This document shows positions 1 to 64,000 of a stretch of 64,000 nucleotides of DNA, piece after piece. A model generated the notes under the pieces. It was not told where the DNA came from, made no database searches, and saw nothing but the letters and a program-made list of their open reading frames with translations. The first letter of the stretch is position 1; each line of letters opens with the position of its first letter. The stretch covers positions 310,001-374,000 of the forward strand of contig NIVC01001024.1 in the NCBI GenBank assembly GCA_002269645.1. The letters are read 5' to 3'. Origin of the DNA: Macrostomum lignano (lineage: Eukaryota). The translations under genes and the position numbers were made by a program.

Positions 1-1352
1 GGACAAAGGCCAAGACGTGGCAAGGCTGCAGATGACGCAGAACACCTGGTGAGGACAGAGAAGCTAGACCTTGGTGAAGATGGCGTCCTCAAGAAGAGTG
101 GCCAACCCGTCATCCTGCGGCAGCTTCGCCAGGACCTGCTGCAGCTGCTGCACGACGATCCTGCAAGCGGGCACCTCGGAACCGAAAGGACGCTGGCCAG
201 AGTTGTCAGCAGAGCTTGGTGGCCCGGCCTAAAGGACGACGTCCAGCACTGGGTGAGAAGCTACGAAGTGTGTCAGCGTTGCAAGGTACCGCATCAGCAC
301 CAGAGGGCACCGCTGCAGATCAACACCGTGCCATCAGCTCCTTGGGAGATGGTGCAGGTGGACATCAAAGGGCCCCTCCCAGAGACTGAAGCCAGCCTCA
401 GGTACATCATCTGCTTCACGGACGTGTTTTCCAAGTGGGTTGAGGCGACCGCGGTGTCCAACATTGAGGCCCGGATGGTTGCGGATGTGCTGCTAAGGAG
501 TGTCGTTCTTCGCCACAGAGCGCCCGAAGTCATCCACTCCGATCAGGGTCGTCAGTTTGAAAGTGACATCTTCCAAGAGCTGTGCCGCCTGCTGGATATT
601 CGCAAGACAAGAACGACACCCATCCCAGCGGCAACCCTGCAGTTGAGCGGTTCAACCGAACATTAGGCGACATGCTGGCGGCGTACTGCATGGAACAGCA
701 GAACAAATGGGCGGACTTCCTGCCGTACGTCATCTGGGTGTACAACTCTTCAGCACACTGCACCACCAAGAGGTCGCCCTACACAGTGCTTCACGGACGT
801 GAACCCAGGATCCCGGCAGAGCTCAGTTTACCTGCAGGCAGTGAAAGAAGGCTCGTCACGGACACGCTGGCAGATGCTCGCACCGGCTTGCAGCTCGTGT
901 GGCAGCGCCTGCAGTCGACACAGTGGTCACAGAAGCAGCAGTACGACAAGCGCCAGCACTTCACGCCGATCCAAGTCGGGCAGCTGGTGATGCTCAGCAA
1001 CCTGGCGGTGTTGAAGGGCCAGTCCAAGGCTCTCCATCGGCGGTGGCTGGGACCATACCGTGTGCTCGAGAGGCTGGGCCCCGTCACCTACCGGATCTCA
1101 AAACCCGCCAGCCGGAGACAAAGCACGGCGGTGCATCACAACCGGCTCAAGCTGTTCGTGCGCAGGCGGCCGCAGCCCGCTTCCTGGCAGTCCGCCCCGA
1201 CTCTGCCCGCTGCAGAGGCCAGCCGACCGCCTAGCCTGGCTGTCGATCTGCGGCTGACCTGGACGGACTTGCTGGATGAGCCGACTGCAGTCGGCCCTCG
1301 GCATTCTGCAAGGACTCGAAGACCGCCTGATTTTTATGCTGCACAAAACTAG
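1..1352 (+). mobile_element. Ty3/Gypsy LTR-retrotransposon pol 3' end (integrase), frameshifted at ~621
   Basis: The frame is open from base 1. It shows the zinc-binding motif (LHDDPASGH...WWP...CQRC), the rve core (VQVDIKGP...IHSDQG) and, after a frameshift at TRTTP/HPSGN, ERFNRTL and a GPY motif (RWLGPYRV). Confidence 0.93.
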
Positions 1353-1446
1353 TTTACTGGTTCATTTTTGCTATTCGTGCATTTTTAATTCTCATGGTTT
1401 TACTGCCTCTTTTGTCTTTTTGCAGTTTTTTTATTATCCTCAATTT

Positions 1447-1650
1447 AGGGAAGGAGTGATATAAGAGGCGTGAATGTTTTCACTGTTGTGTGGTTGTTAT
1501 TGGGTCAGAGTTATTCATCTGCAAATAATCGCGATGTACATTGATTGATGTACATTGCAAATATATAAATTGTTGCGCGTGGCTTTAGCCACTTCGTGTG
1601 TTTTTGGTCTCGCTTAACTCTTGCCTTCTCTCAGTTTACAGTTCGAATCA
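1447..1650 (+). mobile_element. Polypurine tract (1447-1456) followed by probable 3' LTR starting TG at 1457; right boundary uncertain
   Basis: AGGGAAGGAG lies immediately before TGATAT, ~95 bp after the integrase stop. A possible ATCA terminus is at 1650. Confidence 0.55.
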
Positions 1651-2389
1651 AATTTATGCAATTGCAATATGGATTTGAGCACACTGATTCTAATATAATT
1701 TGCATAACAAGAGCATTAAGCCTTTTCAGAGATTTTATGACTAATATTTTTATGGCAATATATTTCAAAGCACTAACACTTTTAGTCAACTGTAGTTGTC
1801 ATGGAAGTGTGCACATTGTGCAGGTTTAGAGTCCAAGAGCATCAACAGGGAGTCCTATGTGATAGATACAACTTTTGGCATCACCGAAGTTGCTTGACTA
1901 GAAATGCAGCCATTTCTTTGGCACAGTATAAGCAATGAAAATGCAGAATTTGTTTCAATGGAAATGTCCTAGCAATGAGACAACCAATCCCAATTACATT
2001 TCTATGAGTGAAACCAGTGCCCCAGCTGGTGCAGCAGACGAAGGCAGAACAGCAGCCAACACCAGCACAGTCAACATTATAGCAGGTGGTACAGACGGCA
2101 CCAAGCTGCTAGCTGCTGCAAAGCTGCCATTTGCCACAGAGCTGCCAACCGCTATAGAGCTGCCAACCGCTGCAGAGCTACAGCCTGCTATAGAGCTGCC
2201 AACTGCTGCAGAGCTGCTAACCGCCACAGAGCTGCTGACTGGTGACAAGCTGCCAATACATGTAGATGCAGTGCATATTATTGAACTTGGGGTACCAGAA
2301 TTTGCTTTAGTGTCCAGTGGTTTGAACTAGAAAAAGATCTGCTAATTGTCAATAGGAGCATTCCTTTGTTATTTCCCTGTAAACGAGAT

Positions 2390-3200
2390 TCTATTTACTG
2401 GTAGTGCACAAAACATAATGCTCTCACTAAATGTCTAGCAAGTGTTGTGCAACACGGAGACAAGTACAGAAAAGGCAAAGGCCACATCGGGCATTTGCCA
2501 CTCCATGGAGTCGGCCCATGCACCTCTATGGCAGCGTGTACTCCATAGAGCCCACACAGCTGCTCAAATTGCTCGAGATGAGTGCCTGGTATCCAAGTCA
2601 TTATTCAAGGTGAGAAGAATGTGCAATTTGTTACATCGGCAATGGGCTATAATGTATAGTACTACCCATGATGTAATAGTCTTGACAACAGGCTATAGTA
2701 CAGACAGTACAGAACAGTACAGAGAGAGTCTAATTTAGGCTTATTGCCATCAATTCCATTGTCTACAGAGCGCGCCATCAATTCCAGTTCCCCAGAAGTT
2801 GGCCCAGAGTGCAAATTGCAACCGACGCCACAATAGGCCACCTAAACTACAGAGTACAGATTTTGAGTTGTGTGACACTTTTTATTGTACCAGGATTCCT
2901 AAAAGCAGACATTCGTTCTAAGGAGAACCACATTATTTTGTTTGCACTGGACAGCCAGCTGGACCTTCTGTCTGCCCGGCCCGCAACTACCTAGTACATG
3001 GACAGCACTTTCAAGGTGGTGCATCACATGTTTATTCAGCTCTTCTCAATTCATGTATTCATTATTGGACTAGACAACATGTTAAAGCAGGTGCCGGTGT
3101 TCTTCACGCTAATGATTAGAAAGCGGCAAAGTGACTATGCAGCTATATTCAACGTTGTCAAGGAACTTGTTCCACTTGCAAGGTATGTGCAAATGTGCAT
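2390..3200 (+). pseudogene. Decayed Mutator-like (MULE) transposase with FLYWCH-like N-terminus
   Basis: Fragments YW*CT...CLASVVQHG...CH and FLKADI...LFALDSQLDLL...*YMDSTFKVVHHMFIQLFSIH...KQVPVFFTLM match the MULE domain start (DGTFK...QLFSIH...VPL). Stops and frameshifts are present. Confidence 0.8.
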
Positions 3201-5269
3201 GTAGACGTGGGATAGGCTGTAGGCAGTTACGGTAGGATATAGACGCATTGGTTATGTTAATAAGAATATAATAAAAAGACTAAGTAAATAGCCTATAGCC
3301 ATAGAAAGTGATTTGTGAAAGTGAAAGAGAAACTTTTTGCTGAATTTAACACTCCTTGTTGCCGAAGTCACCATTTTCCATGTTGCTGAAATTAACTGTT
3401 GCCAAAATGCCTAGAATTTCTATACTAAGGTAGAATTCCTCCCAAAAAAAAGTGTTTTGTAAAAACTAAAGAAATTAAACACAAGGATAGGCCCTACATA
3501 AAGTTTCATTAATTTAAAAATATAGGCCTAATAATATTGCACAATACTAAAGGCAAAGCCAAGAGCCCCGAAGGAGCTCTAACAAATAAATATTAGCACT
3601 AGTGCTACCATTGACAATACAATATCAATATTGCTAATGCTACATATAACATATATTGAAATCTAACAATACTATGTGCACTCTAGTTGGTAAATGAAAA
3701 TTGTCGATAGCTGCAATACAATAGGCCCTAGTATAGCCTATTGACCATTTTTTAAAGCCAAAACCTAGTAGGCTTAAGCCCTAAGGCCTAAGTATACTTT
3801 TGTGTAGCTGCGCGGCGGCGGCTATAGTTGTTATAAGAGTCCTCGGACTCCTCGGTAAAAAAATTAATGAATAGGCGTAGTGCAGCTTTTTTACAGTAAA
3901 CAATTCTTGTTAGCCCTATCTATCGGTTAAAATAGAACTGTATAATTTTGAAAAAATGAAATATATTTTTTGAATAAATTAAAAAGAGTCCTAACTAGAT
4001 ACTTTGTTATATCAATATAATGCTTCGAAAATTTTTAACTTTTTAAAATATTTAAATTAAAATAGGCCTAAGTCAAAATTTTGCACTCTACGGCAATCGA
4101 TTCCAGAACCATAATCGGTTCGGATTTCCAAGAAAAAAGCAGTATAACTATTTAACTTTGTTGAATGTTTGACTGCCTTAACAGCCTCACTTTGCACAAA
4201 TTTTCACTTTCTTCTTGGCTATTGCCATTCAATAATTACAATTTTAAAGCACTAATATCCCTCTACGGCTCTAGTTTAGGAGACAAAAAGTTATACTTTA
4301 CAAATTGGTTCTGGACCTTCTGGTTTGGTTTACAAGCAATATGAAGAGCCTCTATGACTAGGCATATAACTTATCTGTTGCAGCGTTGCTTAGCCCTAGA
4401 GTCCAGGTAAGAGTACCTGCCTAACCTCTATCTCTAGGAGGGGCGAGTGTCCATCAAAGGGTGTTCTGACCCCATGCGCTTGCCTCTTATTTAGGGCCAT
4501 CTAACTCGGTTACCCATTCTTACAATCTTTTTGGCCTACTAGACTTTAAATAATTTACCATCTCTGTGAAAATATATTATTGCCTTGCTTGAAGATGCCA
4601 AGTGTTCTGCGAAACATGTTGCGCATAAATTGACTAATAAATTATAATTTTGTAATTTTGTATTATTAAAGATCAAAATGCAAATTTGTTTGCCTTTGCT
4701 TTCATTTTCCTGGCTTAGCCCTAGCTTATTAAATATGGTATACAAACAGTAATATATACTTTCGGGGCCTATCAGTTTATCCTATGCCTTGGGTATTAGC
4801 AGTTAGCTGGTTAGCCCTCATGGATATATCAATTTAAATTGTAAAACAGCTCATATGCCTTGCTTTTTATTATGCTTTAAATAGCTCGCCTAATTTATTG
4901 TTTTTTCATGGTTTTAGTTAGGCCCCTAGGCCTATAGTCTAGTGCAAAAAAATAATATATATTTTAGTCTAGAGTTAGGCCTAGACACTCAAATTGCTAA
5001 GTACCAACATATGTGCAGTTAGGCCTTATTAACATACATGCGCAACTGCTGGCCGACCTGGCCGATCCGGCCACCGTAAATCGTGGCTGACCAGGGGTAA
5101 GTCGCAAAATTGAGTCAACCAAAAACAGAAAAACACAAGAACCAAGAAAGGCAAGAGGAAAGCGAAAGAAAGAGCAGTTCAGGGAAAATCGTGAAGCAAA
5201 AGAAAAACAATTCGCAAAAGAAGCAAACTAAGTTGTAAAAATAATCAGGTACTGGTAAGTCGCAACAGG

Positions 5270-5630
5270 AATCAGGTAAGTCGCAAAAGAAGCAAACTAT
5301 GTCGCAAAAAGGATCAGGTAAGTCGCAAAAGGGTTAGGTAAGTCACAAAAAGGATTAGGTAAGTCCCAAAAAGGATTAGGTAAGTCGCAAAAAGGATTAG
5401 GTAAGTCGCAAAAAGAATCAGGTAAGTCGCAAAAGGATCAGCTAAGTCGCAAAAGGATTAGGTAACTCGCAAAAAGGATTAGGTAAGTCGCAAAAAGGAT
5501 TAAGTAAGTCGCAAAAAGGATTAGGTAAGTCGCAAAAGGGTTAGGTAAGTCGCAAAAGGATTAGGTAAGTCGCAAAAGGATTAGGTAAGTCGCAAAAAGG
5601 ATTAGGTAAGTCGCAAAAAGAAGCAACTAA
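5270..5630 (+). repeat. 20-21 bp minisatellite (GGTAAGTCGCAAAAGGATTA)n
   Basis: About 17 tandem copies. The AAGTCGC core recurs subterminally near the other end of the TIR element. Confidence 0.95.
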
Positions 5631-5899
5631 GTCGCAATAAGAGGGAAGTAAGTCACAATCAGAGGCAATCAGGGGGTAGTAGGTGCAAGTGTGGCAGGAG
5701 AGCAAAAACAGAATAGAAGCCTTCAACAACAGACAAGATCTTTGAAATCAGAAGCCCGCGTCAACAGTTTCCCATTGATTTCTTAAACTCTGGAGCAGGG
5801 GTCGGCAAACTCCGGCTCGCGAAGCCCCTCTATCTGGCCCTCGCCCTCGGGTTCTTTGAAACTTCCTAACTACGAGTAGCAAGGTTGGTGTCTCTTCAA

Positions 5900-6530
5900 C
5901 TCTCATCTCTCTCTTCTTCTCTACCTTGCCTCCCCTCTTCTCTCTCTCCCCCTTTTCCCTCTTCTCTCTCCTCTCATTTTTACTCTCCTCTCTTCTCCCC
6001 CTTTCTCTCTACCCTTTCTCCTCAATGCCCTCTTCTCTCTTCTTATCTTCAGCAAAAATATGTGCATATTTTCTTACTTCAAAGTAGAGGAAATAGAAGA
6101 TTAGAGATAAGCAAACAGAGGAGAGGCGAGCGATGCGATGGGAGAAAAGATAGAAAAGGAGAGAAAAGCTGAGGGAGGAAAAAGAGATGAGAGAGAAGAG
6201 GAGATGAGAGGAAAGAGGAAAGAAAAGATGATGGATGAGATCAGAAGAGAGGAAAGAGGAAAGAGGAGAGAGTAGATGAGAGAAGAGAGGATAAAGAGGA
6301 GATGAGAGGAGAGTGAAGAGAGGAGAGATGAGAGAGTAGAAAAGAGAGGAGAGATAAGATGAGAGAGTAGAGTGGAATGGAGAGAGACGAGAGGAGAGAT
6401 AAGAATGTAGAGAGGAGACAGAAGAGATAGGAGAGGAGAGGAAAGAGAGGAGAGAGGAGAGGAAAGAGAGAAGGGATAAGGGATGAGAGAGAAAAGAAAA
6501 AGAGGATGAGAAGATTGAGGAATAGAGAGA
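5900..6530. repeat. CT-rich then GA-rich low-complexity tracts
   Basis: Polypyrimidine 5900-6050 and polypurine 6110-6530. The Ser/Leu-rich ORFs here are artefacts. Confidence 0.9.
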
Positions 6531-8193
6531 ATTTGCAAAGGCCTCAAATCTTAGTTTAACATGCATTACTCCCATCTTTGCCTTTTTCCTAACTGTTAAC
6601 AAGTTTTTGTTTGAGCATGACTTCAAATTTAGAATCTATGCAAAAATAGTTCCAGGAATTAGAATTCAGTGGTTTAAAAATCTGTGGGTTTTCACAGCTT
6701 GTATCTCTACTGGATTCGTATTCTGCATCTGATGAGCCATCTGAGTCAGGGCTCTCATCTTCCATGCCAAATCGTCTAGCAAATCGTTCTTGAGCTATAG
6801 GTCACACTGTATTCACTTCACTTACTTCTGGACATTCATGAATCATGACTTTTGTAGTATGCTCACTACACTGTACTGACAATTTACTAATTGCTTCATG
6901 CCGCCACTAGATGACATACTGATTAGCTGTTATAAAAACGCGGAATCTGCACGCAGCACTAATTAGCTGGCGAGGCATTTAGCTTCAAAAAATATGGTCA
7001 TAGTTACTCCTGCCGTTTACCTAAAGTTTTTGCTTGGCTCTTTCATAGGTAAGTCGCATTTTTTATCGAAAACTAAGTCGCATGGCCAGCGTAATTTTAG
7101 AAGTTGCGCATGTATGCTATTAACTTATTTTACCATTAGGCCTAAGCATTATAGCACTAGGCCCCATGTCATTCTGCTTTTCTTGAGTTTCTTGCTCTAA
7201 ATTATTTTAATCCCCTTTTGAACTTTTCAGAGCCAGAGTCTTTCAAGTTTGCATTAGGCCTTGCCTACTCAGGCTGGCCCAGGTCCCAGCTTAGGCCATA
7301 GTAGTAGTGCAAGATGCAGGACAGATTGTTAATAGATAATTTAGTAACATATTATTGCAATATATAAGCAAAATAGCTAAACCAGAGGCCTTTAGCTTTT
7401 CTCTATGAGATGTAATTGATCTTTCAAAACCTAGCCATTTCTTGTATGGTTTATATATATGTTCATATACCCAGAGGGAAATTTTGGGTACGCCTAAGGG
7501 TACCCCGATGGCGGCGCCTTTAGTCGGGCGGAGTCCGCCAGGGCGACTGGCTGTCCAGGCGAAGCGGAGTACATCTGCAGTGCGCTTGGGCGCTGGTAGA
7601 GAAGTTTTTTTTCTTCTACTAGTAGAATGTTAAGCGCATGCATCCTAGAAATTTAATCCAAATTTGCACGGGCAAATTTGCACCTACTGCACGCGGGCAG
7701 CACGGGCTTCTAGCTTCGAAGCAGCTCGTCTACTTACTAGCTTAATAATGGCTTAATTCTATTATGATTTTCAATGAAGTCCTGAAGTTTTGGCTCATGT
7801 ATTGTTCGATATACGATACGAGCGTATTGGCAAATATACTTAATTTTGTTTGTGCTTATAAACCGTTTAACAAAATTCAGCATTTCATGGTATTGTTGTT
7901 ATACAATGCTTAGAGATTAACATATTTACTTGTCTTCCATTGAAGTACTCAGAAGAGAGAAGACAATAAAGATGAATATGAGCGTAAAAAAGCAAAGATA
8001 CGGAAAATCAGTTTTCGTTTCTTCAAAAACAATCATCATTGCTCGAACTTGAGTCGCAATGCTCCATATTGGTGTCCGAAAGCTCGGAGTCGCTGGATTG
8101 CAGCCGAACCACTTTCATGCGTCGCTTAAATGCTCCAACGTCACTCCTGCGCTTACGAGCAACTCAACTTGAAGTAAGAGCTTGACAGTCAAA

Positions 8194-8470
8194 GGCCGTG
8201 GCTGCAGTCGCAGTGACTTGCTGCTGCCGAGCACCAGAAGGCGTTGCAGCTCGGGCTTGGCATGGAGAGGCCGTGGCTGCAGTTGCAATGACTTGCCGCT
8301 GCCGAGCACCAGAAGGCGTTGCAGCTGGGGCTTGGCATGGAGAGGCCGTGGCTGCAGTCGCAGTGACTTGCCGCTGCCAAGCACCAGAAGGCGTTGCAGC
8401 TGGGGCTTGGCATGGTGAGGCCATGGCTGCAGTCGCAGTGACTTGCCTCTGCCGAGCACCAGGAGGCGTT
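8194..8470. repeat. 75-bp coding tandem repeat (~3.7 copies, 25 aa) in the last exon of the DUF4806-like gene
   Basis: GGCC(G/A)TGGCTGC starts at 8194, 8269, 8344 and 8419. Confidence 0.9.
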
Positions 8471-8899
8471 GCATCAGAATGGGTGCAGCTAATAATTGAT
8501 GCAACCACCGGATTGATTGGCATTAAGGCATCGGGAGCTGCTGCAGTGGATTTGCGGTGCAATCGCTTCTTCAGCCGATCGCTTCCACGCTTGAGCTGCT
8601 CACGACAAGCTTCTGCAACTGCTTTGACCAAAGGCCTGCCGGTGTCCTCGGTTCTGCCGAATAGCTTGGTCATCGCCTCTGTCAAAAAATAAATTGCATG
8701 GATTTTAGGTATAGTTAAATGAGTAAAAAGTATAAATGTGCTACTCATGATCAGAACTGATAGTAGTGCTTATAGCATTTATTTCTTTTCTCTGGTTTCG
8801 TTTCGTTTGATGTGTACTTATCAAAAAGCTTACATTTATATGTTCTTTCACTCTCATAATTTTTTATGTAATGTATACAGCGGGCAGCCAGGATCATTG

Positions 8900-9175
8900 G
8901 CCCTTCCGTCAAGGTGCCCTATAAGTATAACCTTAGCACCCGCCGGGTCACTGGTGGACTTGCCTTTGCACATAAACTTCTCCTAGGTCGTGGCTCCGAA
9001 GAGCTTAAACTTCTCCTTCCATCTCTTATCCAGAAGTCTAGCTATGGCTTTCGTTCAAATAACTGCCTGTATGAATTCACCTTAAAAATTCCCTTCTATG
9101 GAACAGAAGTTCGAAAACGGTCCTTCTCCACAGTACACTGAGATATGGAATTTACTGCCAGCAAGTCAGCAACCC
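8900..9175 (+). mobile_element. Degenerate 3' end of a CR1/L2-type LINE ORF2, inside an intron
   Basis: LAFAHKLL...YGFRS...RKRSF followed, in a shifted frame, by IWNLLP (the RLWNSLP-type motif at LINE ORF2 C-termini). Confidence 0.55.
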
Positions 9176-9234
9176 TAGCAGACCCTGGCCTTGGCGCAAA
9201 ATAGTTCAAGAGCCAGATCTCCCAGAAGCCACTA

Positions 9235-9320
9235 TGCAAGGACTCCTAAACCTAAGCATCGGTTTAGGAGTCCTGGAGTCCTAAGCATTTAGGAGATGCT
9301 TAGGTTTAGGAGTCCTTGTA
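9235..9320. mobile_element. 86-bp hairpin MITE with 3-bp CTA TSD (PIF/Harbinger-like)
   Basis: Perfect 24-bp inverted repeat CAAGGACTCCTAAACCTAAGCATC (9237-9260 / 9295-9318). CTA flanks both sides. Confidence 0.65.
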
Positions 9321-11649
9321 CTATGAGCACCACAGAGTCCTCCCACCATCTCAATTGCCTTCCACCTCTCTTCCTTCAACATTTCTTTTGTCATTCTTAT
9401 CTCTCTCTTCATCAGTTTCTCTGTAGCCATGGGGAACCCTTGTGGTATATTCGTCTCTGACCACTGACCAGTGACCAGTCTTATGGTGAGCTTAGTATAA
9501 TAATAACAATGATTATTATTGTTATTTCTTTATATATTCTCTAACTGGCTCGCAAACTTTTAAGAATCAAACCAGTTGTGATTGTGCGTCAATGATAAAC
9601 TTCCGATTTAATAGTCTATGTGTCTATGTGACAAATATGATGCCTACCTTGAATATAAGGCAGAAAAGCCATCTTAAATCCGAGGTCATCAATTGATAGT
9701 TGCGTTGAAACTCCTGCTTTGAGGGCTCGCTCACGCATATCCGTCCCCTTGAAGTTGACCACAGCCTGCATCCGAAGCGATAGGATGTTATCCAACATAT
9801 CACGGACCGAGTCTTGCCACTTAACTCGTCGGAAGAGCCTGAGGTGAGTCCTCAGCTGTTGAACAGAAAATGCGAACATCATCGTCGGTGGAGAGTCTTA
9901 AACCCTTGCCATATTAAGCGCAAATAAAATTACATTATGTAAACTCACCGCTGAAAGTCGTTGTTCCGACGCTTCAACAAAGTCAATGTAATCATCCCAA
10001 GAATCGATTACTTCAAAGCCAGACACTTGAGGTGTTTCAGCCTGAGGATGCAAGATGGATGACATTTGATGCATCGCAGCGCGAAGTCCGGTTACGTCTT
10101 TCTGCAAGGCCTCCACCTTGGCCTCAAGCCGAATGCTTGTTACAGTGTACTCGCGAAGGAGGCTGAGCTGCACAAACAAAAGTCCCTCGGAGCTATCAAG
10201 TTGGAAGTTGACATTATCCTGAATCTGCTGTTTCAATTTTCTTATATATTCCGGGCCGAATCTTGCTGATGCAAGCACTGGAAGATTTGGAGTCGCAGGA
10301 GTTGCTGTTGCTGATTAAATCACTGCAACTCGTCTAGGCCTTGGCTTTGGCATGGTGGAGGCAATTAGATCAACGGCAGAATCTCCTAGAGCCGCCACTG
10401 TCACCGTGTCAGCTACTCCATCCGTCTCCGCCTCCAGCGCAGCATCCGATTCATCAGCAGTCGCTTCCGCCGCTGCAGCATCTGCGTCATCTACCGCCGC
10501 CTCCGCCGCTGCAGCATCCGCTTCGTCTGCAGCCGCCTCCGCCGATGCGGCATCCGCTTCGTCTGCTGCCGCCTCCGCCGCTACGGCATCCGCTTCGTCT
10601 GCTGCCGCCTCCGCCGCTGCAGCATCCGCTTCATCTGCAGCCGCCTCCGCCGCTTCAGCATCCGCCTCGTGTTCTGTTGCATCAGTCGCAGTGGCTTCCT
10701 GCTCCTCAGTCTCTGGCTCGGAGTCGGGAAGTGGCAGTAACTGAGCAACAGTTTCTGGAGCGTCATGCGTCAGAAGAAGCGCAGCATTCCTCGCAAAGTT
10801 CGTCCCTCGCTCTCTGTCGGAGAAGAACGTTTCGGTATCAGATGCTGAGCCTTGTGACAGGTTCTGAAAGAGTAGGTTTAGGATAGATATGTAGGTAAAG
10901 TCAATCATCAATCCTTTTCAAAACTTTTTTTCCGACCTCAATTTTCTAACTGTCCCTCCGTCCTCTAACCTCCCCCTAAGCCTGATTGGCATTTTAATTC
11001 TTCAATCCTCAAGCCTAAATGCCATTGCTTGCAGTTCAAACTTACACCTGTTTGATAATTTCGACGGGCCTGCTTCGCGTCGTATGAGGGGAAAACTCGC
11101 GGCTTGACCAGCTGCATTATGCTACGCAGACGTAGCTTCTTAGCAATAAGAGTGCATACAAACAAGAAGCTGCCTGGCTGCATTGTATCGTCCAGGATGA
11201 CCTGTTGTAAAAAGCGGTAGAATTGAAATATCCCAACTTCCGAGGATCAAGACGCAGTAATTATAGAATTGAATGCATATACATGTAAAGAGTGGAGCAA
11301 AAATACGAGTAGCAACAACTCACCTGAACAACAACTGCTGGGTAATATGTACCATCATATAGTGCCTCGCACATCCATGTCTCATCGGAATCTCTCATTT
11401 TCAACCATTCGGCTTCAGAGAGGGCCTCCAGATTCAGTGACAGCCTTACGTTCTCTCTCGGCGCCTCAATAACTTGTCTGTCCGCTTTAAAAATAACAAG
11501 GAACTTCATTTCCAAAAGATAAAAAATACTATTTTAATTTTCGTCAATGCCACAAGCCAATTCAAGTTTCGGGTAGGAAATTGTTTCCCTTATTATTTTT
11601 CTCCTCCATAAACTCTAGGAGTGAGCTAGTGACATTACAGGCGCAATCC

Positions 11650-11670
11650 CATTGGTCCGCCCCTCTTCCC
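11650..11670 (-). promoter_or_regulatory. CCAAT box and GC box upstream of the DUF4806-like gene
   Basis: ATTGG and CCGCCC lie adjacent, ~150 bp upstream of the ATG at 11509. Confidence 0.3.
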
Positions 11671-12079
11671 ACTGCTAACGCCGCCCAATTCTCCCTCTCT
11701 ATCTTGCTGATTAATGAGATATTTTAGAAATACAAACTGTAATAAAAATATAGAAAGAAAGGAAAAAGCAAGACAGAAGGCTATAATTCCTGATGCATCC
11801 TGATTCCTGATTACATGTATATCCCTGATGCAGACCGGATAGCGGATAATCTCCCTCAGGTCAGTTCAAAGAACCCTCAAAGGCGAAGAGGAATTGGTGG
11901 AGCTTTGTGTGTAGAAAGAAGAATGCGAACTATATCATGGATTTCTCTGTTCGATATGTGTCTCACAGATGTCAAATAAGAAAAAGACAGAAAGAATCAA
12001 GAGTTTGAACCTTGGTTCGGTGCGTATAAAGATTCGAAGCCCCATCTTTGTCAGAAAATTCTGTTGCTTAGGGTGCGCC

Positions 12080-12364
12080 GGGGGCATTTCACATTCTCGA
12101 AATATCATATCATCGAAATTTCACAACGCCGAAAATTCTGCACTGTTCTTTCACATCCTCGAAATTTCACATTCTCGAAACTTCACATCCTCAAAATATC
12201 ACTTCCACGAAATTTCATAACGTCGAAAGAAGTTAGACGTGATATTCCGAGGATGTGAAAGATGGCTTCTTTCGACGTTATGAAATTTCGAGGTTGTGAA
12301 ATTTCGAGAATATGAAGTTTTTGGCTTTCTACGTTGTGAAATTTCGAGGAAGTGATAGCTGCCC
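12080..12364. mobile_element. 285-bp MULE-like foldback MITE with 9-bp TSD
   Basis: Exact GGGTGCGCC flanks (12071-12079 and 12365-12373), GGGC...GCCC ends, and inverted arrays of TCGAAATTTCACA. Same family as 34141-35608. Confidence 0.8.
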
Positions 12365-12887
12365 GGGTGCGCCCACAGACCATATAGTAAATAGACTGCG
12401 CATATAGCTAGGCCGGCATGAGCGTGCAGAGCATGAGAAAAACACAAAGCAAAAAATGTTACTCCACGGATCAATAGTGGGGAAGCACCTACCTCCCCTA
12501 CCCACATTTACATATATATATACAAATTATACGCATTATATTTAATCTTTACCCTGTGCCAGTCTTTTTACTATATGGTCTGGGTTCATCCCTCATTTTG
12601 TTCTGATTGAATGCACAAACACAATTCAGCATTCTTGCCCAACTCCCAATTAAAGCACAAGGCTTCACAATGGGCTTGAGAGGTTCCGCAAAGACCAAAG
12701 ACCAAAAACGGCACATGAGGCACAACGGAATGAATAGTCTGTATAGAATATGTACAGCACCTAAAAATCGAAAAAAGCCTGGGACGCAGACAGGGAAGCA
12801 AACAGTCACACAGGCCCTTTTGCTCATTGCTCTGGCTCTTAGCTCTTTGCTGCTCTTTGTCTTCGTATCACACTAAAGATCCCATAG

Positions 12888-13575
12888 TTCTGACTTTTCA
12901 CACAGACCTTGGGCATCCAGTGCGCTATCAATCAGATAAAAAACCATTGCCGAGTGACTTTTAGTTTTTCAGATATCCAGAGGTGGATTAGCAGCCAGTT
13001 TGCAATGCTTTCAAATGGGGAAAGTCTAAAATGACCCACTTTGATTTGTGAAGCCCGAGATGAAACCTCCATTCTGACTTTTCACACAGACCTTGGGCAT
13101 CCAGTGCGCTATCAATCAGATAAAAAACCATTGCCGAGTGACTTTTAGTTTTTCAGATATCCAGAGGTGGATTAGCAGCCAGTTTGCAATGCTTTCAAAT
13201 GGAGAAAGTCTAAAATGACCCACTTTGATTTGTGAAGCCCGAGATGAAACCTCCGTTCTGACTTTTCACACAGACCTTGGGCATCCAGTGCGCAGTCAAT
13301 CGGAGAAAGAAACATAGCCAAGGGACTTTTAGTTTTTCAGATATCCAGAGGCGGATTAGCAGGTCTGAGAATGCCCGCTTGCGATTTGTGAAGTTTGAAC
13401 TGATCCCACAGTTCTGACTTTTCACACAGACCTTGGGCATCCAGTGCGCTATCAATCAGATAAAAACCATTGCCAAGTGACTTTTAGTTTTTCAGATATC
13501 CAGAGGTGGATTAGCAGCCAGTTTGCAATGCTTTCAAATGGGGAAAGTAAAAAATTATCCACTTTGATTTGTGGA
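12888..13575 (+). repeat. 184-bp tandem repeat, ~3.7 copies
   Basis: TTCTGACTTTTCACACAGACC starts at 12888, 13072, 13256 and 13412; the third unit is a shorter variant. Confidence 0.93.
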
Positions 13576-14863
13576 GCCCAAGTGGAGCTCATTATCTGAG
13601 GGTTTGTCATTGCAGTCCTCGAAATTCACGCAGACTTCCACTCTTGTGGTGGTAGTGATGGTCTCCAGATTTCCATCGGGGCCAATTTGCGAAGTCTTGG
13701 TGACTGTTTCGGTTGGCTCCCAGCTTCATGTAAATGGGTCGCAGAAGTTCGCCCGTCCTTTCAAAGCCTGCTTCCACGTGCTTCTGCTTCCAGTCGCATT
13801 GTCGTCGGTGTCGTTCGTGTTGTTATTTGCATCGGCGAAGAACTCGCGGAATATGTCCTCGTCAAGCCACACACGCAGCGAAATCACGAATGTATGACAG
13901 TTGTAACATTTTGCTTTGTTATTTGCGGTAGCTTATACGAGAAGTAGAAGGGAAAACGAAGCGGGAATGCCACTGATAATAATAATTATCAACAACAATG
14001 ACTACTGAAAATGCTTTTCGGGACAATTTTTTGCTGCCAATTCTACCGAGGCGCGGATCAAGGATTTTCCCCAGGGGAGCAAGCATATACGTCAGTGACC
14101 AATGTCCAGTTGAAATGCCCAACTCAAAGTGGAAAATGGAATTGAAAATTGAACAAAGTTTATCTTACTGCTCTACTGTAAGTAGATAGGTGGGAGAAAA
14201 GGTGTGACAAGAAAGAAAAAAAATTTATGCTGACAAAAATTATTGCATTATGAATTCATAATGCGTTTGCATCATTATTCGACAAAAATCGTTAATGGGC
14301 TCAATACACAAAGATTAAATAAATTTGTTACTTGTATGCTCGATCATCTCGCCTTAGCATCGATTTTAACAAGAAAATTCGTCAACAATAAAACAGTGCG
14401 CCAAATAGTGCGCCTTGGGGATTGTAAAGAGAACTAAAATAAATAGAATTTTTTTTTGCTTTTATAAATTTGCAATCTCCAAAGCATCATGGTCCTCGCA
14501 TTTCAGGGAAAATCAACCGCCTTTTTTATTGCATGAATGCAGTAAAAAAAATTCTTCCCATAATTGACGGGCGTACCCTGGCATACCCCTAGGCGTACTG
14601 CGCCCACAGTGCGCCCAAATTTTTTTTCCCACTGGGTATTATACATACATGTATATATATATAATAGACAAGGCTTATTATTTATTATTTATTTTATTAT
14701 TTATTATTATTATTTATTATTATTTATTTTTATATATAATCTATGAAACTAATGTTCTATACTAATCAAATACTAATATAATAGACAAGGCTACATTGCC
14801 ATGGGTTTTATTGTAGAAAGGACAAAGCTAAGAATTTTACATACATTGTATATCCTCATACAT

Positions 14864-15561
14864 ACCCTTAAGTGGGTTCCGGGGCATGTGGGGATCCGAG
14901 GAAATGAGTTGGCTGACACCCTTGCAAAAGTTGGTGCCTCCAGCTCCTCTCTCGGCCCCGAACCTCTTGTCCCGATTCCTGGCTGTGTCATCGACTCGCG
15001 CATCAAAGCGTGGATCAGGACTCAGCACCGCTCGACTTGGGCGAACCGCACGAACTGCAGGCAATCCAGAGGCGCTGTCCCTCAGCCCTCTCACCAGCTC
15101 CGGAAGCTCCTCTTGCGCCTCTTGCGCAGAGACATCCGGGCTGCCACCATGACCCTCTCTGGTCACGGCTGCTTCTCCAGGCACCAGTACCTGCAGGGCA
15201 ACGCCACCAACGCCACATGTAGTTTCTGCAACTCAGGTGACGAAACCGCTGAGCATTTCGTCAGCATCTGTCCCGCCTTCACGCGGGCCAGACTCACTTA
15301 CCTCGGGCCACACACATCTATTACTGAAGCGTGCAAACCCGAAAACTTTAATCAGCTCATGCGCTACCTTCGGGCCACCCGCAGGGCTGAACTCTCCTTT
15401 CCAGAGAGCACCATAGCTGCTGGCGACACTGGGGGACCTCCCTGGGCGGCGCCAACCCTCCGTCCATAGCGACGCGTCGGCCGTTCAGGGACTAGCGGAA
15501 TGGGCACCCGCGCCTTCCCGCTGTGTCCCCTCCGGGACAGCCCTGCAGCTAAGTCAAAGTC
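14864..15561 (+). mobile_element. 5'-truncated copy of the LOA/R1-type LINE (RNase H end, zinc finger, 3' UTR)
   Basis: Near-identical to 40805-41505, with an AAGTC tail. TSD ATCCTCATACAT at 14852-14863 and 15562-15573. Confidence 0.95.
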
Positions 15562-15566
15562 ATCCT

Positions 15567-15868
15567 CATACATGCACAACAGTCAGCCGAGTTGGCCAAT
15601 CCAGCCAACCAATTTGGCAACCAACTAAAGAAGTTGCAAAAATGCCCACCCAAATAAATACCCAAGTACCAGGGTAGTACTAAGTTTTTGATGAGGTATT
15701 TTGGTGTAATGAGATAGTCATAGTTACTCTTGCCATTTACACAAAGTTGCGTTAATTTTGGTTTAGGGTTTTTTATATGTAAGTCGCATTTTTGGCCAAA
15801 AACTATGTCACATTTTTGTTAAAACTAAGTCACATGGTGGACCAAATTTTGGAAGTTGCGCATGTATG
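15567..15868. mobile_element. 302-bp MITE of the CATACATGC TIR family
   Basis: CATACATGCACAAC at 15567 and AGTTGCGCATGTATG at 15854-15868. Subterminal sequence is similar to 5033-5090 and 6997-7116. Confidence 0.75.
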
Positions 15869-15894
15869 TATTCCTAACTAAATTTCTATGTGTA

Positions 15895-16686
15895 GAAGGG
15901 GAAGTCAAAAAGTATGATAAATATTATTGTTCAAAGACCAGAAAGCAATGTAAAGGCTTATTTCTCCACGAAATCTCTGTCTAGCTCTAGGCACTTCTCC
16001 ATATGATGCCTCCATCGCTCCAGCCCCGCCCTAAAGAAGTCAGGCGGCTAGGATACAAGCCACTGCTGGGCTGCTATTTTTGCCCCCTCTTTGCTCAAAT
16101 GTCGCACTCCTTTGATAGCTTCCTTCAACTTTGGAAACAGAAGAAGTCTGATGGCGTAAGATCAGGGCTGTAAGGAGGGTAGGAGAGAATTTCCCAGCAA
16201 AATTTGCATAGGACGCCTCAACAGAGCCGTGAAGTGTGCGCCGGGGCATTGTCCTGCTTAACTTTTTGACGCACGGCTATAACCATCTCTGCTGTGCGCA
16301 CTATGCTTGGTCGTCCACTGCAGTTAGCATCTTCAATAGTCTCACGACCAGCCTTAAACTCTTGGATCCACTGATAAACGGTATGATTCAGTGGAGCAGC
16401 ATCCCCGAAGACCTTCTGTAAAGCCTCGAGGATAGCAGCTGGCTTCCAACCCAACTGTGTTAAAAATTTCAGGTTGGATCGCACTTCAAGTTTGAAATTT
16501 TCCATTGCTGAAAGGGGGTACTATGTTTGTACTTCTGCCAAGGTTGATATATATATCCAAACAGAACAAAAAAGTATTAAAATAAGAAACAAAAGATACT
16601 TTTGCAAATGAAAAATGTCTGGGTTTAACATTTATTTTCTGCTTTGTGCAGGAGCAAAATTATCATTACTTTTTGACTTCCCCTTG
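15895..16686 (-). mobile_element. Internally deleted mariner element (792 bp) with TA TSD
   Basis: TIR AAGGGGAAGTCAAAAAGTA(A)TGATAA at both ends with TA flanks. An HTH N-terminus (ENFKLEVRSNLKF...SGRPS) is fused directly to QDNAPAH and a decayed C-terminus (LFPKLKEAIKG...EKCLELD). Confidence 0.92.
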
Positions 16687-19579
16687 TACATTAATTATTT
16701 TTGGAATTTGCTGCCAACAAGCATTCATTGTGATATTGCAGTCACAATTTTAGCACTGCAAGCACTTGTTTTAGTGCTGCATTTTAAGCATAGTTTTGGT
16801 ACTGCAGGCATTATTTTTTGCTCTAAAGTAAAATTATTGATTTCTATAATAGGTCAACAAATTAGAGGCACTAGCATGTCCCTTATAGCTTTTATTGGCT
16901 TGGGGACATGTCCCTCTGTCCCCCTGGTGGCAATACTCCTAACAGTAGAATAAAAAACTACTACTACAACTTTTGTTTGCATCAATACAGTAGATTGATT
17001 AGGTGACACATGCAAATATTGAAATATACAACATTTTATAGTATATTGCTCTGAATATAAATATGCTAGATTGGGTCCCAAAATGATGCAGCTTGTATAT
17101 AAAATAAGCAACTTGACATGTCATTTCAGCCTATTGACCTTAATCTAAAAAGAACTACAAATGACCCTTTATTTAAATGTATAAATATAACAATAAAATA
17201 TGAAAAGTTTTGAGTAATAACTCTTCTTCTTATAGACAAAATAAACTTTCTTTTTTTAAATGTGTCACTAAATTGTTTAAATTTATCATCAAAACATCAT
17301 AAGTTGTCACTAAAAAGGCAATCATTAAAACATCATGTCACTAAAATGTCTAGGGACCCATTACAAAATAACATTTTTTAACTTTTTATTAAATAGGTCA
17401 TAACATATTATTAAACTTTTTCTATTACCAAATTGTCTGTTATTAAACTATCCTGTTTTTGTAGTGCATTATCCAGTAAAGGATATTGCTGTTCCTCAAG
17501 TATCATTTGAGGAAAGCTTAGTGCCACATCAATTCCTATAGGTACATTTTGAACAAATTGTTGCTGAATCCATCTATCTATCACATGGCTTCATTGACAT
17601 TAGGCACCAGGGCAACCAATCTTTGATAGTTTATATTGAGGTTGCATAGTATAATATTGTTAATGACTTCAATTCTAAGAACAAATTGCAGCGCTCAAAG
17701 TTGGCTAGCCATATTTAAGACTCAGCAGCAGCTAAGTAGTTCAAAAAGAAAATTAAAAAAAATTTAGAGTGGGAAACTAAAAGATTGCTTGATTGACTTT
17801 GTTTTTGCCTTTGGATACTATATGTCTATCAAACCAATCTATCAAACAAAGCTCTATTTATGCTTATCATTTAGGCTTTATGCTTAGTGTTAAATACTTT
17901 AAAAAATATTTTTAGCTGATTGATATAAAATAATGTTTTTGTAGATACGTTATTTCTAGTTGGTTATAGAATGTTTGATTAAGAGAGATATTATCTTCAA
18001 GTTCAATTAACACATTAAGGTAAAAATAAAAAATCAATGCACAATGGCTATCATATAGAATTGTTTTTTTAAATTACTTTTTTTCACTTAAATTTGATTG
18101 CTTTCTACTTTTTAAGTCCAAAAATATAAAACATGGGAATGAATTAGCTATTTAACATGTATTCACAACTAAATAAACTGTTTAGTCCTATTATAGTTAA
18201 TTTCTATATCACAAAACAAAGATACTACTTAGGCATTCTTTTTTACAGTAATATATTTTGCATCAGTTTTGTTATACAATATCCAATAGAAAATAGTGAG
18301 AATTGAAATAGATGTAGCCATGTTTATAAAATGCTTTTAATCAAGAATTTGTTAATAATGCATTGTAAAATCAAAAGTGAGGGGGTAGAAATGAAAATGA
18401 GAGTCAATTTATTAATACCATCACACCCATTTCTTTTCAGCCATGGTAGCAAAATGCAATTTTTTCTGGCAATTTTCAGGGTCTTTTATTTCTTTTTTTA
18501 TTTTCCACTTACTTATTAATTTCATTTTGTACAATGCATTCTTAACAAATTCTCCATTGAGAGCATCAAAATAGGGCATGTAATGGCTGATAATTAAATT
18601 AAAGAAAGAATGCACTTCTTTGATAAGGGAATATCAAAGTTTCTTTTTCTAAGCACCTTTTTATATTATAGTTTAGAATGTGCTACTAGATAGTAGGTGC
18701 TAAAACCTACAATGTATAAGCATAATATAACCATAGTTTTTGCCTGGTATTTCAATAATTTGCATGTATATCATGTGCATTTAATTGCCATAGACTGAAT
18801 TAATTCTAGCCTATAGCAAATTCTAGGTAGTTTATCAACATATGATCACTAATTTTAAAACATATCTTCAAAGAAGTCTAAAGGGTTAAATAATCTTAAT
18901 CACTTTTGGTTAGAGGGGTAAATTGCATGGTACAATGGTTCCATTGTTGTATGAATTCTATGTAAAACAATTACATGATTAATTAATCATTATCAGGTTG
19001 TTAACAATGTCTAAATTGTCATTCCTTACATTAGACAAAATTGAATCTTAGATTTTGTCATAGAAATAAAACTCTTAAATTTTGATATTTCAAAAATGTC
19101 TATAGCTCCAACCACTTGCTAAAATATTTAGGTCTTCCATGCAAGTTGGTTTAGATTCTTCTTGCATTTAAGATTATAAATACCCCCCAAAAGTCTTGTA
19201 AAATTTCTATAAAAATGTTTATAAATAATAAAATGATTATTGTTAGATTCTTATTACTATTAAATTTAGGACAATTATTTGATTAAATTGTAATAAGTAA
19301 AATCAAGACACAATCACTACATAATGAAAGACACAAAAATTTTTATCTAATATCAAAATTGTATTATTATAAAGTTAAGCATGATTTGTCAAGTCTATTA
19401 ACAAGAATCTACACTGCGCATTCTACCCTAGATTGGCTTTTGGTTAGACAAAGCAATTTGAAATACAAGTAAAAAAAATAAATCAATAAAACATCAATCA
19501 CAATGAAATAGCAAATAAAAAACTAATGGAATTTGTATGCTGCAATCCATTGCACAAATGTTAATACTATACACTTCAG

Positions 19580-20116
19580 ATGCAGAAGTCTTCATCATTC
19601 CAAACTCGCCAGACCCAGCTACCAGATTTGTTAGCTTGGCGCGGTGCCAGGATTCTGTTTTACCAGCCTAGCAGGCGGGCCTATCTGCCTGGCATTATCA
19701 GGGACTTCTCAGCTGATCATGCTGTAATTGAGCCAGATGATGGACAGCCTGCCAGCTGCCTTCTGAACATCCCCATCAGCTCCATCATTGCTGATGCGGT
19801 TCCTCAGTCTGCTCAGCTAGCCGAATCTGGCACCCCAGTCTGCGTGACAGCTTCTGCAGTTTCCACAGCGGCTTCGATAGCTTCTTCTTCGTCTGCAAAG
19901 TCAACCGATGACAATCGCGGTGTCTACCTGCCCGGCCGGGTGCGTCACCAGCAGGGAGCCGGTGGATCCGGCCGGGTGAGCGTCCATCTGGATTGCCCTC
20001 AACAAGCCGGCGATGCAGAAGAACTAATTGTGTCCGTGCACCGGTCCCAGCTGCGGCTGCTGCAGCCGCCCTGGCAAGAGGAGTTGCTGGCCTGGGGACT
20101 GGAAATGCAGCTGGAG
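19580..20116 (+). CDS. cic: Capicua-like gene exon 1: Cic-L N-terminal Tudor-like (DUF4819-type) domains
   Basis: DLLAWRGARIL...YLPGII...IIADAVP...YLPGRV...RSQLRLLQPPWQEEL matches the Cic-L N-terminal region. TTCAG acceptor and GTGCGT donor. Confidence 0.85.
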
Positions 20117-20171
20117 GTGCGTGCTGGCTGTTGGCTTTGTGATTTGATTAATGTGTTAATTGATATGTTGG

Positions 20172-20261
20172 TTAGTCAGTTAGTTAGGTAGTTAGTGAGT
20201 CAGTTAGTTAGTTGGTTAGTCAGTTAGTTACTCAGTTAGTTAGTTAGTTAGTTGGTTAGTC

Positions 20262-20300
<39 letters not shown>

Positions 20301-20345
20301 CAGTTAGTTAGCTAGTTAGTTAGTTAGTCAGTTGGTTAGTCAGTC

Positions 20346-20392
<47 letters not shown>

Positions 20393-20492
20393 CAGATAGT
20401 TAGTTAGTTAGTCAGATAGTTAACTAGTCAGTTAGTTACTCAGTTAGTCAGTTAGTTAGTAATTTAGTTAGTTAGTCAGTTAGTTAGTTAGT
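20172..20492. repeat. (TTAG)n microsatellite in cic intron 1
   Basis: Visible tetranucleotide array with TCAG variants. Confidence 0.95.
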
Positions 20493-20582
20493 CTGGTAGC
20501 TTTTTGCTCCAGAACTATCTATGCGAATATTGTATCTGTCATGTTTAAACACTAAGCAACTTAAAAAATCCCAATTTCCCAG

Positions 20583-21111
20583 ATGCAGCAAGCCGTCTTG
20601 AACGCAGCCGCCGCGGCAGCTGCAGAGGACCCGGAGCCCAGCGCCAATCTTCTAGAAGAAGACTTCAACAGTGAAAACAACGCAGCCGAAGACGAGGAGC
20701 GCGGTAGCGACAGTCAAGAGCCAGACGTTGAAGTTGAAGAGTTCGATGATGCTCAATCTGATCACGTGACTACCGCGCCTGACGACTCGGACAATATTAT
20801 AGTCGATGAGGCTCAGACTGAGGCTGCTGGACACAATGATCCAGTCGATGAAGAAGAACTCGAAGAAGAAGAAGCCGACGACAAGTCGATGCCGTGCTTG
20901 GAGGAGGCCGCCTCATCGGCTTCTGCAGCCTCCGCTCCTGGTTGCAGTACTCAGCGGCAGGCAGCTGCCAGGCTGCTGGACCACGGTCCCCTGCCATCGA
21001 TGCCTCTGCCGTTGCCCCTGCCGCTGCCGCCGCCGCCGCACATGTCCAAGTCGATTCAGCAGCACCAGCCGCTGCCCTATCCGCTGCACCAGCACCATCA
21101 TGCGGTTTCAG
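20583..21111 (+). CDS. cic: Capicua-like gene exon 2 (acidic and Pro/His-rich linker)
   Basis: CCCAG acceptor in phase 0 and donor G|GTGATT in phase 1. Open GC-rich frame. Confidence 0.75.
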
Positions 21112-21199
21112 GTGATTTATTGCTTGCCTGATTCTTGGGCGCCAGTGTTGCATGTTCAGTCTGGGCCATCCGCTACCCTCACAGATGCTCTACAATCCT

Positions 21200-22280
21200 A
21201 GATCCGCTAACACCCTCACAGATCCCATCAGATCCTCTACCATCCCAGATCCTCTACAACCCTCCCAGATCCTCTACCATCCCAGATCCTCTACTACCCA
21301 CTCAGAGATCCTCTACCATCCCAGATCCTCTACCATCCCAGATCCTCTACCATCCCAGATCCTCTACCACCCACTCAGAGATCCTCTACTATCCCAGATC
21401 CTCTACCACCCTCCAGATCCTCTACCACCCACTCAGATCCTCTACCACCCTCCCAGATCCTCTGCCACCCTCCCAGATCCTTACAATCCTTCCAGATCCT
21501 CTACCACCCTTCCAGATCCTCTGCCACCCTCCCAGATCCTCTACCACCCTCCTAGTTCCTCTACCACCCTCCCAGATCCTCACAATCCTCCCAGATCCTC
21601 TACCACCCACTCAGAGATCCTTTACCATCCCAGATCCTCTACCACCCTCCCAGATCCTCTGCAACCCACTGAGATCCTCTACCACCCTCCCAGATCCTCT
21701 GCAACCCACTGAGATCCTCTACCACCCTCCCAGATCCTCTGCCACCCTCCTAGATCCTCTGCCACCCTCCCAGATCCTCTACCACCCTCCCAGATCCTCT
21801 ACCACCCTCCCAGATCCTCTGCCACCCTCCCAGATCCTTACAATCCTCCCAGATCCTCTACCACCCTCCCAGATCCTCTGCAATCCTCCCAGATCCTCTA
21901 CCACCCTCCCAGATCCTCTACCACCCTCCCAGATCCTCTACCACCCTCCCAGATCCTCTACCACCCTCCCAGATCCTCTACCACCCACTCAGATCCTCTA
22001 CCACCCTTCCAGATCCTCTGCCACCCTCCCAGATCCTTACAATCCTCCCAGATCCTCTACCACCCTCCCAGATCCTCTGCCACCCTCCCAGATCCTTACA
22101 ATCCTCCCAGATCCTCTACCACCCTCCCAGATCCTCTGCCACCCTCCCAGATCCTCTACCACCCTCCCAGATCCTCTGCCACCCTCCCAGATCCTCTACC
22201 ACCCTCCCAGATCCTCTGCCACCCTCCCAGATCCTCTACCACCCTCCCAGATCCTCTGCCACCCTCCCAGATCCTCTACC
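21200..22280 (+). repeat. 20-bp minisatellite (CCCAGATCCTCTACCACCCT)n
   Basis: About 50 tandem copies. The Pro-rich ORFs over it are artefacts. Confidence 0.97.
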
Positions 22281-22291
22281 ACACTATGCTA

Positions 22292-22610
22292 GTGGTTTTA
22301 GCTCGTAGCTTAGTGTTTAGAGCGTCAGACTCACAAATTGAAGGTCAGAGGTTTGATTCCCGACTCCACCGAAACAATTGGTGTCATTGGGCAAGACACT
22401 TAACTCTGCATTGCTTCAGTTCAGCTGTAAAATGAGTGCCAGCATTAGCTGGGGTGATTGAGGGTGTGTGGCGACCCCCCCCTCTATCCTTGGACTGAAC
22501 AGCCGCACGCAACCTTCAGATGCGCCACGCAATAGCTGCGGCTGAGCTGTCGGTTGCACATCTGCCCATTAGGGCAGGTGTAATCAATTATTATTAATAT
22601 TATTATTAAT
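22292..22610 (+). mobile_element. tRNA-derived SINE (family A) with Deu/Nin-like core and (ATT)n tail
   Basis: tRNA-like head with a GGTTTGATTCC B box, then TTGGGCAAGACACTTAAC, and an ATT tail. Confidence 0.7.
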
Positions 22611-22720
22611 ATCACCCTCCTAGATTCTTTAACACCATCTCAGGCCAACTGCAACTCTGCCATAGCAATTCCCAAACCATCAGCCAAAAGCAGCTGCCAC
22701 CCGCCTCTCCCGTCCGTCAG

Positions 22721-22958
22721 ACTCAGACCCCAGCGCGGTTGCCAGCGGCAGCTCAGCATCGGCTGCTGCAGCGGCAGCGGCGGCCGCCCTGCAGAACAAG
22801 TACAAGAAAGGCGACATTGTCCGCACGCCGAGTGGCGTTCGCAAGAAGTTCAACGGCAAGCAGTGGCGCAGGCTGTGCAGCGCAGATGGCTGTAATAAAG
22901 AGTCGCAACGGCGAGGTTATTGCTCACGACATCTCAGCCAGAAGGGCAAGGCTAGCAA
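22721..22958 (+). CDS. cic: Capicua-like gene exon 3: conserved Cic-L zinc-finger-like motif
   Basis: [47 protein letters not shown] is the hallmark Cic-L motif. Phase-1 acceptor GTCAG and GTGAGT donor. Confidence 0.92.
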
Positions 22959-23074
22959 GTGAGTTGTTTTTAACATTTTTCTAGTCAGATCTCAAGTCGG
23001 ATAATAAATACGAATAGGAAAACATATATTTATATAACTAAATATAACTGACTTCAAGTTCTGTCTCTTCTGTC

Positions 23075-23300
23075 TCAAGGCAGGTGTTGTCTATCAATTA
23101 TGTTGATCACAGTGTTTCCTACATCGTAGGGAAAACTAAACGACACCTGCACACCAGAGCAGGAGAACATAAAAAAATCTAGATCACTTGTTAGGTGGTG
23201 ACACACGATCCGATGCAGCTGTTTTAAGTGTTAGATGGTTGCAAATATGAATTCAAACTAAAAATCATTCGAATCTTCGTACGAAAAGATAAGGCTTGTT
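23075..23300 (+). mobile_element. Penelope-like element GIY-YIG endonuclease remnant
   Basis: VVYQLC*SQC / SYIVGKTKRHLHTRAGEH and a downstream FKVLD...LKI fragment, with frameshifts. Confidence 0.65.
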
Positions 23301-23663
23301 GCGATGATTTGTGACGTGCCCTGAATATGATAATATAGCATATATACAATAGCATTTTTTTCATTTTATTCAATATGTCAATCATTCGATTTACAAAATA
23401 TACGTCAAACTTGGGTTATTCTGAGATTAAGGATTGGCTGAAAAATATACAATAAAATGAAGTGCCAAGATATGTGCCATTAAAATACTCGTATTATCAG
23501 AAAAATGGCAGAAAAATTAAAATCCAAACAATCAAATACAAAAAAACCATAACTGTAATTAGTGACTGAGTGTCTATTTACTGTACGAGCTACTTCCACA
23601 CAGACTTCCGCGCCAATATTTTAAAGGGAGTCAAAGACTAACACGAAAAGATTTATAAGTTTG

Positions 23664-24212
23664 TCAATTCGCTGACTTACAAGTGTAGACATAGTTAAGT
23701 TTTCCTTTATCCAAAACGAGCCATTTTGACTGTTCAATCTGAATGATAGGGTCAAATGAAAAAGGAATAGTTACTGCAGCGCAAGCACGCACTACTTTCG
23801 TGCCCATTATGCAGCGAAAACATGCAGGACTAAATTTCCCTTCAAAAATTTTTGAGCGTGAAACTAAACCAAACATTGTAACGTCCTCATGAGAAACTGC
23901 CGATAGCAGCATCCCAGTGATAGAGCACACCGTGTGCAGCTTCTCACCGTCATCAACGAACAGCATGCGGTTCCTCACCGAAATCCGAGGCCTGGTGCCC
24001 ACCCTGTCGATGCCGGTCACCGCGAGCTTCAGCTGGACTTCGTTCGACTTCTTGGACAGTCCGAAAATCACCGGCTTGCCGTCAGCTCGCTCGGCGAGGA
24101 TGAACAGCTTGTCGGAGTCTCCGGCGATGCAGCACAGCTTCTGCACGTCATCTTGCAGGTCGGAGACACCGACTCGAGACTGGCTACTCACAGCTAAACA
24201 TTTCGTTGTCAA
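23664..24212 (-). CDS. Antisense 182-aa ORF nested in cic intron 3, beta-strand-rich (propeller-like?), function unknown
   Basis: Non-repetitive ATG-to-stop ORF with GC-rich codon style in an AT-rich intron. No family recognised. Confidence 0.4.
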   Translation of the reverse strand: MTTKCLAVSSQSRVGVSDLQDDVQKLCCIAGDSDKLFILAERADGKPVIFGLSKKSNEVQLKLAVTGIDRVGTRPRISVRNRMLFVDDGEKLHTVCSITGMLLSAVSHEDVTMFGLVSRSKIFEGKFSPACFRCIMGTKVVRACAAVTIPFSFDPIIQIEQSKWLVLDKGKLNYVYTCKSAN

Positions 24213-24320
24213 TAAAAAATGACGATGACTCTGCTAGGTTTTGGGGGTTCATTGTCACAAGGTCAACATATAGCATAATTGTTTACTTACAGCCTCCCCA
24301 TAATCTTACACAATTCGCAG

Positions 24321-24993
24321 GTACCAACGCCCGCTGGAGCCGTGGTTCCATCACCCGCACCTGCACCCTCATCACCACCCGCATCAGCACCAGCGCGGAG
24401 CCGCGTCGGGCCACTCTTCATCCGCTCAGCATCCGCCGCCGCCTCATCCGGGCTTCCCACCAGGCCTGCTGCCTCCGCCGCCGCCTCATTTGCCTCATCA
24501 GTATCCCGGCCAGCCTCATCAGCACGGATTTCCTCATCCGGGATTTCTGGCTGCCGCAGCCGCCGCAGTTTCGGAGGCCGCCCTGCGTCATCAGCAGCAG
24601 CAGCAGCGCCGGGGTCTGCCGCCTCCGCCTCCCTGCACCAGCCTGCTGCCCATTCTGGAAGCTGAACAGCAGTTCTCAGACAATGACGATGAAGCTGAGT
24701 CCGATGATGATCAGATAGACCCTGGCAACAACAACAACAATAACCATAGCAACGGGAATAACGATGGCAGCGGCGCTGAGGACGCCTTCGATGAGGAGGA
24801 TGACAATGATGGCGACTTCGAAGACGGCCCGCCATCGGCTCTGCGACTGCTGCCCATCGTTCGGCGGAGCGGCAACGGAGGCGGCGGTTGCCATAGTAAT
24901 AATAATAATAACGATGACTCAGACAGGGCCGAACTGCTGGAGATGGCCTGGGCCAATTCTGGCTGGCTTTGCTTCGACAGAGACGATCAGCTG
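24321..24993 (+). CDS. cic: Capicua-like gene exon 4 (His/Pro-rich, poly-Q/N, acidic)
   Basis: CGCAG acceptor in phase 2 matches the exon 3 donor, and the frame is open. The donor position (24993 vs 24997) is uncertain. Confidence 0.7.
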
Positions 24994-25051
24994 GTTGGTT
25001 TGCAGTTTGTGTTTATGAATTCATAGATTTATGGTGTGCTGACTGCAGGGG

Positions 25052-25250
25052 GGGGGACGTAGTTCACTGGTCCAGCGCGGTGCACGGATGTGCCTGCAGC
25101 CCAGGCTCGATTCCAAGTGCATGCAGTCACAATAATTTACGGCCTTGAGGGCCAACCCCCAAGGCACAGTGAAGTGTACATACCTAAGGTACACTCCTGT
25201 GTATGTGCCTGCTTAGGGGTGGAATGGGTAGCAACGCCTCTCGCCGGTTG
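25052..25250 (+). mobile_element. tRNA-derived SINE family B, degenerate copy
   Basis: CCCAGGCTCGATTCCAAGTGC...CAAGGCACAGTGAAGTGTACAT is shared with the copies at 33580-33964, 53520-53840 and 62595-62938. Confidence 0.7.
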
Positions 25251-25667
25251 CTTTTTGCCTCGCTAACTAGTTAAGCCAGCTTCTATGCGATGTACAGTGT
25301 GATGTACATGTGTTGAAATGGCAGCGATAGTCTATGGCCAATACTGATTTTGAGCATGCTTTGCCGTGAAAAAATGTTAATAATATGTCCTACGGTTAGA
25401 TTATATAAATAATACTTCGGGTGCTACATAAACTTAATATTAGGATTCTTGGGATTTCTGTGGCAATTAGTTTGATTTTAAGCCTAACAATTAAAAAAAC
25501 CCAGAACTGTTTACTTATAGTATTAGAAGACATCAGGAGCATTTTTAATCCAATTAACTGTTTCTCTTTTATAACATTATCTAAGGATTAAAAATGTCTA
25601 GGATTTGGATTTCTCATTCAGACATATTCAACAACAGAATGCCGTATCTTGCTATTCATTTTTACAG

Positions 25668-25794
25668 CGCATTGTCCAGCCGGACCAATACGAAACTGCA
25701 GGGTCGCCTCAATCGGCCTCTGACTCATCGCAGTCACCTTGCGCTTCACCCGGACCAGCTAATCACATGGGTGCTCAGCGGCTTGGCTGGGAAA
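25668..25794 (+). CDS. cic: Capicua-like gene putative exon 5
   Basis: TTTTTACAG acceptor in phase 0. Two phase-1 donors: GTGCTC at 25771 and GTGAGC at 25795. Confidence 0.5.
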
Positions 25795-25814
25795 GTGAGC
25801 GACCTTGCGAATAA

Positions 25815-26878
25815 TGACTCATTTTAGTCCTACTAAGATATGCCCCACCAGCTGTATGACTCATTTTAGTCCTCGACAGATATGACCCACTAGCTCTATG
25901 ACTCATCTCATCCCGTTGGATATGACTTACTAGCTCTATGACTCATCTCATCCCTTTGGATATGACTCACTAGCTCTATGACTCATCTCATCCCTTTGGA
26001 TATGACTCACTAGCTCTATGACTCATCTCATCCCGTTAAATATGACCCACCAGCTCTATGACTCATCTCATCCCGTTGGATATGACTCACTAGCTCTATG
26101 ACTCATCTAAACCCGTTAGATATAACCCCACCAGCTCTATAACTCATTTCATTCCTTTAGTTATAACCCCACCAGCTCTATGACTCATTTTAGTCCCCAA
26201 TAAGATGTGACCCATAGAGCTCCATGACTCATTTTAGTCCCCAATAAGATATGACCCACCAGCTCTATGACTCATTTTAGTCCCCAATAAGATATGACCC
26301 ACCAGCTCTATGACTCATTTTAGTCCCCAATAGGATATGACCCACCAGCTCTATGACTCATTTTAGTCCCCAATAGGATATGACCCACCAGCTCTATGAC
26401 TCATTTTAGTCCCCAAAAGGATATGACCCACCAGCTCTATGACTCATTTTAGTCCCCAATAGGATATGACCCACCAGCTCTATGACTCATTTTAGTCCCC
26501 AATAGGATATGACCCACCAGCTCTATGACTCATTTTAGTCCCCAATAGGATATGACCCACCAGCTCTATGACTCATTTTAGTCCCCAAAAGGATATGACC
26601 CACCAGCTCTATGACTCATTTTAGTCCCCAATAGGATATGACCCACCAGCTCTATGACTCATTTTAGTCCCCAATAGGATATGACCCACCAGCTCTATGA
26701 CTCATTTTAGTCCCCAATAGGATATGACCCACCAGCTCTATGACTCATTTTAGTCCCCAATAGGATATGACCCACCAGCTCTATGACTCATTTTAGTCCC
26801 CAATAGGATATGACCCACCAGCTCTATGACTCATTTTAGTCCCCAATAGGATATGACCCACCAGCTCTATGACTCATT
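25815..26878 (+). repeat. 43-bp minisatellite (ATGACTCATTTTAGTCCCCAATAGGATATGACCCACCAGCTCT)n
   Basis: About 25 copies, near-identical in the 3' half. Confidence 0.97.
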
Positions 26879-26897
26879 CTGACCATCGAAATTGCAG

Positions 26898-26968
26898 GCG
26901 AAGATCAGCCGGAATCATCCAACTGCCCGCCGCAGTCAGTGCTGGCTTGTGCGGTGAAACTGGAGTGA
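26898..26968 (+). CDS. cic: Capicua-like gene putative terminal exon followed by two AATAAA signals
   Basis: TTGCAG acceptor in phase 1, ...EDQPESSNCPPQSVLACAVKLE*, and AATAAA at 26968 and 26982. Confidence 0.45.
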
Positions 26969-27739
26969 ATAAAATTATCCGAATAAACATTTTTTAGTTC
27001 TCAAGCCTCGTTTTGGTGTCCCATTTTGTAACTTTTCTTTAAGCACCTCTTAATGTCAGTTCAATCATAATCTGCAGTCATGTTAGTCGGCGTTTTATTA
27101 GTTACAAAATTTGTAGTAAAATAATGTTTGTTTAAATGCGTTGGAAATATTTAAACTTTAGTTATTGTTAATTGCGTACTTCAATTTTTTCACTTGATTA
27201 TTTAATTTTTGTTTTTGTTAATCTGTTTAATCATTGAAAAAATTTCAATGCAAGTCTCTTATTGATTTCTTTGTTTATTTAGTCAGTTTTCTCCACAAAT
27301 CTTGCAATACGATTTTAATAATTTCAATCTTTATTGATCATCTTTGCGTCTTTAATCATAATTATATTTATCTGCTCCTTATTTAATTAATTGTTTTGCA
27401 GTAAACAAATCACCATTTTTGTCATTTTCTCATTGAATCTGTTCAACTTTTTTACCTCGCAATGTTTTTAATTTCGGAACAAATTTTCCCGCGTAAGTCA
27501 TCTTTTATTGGCTATTTATCAATTTCACAAGTTGTTTTATCAATCAAACTTTCATTGTCGTGTATTCTGTGCAAATTTACCCTAGTTGTCTCTGTGTTGT
27601 GAACTATTTAATTACTGATATTAATACTACTAATAAATATTGTACAATAGTATCCACTGTTTGTGGTGTTTGGTATTATCAGTTTAAATGCTTTCTAAAC
27701 GGCCTTCATTTTTGTTTTTTTTTTATACTTGTTTTGTGA

Positions 27740-28050
27740 GGCGCCGATTCGGGTGTTTTAGGCGCTAATCTGTGTGTTTATGATTCGCCGATTGGGGTGT
27801 TATGAGGGCGCCGATCGGGGTATTGTGAGGGCGCCGATTCGAGTGTTTTGAGGGCGCTAGATTGGATTTATAAGTGTGCGCCGATCGTGGTACTTTGGGG
27901 ACGCCGATTGGGGTGTTATAAAAGCGCCGATTGAGGTGTTATGAGAGCGCCGATTGAGGTGTTATGAGGACGCCAATGAAGTGTTATGAGAGCGCCGATT
28001 GAAGCGTTATGAGGGCACGATTGAGGTGTTATGAGAGCGCCGATTTGCGT
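27740..28050 (+). repeat. ~23-bp degenerate tandem repeat (GCGCCGATTGAGGTGTTATGAGA)n
   Basis: About 13 copies of the GCGCCGATT core. Confidence 0.85.
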
Positions 28051-29321
28051 ATCATAAGGGTGCCTATTGAGAGTTATTAATGGCACCAACAATTTTAGAA
28101 TTCGGAGAGGCTATATTGGTAATTGCGGAGGCGCCTATTTTGATGTGTTTCGGGTTGCTCATTTGAGCGCCTAACGCTACATGCGTTACTACGAGTTATT
28201 ACTACGCGTTACTACATGCTACATGCTAGTGAGTGGTCTTGATTTACTGTTGAATTCAAGTCTTCAGATCCATTATCTGATCTTAAATATCCCATAGTTT
28301 CAATGTGCAATTTTGATATCCTTGATTCAACGATTGTGCTAGCAGCACTGGCAATTTATAATAAAAAAATAATGAACTCTTTAAGGACTAAACTTTAGAA
28401 GTGCATGCATTTCATACTGCAATTGATTTTTAATTAAGCAATTAATGTGTGAGAATTACGTCTTTTGGATGCAGTAAATTGCGAAAATATAGCAAGAAAT
28501 GAACAACTTTAAAAGCAGCAGTTAAAGATTCCTTGGAAACAATTAATTCAAAGACAATTCATATCACCGCGTTTTAGAATTATAATAAAAATGCAAACTA
28601 ATATTTGAACATCAATTTTACTTATTGGATGTCTCATTTTCCATGTGTACAGTCAAACATGAAACTGTGACAGGAGATTCTTCCATTTTTATGCATCGAA
28701 ATTAAACTTCAGGTTCAGCCCAGGTAAAAGCAAACCTAGCCTTTATTGACTCAATTTCACGCTCAGCATGCGAGTTTTCTCTCTGCTGAGAAAGAATTGT
28801 GTGCACACAGTGCAGCTTGTGTCCACAGGTTGTGTCTCCATTCTTATAAGCTCTGGAGGTTTTATCGATCGTCGCCCTTTGTAGGGAGAGAATTTCACTA
28901 TGCCGTACCCAGCTAACTGTACTTTGCTTCGCCCCCTCGCGTTTGCGATTTACTCCTGGCTTCCTCAGGGCTAGCTACACGCATTTTCAATATTCCCGCA
29001 TGTCACTCAAGTTGAGTGGCTTCCCTGGAATATTCTAAACGGTGAGTTTGCTGCCATATCGCTCTAAAGATACACTGTAGAGCTGATTGCTAATGCAAGC
29101 TCTAGGTGTAGCTTAACGTGACAGTTGAAGCTTTCTACAATGATATTTTTCAAAACGGGTTATAAAAAAGGTATTGTTCAGAGTTAGCACTCGATAGCGT
29201 GTTGTCGTCTAGAAAGCGTTTGAATTCCAAATAAAGCAATTATATGTCCGATATTGTGGTCTGATTGTGATTGTCGAGTGCATCAAGACAGCTGAAATGC
29301 GATTGCAACGAGCCACCTCAG

Positions 29322-30485
29322 TCACACCTCAGCCCTGATCAGTACAAACAATGGGTGCAGGTGAATACTCAACCCCGTATAGTTGACGCTGTTGAGTCCA
29401 TCGGTGGCCATTGTTTGTCGGACTTTGTGCGCGTAGGGCCAGGGCATTTTGTTGACAATGACGTCTTCACTGTGTCGGAGGTTGATGTAGCGGGCCTCCG
29501 CGCCGCCGCTGTACCGGATGCTGAACCCGGATATGGACAGCCTGGCCGCCAGCTCGTCATCCTCTCGGCCCCAGCCGTAGTACCGATTCGAATTGCCGTT
29601 GATCTTGACGAAAGCGTCTTTAGTGACGGCTGAGACTCCGCCGAAAAAATTGTGATACAATTTGCCTTTCGAATACTTGCTACTGGCCTGCGATCGCATC
29701 TCGGAGATGAGCAGCTTCGGAGCGTTCTTGCAGTCGTAGACGTTGGCAACATTCTCAGGCACCTTGTCGGAATCGTGGAAGACAAAGCAGTCGAACTGGT
29801 AGAATCTCTGCGACAGTAGAAAGCCAATGTTGAGCAGCTTGGCTCGATTGAACAGTCGCCAGTCCGCCTGTTCCACCACGAACAGTCCGAACAGGATGTT
29901 CTGCTTGCGCAGCAGTCTGTGCATGTAGGGCACAAATGTGTCCAGATTTTTGCTGCGGTTCCGGTAAGGCACGAGCACTGCGGTTCGCGACAGCGGCGGC
30001 CAGCAGCTCCGCGGAGCCCAGAAGCCGCCGTCAACTATCCCTGAGTTCTTCGGCTCCTGCAGCTGCATCTCCGGTGTCGCATTGGCTTGAAGGCAGTGCA
30101 CCATGCTCTCCGACTTCGGCCGCTGACAGGCGCCGGCGCTTGCAGCCGCGGCCGCTGCTGCCGCAACTGCAGCCGAGAAGTTGACCGGGCCAGAGACTGG
30201 TTTGAGCGCGTCGTACAACATTGGATAAGTGATATTGTGGGCACTTCTGTTCCACCGCGTTGAGACCACCGATTTCAGGGCAACTGTTCGTGACTTATTT
30301 CTCGTTCTTACTGTAGAATTTGAGCGATGGAACGTCATGTGCTCATTCAAGTAGCTCACCAGCAGGCGCGGATACACGGACGGCCGGCTGGCAGTGGTGA
30401 CTAATAGCTCTCTGGTCAGGAGCACTATGAGACTGACAACTGCTCCCGATGCCAGGATCTTTAAGCATAGACGATTCTTGCCCAT
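29322..30485 (-). CDS. B4GALT: Intronless GT7 family beta-1,4-galactosyltransferase-like protein (387 aa, type II membrane)
   Basis: N-terminal hydrophobic anchor, then TAVLVPYRNR, VVEQ...FNRAKLLNIGF, DCFVFHDSD, FFGGVS, GWGREDDE and LRHSED. Confidence 0.93.
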   Translation of the reverse strand: MGKNRLCLKILASGAVVSLIVLLTRELLVTTASRPSVYPRLLVSYLNEHMTFHRSNSTVRTRNKSRTVALKSVVSTRWNRSAHNITYPMLYDALKPVSGPVNFSAAVAAAAAAAASAGACQRPKSESMVHCLQANATPEMQLQEPKNSGIVDGGFWAPRSCWPPLSRTAVLVPYRNRSKNLDTFVPYMHRLLRKQNILFGLFVVEQADWRLFNRAKLLNIGFLLSQRFYQFDCFVFHDSDKVPENVANVYDCKNAPKLLISEMRSQASSKYSKGKLYHNFFGGVSAVTKDAFVKINGNSNRYYGWGREDDELAARLSISGFSIRYSGGAEARYINLRHSEDVIVNKMPWPYAHKVRQTMATDGLNSVNYTGLSIHLHPLFVLIRAEV

Positions 30486-32284
30486 CTAGCAGTTAGGGCC
30501 AGTGAGAGTCGGTTAGAGCAAAATAGAAATGGATGCAAAATGGCTTTTAAGCAACGGCTGCTTTTGCTAATGAAAGCGATTCCTATTGTTTTTTACCTTA
30601 CTCTTACCCTTTGGGCGTGACTCAGTGATATGCGCCACTTCTCAAGTGGATTTTAATATATAAGTTGAGTTGAAAGCAGCGTAGTATTCTCTACAGGCTA
30701 GACTGAAAACACCCCCATAGCCAGCCAATTCTATTGACCCAGCGTTTTAGCCATGCAGCGACCAGAGCCAGTCAGTGTTTCTCTCGGCACGCGAGTGAAC
30801 AGCTGAGTTTCTTTAATTTCCTTCTCCAGTGTTCTCCTCTCAGGTTGGCGAGCAGGCCTTGCAGAATGGTTTCATTCATGGACTACTAATGATAAAGCGT
30901 GTATGGACTATAAGGTCTATGCATGCATATGCAAATAACGCGGAGAGAGAGAGAGCCAAATTCAAATTTTCCAAATCGTGCACGCGCAGAGAAAGATACA
31001 CAAGCAAAATTGCCCTTAACAGGGCATTGTCACGATATGCTGAATCATGCCTCATCGATTCCTAAATGCGTCCAAAATAAAAGGCATTCAAACCTTTTTT
31101 GTTTTAACTTGACGTTTGCATCAAGAAAAAATTTGATTGGCATTTTCTTAGGGAGATTTTTTGTCTTCGTTGGGGTTCTAATCCAGTTACCAACCGTTAT
31201 AAAAGTCCATGACTTTACACTTCCTGCTGAAGCGCTGCTTGTATACACAGGCAAGCTGCAAAGTTACAAAGTTTAAAACAGCTTTTGTTTCAGCAATCTT
31301 AATCAACGTTTAGTTTGGTATCGTATGCACGTCATTGCGGGTAAGTTGAAAACATTTTCACCTTCCAGTAACGAGTACAGAGCTAAGCCCTTCGCAAGCG
31401 CACTATTCGGCTTTAGTGCCCAGCGCGTTATTTGTACATCGCCGCCTGCCCCCCCCCCTTTGGATGGCAGGGGGTGTTTTTAAACCCCCGTCGCGTCTAC
31501 TGGCGGCTCACTATGCCTTCTCGCAGTGAAATGTTTTTTTCTTCTTTTCCTCGTGTTAAGTCTGCTTTAAGTTAAATATAGATTGAAGTTCGAAACATTT
31601 TTTTATTGACAGAGGCCTGCTTCGTTTCTGTGCCAAGTTCGCGTCTTAATGCCTTCGTTGCGGGAAGCACTAATTGTCTCAATCTTTCATTACTTTCCAG
31701 GTTAAATGTGGGCTGAGAACGTATTGGCTCAGAAAACCAGATCATGAATATTCAGCACAAAAATGCATGCGTTACATACGCCTGTGGTAGAGGGCTAAAC
31801 AAGTAAGACCGGAGACTGTTTCCATCTGGAGGAAAAATATCTTGACTTGCACTGCAGTACGCTGTTGCGTGGCTGCACTCAATAAGCCATTGTGTTGAAT
31901 TAGTTTTTTTCCTGCAGTCCTGTTTCTCAGGGTTGAGCACTATTCTGCGATTATAAAAACAAATAATGCACTCGATTCAATTCAATATAAGCTTGTCTGT
32001 ACTATTAGAGATCGGGCAGTTTTTTGGAAATCCACAAAAATTTATAGAAGGCTATAGCGACTCACCTTCTAATATCTATAACAGCAAACTCGAGAAAACA
32101 CTTTCTCATATGTGGAACACTCTACTTACACAAGTAGTGCAATCGGTATAATATTATTCCAGACATGTGCTCAGTGGCAAACTAGATGCTCATCACACCC
32201 TCGCTAGGAAGAAGCAATCTTTTAGTGTTTCTGGCAGCGAACAGTTCAGAGGCTGAGGCTGCTCAGTTTAGTTAGAGACAAGGA

Positions 32285-33242
32285 GCTTAGGTGCACTTTA
32301 AGTGACATTGTTACACAACCAGTGAGAGGCGCATTACTGCCCATTCCGCCCCGACTCCCCTGAGCAGGCACAAGCGCGCGGATACGTACGCAGTCATACG
32401 CACAGGTACAAACTCACACAGAAGTGCACAGCGGCCCTGGCTTTATTTATTTGTAGTGAGCCGCCAGTTTGGTGTTATGCGTCGCACTATTGTCAACAGT
32501 TTCCTTCGCCCTTGCCCTCGCCCTGGGTTGCTGTCTGCCGCTGGGCAGCCTCCCTCCACTTTTTCTGACTGTTCTCTGTCGTCGTCGACCTTCTCTTCTC
32601 TGTGCTCTTGCTTGCAGCCACGAGCTTCTCTGCTGTGGCCTGCTCTGCGTTTCGTTCCTGTCCTGAGGTCACGCTGGTGGCCTCTTCCCTTGTCATGTGA
32701 GCAAGTCGGTAAGCATATTTACTGCACTTGCTGGTCCGTGTTTACTAGGGAATCACCTGCCCTGGGGCCATTGCCTTCTCTAAGGTGAGAGATGACTCAT
32801 GTTTCTAAAAATAGACACTGAGTCACACGGCCCTGTGCACTTTTTGTCTAGGGACCCATGCCTTCTTCTCTGGCGGGAAGTGACGTCACGGTTCTAAAAA
32901 TAGAACAAGTCACGAGGTCTCGCGTACAAAGGTGCACTGGGGATTCCCAGGCTATAAATACGGACCCCCCGGCCCTCACCCTTGGTTCAGTCAAGGAGTT
33001 CTTAGCTAGTTCTTACTCTCTAGCTCTTTGGTTTCTCTGTTCTTAGTGTCTAGTTTCTCAGTTTCCAAAGTTTTCTGACAGTTATTGGCCTGACTAAACT
33101 TAGACGCCCAAGCCTAAAGGAGGCTGACACGAGCCAAGCCGATATTGATATTGAGCCCCAAATTAATGTGACTGCACTTGGAATCGAGCCTGGGTCGCTG
33201 GCACACCAGAGCAGCTGCGCTACCGCTCGGCTACGGCCCCCC
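32285..33242 (-). mobile_element. SINE family B copy split into 3' part (32285-32450) and tRNA head (33125-33242) by an insertion
   Basis: Both pieces match the intact copy at 33580-33964. Confidence 0.65.
32691..33080 (+). promoter_or_regulatory. LTR-like segment (TGTCA...TGACA) with AP-1, MEF2, CRE and TATA motifs; may start at 32491
   Basis: TGACTCA 32793, CTAAAAATAG 32805 and 32894, TGAGTCA 32819, TGACGTCA 32881, TATAAATA 32953. No clean TSD. Confidence 0.5.
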
Positions 33243-33579
33243 TCTTAATGGACTGATACTGACTGACCGAGTAATTGATTACATCATAACTGCTTTCTGT
33301 GACTTCTGCTCTGACCTACTTAATATGTGAGTGTTGAACTATACATACAAGTGCAACAACTCATTGTATAAATTCAATGAGAGCCAGTCTACACTCAGCA
33401 ACAGCAAAACTCCCCACCCCTCTGGCGCGGCGCGGCGAGGCTGTTGCTTGCTGGGTGCCATGGCTCAATAGAGTTGCGTAACAGCCACTGCGTCTCAGCA
33501 GAATGCTGTGATGTTGACTCGGGAGGGGGATATCGCTGAAATTCTGTAGCTTTTGAGGGAATTTCCTGAGATTCTGAAG

Positions 33580-33964
33580 CTCCTTTTTTATTAGAGGCAG
33601 GGGGGGTGTGTGCACCCTGGCGCACTTTAAGCGACATAGGGACACAACCGGTGAGAGGCATTACTGCCCATTCCGCCGACTCATCTGAGCAGGCATACAA
33701 GCGCGCGGATACGTACGCAGGCACACACTCACACAGGAGTGTACAGCGGCCCTAACTTTATTTTTATCGTTAGGCATGTACACTTCACTGCGCCTTGGGG
33801 GGTTGGCTCTCAAGGCCGTTAATTGCACGAGCAGAGCCAAGCCGAGATTCCAAATTAGCCCCAAAACTCAAAACTCAGCCCCAAATTAATGTGACTGCAC
33901 TTGGAATTGAGCCTGGGTCGCTGGCACACCAGAGCAGCTGCGCTACCGCTTGGCTACGGCCCCC
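33580..33964 (-). mobile_element. tRNA-derived SINE family B, near-complete copy
   Basis: Minus-strand head GGGGCCGTAGCCAAGCGGTAGCG...GGCTCAATTCC (A-box and B-box-like), with a body repeated elsewhere in the window. Confidence 0.8.
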
Positions 33965-34140
33965 CGATTCTAAGGCTCACAGAGGAATTTCTGAGATGTC
34001 AAGACTCATGAGGAATTGCTGAGATGCCTATGTTTCAATTGGAACTTGTTGGTAGGCCAAGTAAAAAGTAGGTCAAGTGGAGAGTTATTGGGAAGTGGGT
34101 AGATGGTGAGTGGGTAGATGGGGAGTGGGTAGACAGGGAG

Positions 34141-35608
34141 GGGTGCTTTCACAAGGTCGAAATTTCACAACATCGAAAACTCTAGCAGAAGACTTCATAA
34201 GGTCGAAATTTCACAAGGTCGAAATTTCACAACATCGAAAACTTTAGCAAGAGACTTCATAAGGTCGAAATTTCACAAGGTCGAAATTTCACAAGGTCGA
34301 AATTTCACAAGGTCGAAATTTCACAACATCGAAAACTTTAGCAAGAGACTTCATAAGGTCGAAATTTCAGAACATCGAAAACTCGAAAAGCAGCCACTTT
34401 CATAAGGTCGAAATTTCACAACATCGAAAACTCGAAAAGCAGCCACTTTCATAAGGTCGAAATTTCATAACATCGAAAACTCTAGCAGAAGACTTAATAA
34501 TTGTAAGCCTTCGAGGCTTTTCTATATTCTATTGTTGTTTAGTAGGCCTATATATGTTGTAGGTGTTTTTCTGTTTGTCACTTAGTCTAATTTATCCTAA
34601 CCAGTCATTGCCAAAGTTATAGGGCTTTTTTCTCCTTTCAAAGTTTTTCTCTTTTCCCCTAAATTTATCCTACTTCGGATACCAAATTTTAGGTGCTTTT
34701 TACTGCTCTAATTCCAAAATGCTTCCCAACTATGTAGCTAAACTTACAGCTTATGTAAACTAACCCATCGTCCCAGTAGTCATAAGACACTTAGCAGAGC
34801 ACTCAGCACTCCTTGACGTTGAACTACTTAAAGAAGAGGTGATTAAAAACTTCTCTGAACCAAAGCTATTAAAACAAAAAATAATAATATAAACATTGAC
34901 ACAATCAAGACTTTAGTTTTCTACATTGTAAAATTTTGATCTTTTCATAGCTACTTGAAGCTGCTAAATTCTCAGTTTTTACATTGTAAAATTTCGATCT
35001 TAAGAAAGTGGCTGCTATTTGAGTTTTCGACCTTGTGAAATTTCGACCTTATGAAGTCTCTTGCTAAAGTTTTCGATGTTGTGAAATTTCTACCTTGTGA
35101 AATTTCTACCTTATGAAAGTGGCTGCTTTTCGAGTTTTCGATGTTGTGAAATTTCTACCTTGTGAAATTTCTACCTTGTGAAAGTGGCTGCTTTTCGAGT
35201 TTTCGATGTTGGGAAATTTCGACCTTATGAAAGTGGCTGCTTTTCGAGTTTTCGATGTTGTGAAATTTCGATCTTAAGAAAGTGGCTGCTTTTCGAGTTT
35301 TCGATGTTGTGAAATTTCTACCTTGTGAAATTTCTACCTTGTGAAAGTGGCTGCTTTTCGAGTTTTCGATGTTGTGAAATTTCTACCTTGTGAAATTTCT
35401 ACCTTGTGAAAGTGGCTGCTTTTCGAGTTTTCGATGTTGGGAAATTTCGACCTTGTGAAATTTTGACCTTATGAAGTCTCTTGCTAAAGTTTTCGATGTT
35501 GTTAAATTTCGACCTTGTGAAATTTCGACCTTATGAAGTCTCTTGCTAAAGTTTTCGATGTTGTGAAATTTCGACCTTGTGAAATTTCTACCTTGTGAAA
35601 GTGGCTGC
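34141..35608. mobile_element. Foldback-type element: inverted arms of (AGGTCGAAATTTCACA)n around an AT-rich spacer
   Basis: Left arm ~34147-34497 and reverse-complement right arm ~35010-35605. The end motif resembles the MITE at 12080-12364. No TSD seen. Confidence 0.8.
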
Positions 35609-36123
35609 GCACGCGAAGGCGCATTCAGCATGCCAGTGAAGTATGAGACAGACTAGGCCCATGGGCCAAGGTCTGCGATGCTTTACGCCTGCCCCTATCT
35701 TCAGCAGGTCAAGGCTGGTGGGAGGTCTGCACCCTCTATTTGCCTCTGGCAGCCGCAGACCCCCCCACGCTGTCTCGCAAGTCGACCCAGGGTACTCGTC
35801 CCCGCGTGTGTTCAAGGCAGTCCCTAGGGCTGCTGGACAGACTGGGCTCCGGCGCTGGCGACCCTATCCAGTGGCTTCGGCCGAATTTGGGTATGCGGGT
35901 CTGGCTCGCCAACCTGCAGGCCGTGGTACTGCTCAACGTACTCTCTAATGCCTAAGGTGTTGACCGTGCCGATGGGCTGGAAGGCCGGGGAGTAGTCCGG
36001 TCGCAAGCGGTCCCCCTCCTGGTGTCGGGCCAGCCTTGAGGGTGCTATTGGCCTACTGCCCGGTCAGGTGGAGCGGCCGGGTGGGTACCGCGCCTTTTTG
36101 AGGGTAGCCCACCAACCTTTATC

Positions 36124-37644
36124 ATGGCCTTTGAGCCGACTATGGATAACCAAGCTAACTCTAGGGACGGGGACCCTTCTAAACCCCAACCTCAGTCCGA
36201 AGGACCGGCCGGCCCTGCTGGCAGATCCCAACCGACTGATTCAACTGTGGCAAAGGAAGGACCGGCTGGCTCTGCTGGCAGATCCGACCAGAGCTACCAA
36301 ACTCAAAATACCCAAGGACCTGCCAGCTCCGCTGGTGGATCTAAGGGAACCGCGAGCTCTGAGCCTAAAGGACCGGCCAAATCTGGCAGATCCGATGAAG
36401 CTCAGCGGGCTCGGCTTGAGCGCAAACGCGCTAAACAACGCGCCAAAAGGCAGGCCAAGAAGGGAGCTGCGGGGGCCAAAGCGGCGGCGTCCACCATGGA
36501 TGCTGAAGCGACTGGAGTCCCAAGGCAACCAGGCGGGCCGGCCGGTGGAAGCTCCAGTAGTTCAGCGGCGGCGCTCCCTGGAGCTGCTGCCGCGGCTGCT
36601 GAGGCCGAAACCACGGCGCAACAAATGGCCACTGCCAACAAGGAGGTTCCTTCGGGAGCTACCTTTGCGGCGAAGGCCAATGCCAAAATCCAGGGAGTGA
36701 TCATCCAAGGTCGCGACCAGGACTGGACCACTGATCAGCTTCAAAAAGTGTGGAGTGCTGTTGACTCCTATCTGATTGAGCTGACTGTCGAGGAGGGAAT
36801 CTCCATCGGCATTGAGCGGATGGTGCTGCGAAGCACATTCGTTCTTATTGCTCCTAGCAGCGAGGAGGACGCTCGGCAGCTGCTCCAGCGGCTACCGACG
36901 GTCTCCTTGGATGCTGACCTTGGCAGAGCTCTTTTTCTTCGCGAGGGCCAGCGTCCAAAGACGATACCCTATGTGGTTTTCGTCCCTGCTAAGAGCACCG
37001 CAGCTGGACCAGACGTTATTCGCCGGGTCCTACTGCGTCTGAACCCCGACCTCCCTGCTAGTGGACTGGTGTATCACCGTAAAGTCCGCAGGGGGGAGAC
37101 GGGCAACTCAATTGTCCTCGGCCTTTCCAGCACTTGGGCGAGTCGGTACCCTAATGGATCCTCTTTCCAGCTGGGTGCCCTCAAGCTCAAGATGCGCCGA
37201 GGAAAGTCTGCCAAAGGGAAGGCTACTGCCAACCCCGGCATCTCCAGCAAGAGCGGGGCGCAGTCTAAGGCCCAAGGAAAGGCGCAAGCCGATCCCAAAG
37301 CCAAAGCTGCATCTCGCCCCTCTGCTAGCAGCAGTTCGGCGACCGCGGTAACGGCTCCGGCCAAGCCCCGGGAACCAAACCTGCCAGTCGGAGAAGGAGT
37401 TGAGGACGAGGCCGGGTCTTCGGAATCCGAGCTCTCCTCGGCCACCCTGGTGGGGTCTGAAGGTAAAGATGCAGGTGAGGAAGCTTCCTCCATCCTGTCA
37501 TCGGAGCCTGAGGACTCTGCTGGGGGGCCGGTGGGGGTGAGGAGGCCATGGACGTCGACCAACTCCCATCTCCCAGTCAAGCCCCAGCGGCCTGGGACGA
37601 GGACGATCTGTTGTCCAAGTCTCCTTGATGGCCCTGGGCTCTAG
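36124..37644 (+). CDS. LINE ORF1 (gag-like; central region DUF4780-like)
   Basis: 506-aa ORF directly upstream of ORF2, with a low-complexity basic N-terminus and VFVP...RVLLRLNPDLP. Confidence 0.75.
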   Translation: MAFEPTMDNQANSRDGDPSKPQPQSEGPAGPAGRSQPTDSTVAKEGPAGSAGRSDQSYQTQNTQGPASSAGGSKGTASSEPKGPAKSGRSDEAQRARLERKRAKQRAKRQAKKGAAGAKAAASTMDAEATGVPRQPGGPAGGSSSSSAAALPGAAAAAAEAETTAQQMATANKEVPSGATFAAKANAKIQGVIIQGRDQDWTTDQLQKVWSAVDSYLIELTVEEGISIGIERMVLRSTFVLIAPSSEEDARQLLQRLPTVSLDADLGRALFLREGQRPKTIPYVVFVPAKSTAAGPDVIRRVLLRLNPDLPASGLVYHRKVRRGETGNSIVLGLSSTWASRYPNGSSFQLGALKLKMRRGKSAKGKATANPGISSKSGAQSKAQGKAQADPKAKAASRPSASSSSATAVTAPAKPREPNLPVGEGVEDEAGSSESELSSATLVGSEGKDAGEEASSILSSEPEDSAGGPVGVRRPWTSTNSHLPVKPQRPGTRTICCPSLLDGPGL

Positions 37645-37667
37645 CCAGAAATTGCATTTAATACAGT

Positions 37668-40600
37668 ATGACTAAGCTCCACGCTGCCAAAGGAGCGACA
37701 TTCTGTCTGCAAATTAATTTACAGCATTGCGTATCTGCGTCAGTAAATCTGATGAAGATTGCTGAGCTGTACAGGCCAGGCCTCATCCTGATCCAGGAAC
37801 CCTGGATGCGCAACGGTAAGTTGCCCAACATTCCCTCTGGCTACTCTGATTTTTATGTGTGTGGCCCGGGGAACAGCCGCCCTAGAGCGGCTATCCTCGC
37901 TGCTAGCCATCTCCAGGCTTGGCTGAGGACTGATCTCTCTGATGGAGACCTTTGTGTCATTCAATCTAATCATTTCTCTCCGCGTACGTGTCTTGTTGCC
38001 TCGGTTTATATCCCAGGCGACAGAGACCCTGCTCCTGAGAGTTTACTGCGCCTCGCGCAGTAAGTACTGCGAGTCCCAGAACGCTGAGCTGTGCTTAGGG
38101 GGCGACCTCAACGCGCACCACAAGCACTGGGGCAGCAAAGATACCAACACTAGAGGAGAGGAGCTTCTGGCCCTCATCTCTAACACAAACCTCATGCTCT
38201 GCAACCGCGGCAGCACTCCTACCTTTAATAATGGCAGATGGACCGAGGTCCTCGACGCCACACTCGTTACCCCAAGACTCTTTGACAGAGTTGAGGAGTG
38301 GAGAGTCTGGTCTGAGGAGCCCTCCCTGTCTGACCACTGCTTTATCGCCTTTAACATCGCGGACACTAAAACCCAGTCTCCGATCACTTGGAGACGCAAT
38401 ATCCGCAACACTGATTGGGCGGCCTACAAGGCTGCCCTTGATCTGCACCTGCAGGAACTCACGGACTTACGTCCGATTGAGACCTGCGAGGATGTGGATC
38501 ATATGGCTGAGACGCTGACAGGTTGCATTATTGAAGCCTACGAAGCGGCTTGTCCTGCTCGCGCCTACAAAGGCAAGACCTCGGCGCCGTGGTGGAACCC
38601 GGAGCTGGGGAAACTCAGGCGGAAGGCCAAAAGCCTTCATCGCCGTGCCATGAAGACCGGAAACCCGGAGGACATGGAGCTTTTCCGGCAAGCCTCCCGC
38701 AATTTCAAATCTGAAGTGCGCAAGGCCAAGGAATGTAAGTGGCGCCAATTCTGCAATGAATTGGATCAAGACAGACCTACTTCTAGGCTTGTCAAGGCCC
38801 TTACAATGGACAAAATGTCCAAATTAGCCATGATCAAAAAAGATGATGGCTCTCTTACTAAAGACCCTGAAGAAGTGCTTCAGCATATGCTTAGCACATT
38901 CTTCCCGAGGGTACCTACTGCTAGACCGGAGCCCAACCATTCGATGGATGGAGCCACCCTAGCGGCGGGCATTGTCACTGAAGACCTAATCGCTCGTGCG
39001 GTCAGAACCTTCAAACCTTCAAATCTCCTGGACCTGATGGTATCTACCCTGTTCTCCTTCGTGAAGCAGCCAAGATACCCTCGTTCCTGAGACTCACCCG
39101 CAATCTTATGCGGGCCTCTATCCAGCTGGGATACGTTCCCAAATGCTGGACTGAAGCTCGGGTAGTCTTTATTCCCAAACCTGGGAAGGGTGACTACCAA
39201 AGCGTCAAGGCCTTCCGGCCTATTAGCTTAACGTCAGCAATGCTTAAGCTCACTGAGAGGCTTATTCTCTGGCGGCTGCTGTCCTGCGAGCTGACAGCGA
39301 TGCCCCTCAGCAATAATCAGCACGCCTTCCGTACCGGGAGGTCGACTGACAGCGCCCTGCATGCGATTGTCGAGAAGATTGAAAGGGCGGTACTGGGTGA
39401 CGGTTACGCTCTGGCTCTCTTTCTTGACATTGTTGGCGCCTTCGACAACGTTATCTTTGAAGCGTTTCAGAGGGCCCTTCAAAATCGCAAAGCTCATGCT
39501 ACCCTCATACGGTGGATCATGTACATGATCTCCAACCGTACGGTCACTGCCCAACTTCTTGGGCAAACTGCCTCCACCAGAGTCTGTAAGGGTGGACCCC
39601 AAGGCGGAGTCCTCACCCCGACGCTCTGGAACCTGGTCATGGACGCTCTTTTGAGTGACTCCCGACCCGACCCCGTCTTCAAAGTCGGGTATGCTGATGA
39701 CGTCACGGCCATTGTGGCAGGACCGTCTCCCAGCACGCTCAGGGATCTGATGCAGAGCTTTATCCGCAAAGCAGAATCCTGGGCCAATGACAATGGTCTG
39801 GAACTCTCTGAGCCCAAAACCGTTGCCATTATGTTTACCAGCAGACTACGCTGGAACATACGTCCTCTGCAGCTCTACGGCAGAGATATTGCCTTCGCGC
39901 ACCAGACCAGATGTCTCGGGGTCACACTTGACCACCGGCTCAACTGGTCCTTCCACGTGAAAGCAAAAGCTAAGCGTGCCTCAGCCATCCTGGCCCAGCT
40001 CCGACGAGCACTTGGCACTTCTTGGGGTCTATCCCCAAAGCGGCTTTGGTGGATCTATACTTCCGTAGTTAGACCTGCCATTACGTACGCCTCTGTTGTC
40101 TGGGTTAGCGCTACCCAGGTCAAAAGCCATGCAGACCTGCTCAACACGATCCAAGGCAGAGCGTGTAGGCTCATCTGCAACGCCACCAGGTCCACGCCCT
40201 TTGCTGGCATGGGGGCCTTCCTTAATCTTCCGCCTCTTGACCTCTTCGTCAGGGGTGAGGCGGCTAGAACGACGCGGCGTCTAATTGATGCCGGCGTCAA
40301 ATTCATTTACATGAGAGCACCTGCTAAGCGGAACCTTGTCCCGCATAGCGATCTGTGCCTCAACTTTCTCAACGAGTGTCAGGCCAATCGCGTCTTCACC
40401 GATGGCATTGCCTCAACGCTCAACCTGAGACAGCGCTACTCCGTAGCTATCGACTCGCGCGATAACATCAATGACCAATGGAACCCTGGTGAGCTTCATT
40501 GCTACACCGACGGTTCTAAGCAGTCAGCCAACACCGGCTTTGGTGTTGGAATCTTTCTGAACGGGAGGGTCATCGCTACCCACGCTCAATACACTGGGGT

Positions 40601-41411
40601 CAACTCCAGTGTTTTCCAAAATGAAGTTCTGGCCATCAGCTCCTGCACTGCAGAGCTTCTCGCCACTGGCGTTACTGGTAAGAACATCATTTTCCATTCG
40701 GACAGCCAAGCTGCCTTGCACGCCATCAGTGGCTGCAGCACCAACTCTGCTACAGTCCTCGACTGTATCAAACTCCTCAACGTGTTGGGTTCCGCCAACA
40801 AAATTACCCTTAAGTGGGTTCCGGGGCATGTGGGGATCCGAGGAAATGAGTTGGCTGACACCCTTGCAAAAGTTGGTGCCTCCGGCTCCTCTCTCGGCCC
40901 CGAACCTCTTGTCCCGATTCCTGGCTGTGTCATCGACTCGCGCATCAAAGCGTGGATCAGGACTCAGCACCGCTCGACTTGGGCGAACCGCACGAACTGC
41001 AGGCAATCCAGAGGCGCTGTCCCTCAGCCCTCTCACCAGCTCCGGAAGCTCCTCTTGCGCCTCTCGCGCAGAGACATCCGGGCTGCCACCATGACCCTCT
41101 CTGGTCACGGCTGCTTCTCCAGGCACCAGTACCTGCAGGGCAACGCCACCAATGCCACCTGCAGTTTCTGCAATTCAGGTGACGAAACCGCTGAGCATTT
41201 CGTCAGCATCTGTCCCGCCTTCACGCGGGCCAGACTCACTTACCTCGGGCCACACACATCTATTACTGAAGCGTGCAAACCCTAAAACTTTAATCAGCTC
41301 ATGCGCTACCTTCGGGCCACCCGCAGGGCTGAACTCTCCTTTCCAGAGAGCACCATAGCTGCTGGCGACACTGGGGGACCTCCCTGGGCGGCGCCAACCC
41401 TCCGTCCATAG
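37668..41411 (+). pseudogene. LINE ORF2 (endonuclease, reverse transcriptase, RNase H, zinc finger), disabled
   Basis: LQINLQH, LIQEPW, GGDLNAH, SDH, KSPGPDG, FRPISL, PQGGVL, YADD, YTDGSK, WVPGH and CSFC...H...C are all present. Lesions: 4-bp insertion at ~38061, 1-bp deletion at ~39019, and GAA>TAA at 41283 relative to the 14.9-kb copy. Confidence 0.95.
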
Positions 41412-41505
41412 CGACGCGTCGGCCCTTCAGGGACTAGCGGAATGGGCGCTCACGCCTTCCCGCTGTCCCCTCCGGGACAGCCCTGCAGCTAAGTCAAGTA
41501 AGTCA

Positions 41506-44500
41506 ATGTTTTGGTTTCACCAATGTTTGGGTTCCACCAATGTTTGGGATTCACCAATGTTTGGGATTCACCAATGTTTAGAATCCACCAATGTTTAGGA
41601 TCCCCCAATGTTTGGGATCCACCAATGTTTGGGATTCACCAATGTTTGGGATCCAGTAATGTTTGGGTTGCACCAATGTTTAGGATTAACCAATGTTTGG
41701 GATCCACGGATGTTTGGGTTCCACCAATGTTTAGGATCCACCAATGTTTGAGATTCACCAATGTTTGGGATCCACCAATGTTTGGGTTCCACCAATGTTG
41801 GAGATTAACCAATGTTTGGGATTCACCAATTTTTTGGATCCACCAATGTTTGGGATTTTCCAATGTTTGGGTTCCACCAATGTTTAGGATCCACCAATGT
41901 TTGGGATTCACCAATGTTTGGGATCCACCAATGTTTGTTATTCACCAATGTTCGGGATCTACCAATGTTTTGGAAATACCGATCTTGGGGACTTCCCTAC
42001 GTTTAGGATCTAATAATGTTTGGGTTGCACCAATGTTTGGGATTCACCAATGTTTGGGATTCACCAATGTTTGGGATTCACCAATGTTTGGGATTCACCA
42101 ATGTTTGGGATTTACCAATCTTTGGGTTCAACCAATGTTTAATATTCAGCAATGTTTGGGTTCCACCAATGTTTAGGATTCACCAATGTTTGGGATCCAC
42201 CAATGTTTGGGATTCAACAATGTTAGGGATCAATCAATGTTTTGGATATACCGATGTTTGGGATTTTCCAATGTTTGGGGTCAACCAATGTTTAGGATCC
42301 ACCAATGTTTGGGATTCACCAATGTTTTGGATCCACCAATGTTTGGGATTTTCCAATGTTTGGGTTCCACCAATGTTTAGGATCCACCAATGTTTGGGAT
42401 TCACCAATGTTTGGGATCCACCAATGTTTGTTATTCACCAATGTTCGGGATCTACCAATGTTTTGGAAATACCGATGTTAGGGACTTTCCTACGTTTAGG
42501 ATCTAATAATGTTTCGGTTGCACCAATGTTTGGGATTCACCAATGTTTGGGATTCAACAATGTTGGGTATCAACCAATGTTTGGGATTTACCAATGTTTG
42601 GGATTCAACAATGTTGGGGATCAACCGATGTTTGGGATTTACCAATGTTTGGGATACACCAATGTTTGGGATTCACCAATGTTTGGGATCCACCAATGTT
42701 TGGGATTCAACAATGTTAGGGATCAATCAATGTTTTGGATATACCGATGTTTGGGATTTTCCAATGTTTGGGGTCAACCAATGTTTAGGATCCACCAATG
42801 TTTGGGATTCACCAATAATTGGGATCCACTAATGTTTTGGATAACCTAATGTTGGCAAAACCAATGTTTTATGATCCACGAGTATAAAGGATCAACCAGT
42901 GTTTAGCATCCAATAATGTTTTGGTTTCACCAATGTTTAGATTCCACCAATGTTTGAGATTTACCAATGTTTGGTTTACCAATAATTAAAATCCACCGAT
43001 GTTTGGGATCCACCAATGTTTAGGATCCACCAATGTTTGGGATACGCCAATGTTTGGGATCCACCAATGTTTAGGATCCACCAATGTTTAGGATCCACCA
43101 ATGTTAAGGATCCACCAATGTTTAGGATCCACCAATGTTTAGGATCCACCAATGTTTAGGATCCACCAATGTTTAGGATCCACCAATGTTTAGGATCCAC
43201 CAATGTTTAGGATACGCCAATGTTTGGGATCCACCAATGTTTAGGATCCACCAATGTTTGGGATACGCCAATGTTTGGGTTCCACCAATGTTTAGGATTC
43301 ACCAATGTTTGGGATCCACCAATTTTTGGGTTCCAGCAATGTTGGAGATTAACCAATGTTTAGGATTAACCAATGTTTGGGATCCACGGATGTTTGGGTT
43401 CCACCAATGTTTAGGATCCACCAATGTTTGGGATTCACCAATGTTTGGGATCCACCAATGTTTGGCTTCCACCAATGTTAGAGATTAACCAATGTTTGGG
43501 ATCCACCAATGTTTGGGATTTCCAATGTTTGGGTTCCACCAATGTTTAGGATCCACCAATGTTTGGGATACGCCAATGTTTGGGTTCCACCAATGTTTAG
43601 GATCCAGCAACGTTTGGGATTCACCAATGTTTTGGATCTACCAATGTTTGGGATTTTCCAATGTTTGGGTTCCACCAATGTTGGATATTAACCAATGTTT
43701 AGGATTTACCAATGTTTGGGATCCACGGATGTTTGGGTTTCACCAATGTTTAGGATCCACCAATGTTTGGGATTCACCAATGTTTGGGATCCACCAATGT
43801 TTGGGTTCCACCAATGTTGGAGATTAACCAATGTTTGGGATTCACCAATGTTTTGGATCCACCAATGTTTGGGATTTTCCAATGTTTGGGTTCCACCAAT
43901 GTTTAGGATCCACCAATGTTTGGGATTCACCAATGTTTGGGATCCACCAATGTTTGTTATTCACCAATGTTCGGGATCTACCAATGTTTTGGAAATACCG
44001 ATGTTAGGGACTTCCCTACGTTTAGGATCTAATAATGTTTGGGTTGCACCAATGTTTGGGATTCACCAATGTTTGGGATTCACCAATGTTTGGGATTTAC
44101 CAATCTTTGGGTTCAACCAATGTTTAATATTCAGCAATGTTTGGGTTCCACCAATGTTTAGGATCCACCAATGTTTTGGTTCAACCAACGTTTAAAATCA
44201 ACCAATGTTTTGGATCCACCAATGTTTGGGATTCAACAATGTTGGGGATCAACCAATGTTTGGGATTCACCAATGTTTGGGATTTACCAATCTTTGGGTT
44301 CAACCAATGTTTAATATTCAGCAATGTTTGGGTTCCACCAATGTTTGGGATTCACCAATGTTTGGGATCCACCAATGTTTGGGATTCAACAATGTTAGGG
44401 ATCAATCAATGTTTTGGATATACCGATTTTTGGGATTTTCCAATGTTTGGGGACAACCAATGTTTAGGTTCCACCAATGTTTGGGATTCACCAATAATTG

Positions 44501-47500
44501 GGATCCACTAATGTTTTGGATAACCTAATGTTGGCAAAACCAATGTTTTATGATCCACAAGTATAAAGGATCAACCAGTGTTTAGCATCCAATAATGTTT
44601 TGGTTTCACCAATGTTTGGGATTTACCAATGTTTGGTTTACCAATAATTAAAATCCACCGATGTTTGGGATCCACCAATGTTTAGGATCCACCAATGTTT
44701 GGGATACGCCAATGTTTGGGATCCACCAATGTTTAGGATCCACCAATGTTTGGGATTTTCCAATGTTTGGGTTCCACCAATGTTTAGGATCCACCAATGT
44801 TTGGGATTCACCAATGTTTGGGATCCACCAATGTTTGTAATTCACCAATGTTCGGGATCTACCAATGTTTTGGAAATACCGATGTTGGGGACTTTCCTAC
44901 GTTTAGGATCTAATAATGTTTGGGTTCCACCAATGTTGGAGATTAACCAATGTTTTGGATCCACCAATGTTTGGGATTTTCCAATGTTTGGGATCCACCA
45001 ATGTTTGTTATTCACCAATGTTCGGGATCTACCAATGTTTTGGAAATACCGATGTTAGTGACTTTCCTACGTTTAGGATCTAATAATGTTTGGGTTGCAC
45101 CAATGTTTGGGATTCACCAATGTTTGGGATTTACCAATCTTTGGGTTCAACCAATGTTTAATATTCAGCAATGTTTGGGTTCCACCAATGTTTAGGATCC
45201 ACCAATGTTTTGGTTCAACCAACGTTTAAGATCAACCAATGTTTTTGATCCACCAATGTTTGGGATTCACCAATGTTTGGGATTCACCAATGTTTGGGAT
45301 TTACCAATCTTTGGGTTCAACCAATTTTTAATATTCAGCAATGTTTGGGTTCCACCAATGTTTGGGATTCACCAATGTTTGGGATCCACCAATGTTTGGG
45401 ATTCAACAATGTTAGGGATCAATCAATGTTTTGGATATACCGATGTTTGGGATTTTCCAATGTTTGGGGTCAACCAATGCTTAGGATCCACCAATGTTTG
45501 GGATTCACCAATAATTGGGATTCACCAATGTTTTGGATAACCTAATGTTGGGAAAACCAATGTTTTATGATCCACAAGTATAAAGGATCAACCAGTGTTT
45601 AGCATCCAATAATGTTTTGGTTTCACCAATGTTTAGGTTCCACTAATGTTTGAGATTTACCAATGTTTTGTTTACCAATAATTAAAATCCACCGATGTTT
45701 GGGATCCACCAATGTTTAGGATCCACCAATGTTTGGGATACGCCAATGTTTGGGATCCACCAATGTTTAGGATCCACCAATGTTTGGGATACGCCAATGT
45801 TTGGGATCCACCAATGTTTAGGATCCACCAATGTTTGGGATACGCCAATGTTTGGGATCCACCAATGTTTAGGATCCACCAATGTTTGGGATACGCCAAT
45901 GTTTGGGATCCACCAATGTTTAGGATCCACCAATGTTTGGGATACGCCAATGTTTGGGATCCATCAATGTTTAGGATCCACCAATGTTTAGGATCCACCA
46001 ATGTTTGGGAGCCACAAATGTTTGGGTTGCACCAATGTTTGAGATTTACTAATGTTTGGTTACCAATAATTAAAATCCACCGATGTTTTGGATCCACAAA
46101 TAATCGGATTCACCAATGTTTGAGATCCACGAATGTTTGGGTTCCATCAATGTTTAAGATTTACTAATGTTAGGGTTACCAATACTTAAAATCCACCGTT
46201 GTTTGGGATCCACCAATGTTTAGGATCCACCAACGTCTTTGATCAACCAATTTTTGGGATCTAGGATATTTTCGATTCAAGAATTCTCGGGATCCACCGA
46301 TGTTTGTGATTCAACAATGTTAGGGATCAACCAATGTTTGGGAGAAACCAATGTTTGGGAGCAACCAATGTTTGGGATTTACCAATATTTAGGATCAACC
46401 AATGTTTGGAATTTACCAATGTTTAGAAGTGAGGAGCTGATTCGGGAGGTGATCAGTCACCCGAAAACTCCCACTTCCAGACACTTAAGCCTGGGAACAA
46501 AATCAAGTGATCACTTACTGTGGCGGGCTCCTCTTCTTTGTCGGGCAGGTTCTCCGATCTTGTTCCTTGTATCTTCTTTGTTGTGCACGTTTGTTGATTT
46601 GCTTCTTCAAATCTTCTTCTTCTCCGGAGGAATCTTCTTGAAGTCTAGAATCGGCCGAATGAGAGCGTGACAATCAGATCAGGCGACGTCGCAGTATTTC
46701 TCGAATGCAAAATCAATTTAGGCCTTAAGCTCAGTAATCAATATCAACGATGCGCCCTTATAACAAATCAACTTTCTGTAATAATCACGAGGTCCTCCAA
46801 GAAGGGCGTCTTCTTCTAGCAATAACGGAATCCGATTCGTGTGCTCCTATCGGTTAATCTAGGATAACCAAAATTAATCAACTCGATAATCCTCTAAGGG
46901 TATCGGAATCGGTCCGCAGATCCTATCCAATCCCTTAGGAAAATGGGAGGCCTCAAATTCAATGAACTCAGTTAAATCAACTGATAAATAACGGCCGGCA
47001 ATAAAATCGCTCTCAAATCAATTCAATAACAAAGCCTCGAACAAGAGCTCACCAACTGGTTTACTTCTTACTCAGAGACGTAGCCTCGAGTAGCTTCTGC
47101 AGTAAGCCCAAGATGTTTTGAGGCTGCTCCGAGTCTGAGATTTTTAGCTCGGATTTTGGCTTGAATTTATAGGGAAACTTGTTACCCTTGCCACTGTGTT
47201 GGTGGTAAGGGCGTTTAAACTGCGGGGGGGGGCTCGCTTGGCTGGGGCGGGTGCGTGCGGGGTGGCGTGTGCTGCGGGGGGCGGGGGGTCGCGGGGTTGC
47301 TAGCTTGATTTCATATTTAGTCCGGTCCTCCGCTTGTTCGCCGTGCGTTCGTGTTTGCTCAGAACAGCGGAGGTTCCGTTTCGCGCCATCCCTTGTCTTG
47401 CCTCGAACGTTCCTTTCCCCGCGGTTTAATCTTGAAAACAGATTATTTTTGGTAGGTGACAGTTTAGCGTTTTGGAAATTTGACCCCTATAGAATACATT

Positions 47501-48575
47501 AGGTTTGAACCTCATTACCATATTCAGTGTTCTAAATTTAAATGTTGCAAAAGATGGTCATTTGTTGCTTTCGTGGTCTTAAAAATAAAGTGTGACAATT
47601 TGCAGTTTTTAGCTTTTGAGTTTTCACGTTTTTACGTTACTACTTATAGTAGTTTACTTTGTACCGTATTTGGAGATCTCTACAGAAGCAACTAATGTTT
47701 GGAATTTATCAATGTTTCGGATTCACCAAAGTAAAGGATTCACCAATGTTTGGGATCCACCGATGTTGGGAATCCAGCGATGTTGAAATTCCTACAATTT
47801 TGAGGATCTAACAAGGTTTGAGATCCTACAATGTTTGTGATCCTACGATGTTTGGAATCCACCAATGTTTCGGATCCACCAATGTTTAGGATACACCAAT
47901 GTTGGGGATTAACCAATGTTTGGGATTTACCAATGTTTTCGGTCAACCAGTGTTTAGAATCATCCAATGTTTGGGATCCACCAATTTTTGGGATCCACCG
48001 ATGTTTGGGTTCCACCAATGTTACGGATCAACCAATGTTTGAGATCTAGGATATTTTCAATCCAAGAATTCTCGGGATTCACCAATGTTTGGGATCCACC
48101 AAAGTCTTTGATCAACCAATGTTTGAGATCTAGGATATTTTCAATCCAAGAATTCTCGGGATCAACCAATGTTTGGGATTCAACAATGTTTAGGATCCAC
48201 CAATGTTGGGGATTTACCAATGTTTGGGATCAACCAATGTTTGCGATTTACCAATGTTTTCGGTCAACCAGTGTTTACAATCCACCAATGTTTGGGATCC
48301 ACCAATTTTTGGGATCCACCATATTTTTTAATTACCTAATTTTGGGGAAACCAATGTTTATGATCCACGAATATTTAGGATCCACCAGTGTTTGGGATCC
48401 ACCAATGTTTTGGTTCAACCAATGTTTGGGTTCAACCAATGTTTGGGTTCAACCAATGTTTGGGATTCACTAATGTTTAGGAGCAACCAATGTTTGGGAT
48501 TTACTAATGATTGGAAGCAACTAATGTTTGGGATTTACCAATGTTTGGGATCCACTGATGTTGGGGATCCAGCGA
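41506..48575 (+). repeat. 17-bp satellite (CCAATGTTTGGGATCCA)n with higher-order structure, interrupted by a solo LTR
   Basis: The 17-bp period is direct. Variant blocks recur, and a 51-bp trimer runs at ~45690-45960. Confidence 0.97.
46430..47684 (-). mobile_element. Solo LTR (1255 bp) with 4-bp TSD GAAG
   Basis: TG...CA termini with GAAG at 46426-46429 and 47685-47688. Removing it restores GAAGCAACTAATGTTTGG, which is seen intact at ~48515. A TATAAA on the minus strand at ~47165 suggests orientation. Confidence 0.85.
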
Positions 48576-48592
48576 TGTTAAAATTCCTAAGT

Positions 48593-49220
48593 AGAATGCA
48601 TGAGGGGGCTTTTGGGACAAATTTTTTAACGTCCTGCATAATCATATTAAATCTATTCATATTATCCCCGACAGAATCAGAGCATAACAGGTGTCCTACT
48701 TGCTCCGAAAACTTCGAACATAATCCTATTAAATCCATCTATATTATCCCTGAATCAGAAAAAAGGGGTCACACTTGCTCCGAAAACATCGAACATAATC
48801 CTCCTAAATCCATCCATATTATCCCAGAATCAGAGCATAACAGATGTCCTAAATAATCCACTGACATCCACCCATGGCATCTTCGAAACAATCAGAAAAT
48901 AATTTGCGAAACCAGATCCCTAAGACTTTAAATTATCAGCGCAGGGTCCTTACGCTTTGAAAAAAAATTAAATTTTCTCTAAAAATGTTTCCAGTTTTCT
49001 CTCCAGGTTCTTATAAATTGAGCCTAATTATAAGAGCAAGTACCAGTGCAAGAAGGAATGCAGCGAGTACATGAGAAAATATTGGCCCAGCGTTGATATC
49101 AATGTCCCTAAAGTTAATCTAGCTCTCCAAAGACACTGGTTTCATAAGTATGGAGTAACCTTCGTAAAAGTCTACGACAGCTACTACAGCTTCGCAGAAA
49201 TCATTAAGCATTTGTAGAAT
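48593..49220 (+). repeat. Left arm of a ~630-bp inverted duplication, containing a frameshifted copy of an orphan exon (49007-49217)
   Basis: Reverse-complement similarity to 52705-53331. Encodes ...YKSKYQCKKECSEYMRKYWPSVDINVPKVNLALQRHWFHKYG... Confidence 0.85.
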
Positions 49221-49614
49221 TTCGTTACAATACGCTTTAAAACTTTTAGACTGCAATAAAATCGATATTTTTACGCATGGTATTTTGCTGTGTGGCGGGT
49301 GGGTGTTGAGCGGAATGGGAGCTGTTTCTTGTCATAGCGCGAGCGGCGTTGGTAGCCACTCCCAGTTGGCTCTACCCCCCCCCCCCAAAACGCTATTAAA
49401 ACGAACATGTTGAATAGCTGCATGAGAACTCCACCATAAGTCAAACCGGAACTTTCTTCAATGAACGGAATACGGTTTATCATGGCCTTGTCAAAGGAGA
49501 CAAGAATTGCAACGATTGCCGAACTGGCGCTCTCGCTGTCATCTTAAATTTCTCGCTGTGTTTTATTAAAACACCTTGAAAACACAAAACTGCTAAACAT
49601 AAAAGTAGCGCAAT

Positions 49615-51675
49615 GTCAAACATAGAAGAGCCACCATGTCAAACATATACGTGACTTCATGTCAAACATTAAATAGCCACTATGTCAAACATAAAAGAGC
49701 CACCATTTCGAACATTAAAGAGCTACCATGTCAAACATAAAGGAGTCACCATGTCAAACATATACGTGACTCCATGTCAAACATTAAAGAGCCTCCATGT
49801 CGAAAATTAAAAAGCCACCATGTCAAATATAAGAGAGCCACCATGTCAAACATAAAAGAGCCACCATTCCGAACATTAAAGAGCCACCATATCAAACATC
49901 TACGTGACTCCATGTCGAACATTAAAGAGTCACCATGTCAAACATAAAAGAGCCACCATGTCAAACATATACGTGACTCCATGTCAAACATTAAAGAGCC
50001 ACCATGTCAAACATTAAAGAGACACCATGTCAAACATTAAAGAGCCACCATGTTGAACATTAAAGAACCACAATGTCAAACATTAAAGAGCCACCATGTC
50101 AAACATAAGAGAGCCACCATGTCAAACATTAAAGAGTCACAATGTCAAACATTAAAGAGCCACCATTTCGAACATTAGAGAACCACAATGTCAAACATAA
50201 GAGAGCCACCATGTCGAACATTAAAGAGTCACCATGTACAACATAAAAGAGCCACCATGTCAAACATAAAAGAGCCACCATGTCAAACATAAGAGAGCCA
50301 CCATGTCAAACATAGAAGAGCCACCATTTCGAACATTAAAGTGTCACCCTGTCAAACATCGACGTGACTCCATGTCGAACATTAAAGAGTCACCATGTCA
50401 AACATAAAACAGCCACCATGTCAAACATAAAAGAGCTACCATGTCTAACATTAAAAAACCACCTTTTCGAACATTAAAGAGCCACCATGTCGAACATTAA
50501 GGATGTACCATGTCAAACATTTAAGAGCTACCATGTCAAACATAAAAGAGCCACTTTGTCGAGCTTTAAAGAGCTACCATGTCAAACATAAAGAAGCCGA
50601 CATGTAGAACATTAAAAAGCCACCATGTCAAACATCAAAGAGCCACCATGTCAAACATATACGTGACTTCATGTCAAACATTAAAGAGCCACCATGTCAA
50701 ACATTAAAGAGCCACCATGTTGAACATTAGAGAACCACAATGTCAAACACAAGAGAGCCACCATGTCGAACATTAAAGAGTCACCATGTAAAACATAAAA
50801 GAGCCACCATGTCGAACTTTAAAGAGCCACCATGTCAAACGTAAAAGAGTCACCATGTCGAACTTTAAAGAGCCACCATGTCAAACGTAAAAGAACCACC
50901 ATGTCGAACATAAAAGAGCCGACATGTAGAACATAAAAAAGCCACCACGTCAAACATGAACGAAACACCATGTCAAACATTAAAGAGCCACCATGTCAAA
51001 CATAAAAGAGCCACCATGTCGAACATTAAAGGGCCACCATGTCGAACATAAAAGAGCCACCATGTCAAACATTAAAGGACCACCATGTCAAACATTAAAG
51101 AGGCACCATGTCAAAAATTAACAGCCACCATGTCTAACATTAAAGAGCCACCATGTCAAACATTGAAGAGCTACCATGTCAAACATTAAAGAGCCACTTT
51201 GTCGAGCTTTAAAGAGCTACCATGTCAAACATAAAGGAGCCGACATGTAGAACATTAAAAAGCCACCACGTCAAACATTAACGAGCCACCATGTCAAACA
51301 TAAAAGAGCCACCATGTCGAACATTAAAGAGCCAAAAGTGTAAAACATAAAGGAGCCACCATGTCGAACACTAAAGAGCCACCACGTCGAACATCAAAGA
51401 GCCACCATGTCGAATATTAAAGAGCCACCATGTCAAACAATAAAGAGCCATCATGAAGAACATTATAGAGTCAGAATGTCGAACATTAAGGAGCCACCAT
51501 GTGGAACATTAAAGAGCTACCATGTCAAACATTAAAGAGCCAGCATGCCAAACATTAAAGAACCACTTTGTCGAACATTAAAGAGCCACCATGTGGAACA
51601 TTAAAGAGCTACCATGTCAAACATTAAAGAGCCACCATGTCGAAACATTATTGAGCCACCATGCCAAACATAAAA
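49615..51675 (+). repeat. 23-bp satellite (AAAGAGCCACCATGTCAAACATT)n
   Basis: ATGTC recurs at 49981, 50004 and 50027. About 90 copies. Confidence 0.97.
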
Positions 51676-52706
51676 AGAAGTGTCATACCAAAAAAAAAAT
51701 GGAACCACTATAAAGCTAAGGAAATTGTTGCACTAGCTACTTGTTCTCTGGTGGATGCTTGCTATTTAAGGATGGATACTTGCTACTTGCAATTGGGGGG
51801 ATGCTTGCTACCGGGTTAACTTGCTATTGGGAGATGCTTGCTCTTGGGGGTGGAGGGAACTTGCTATCTGAGAGGGGGTTGCTAGATATCTATAAGGTCT
51901 CTTTGTATCCCAGGTTATGCTTGCTATCTGGGGTTGCATGTGGTCTGGGGGATGCTTGCTATCTGGGGGATGCTTGCAGTCTGGGGGATGCTTGCTATTT
52001 GGGGATCGATGCTTGAGTGCTGTCTTGGAATGTTTTTAGAGGGAATGTCTGTTGTTTTTTATGAAGGCTTTATTTCCCTGTCCATTTGTTATTCGTAAAA
52101 TGCTTAGGAGACTAGACAATATGGGGACTTCAAGGGGGTGGAAGGAATCGATCGCTCGAAAGCTACTTAAAGCTGTTATTTTTGGTAAGGCAAAGTTGGG
52201 GTTGGGGATTGACGGTGAGGGTGGGTGTTGGGAAGAGAGGGCTGGTGGATGAGGAGAGAGGGCGGAGGCTCAGGAGCAGGGTTTATTTTGTGCGCTCCTA
52301 AAAAGGAATTGGGAAGACTTTTGAATGCTATGGGGGTAGAGAGAGCGCGCGTGGGGGAAAGAGATTTTCACTTTAACTGAGCCCAGGCGAGGAAGAATTC
52401 AGTGTTGAGCGAAGGCCAGAATGCAAAAGATTTCGGCCTCGCGTAAGGCCAGAATGCCAAAATGAAAAGGAATACAGTCAAATACAAATACATGAAAGCG
52501 ATTTTGGCCTTTCAGTTTTTTTGGCTGCATACTATTAATTATAAGTCCTGTAACTCAAGTGAGAATACCGCTACTTTTCACCCTTAGATTATGTTGATTT
52601 TTTTGCTGTCCTAGGGAGGGGGGTGGTAGACTGATGCTATCCCCCTTAGATGAGTGGTTGTAAGTATTGCCACTACTGACAACTACTGAGTTTCGGTTTG
52701 AGATTT

Positions 52707-52927
52707 TTAACGCAATTGTCTAATGATTTCTGCAAAGTTATAGTAGCTGTCGTAATCTTTTACATAGGTTACTCCATACTTATGAAACCAGTGTCTTTGG
52801 AGAGCTAGATTAATATTAGGGACATTGATATCAACGCCGGGCCAATATTTTCTCATGTACTCGCTGCATTCAAGTTTGCATTGGTACTTGGATTTGTACA
52901 ATGGATGAGGCTGAGTATAATAGGAAC
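52707..52927 (-). CDS. Orphan terminal exon of an unknown protein (intact copy), in the right arm of the inverted duplication
   Basis: TCTCTCCAG acceptor, then SYYTQPHPLYKSKYQCKLECSEYMRKYWPGVDINVPNINLALQRHWFHKYGVTYVKDYDSYYNFAEIIRQLR*. It shows synonymous differences from the paralogue. Confidence 0.55.
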
Positions 52928-53519
52928 CTGGAGAGACAACTGGAAACATTTCTATTAAGAATTTAATTTTTTTCAAAGGGTAAGGACCCTGTGCTGATAA
53001 TTTAAAGTCTTAGGGATTTGGTTTCGCGTTGCAAATTGAATGTGTGGAGAAGAATGCAGATTCTTTTCTGATTGTTTCGAATATGCTATGGGTGGATGTC
53101 AGTGGATTATAATGGGATTATGTTCGCAGTTTTCGGAACAAGTAGGACACCTGTTATGCCCTGATTCTGTCGGGGATAATACGGATGGATTGAATGGGAT
53201 TATGGAGGACGTTTTGTGAGCGAGTGCGACTCTCTCTTTTTTTCTGATTCTGTCGGGGATAATATGGATGGATTTAATGGGATTATGGAGGAGGTGAAAA
53301 ATTTTGTCCTAAAAGTCCCCTCATGCATTCTATATAATATCTATAACAGCAAACTCGTGAAAAACGTTCACAATAAGTGCCATACTCTACTTACACCAGT
53401 AGTGGCGTTGTAATATTATTCCAGACATGCATGTAGTCAGTAGCAAGCTAGATTACTCATCACACAGTGTCTTTTTTCACACAGGATGAGGTTTTTTAGT
53501 AATTTAATTAGTGCCAAGG

Positions 53520-53840
53520 AGTTCATGTGCACTTTAAGCGACATTGTCACACAACCGGCGAGAGGCATTACTACCCCTTCCGCCGACACCCCTGAGCAGG
53601 CACACAAGCACGCGGATATACATGTACGTACATGTACGCAGTCATATGCACAGGCACACACTCACACAGGAGGGTACAGCGGCCTTAACTTTATTTATCG
53701 TTAGGCATGTACACTTCACTGTGCCTTGGGGTTGGCCGATCAATTTAGTTGATTGAACGAACAGAGCCAAGCCGAAATTTTAATTTAGCCCCCAAATTAT
53801 TTAATGTGACTGCACTTGGAATCGAGCCTGGGCCGCCGGC
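53520..53840 (-). mobile_element. SINE family B copy, head truncated
   Basis: Matches 33620-33925. Confidence 0.75.
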
Positions 53841-54789
53841 ACATTTGTACGGTTGCAGTTAAGGAATTCTGGTCAGCAATTTTTGAGTGAACTTGGCGCC
53901 AAACATTATAACGAAACTTGCACCATTCGATCAGAAATTGACGGTAGTAACATATACAAACTTTTTCGAAAAACATATGCTTTCTTGCAAAGGTCAAGCA
54001 AATTTTTTGACTGTAAAACTAATTTGTGATTATTGTGTAGAGCCAAAACGGACTGACTTAATTCTGATTCTGAAAAGGATTGTATCACAACCGTGACTCC
54101 GACTTGAATTGCGTCACAGTGCGGAAAACAGTGCAGAATAGCAGCATAGCATAGTGCACGACTGATTTAGATTGCTTAACCATATTGTTAACTTTAATAG
54201 ACTGCTACTGACTGACTGAGAGGTTGATTATGTCAAAACTGCTTCCTGTGACTTTTGCTCTAGCCGACTTAGTATGAATGTAGATTTATTACGTGCTACA
54301 ATTCATGTCTTAAAATGCAGCAACGTGGTTTCAAATTTTGAAAATTTTGAAAATGCTGAGATGCTGAGATAAGCAAAGCTCATGGATGGTGGGAGAGTTG
54401 TTGAGATGTCAATTTCTCTAGGAAATCGTTGAGATTCTGAGGTAAGAAGGATGGAGTGACGCAAAGGGGCGGTTGCAATAGGGTGATCATGGGTATAGTA
54501 CAGGCTGCATGCAACCAATATCCACGAAAAACTCTTTACCTTAAAAAATCACCGGGCGTGCACTTGCTTTCCTTACGTCACTTTAGCGTAAGAGCAGGTA
54601 GGGCTGAGGACAGCCAGCAAGGCAGGATTTGGTGAGCTCAAATCTATAAATAGCCCTTTGCCGAAGATTGAAAACCACACTCGTACAAGACATGATTAAA
54701 AATTATTTGTTTGTATTTCGGTCATATAGAATTTACTCAGCCGCTTTGAAACGCAACACAGCGGGCTTGTTGCAATTTCACGCAATCTA

Positions 54790-56292
54790 CAGGTGGTCCA
54801 GGAAGGTCTCCCAGATTACAAACAGAGTTTTCTCTGCACTGGATTGATGAATTGGGCTGAAACTTGACCTGCTTAAACTTTATTCTGAATATGATTTTTT
54901 GTCTAAAAATCTTAGCAATTGCTAAAAAAATCACGAAGTTACAGCAGTTTTTCTAAAAAAACACCGTTTTCACTTACTACTGATGAGCACATTTCATTCC
55001 AGACTTACACGACTTACACGCCAGTTGAAAGATTTAAAATGGCATCCTGGCTGGATGAATTGAAGAGTCCGCTGTTGTTCCAGCGGCGATGGCGTCGTGA
55101 GTTCAATTTGGCTGCCAAACAACGCCCTCCAGATGCTAAGACCATCAAAGATGCACTTAAGGTGGCCTGTGAGTTTTGTTTGGCTCGACGACCAATTTCT
55201 GGGCGTCCACGGACTGCTCGTTCTGCTGAGAATGTGGAACAAGTTGTTCAACACTTCAAGGAGCGACCACAACAGTCAGTACGTCGTGCGAGTCGGGAGC
55301 TGAAAGTTAGCCATCAGTCCATCCTTCGTGTGCTGGATAAGAGTGGCTTTCACCCCTATCGCATGCGCCGTCAACAGGCAATGAATGAGGCCGGCAATGA
55401 GGCGCGAGTGCTATTCGCAACTGATATGCTGGAGATGTTTGACAGTGATCCTGAAATGTTAACCAACATCATTTTCTCTGATGAGGCTCATTTCTCCCTG
55501 CATGGCCACAATAACACCTGGAACTCGCGGTATTGGGCCATTGAAAACCCAGATTTCTCTATCCAGATGCCCCTTCACAGACCACGCGTCTCATGCTGGG
55601 CTGGAATTTGGTCCCACGGCATTGTTGGACCTTTCTTCTGTGAGGATGCGCAGGGTGCAAATGTTACGGTGAATTCTGAGCGGTACGTGGAAATGCTGGA
55701 TCCAAAGTTTCTGCCTGTGGTTCAGAATTACGAGGCATTTGTTGCTGGTGACTTGTGGCTGATGCAGGATGGTGCTCCAGCCCACATCGTGCTTAATGTG
55801 CGTGAATGGATTCAGCACAACTTTGAGGAGCGCGAAATCGGACGCTATGAGACAATTCATTGGCTTGCACCCAGTCCTGATCTCAACCCTAAGGACTTCT
55901 TTGTCTGGGGATGGGTGAAGGACAACGTCTACCGACAGCCAGTGGACAGCCTGGATGAGCTAAGGCACGGAAAACGCAGCTAATGCATGATATGCCAGTG
56001 GATTTTGGTGTCAACAGCCTTAATAGCTTTAAGAAGCGCCTGCAGACTTGTATCGATAACAAAGGTCATCATGTGGAGCACTGACTAACAGTTGCATAGC
56101 AGATTGTGCTAAAACCCTACTGATTTAACAAAAAACTGCTGTAACTTCATGATTTTTTAGCAATTGCTAAGATTTTTAGACAAAAAATATTTTCAGAATA
56201 AAGTTTAAGCATGTCAAGTTTCAGCCCAATCCATCAATCCAGTGCAGAGAAAACTCTGCTTCTAGTCCGGGAGACCTTTCTGGACCTCCCTG
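54790..56292 (+). mobile_element. Tc1/mariner DD41D (rosa/Visitor-type) transposon, ~163-bp TIRs, TA TSD
   Basis: TIRs at 54790-54952 and 56131-56292, with TA flanks. Confidence 0.92.
55009..56084 (+). pseudogene. DD41D transposase with C-terminal frameshift (~55970) and probably lost start codon
   Basis: IIFSDEAHF, QDGAPAH and SPDLNPKD, with 41 residues counted between the second and third Asp. The C-terminus KRLQTCIDNKGHHVEH* is in another frame. ACG at 55009 sits where the ATG is expected. Confidence 0.88.
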
Positions 56293-56704
56293 TATTTTGC
56301 TAAGCTGAAGTGAGATTCTTATCGTGTGATGGGTTGGGTTTCCGGTCCAAAAATATCAATGCGTTCATTCTACCCTCACGTTTGACTATTTAGGTGGCTA
56401 GCTGGTAGTGCAGTTCATACGAGCCATTTATCTGCAACAGCTAGGTAGAGCTAGGGGCAGCAGTGTATACTTTGCACGGATGCATTTGCAAGAGGCCATA
56501 AACAAACTTACGAGTTTAAATATAAGCTGTTAGTCAAAGCTTCACAGTGTCGCAGACACAAAATTAGTCAACAGCTCTTGAATTTTTAATAATTCACTCT
56601 AACGTGCCAAGTAAGTTTTTACTGCCTGCCTGCTGTGTCTATTTTGTTTTCGTTTTAAATAACTAAAACAAGTTTTTCAAATGCAAACGCTAATACGAAG
56701 GTTA

Positions 56705-56776
56705 TCTCTATCTGTCTCTCTCTTTCTCTCCTCTTTTTTCTCTGTCTTTTTCTTTCTTTCTCTCTCACTGAATCTA

Positions 56777-56835
<59 letters not shown>

Positions 56836-56905
56836 ATCTCTCCGTCTGTCTCTCCCTCTCTCTCCTCTCTTTGTCCTTGTCTCTTTCCCTCTCTCTCTTC
56901 TTTTT
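56705..56905. repeat. (CT)n microsatellite
   Basis: Visible dinucleotide run. Confidence 0.95.
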
Positions 56906-56988
56906 AGTTCGCTTTCAAAGTTATTTGGCGGTCTGTGCATCGGGAGCTGCGGATAACGGTGGTAGGGGAGACGGGGAGACAAGGAATA

Positions 56989-57170
56989 TGAGGAGACATG
57001 GAGATGGAGGCTCAAAAGTAATTTGTGACAAAAAGAAATAAGTAAAGAAACAGTACAGCTCGTAATTAAACCAAAAAGGGAAATACTAAATTGCGACCAT
57101 GCCAAACCTTTTTTTGCTTTTGTCTTTTTGTCACAAATTACTTTTGAGCCTCCATCTCCATGTCTCCTCA
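56989..57170. mobile_element. 182-bp MITE with perfect 48-bp TIR and TA TSD
   Basis: 56987-57036 is the exact reverse complement of 57123-57172, counting the TA flanks. Confidence 0.85.
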
Positions 57171-58077
57171 TAACTCAAAATAAGTTTTGAGACTTTGCCG
57201 CAACAGTTCGTTCTTTATTCAATGTTAAACTGAACATTGTATACCAAAACTCTGTCACAGAAACTCTTGTTTGAGTTTGAGATTTGTCTGAGAGCTCATT
57301 CTAACTCTGGTGAGACTGGTATGAATTCAGTTCCCCGTTACACTATTTAGGGTTGCTATCAGGGGTGAGATTTTCACTGAATGCTTGAAATGGTCTCTCC
57401 TCCTCCCTCCACTTCTGTCCGCCCCTCCTATCCTCGTGCTCTCCCTCCTTCCCTTTCCTCTCTTCCTTCTCCTTTCTCATTTTAAGGAAGAGACCTGCAC
57501 CAGTGATTTCGGGGAGGTGAAAAGGCGTCAACTTTTCATTTTATAAAAGCAAAATCTGAAGCAATTGTTCGCACTTTGCTGCTTCTATCCAACCAAAATA
57601 CACTACTGTCAAGTTTTACCGCGAATAGTAGCATCTTGTCTTGAACAGATTGTTTCGATCCCGTAGCCACATTTTCCCCACTAAGGCTTGAATTACTGGC
57701 TCAATTGACGTGGAAAATGATTTATCCCCTTTTGGACCCGCGTAATATGCAGCTTAAACTGGGCACCCGATGATATCAGTAGCGAATGAACTCAAGGTCT
57801 TACTGGCCGCATCGGCCGCCGCCAAAGAATCCGCCGCCAAGTGGAGCACTGTACTGCTGTTGCTGCTGCTGCTGGTGGGGTCTTGTAGCCTATGGTTCAT
57901 TTATCTTGCCGGGCAACGCTTTTGCCCCCATTCTGGAGTGTCTCTTTATTTGTGTGGCTATTTTAAATACACCCGTTGCAAGCCCTCTCTCCCTTGCTAA
58001 GTTTGGCGAAGCAACCACGAAATTATCGTTTACACTTTCAAATTTCCAGCTAAGCCGCCACCGTTCGGCCTGTCTTA

Positions 58078-58316
58078 ATGAGCGAGGTCACCGACGTGAA
58101 AAAAATTATACGCTTAAGACCGTCAAGTAGGTCTTTTTTGAATGATGAATGTAGTTTAAATTCCCATAGAAGAGTTTTTACCTGTCGAACTTTTAGCTCA
58201 TTCTTCTGAACTTTACGAAAGGAAGGTTAACACTACCAAACTGTTGTCTTTATTATTGCTTTCAGCTCTTCTTGAAAGTAGTTCTGCCGATGATTTCAAA
58301 TTTGAAGATGAACTAT
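58078..58316 (+). CDS. Multi-caspase-domain gene, putative micro-exons 1-2 (58078-58126, 58266-58316)
   Basis: ATG, donor A|GTAGGT, acceptor TTTCAG and donor T|GTAAGT. All are phase 1 and compatible with the acceptor at 58566. Confidence 0.5.
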
Positions 58317-58565
58317 GTAAGTTTTACAATCAAGTTTTGCTAAAATTTTTCCTTGCAAACGAACTAAAATACGCGATGTACAGATTTTACACTGTTGAGA
58401 CTGGTAGTTTCAAGTAGAATCCTGTAGCTATTTCTGCTTTGCTCAGAGCGGCGACCCTTACTACTAGAGTTATAGAACTGAACTAAGCTACAATAGCAAA
58501 GAAAACATGCTGGTCTCTTGAATAGCCAACTATGAAAAACCCTATGCCAAATAATGATATTTAAG

Positions 58566-59951
58566 GTTCCCGAAGATTGGCTCTGTTCTTCGACGCTCGC
58601 AATGAGTCAGTGACAGATGAGTACGCCGACTTTCTAAAAGAGTGCAGTTTTAACGTAAAGAGGAGCCTGGAACAGCAGTATGAAAGCAAACTGGGCTCGT
58701 GTCTATCCGACTCCGTGAACAATTCCGAGGTCCAGCAGCTAATTGTAGTCGTGATAGCTGGCAATGCTTTCATGAAGGACGTCCTAGATTTCATGACAAT
58801 GGGTACATTTCCCAACTGCCAAAACAGATGTTTATTATTTTGTCGCGCTGGTGAAGAAAGCCTGGATGACACGAAACTTGCAAACGAATTTTCGAATGCG
58901 AATTTTAAATACAAGTGTACAACTATCGCTTACATCGTGGCTAAGGAAACTAAAAGCGTACAGGGCTTCTATAGAAGCTTCCTGGATGACTGCAGGTGCA
59001 GTTGGGAGACTAAAAGTATATTTTCTATCCTGGAGACGGCATTGAAGCTACCACTCGCTTACGAGTCCCTTTCTCTGTATCATAGAGAAGGAAAGCTCGG
59101 TGGAGATTTCCTGCGCGACATATTCAAATTTATCAGGGAACCCAAGAGCAACCTTGATGAAGTTGATGCCTTACCAGCAGCATCAGAGCAGACTGCTCAA
59201 GACAAACCGACTGATTGGATGCGCGAGAATGCCTCAATAATCTATCCGAATCGGCGCAATCTGAAAAAGCCTCGAGCGTTGGTCATCATCAAATATGACC
59301 GAGGAGACTCTCTATACTCTGCTCTGCAAGTTGACCGCAGCAGAGTTATGCGTATGCTAAAAAATCTTGGCTACATTGTATCGGACGTGCAAACCCGCTC
59401 CAATGACGCCTTGAAAAGAAGGATCGAGCTTTTTTCAGAAGATACTGAACACGGTGACTCCTGCATCCTTGTCGTGCTGTCCCAGACGCAGCAGCAGCTG
59501 AGCAGCTCTACTGTCATGAATTTGTACAAAAGCTTGGCTATTGGCGAAAAGCTCGAGGCCAAGCCCCGACTCTTTATTCTGCACGAGTGGGATGTCACAA
59601 CACTGCAGACAGACTCTGTTACTGATGGTTTCAGCAGCAATACTTATGAGATCATTGAAGATGCTGTGGACGGTTTGCAGGCCTATTTTCGCAATCATGA
59701 TTCAACCATCAAGGTTCATCCACACAGCGGCATGGTGTTCGGTCGATCAGTTAGTAGCGATGTGACAAGAGCAGAGGGCAGCGCTTTTATTCAGACACTG
59801 TGCGAAACTTTCAGACAGTATGGTCACACAGAGGACGTGGCCTCTATGATTACCATAATTAATGAGCACAAACGACTAGATGAATCTGTGCCCAAGTGGT
59901 TTATTCAGACTGGCAAGCTCTTTTATCTCATGGGAACAGACGGAATCCAGG
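58566..59951 (+). CDS. Multi-caspase-domain gene exon 3: degenerate caspase-fold domain plus catalytically dead caspase-like domain
   Basis: KKPRALVII...LKNLGYIV...HGDSCILVVLSQT...KPRLFILHEW...EGSAFIQTLCETF follows the caspase p20/p10 pattern with His>Gln and Cys>Trp. Donor G|GTAAGA. Confidence 0.85.
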
Positions 59952-60402
59952 GTAAGAGAACTTTTTTTAGCTCAATGCATGTATACTTTTCAATTCGAAC
60001 TTTGGCAAAAGTGATTTCAGTTTTGGCAACACGATAAATTATGACTGTCACTGTTACTGTCAAAGTGACTTAAAATTCTTTGTGATCAATATCATTGTAG
60101 TTCTGTAGCTCAGACTGCTTGTGCCACCGCCAACATTTTTTGGTGTTAGTGTGCGACACTGGTGGTGTAAATTTTGACCTAACGGTTCCTTCTAGTTGCC
60201 TTTAAACAATACAATCTTGAATGACAAATCTGTGATTGACTGCTTTGGCCGTGTTTACATTTATGTCGAGGTACTTCACTAGTCGTCTTCAGTCTCTCCT
60301 TGTTGTTGTCAAAATTGGTCACTTTTGCCAAAGTCGAAATTGAAAAGTTACAACTATGCAGAAATCATTATTGCATAATCATTTGCACTATTTTGCTTTT
60401 AG

Positions 60403-60504
60403 CTACCGGTCAGGAGGTTTCGCAACAAAGTCTACAGAAGAAATCTAAAGAGCCTAAACAAAGTCTAGAGAAGAAATCTAAAGAACCTGAAAGCGCCAGA
60501 ATTG
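60403..60504 (+). CDS. Multi-caspase-domain gene exon 4 (34-aa Lys/Glu linker with an 11-aa duplication)
   Basis: TTTTAG acceptor and G|GTAAGT donor, phase 1-1. Encodes QSLQKKSKEPK-QSLEKKSKEPE. Confidence 0.75.
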
Positions 60505-60836
60505 GTAAGTGGCATATTAAATTATCGAGAAACACCTCTTACGACGTAGAGATCCGATTCATGCGTTATAGCCATATAAAGCTATGCGCAACATCTTTGC
60601 AAGACTACTCACTTCTAATTATATCTGTTCCGTTTTGCTGCGATGCCAAACATTTTTATCCTATGAAGAATTATTTCATCTAAAAACCTTCTGATAAGTA
60701 CATGTATTTCAGAGAGATACGCTTGAGTTATAAACATTATTAGATTCATGTATTAAAGAACAACTTTGCTTGCATGAGTCAATAAAACTCGCTAATCTCA
60801 GCAAAGCTCAGCCGTACTTGCACTTTTTAATTTCAG

Positions 60837-62299
60837 ATCGAACAGGATTTGCGATGATTCTCACCGAAGGACAGTTTGATGGGGCCAGAAACTATCAGAT
60901 GTTTCTGGAGTATGCAGCCTTCAAAGTGCTCTTCGATTACACGGATGGCAATTCGAGCTCAATCAAGACAGCCATCATGCTTCCAAAAGAAACTGAAGGA
61001 AATGTTGTCCTTTATCTAGTTGTACGCACACATCGCAACGACATCGTCTTGCAAGAAATAGTCGATGAACTTTCTAAACAGCAATCGTCTCAAAAGTGCA
61101 GCAGTAGCATTTTGCTTATCTTCTGCGAAGTGTCCGAGTCTGAAGAGAATTTCGCGAACACTCAGATGCCCGAGGAGCTACCCGAGAAGTTTAGCCTTGT
61201 CAGAGTTGGCGGGAGTCGGTGCGGCGTGATTGAATTTCTGGACTCCCTGCTGGAATCTCCCAGGAAGAACATCTCTCTCAATGGCAGCCTTGTGGTTGGT
61301 AGAGATTTTTCCTGCCACTCCTGCCATCACGGCATAATGCACTGCAAAGTCAATGATGAAAACCCAGGCTGGAGGAAGAGAATCACTTGGCTTGAAAACT
61401 TTTATATAGAAGAGAGTTCATCGCACCCAAATCTGTCTTCAATTGACGTTAGTGACGACACGCAGACGAGACCAGCAATAAGAGGTTCTCTCCGATTAGA
61501 GAGTTTCAGAAGCGAATGGAATGCACCTGGATTAGACACTCAAGAGTGCAAGGCTGTAGCCCTCATCGTTCAAAACGTTGTCTTCCAGAAAAAGGAACTA
61601 TCTACTCGGTTCGGAAGTCAGTACGACTGCCAGCGAATGGCTGACACTTTGCTCAGGCTTGGCTACTCAGTGAGCATCAGGTCGAATCTCACCAAAGTAG
61701 AAATTGAAAGCGAATTAGACATGTTTTGCAGTGACGCACGACACGGCAGCTCAGTCGTAGTTGCTTTTATGTCTCACGGATGTCTCGGTGAAGTAGTTGG
61801 TTTCGACGGCGAATCAGCGAAGGAAAGTAAAATTCTAAAACGAATTTCCAAAGGAAACCGCACAAGTGAAAAGCAGCAATTGGTCATCTTCCAGAACTGT
61901 CTAGACCCTGGTCGATTGCCTAAATCAGAGCTGTCGTTTTTTCCTGGCATGATCGTCGCTCACTCGACTTCGCCGAATGAAAGCAGCTATCGAATGACAG
62001 ACAGAGGCAGTCGGTTCATCCAGTGTCTGTGCACTGTTCTCGACCTGTTCGCCGACACGTGCGACATTGCGTCAATGGTTCCTATCGTTAATTATGTGGT
62101 GCAAAACGCTACTTTTTATATGGGCATCAGCCAGCTGCCCTGGTGGTCTGTGCAGACAAGCAAGAAATTTTGGATTCGAGTCAATGAGCCTCCTCAAAGC
62201 AGTCGTGAATCGCGCCATCAAGCCAATTCAGCTAGGAACCAAACAACGAATGACTGCAGGGTTCAGGTGACGGAACTTCTTCAAAAAATGCGGTTGTAA
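60837..62299 (+). CDS. Multi-caspase-domain gene exon 5: degenerate caspase-fold domain plus caspase domain with catalytic dyad
   Basis: TTTCAG acceptor in phase 1. KAVALIV...TRFGSQYD...LGYSV...VVVAFMSHG...LVIFQNC...IVAHST...SYR...GSRFIQCL. Confidence 0.9.
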
Positions 62300-62594
62300 T
62301 AATCTACGCAGAGGCAGTTTATCAATTTGACTATTGTGGTGACTGAATAGGTTTAATTGCTTATATTGTAGCTACCAGTGGCAATATTTTAATTCTTACA
62401 TTTTTTCTTAGCGGTTCAAAATCTGATGAATTTCTGTGAGAGCGGTATATATGATTTTAACATTCAAACCATAAAAAATTTACTATTGACAACTGTTGGG
62501 ACAATTAAAGATAACGCCTGTTTATAGGCGTTTGTAAATTTGTTTTACTTTGAAGACTTTTTACACAAATATTAAATTAATAAACTGCTAGTTA

Positions 62595-62938
62595 GCTTCT
62601 TGGTTAGAGGCAGGGGGCTGTTTACCCTGGTGCACTTTAAGCGACATTGTCACACAATCAGCGAGAGGCATTACTGCCCATTCCGCCGGCTCCCCTAAGC
62701 AGGCACACAAGCAAGCGCGCGGATATGTATACAGTCATTCGTAAAGGCACACACGCACACAGGGGTGTACAGTGGCTTTAACAATTTTTATCGCTAGGCA
62801 TGTACACTTTACTGTGTCTTGAGGTTGGCCCTTAAGGCCGTTACTTGCATGAGCAGAGCCAAGCTGACTGCACTTGGAATCGAGTATGGACCGCTGGCAC
62901 ATCAGAACGCCGCGTTAGACCACAAGGCTACGGCCCCC
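62595..62938 (-). mobile_element. SINE family B copy
   Basis: Matches 33590-33964, including the GCTACGGCCCC head end. Confidence 0.78.
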
Positions 62939-64000
62939 GTAATAAATTACTACGTAGTATAATAACATAATTATTACAAAAGGAGCGTGTTTCCGTAAGT
63001 GCTTCGATGGAACAAATTTGTTTTTATTGTTTTAATGAAAGACGTTAGACTGACCATTCTAAACAGTTTAAGCCAGTCTAAGTTAAAAACAGCAGCAGAA
63101 ATGCTCTCGCTATAACTAACCGTTGCCGAATTTTTAATTGAGAAAAATGTTATCCTAGTGTATGTTTTCATTATTAAAACTAATTATAAATGATTACAAA
63201 GTTTTCCTGATTTTTAATGTTTTATTGAAAGAAGTATAATTAGCATTGGAGTACGAGTTGTATTTAATGTAATCGATCTTTTGAATTTGAATGTATCAAA
63301 ATCGCAAACTGCGACTGGCCCTCGATAGTAGTGCATCACTGCATTAGATTTTCCTCCAGCTCTGATTATTTTATTTATAGTAAACATAAAACTAACAGGC
63401 TCGTAAACTGCTGATTCCTAATTCAATTGTTATTTAAATGTGAACGATTATCAATCAAGTACAACAACTAAGTTCAAATAAATCAAAGGAAACTAAGAGT
63501 TTTCCGCTTGTCACCGAATGTCTGCTTTTTTTATTTTGACCAACGTTTAGTATAACTTAGCTAGTTAATATATAGGTGTATCTACAAGTGTATAGGAGTA
63601 CGAGTGCATATAGTAGTATAGAAAGTATATATACATGGTTACTAGCTTAGCTAGCTTAGAATTAGTTTTACATTACAAAAAAGCTTTATGGGATATTTTA
63701 ACTTTCCATCCAACAATCCAAATTTCCCCCTTTCAGATGAATTACAAAAAAATTGTTATATAACTAAGCCTTATCTGGTATTCGAAGAAACGATCCAACT
63801 CAGTATCGATGGCTGATTTTCCTGACACATTTGAGACCGAAAGCCCAGCTACTAGTAAGTGCAAACCTACAATAAAATTATTTAGCAAATAAATTCGAAC
63901 AAACATAGGCTGATTGATTCCTCTGAGTAATTTTTCCCACATTTAAATTTTCAGTATTGCACGAACTTTCAACAGTTTCAGGTCTGTTAGATGTTTAAAA

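What the first reader, a model, noticed from the sequence alone, without database searches (positions are those of the whole stretch)
58078..62299. Single-chain protein with up to four tandem caspase-fold domains, only the last catalytic
Seen: five exons with canonical, all phase-1 junctions join into one 3051-nt frame (~1016 aa). Two clear caspase domains are present (~59260-59930 and ~61540-62180). The segments before each repeat the caspase secondary-structure order in degenerate form. D1 (~58570-59110) reads LALFFD / YADFLKECSFNV / LIVVVIA / CLLFCRAG / IAY...QGFYRSFLD. D3 (~60840-61310) reads GFAMIL / GARNYQMFLEYAAFKV / VVLYLVVRTH / ILLIFC. No CARD or DED prodomain is evident. Established: caspases activate by dimerisation, and cFLIP-L is a pseudo-caspase that regulates caspase-8 as a heterodimer. 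Inference: a (degenerate-caspase + caspase) unit was duplicated within the gene, giving a protein that could form intramolecular pseudo-dimers and so bypass adaptor-driven recruitment. I know of no described animal caspase with this architecture.
Basis: partly seen in the sequence, partly recalled or inferred. Interest (0 to 1): 0.88.

Follow-up and report, generated by a model that had tools for sequence, protein, structure and literature searches.

The report
Four-domain tandem caspase in a flatworm
A gene of the flatworm Macrostomum lignano encodes one 1016-residue chain with four caspase-fold domains, of which only the last keeps the catalytic residues; this extends the known "dead caspase domain fused to a live one" design (coral caspase-X, mammalian caspase-16) from two domains to four.

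Summary
Five GT-AG exons, all phase 1, join into a 3051-nt frame of 1016 aa. The window is Macrostomum lignano contig NIVC01001024.1. UniProt already holds 1016-aa models that are 99% identical. A transcript-derived GenBank CDS on a 99.8%-identical copy starts at the same ATG and joins exons 1-5.

- **D2 and D4** are Pfam caspase domains (E=1.5e-11 and 3.2e-30).
- **D4** keeps Arg787, His843, Gln882, Cys884 and Arg915, all invariant across paralogs. D2 has lost both His and Cys.
- **D1 and D3** have no Pfam hit but are homologous to each other (hhalign P=2e-12).
- **The D3-type profile** matches a caspase profile in the correct register (P=6e-7; shuffled controls P>=0.02).
- **AlphaFold models**, built from these domains alone, give the caspase strand/helix order. 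Their Foldseek hits are almost exclusively caspases (best E about 4-6e-5). A TIR reading, suggested by UniProt names of paralog fragments, was rejected.

Paralogs with 2, 3 and 4 domains exist, all in M. lignano. The equivalent introns share position and phase, which supports duplication of a [degenerate caspase + caspase] exon.

Intramolecular pseudo-dimerisation remains untested. This is a new variant of a known kind.

The parts
58078..58126 (+). Exon 1. The start codon is at 58078 and the donor reads CAA|GTAGGT. With exon 2 it encodes a 34-aa N-terminal tail with no recognisable prodomain.
   Evidence: The same ATG is the start of GenBank CDS PAA47018.1 on the 99.8%-identical copy L003. No CARD or DED was found by Pfam.
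58266..58316 (+). Exon 2: 51 nt, phase 1 at both ends.
   Evidence: It is present in P0001 and P0005.
58566..59951 (+). Exon 3: 1386 nt, phase 1 at both ends. It encodes unit 1, which is D1, a linker and D2.
   Evidence: The single-unit paralog P0017 (aa 51-547) aligns along the whole exon.
58568..59083 (+). D1 is a compact (about 170 aa), degenerate caspase-fold domain. The Arg179 loop is deleted and there is no His. A Cys (LFCRAG) sits at the catalytic-Cys position.
   Evidence: D1-type versus D3-type profile: Prob 97.7%, P=2e-12. AF2 gives pLDDT 65.7, pTM 0.67 and the element order b1 a1 b2 a2 b3 a3 b4 h b5 a4 a5 b6. The top 19 Foldseek PDB hits are caspases, cFLIP or MALT1, with the best being drICE 3sir_B at E=3.7e-5.
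59156..59167 (+). A DEVD|A motif (aa 231-234) in the D1-D2 linker. It is a candidate caspase cleavage site by inference only, and it is not conserved in the paralogs.
59228..59950 (+). D2 is a full-size pseudo-caspase domain. LSQTQ replaces LSHG, LHEWD replaces QACRG, and the Arg179 position is lost.
   Evidence: PF00656 E=1.5e-11. D2-family profile versus caspase profile: Prob 99.7%, P=2.5e-25, with residue mapping. D2 versus D4: P=1.5e-30.
60403..60504 (+). Exon 4: a 102-nt, phase 1-1 linker exon. It is Lys/Ser/Glu/Gln-rich and contains a 33-nt repeat in two copies (60424-60488).
   Evidence: It is included in P0001 and PAA47018.1 and skipped in frame in P0002.
60837..62299 (+). Exon 5: 1463 nt. 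It encodes unit 2, which is D3, a linker, D4 and a C-terminal tail. The stop codon TAA is at 62297-62299.
60839..61354 (+). D3 is a compact, degenerate caspase-fold domain. The Arg179 loop is deleted. The His in RTHRN is one position out of register and is not conserved in paralogs. The Cys in LIFCEV aligns with the catalytic Cys.
   Evidence: hhalign versus a 109-sequence caspase profile: Prob 92.1%, P=6.3e-7 over 100 columns, in register from b1 to QACRG. Controls: reversed profile P=0.13, and 60 column shuffles gave a minimum P of 0.022. AF2 gives pLDDT 75.4 and pTM 0.79. All 50 top Foldseek hits are caspases or MALT1, with the best at E=6.2e-5.
61520..62218 (+). D4 is the catalytically equipped caspase domain. 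The key residues are Arg787 (61607-61609), His843 (61775-61777), Gln882 (61892-61894), Cys884 (61898-61900) and Arg915 (61991-61993).
   Evidence: PF00656 E=3.2e-30. Alignment to caspase-3 structures gives E=2e-11. These residues are invariant in the 7-sequence family alignment.

Best explanation
This is an intact Macrostomum lignano gene for a prodomain-less, four-module caspase laid out as D1 (degenerate caspase fold), D2 (pseudo-caspase), linker, D3 (degenerate caspase fold) and D4 (active-type caspase).

Shown:
- The modules lie in one reading frame.
- All four have a caspase-type fold or sequence signature.
- D1 is homologous to D3, and D2 is homologous to D4.
- Only D4 keeps the His/Cys dyad and the Asp-binding Arg/Gln/Arg triad.
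- The gene belongs to a family found only in M. lignano, with 2-, 3- and 4-module members.
- Each [compact fold + caspase] unit is one phase-1/phase-1 exon.

Inferred history: an ancestral [compact pseudo-caspase + caspase] exon, of the kind seen in P0017, was duplicated in tandem. The upstream caspase copy then lost its catalytic residues.

Inferred mechanism: D4 is an Asp-specific cysteine protease. Its obligatory dimer partner is supplied in cis by one of the dead caspase-fold modules, through the beta6/alpha5 face. This is what is proposed for coral caspase-X and mammalian caspase-16, and what is seen in trans for cFLIP-L with procaspase-8. Activity would then be set by intramolecular packing and by cleavage or rearrangement of the linkers, rather than by CARD/DED-mediated recruitment.
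For: Frame and splice sites.

Existing models: UniProt holds 1016-aa models that are 99% identical.

Transcript support:
- GenBank CDS PAA47018.1 lies on a copy 99.83% identical over 4222 nt. It starts at the same ATG and reads through the exon 3-4-5 junctions.
- That annotation is built from RNA-seq transcripts that are cut at trans-splice and poly(A) sites (PMC5730564).

Paralogs:
- PAA75222.1 (1017 aa, 34% identical) aligns in a single stretch, query 32-986.
- PAA73902.1 (43% identical) spans D2-D3-D4.

Domain evidence:
- D2: (P=2.5e-25).
- D4.
- D1~D3: (P=2e-12).
- D3-type profile versus caspases: P=6.3e-7, in register, with clean nulls.
- The profile of D1/D3 domains searched against PDB sequences puts drICE and the caspase-6 large subunit on top (E=0.014-0.24) and returns no TIR.
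- AF2 and Foldseek.

Unit and exon evidence.

Mechanistic precedents: PMC4715348 and PMC12198278.
Against: - No RNA read was examined for this exact copy. On the window's own contig GenBank annotates only a 162-aa partial product.
- The D1-type profile alone shows no significant similarity to caspases (P=0.14). Its caspase assignment rests on its link to D3 and on an AF2 model of moderate confidence (pLDDT 65.7) whose alignment included D3-type rows.
- Foldseek TM-scores are moderate (0.43-0.62).
- D4 has QNCLD rather than QACRG, and a short loop between the Cys and beta5. Activity is therefore inferred, not shown.
- No inter-domain interface was modelled.
- No orthologue outside M. lignano was found among 1.84 billion representatives. 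Conservation can therefore be judged only from paralogs in a recently polyploid genome in which some copies carry frameshifts.
Confidence: 0.7

Rival explanations
1. Same protein, different mechanism. The three dead caspase-fold modules do not pair with D4 in cis. Instead they act between chains, as oligomerisation or decoy surfaces that bind D4 of other molecules, bind other caspases of the expanded family, or bind substrates. In that case they tune or inhibit activity much as cFLIP does, or they replace CARD/DED as a homotypic recruitment module.
For: The compact D1/D3-type domain sits at the N-terminus of an otherwise ordinary active caspase in P0017, which is the position of a prodomain. 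Deleting the dead domain of coral caspase-X increased killing, which points to a negative regulator (PMC4715348). The caspase-16 authors also list intermolecular pairing as an alternative.
Against: Nothing found here argues against it. Tethering in one chain strongly favours contacts in cis because of the high local concentration, but that is a general argument and not a test.
Confidence: 0.3
2. Gene-model artefact. Two adjacent [compact domain + caspase] genes, at 58566-60037 and about 60770-62299, are separate cistrons. They were merged because an in-frame splice path happens to exist. M. lignano does have trans-splicing and multi-gene transcriptional units.
For: Single-unit genes exist (P0017). 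The models for this locus vary: 608, 660, 738, 1016, 1060 and 1821 aa. The 1821-aa model clearly fuses two neighbouring genes. Reading through the exon-3 donor reaches a stop at 60037.
Against: The transcript-derived CDS PAA47018.1 crosses exons 3-4-5, and the pipeline behind it cuts at SL and poly(A) sites. The four-part order and the intron positions and phases are conserved in a 34%-identical paralog. The first in-frame ATG of a stand-alone second gene lies inside strand beta1 of D3.
Confidence: 0.08
3. D1 and D3 are not caspase-derived. They would be TIR domains, as UniProt names two paralog fragments, or some other flavodoxin-like alpha/beta domain. That would make the protein TIR-pseudocaspase-TIR-caspase.
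For: UniProt names A0A1I8IZE5 and A0A1I8GM93 'TIR domain-containing protein'. TIR and caspase are both three-layer alpha/beta folds, to my knowledge with a similar parallel strand order. A TIR structure (4c6s) does appear in the D1 Foldseek list.
Against: No Pfam TIR hit appears at E<=10 in any family member. No TIR appears at E<=10 in the profile search against PDB sequences, while caspases rank first. hhalign against a validated TIR mini-profile gives P>=0.17, whereas equally small 3-sequence caspase profiles give P=2e-5 to 2e-3. In Foldseek the first TIR is at rank 38 (E=0.035, TMq 0.42), behind 19 caspase-type hits. The D3 list has none in its top 50.
Confidence: 0.07
4. A decaying, non-functional duplicate in a neo-polyploid genome. 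Its dead domains would simply record loss of function.
For: The copy in L003 has a 2-nt deletion that truncates the product in D3. The neighbouring paralog copy carries a Trp-to-stop change and frameshifts in both L001 and L002.
Against: The window's copy has an uninterrupted 3051-nt frame across four introns. D4's catalytic and S1 residues are invariant in paralogs only 26-41% identical. The loss of His and Cys in D2 is shared by all paralogs, so it is old and stable. The 2-nt deletion falls in short G runs and could be an assembly error.
Confidence: 0.07

Closest known systems
Coral caspase-X (Acropora millepora AmCaspase Xa-d; Moya et al. 2016, PMC4715348)
   Same: One chain carries an N-terminal inactive caspase domain, which has lost His and Cys, and a C-terminal active caspase domain, with no CARD or DED. 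It was modelled as an intramolecular copy of the cFLIP/procaspase-8 heterodimer. One A. digitifera prediction has four caspase domains.
   Different: It has two domains rather than four, and both are recognisable by standard domain searches. Here two of the four are cryptic, compact (about 170 aa) and invisible to Pfam. Orthology was not tested: caspase-X was reported as coral-restricted, and this family was found only in M. lignano. Caspase-X has cDNA and cell-killing data; this protein has none.
Mammalian caspase-16 (Eckhart et al. 2025, PMC12198278)
   Same: Its prodomain is a caspase-like fold that arose by duplication of the caspase-domain exons. [quoted passage not shown] The authors propose intramolecular dimer-like packing.
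   Different: It has one dead and one live domain. The duplicated unit there is spread over several exons, whereas here each [compact fold + caspase] unit is a single phase 1-1 exon and the whole unit was duplicated again.
cFLIP-L / procaspase-8 heterodimer (PDB 3H11, 3H13)
   Same: A catalytically dead caspase-fold partner for a live caspase domain. 3h13 and 3h11 appear among the Foldseek hits of D1 and D3.
   Different: cFLIP is a separate polypeptide that is recruited through tandem DEDs. There are no DEDs here and the partners are covalently linked. No sequence relationship to cFLIP beyond the general caspase fold was shown.
Mytilus coruscus caspases with two CASc domains (PMC10967218)
   Same: A lophotrochozoan caspase expansion with duplicated caspase domains and frequent loss of the pentapeptide and S1 residues.
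   Different: They are described only at the domain-count level. No four-domain or cryptic-domain members were reported, and their relationship to this family was not tested.

Membership tests
Caspases (MEROPS C14A, Pfam PF00656) | Sequence match to the caspase domain model above the curated threshold | tested here: met
   D4 scores 106 bits and D2 44.9 bits against a cutoff of 21.4. D1 and D3 score nothing, so this feature is met for D2 and D4 only.
Caspases (MEROPS C14A, Pfam PF00656) | Catalytic dyad His237/Cys285 (caspase-1 numbering) | tested here: met
   D4 has His843 in MSHG and Cys884 in FQNC, aligned to caspase-3 SHG and QAC and invariant in the family. The dyad is absent in D2, which has LSQTQ and LHEWD. 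D1 and D3 keep only a Cys at the aligned position.
Caspases (MEROPS C14A, Pfam PF00656) | S1 pocket Arg179/Gln283/Arg341 for Asp specificity | tested here: met
   D4 has Arg787, Gln882 and Arg915, all invariant. The Arg179 loop is deleted in D1 and D3.
Caspases (MEROPS C14A, Pfam PF00656) | Cleavage after Asp, dependent on the catalytic Cys | not testable with these tools
   This needs recombinant protein and Asp-P1 substrates.
Caspase/hemoglobinase fold (applied to D1 and D3) | Element order b1-a1-b2-a2-b3-a3-b4 ... b5-a4-(a5)-b6, and best structural matches to caspases | tested here: met
   AF2 secondary structure. Foldseek: all 50 top hits for D3 and the top 19 for D1 are caspases, cFLIP or MALT1. 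These are predicted models of moderate confidence, not experimental structures.
Tandem inactive+active caspases (coral caspase-X / caspase-16 type) | Dead caspase-fold domain upstream of a live one in the same polypeptide, with no CARD or DED | tested here: met
Tandem inactive+active caspases (coral caspase-X / caspase-16 type) | Transcript or cDNA proof of the single chain | tested here: inconclusive
   The transcript-derived GenBank CDS on a 99.8%-identical copy joins exons 1-5, and the paralog PAA75222.1 is full length. No reads were inspected for this copy.
Tandem inactive+active caspases (coral caspase-X / caspase-16 type) | Intramolecular dimer-like packing of the dead and live domains | not tested
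Tandem inactive+active caspases (coral caspase-X / caspase-16 type) | Common descent with caspase-X or CASP16 | not tested
   In an exhaustive search, only M. lignano proteins match beyond the D4 region. No phylogeny was made, and independent origin seems likely.
TIR domain (Pfam PF01582/PF13676) | Sequence or structural match to TIR | tested here: not met
cFLIP | Tandem DED prodomain plus pseudo-caspase | tested here: not met
   No DED was found by Pfam. The N-terminal tail is only 34 aa.

The most novel reading that the evidence does not exclude
The compact, roughly 170-residue D1/D3-type module would be a previously unrecognised minimal caspase fold that replaces CARD/DED prodomains in a Macrostomum-specific caspase family. 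In the four-module proteins, the chain would fold into a self-contained assembly of intramolecular pseudo-dimers (D3:D4, and D1:D2 or D2:D4). Such a caspase would need no adaptor platform and would be switched by linker cleavage, for example at DEVD231-234. This would sit in a phylum reported to lack FADD (PMC11463336).
Probability: 0.25. Interest if true: 0.7.

Novelty: new variant of a known kind. Interest (0 to 1): 0.5.

Why it matters
Caspases must pair to become active, and how that pairing is controlled is the core of cell-death signalling. Proteins that carry their own dead partner in the same chain are a recently recognised solution, seen in coral caspase-X and mammalian caspase-16. 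Their biochemistry is barely known, and caspase-16 is a pseudogene in human and mouse.

Macrostomum lignano can be made transgenic (PMC5730564) and, to my knowledge, is amenable to RNAi. It has a graded series of 2-, 3- and 4-module versions. This would allow a direct test of whether a built-in pseudo-caspase activates or restrains the live domain.

The result also shows that standard domain searches under-count caspase-fold modules. Two of the four are invisible to Pfam, and fragments of the paralog are named TIR in UniProt. Caspase surveys of invertebrate genomes may therefore miss such architectures.

Tried and rejected
1. TIR hypothesis for D1/D3. It was prompted by my own reading of the LALFFD...YADFLKE pattern and by the UniProt names of P0010 and P0015. 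It was rejected.
2. Single-sequence comparisons of D1 or D3 with D2 or D4 (BLASTP, hhalign) showed nothing. Only family profiles gave signal.
3. Pfam on D1/D3 and on eight such domains gave only sub-threshold noise: DUF7000, Gin and Peptidase_M9_N.
4. The search for homologous proteins with the domain alignment and with the full-length family alignment returned nothing beyond near-identical copies. The diverged paralogs came only from the exhaustive representatives search.
5. The spliced model could not be submitted to the representatives search, so the 99%-identical P0001 was used instead.
6. The look-up of encoding contigs on P0001 found no record.
7. A Cys/His-rich stretch after D3 (FSCHSCHHGIMHC) was considered as a zinc knuckle and dropped. 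The Cys and His residues are not conserved in paralogs, and AF2 places strand b6 there.
8. The D3-type profile is no closer to the family's own D4 (P=9.7e-6) than to generic caspases (P=6.3e-7). The age and source of the compact module therefore cannot be stated.
9. A literature search for the locus tags found nothing. The supplement of PMC11463336 is not held.


Full report
**What is in the sequence**

Reading 58078-62299 on the + strand gives two long open frames: 58577-60037 and 60770-62299. Five exons join them: 58078-58126, 58266-58316, 58566-59951, 60403-60504 and 60837-62299. Every donor is GT and every acceptor is AG. All junctions are phase 1. The joined frame is 3051 nt and encodes 1016 aa with no internal stop.

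**Origin and existing models**

- The product is 99% identical, over its full length, to UniProt A0A1I8J0J1 of the free-living flatworm Macrostomum lignano, which is also 1016 aa. Two further 1016-aa entries sit in the same cluster.
- The window itself lies on GenBank contig NIVC01001024.1 of assembly GCA_002269645.1. On that contig only a 162-aa partial product is annotated.
- A third genomic copy, NIVC01004605.1, is 99.83% identical over the 4222-nt gene. It carries GenBank CDS PAA47018.1. That CDS starts at the same ATG and reads exon 1 through exon 5. It stops early only because of a 2-nt deletion in short G runs inside D3.
- The GenBank annotation derives from genome-guided RNA-seq transcripts that are cut at trans-splice and poly(A) sites (PMC5730564). 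This counts as indirect transcript support for the D2-exon 4-D3 junctions.
- Model P0002 skips the 102-nt exon 4 in frame.

**The two obvious domains**

PF00656 matches D2 (E=1.5e-11) and D4 (E=3.2e-30).

D4 aligns to caspase-3 structures (E=2e-11). It has Arg787, His843-Gly844, Gln882, Cys884 and Arg915 at the positions of Arg179, His237, Gln283, Cys285 and Arg341. All of these are invariant in a seven-sequence family alignment whose members are 26-41% identical.

A profile of the D2 domains of four family members matches a 109-sequence caspase profile with Prob 99.7% and P=2.5e-25. It has LSQTQ in place of LSHG and LHEWD in place of QACRG. D2 is therefore a full-size pseudo-caspase. The D2 and D4 profiles match each other at P=1.5e-30.

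**The two cryptic domains**

D1 and D3 have no Pfam hit, and single-sequence comparisons show nothing.

An exhaustive HMMER search of 1.84 billion representatives found diverged relatives. All of them turned out to be M. lignano proteins:

| Protein | Length | Relation to this gene |
|---|---|---|
| PAA75222.1 (P0013) | 1017 aa | 34% identical, aligned in one stretch over query 32-986 |
| PAA73902.1 (P0012) | 838 aa | 43% identical, spans D2-D3-D4 |
| PAA86652.1 (P0014) | 691 aa | D1-D2-active caspase, with no D3 |
| PAA82799.1 (P0017) | 580 aa | one D1/D3-type domain plus one active caspase |

With these relatives, the following tests were possible:

- D1-type and D3-type domains align collinearly. 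Their profiles match with Prob 97.7% and P=2e-12 over 138 columns.
- The D3-type profile matches the caspase profile with Prob 92.1% and P=6.3e-7 over 100 columns. The register is correct from strand b1 through the LSHG position to QACRG, and the Cys of LLIFCE falls on the catalytic Cys.
- Controls were clean. The reversed profile gave P=0.13. Sixty column shuffles gave a minimum P of 0.022 and a maximum score of 20.0, against an observed score of 47.2. Random three-caspase profiles still gave P=2e-5 to 2e-3 in the same register.
- A profile of the eight D1/D3-type domains, searched against PDB sequences, put drICE and the caspase-6 large subunit on top (E=0.014-0.24).

**Structure prediction**

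AlphaFold2 was run on alignments that contained only D1/D3-type sequences and no canonical caspases.

- D3: pLDDT 75.4, pTM 0.79, element order b1 a1 b2 a2 b3 a3 b4 (h) b5 a4 b6.
- D1: pLDDT 65.7, pTM 0.67, the same order plus a5.

In Foldseek searches against the PDB, all 50 best hits for D3 are caspases or MALT1. The best is at E=6.2e-5, TMq reaches 0.60, and the list includes the caspase-8 chain of the cFLIP complex 3h11. For D1, the top 19 hits are caspases, cFLIP-L (3h13) or MALT1, and the best is drICE at E=3.7e-5.

**The TIR rival**

UniProt names two fragments of the paralog "TIR domain-containing". I had independently suspected TIR from the sequence pattern. It fails every test:

- No Pfam TIR hit in any family member.
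- No TIR in the profile search against PDB sequences.
- P>=0.17 against a TIR mini-profile.
- In Foldseek, the first TIR is only at rank 38 for D1 (E=0.035), and none appears in the D3 top 50.

**Catalytic state of D1 and D3**

- The loop that carries Arg179 is deleted.
- The His position is not conserved in the family.
- A Cys at the catalytic position is kept in most members.

These domains are relics, not enzymes. "Only the last domain is catalytic" is supported as an inference from residues. No activity was measured. D4's QNCLD pentapeptide, and its short loop between the Cys and b5, are atypical.

**Evolutionary reading**

- Exon 3 (1386 nt, phase 1-1) encodes D1+D2, and exon 5 encodes D3+D4.
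- The single-unit paralog P0017 aligns along the whole of exon 3.
- In this gene, the phase-1 acceptor lies three to four residues before strand b1 of both D1 and D3.
- The tandem paralog has acceptors at the same positions and in the same phase before its D1' and D3'. The acceptor contexts before D3 and D3' are ...AATTTCAG|ATCG... in both genes.

Loss of His and Cys in the upstream caspase copy followed, before the paralogs diverged. The three-module paralog PAA86652.1 shows that the layout has varied.

**Mechanism**

Established knowledge says that caspase catalytic domains are active only as dimers, and that cFLIP-L activates procaspase-8 as a heterodimer. The authors of coral caspase-X and of caspase-16 both proposed that a dead domain in cis plays this role (PMC4715348; PMC12198278). 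In coral, removing the dead domain increased cell killing.

By analogy, I think D4 is most likely paired in cis with D3 or D2, and regulated through that pairing and through the linkers. One linker carries a DEVD|A motif at 59156-59167, which is not conserved in paralogs. Pairing between chains is a live alternative.

**Novelty**

The claim that no such animal caspase is described is too strong.

- Coral caspase-X (2016) is cDNA-verified and functionally tested. One unverified A. digitifera prediction has four caspase domains.
- Mammalian caspase-16 was described in 2025.
- Four Mytilus coruscus caspases have two CASc domains.

The 2024 survey of lophotrochozoan apoptosis genes covered M. lignano. 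The only unusual platyhelminth caspase it reports there is one with a kinase prodomain (PMC11463336).

What is new here:
- the four-module form, supported by transcript-derived models;
- the recognition of a compact, Pfam-invisible caspase fold used as a prodomain;
- a graded paralog series of 2, 3 and 4 modules in a species for which a transgenesis method exists (PMC5730564).

I rate this as a new variant of a known kind, of moderate interest.

**Limits**

- No RNA reads were inspected.
- The AF2 models are of moderate confidence. The D1 model is not independent of D3, because they share an alignment.
- No orthologue outside M. lignano was found.
- Some genomic copies carry frameshifts, which may be decay or assembly error.

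Noticed in passing
window 63809-63853 (+); L001 16.4-19.6 kb; L002 16.4-19.3 kb: The first exon of a tandem paralog starts 1.5 kb downstream of the stop codon. It reads MADFPDTFETESPAT, against MADFSDIFETESPAT in PAA75222.1. On both contigs that hold the rest of it, this neighbour copy has a Trp-to-stop change (NDCNLK*NRTVG) and several frameshifts, whereas PAA75222.1 on another contig is intact. This is either a decaying copy or assembly error. UniProt A0A1I8GZQ7 (1821 aa) is a fused model of the two neighbouring genes.
   Followed up: partly
L003 about 9119-9129 (corresponds to window about 61208-61214): The 99.83%-identical copy on NIVC01004605.1 has GTTGCGGAGTC where the window has GTTGGCGGGAGTC. 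This 2-nt loss in G runs truncates GenBank PAA47018.1 at 660 aa inside D3. It may be a real frameshift or a long-read homopolymer error.
   Followed up: partly
window 58078-58951: On the window's own contig, GenBank annotates only a 162-aa partial product (BOX15_Mlig033010g1), although the 1016-aa frame is intact. The gene is under-annotated there.
   Followed up: yes
paralog fragments P0010 and P0015 (UniProt A0A1I8IZE5, A0A1I8GM93): These are automatically named 'TIR domain-containing protein'. No TIR signal could be reproduced with Pfam, profile comparison or Foldseek, so the name looks like a false positive on a degenerate caspase fold.
   Followed up: yes
window 60424-60488: A 33-nt tandem repeat, two copies at 93% identity, lies inside linker exon 4. 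It encodes SLQKKSKEPKQ / SLEKKSKEPES. One database model skips the exon in frame.
   Followed up: partly
window 57770-58130 (+): Some database models (P0003, P0009) use a different 5' end. They read ANELKVLLAASAAAKESAAK...LLLLLLL, a hydrophobic run, upstream of and overlapping exon 1 in another frame, and join it directly to LALFFD. The true N-terminus is therefore not settled.
   Followed up: no
window 29325-30485 (-): An intronless 387-aa ORF carries Glyco_transf_7N and Glyco_transf_7C (E=4.6e-36 and 1.6e-17). It looks like a beta-1,4-galactosyltransferase-type gene.
   Followed up: partly
window 36124-41282 (+); 14801-15469 (+); 49-1349 (+); 54919-55980 (+): Mobile elements. There is a LINE-type element with an ORF1-like frame (36124-37644, not scanned against Pfam), an endonuclease, a reverse transcriptase and RNase H (37942-41282). 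A second fragment of its C-terminal end lies at 14801-15469. An LTR-retrotransposon integrase, split over two frames, lies at 49-1349. A frame with a weak, sub-threshold match to a Tc3-type transposase HTH domain (25.7 bits against a cutoff of 31.5) lies at 54919-55980.
   Followed up: partly
window 41504-46424, 47694-48579, 49613-51675: Large satellite arrays are present: a 17-nt unit (CAATGTTTGGGATCCAC, about 290 and 52 copies) and a 23-nt unit (about 90 copies). The 17-nt array produces long spurious ORFs reading MFRIHQCLGFTNVWDPP.
   Followed up: partly
window 19580-20188 (+): An ORF matches DUF4819 (E=4e-12). It is followed by Pro/Ser-rich repetitive frames at 20583-22292. This may be part of a larger multi-exon gene and was not examined further.
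   Followed up: no
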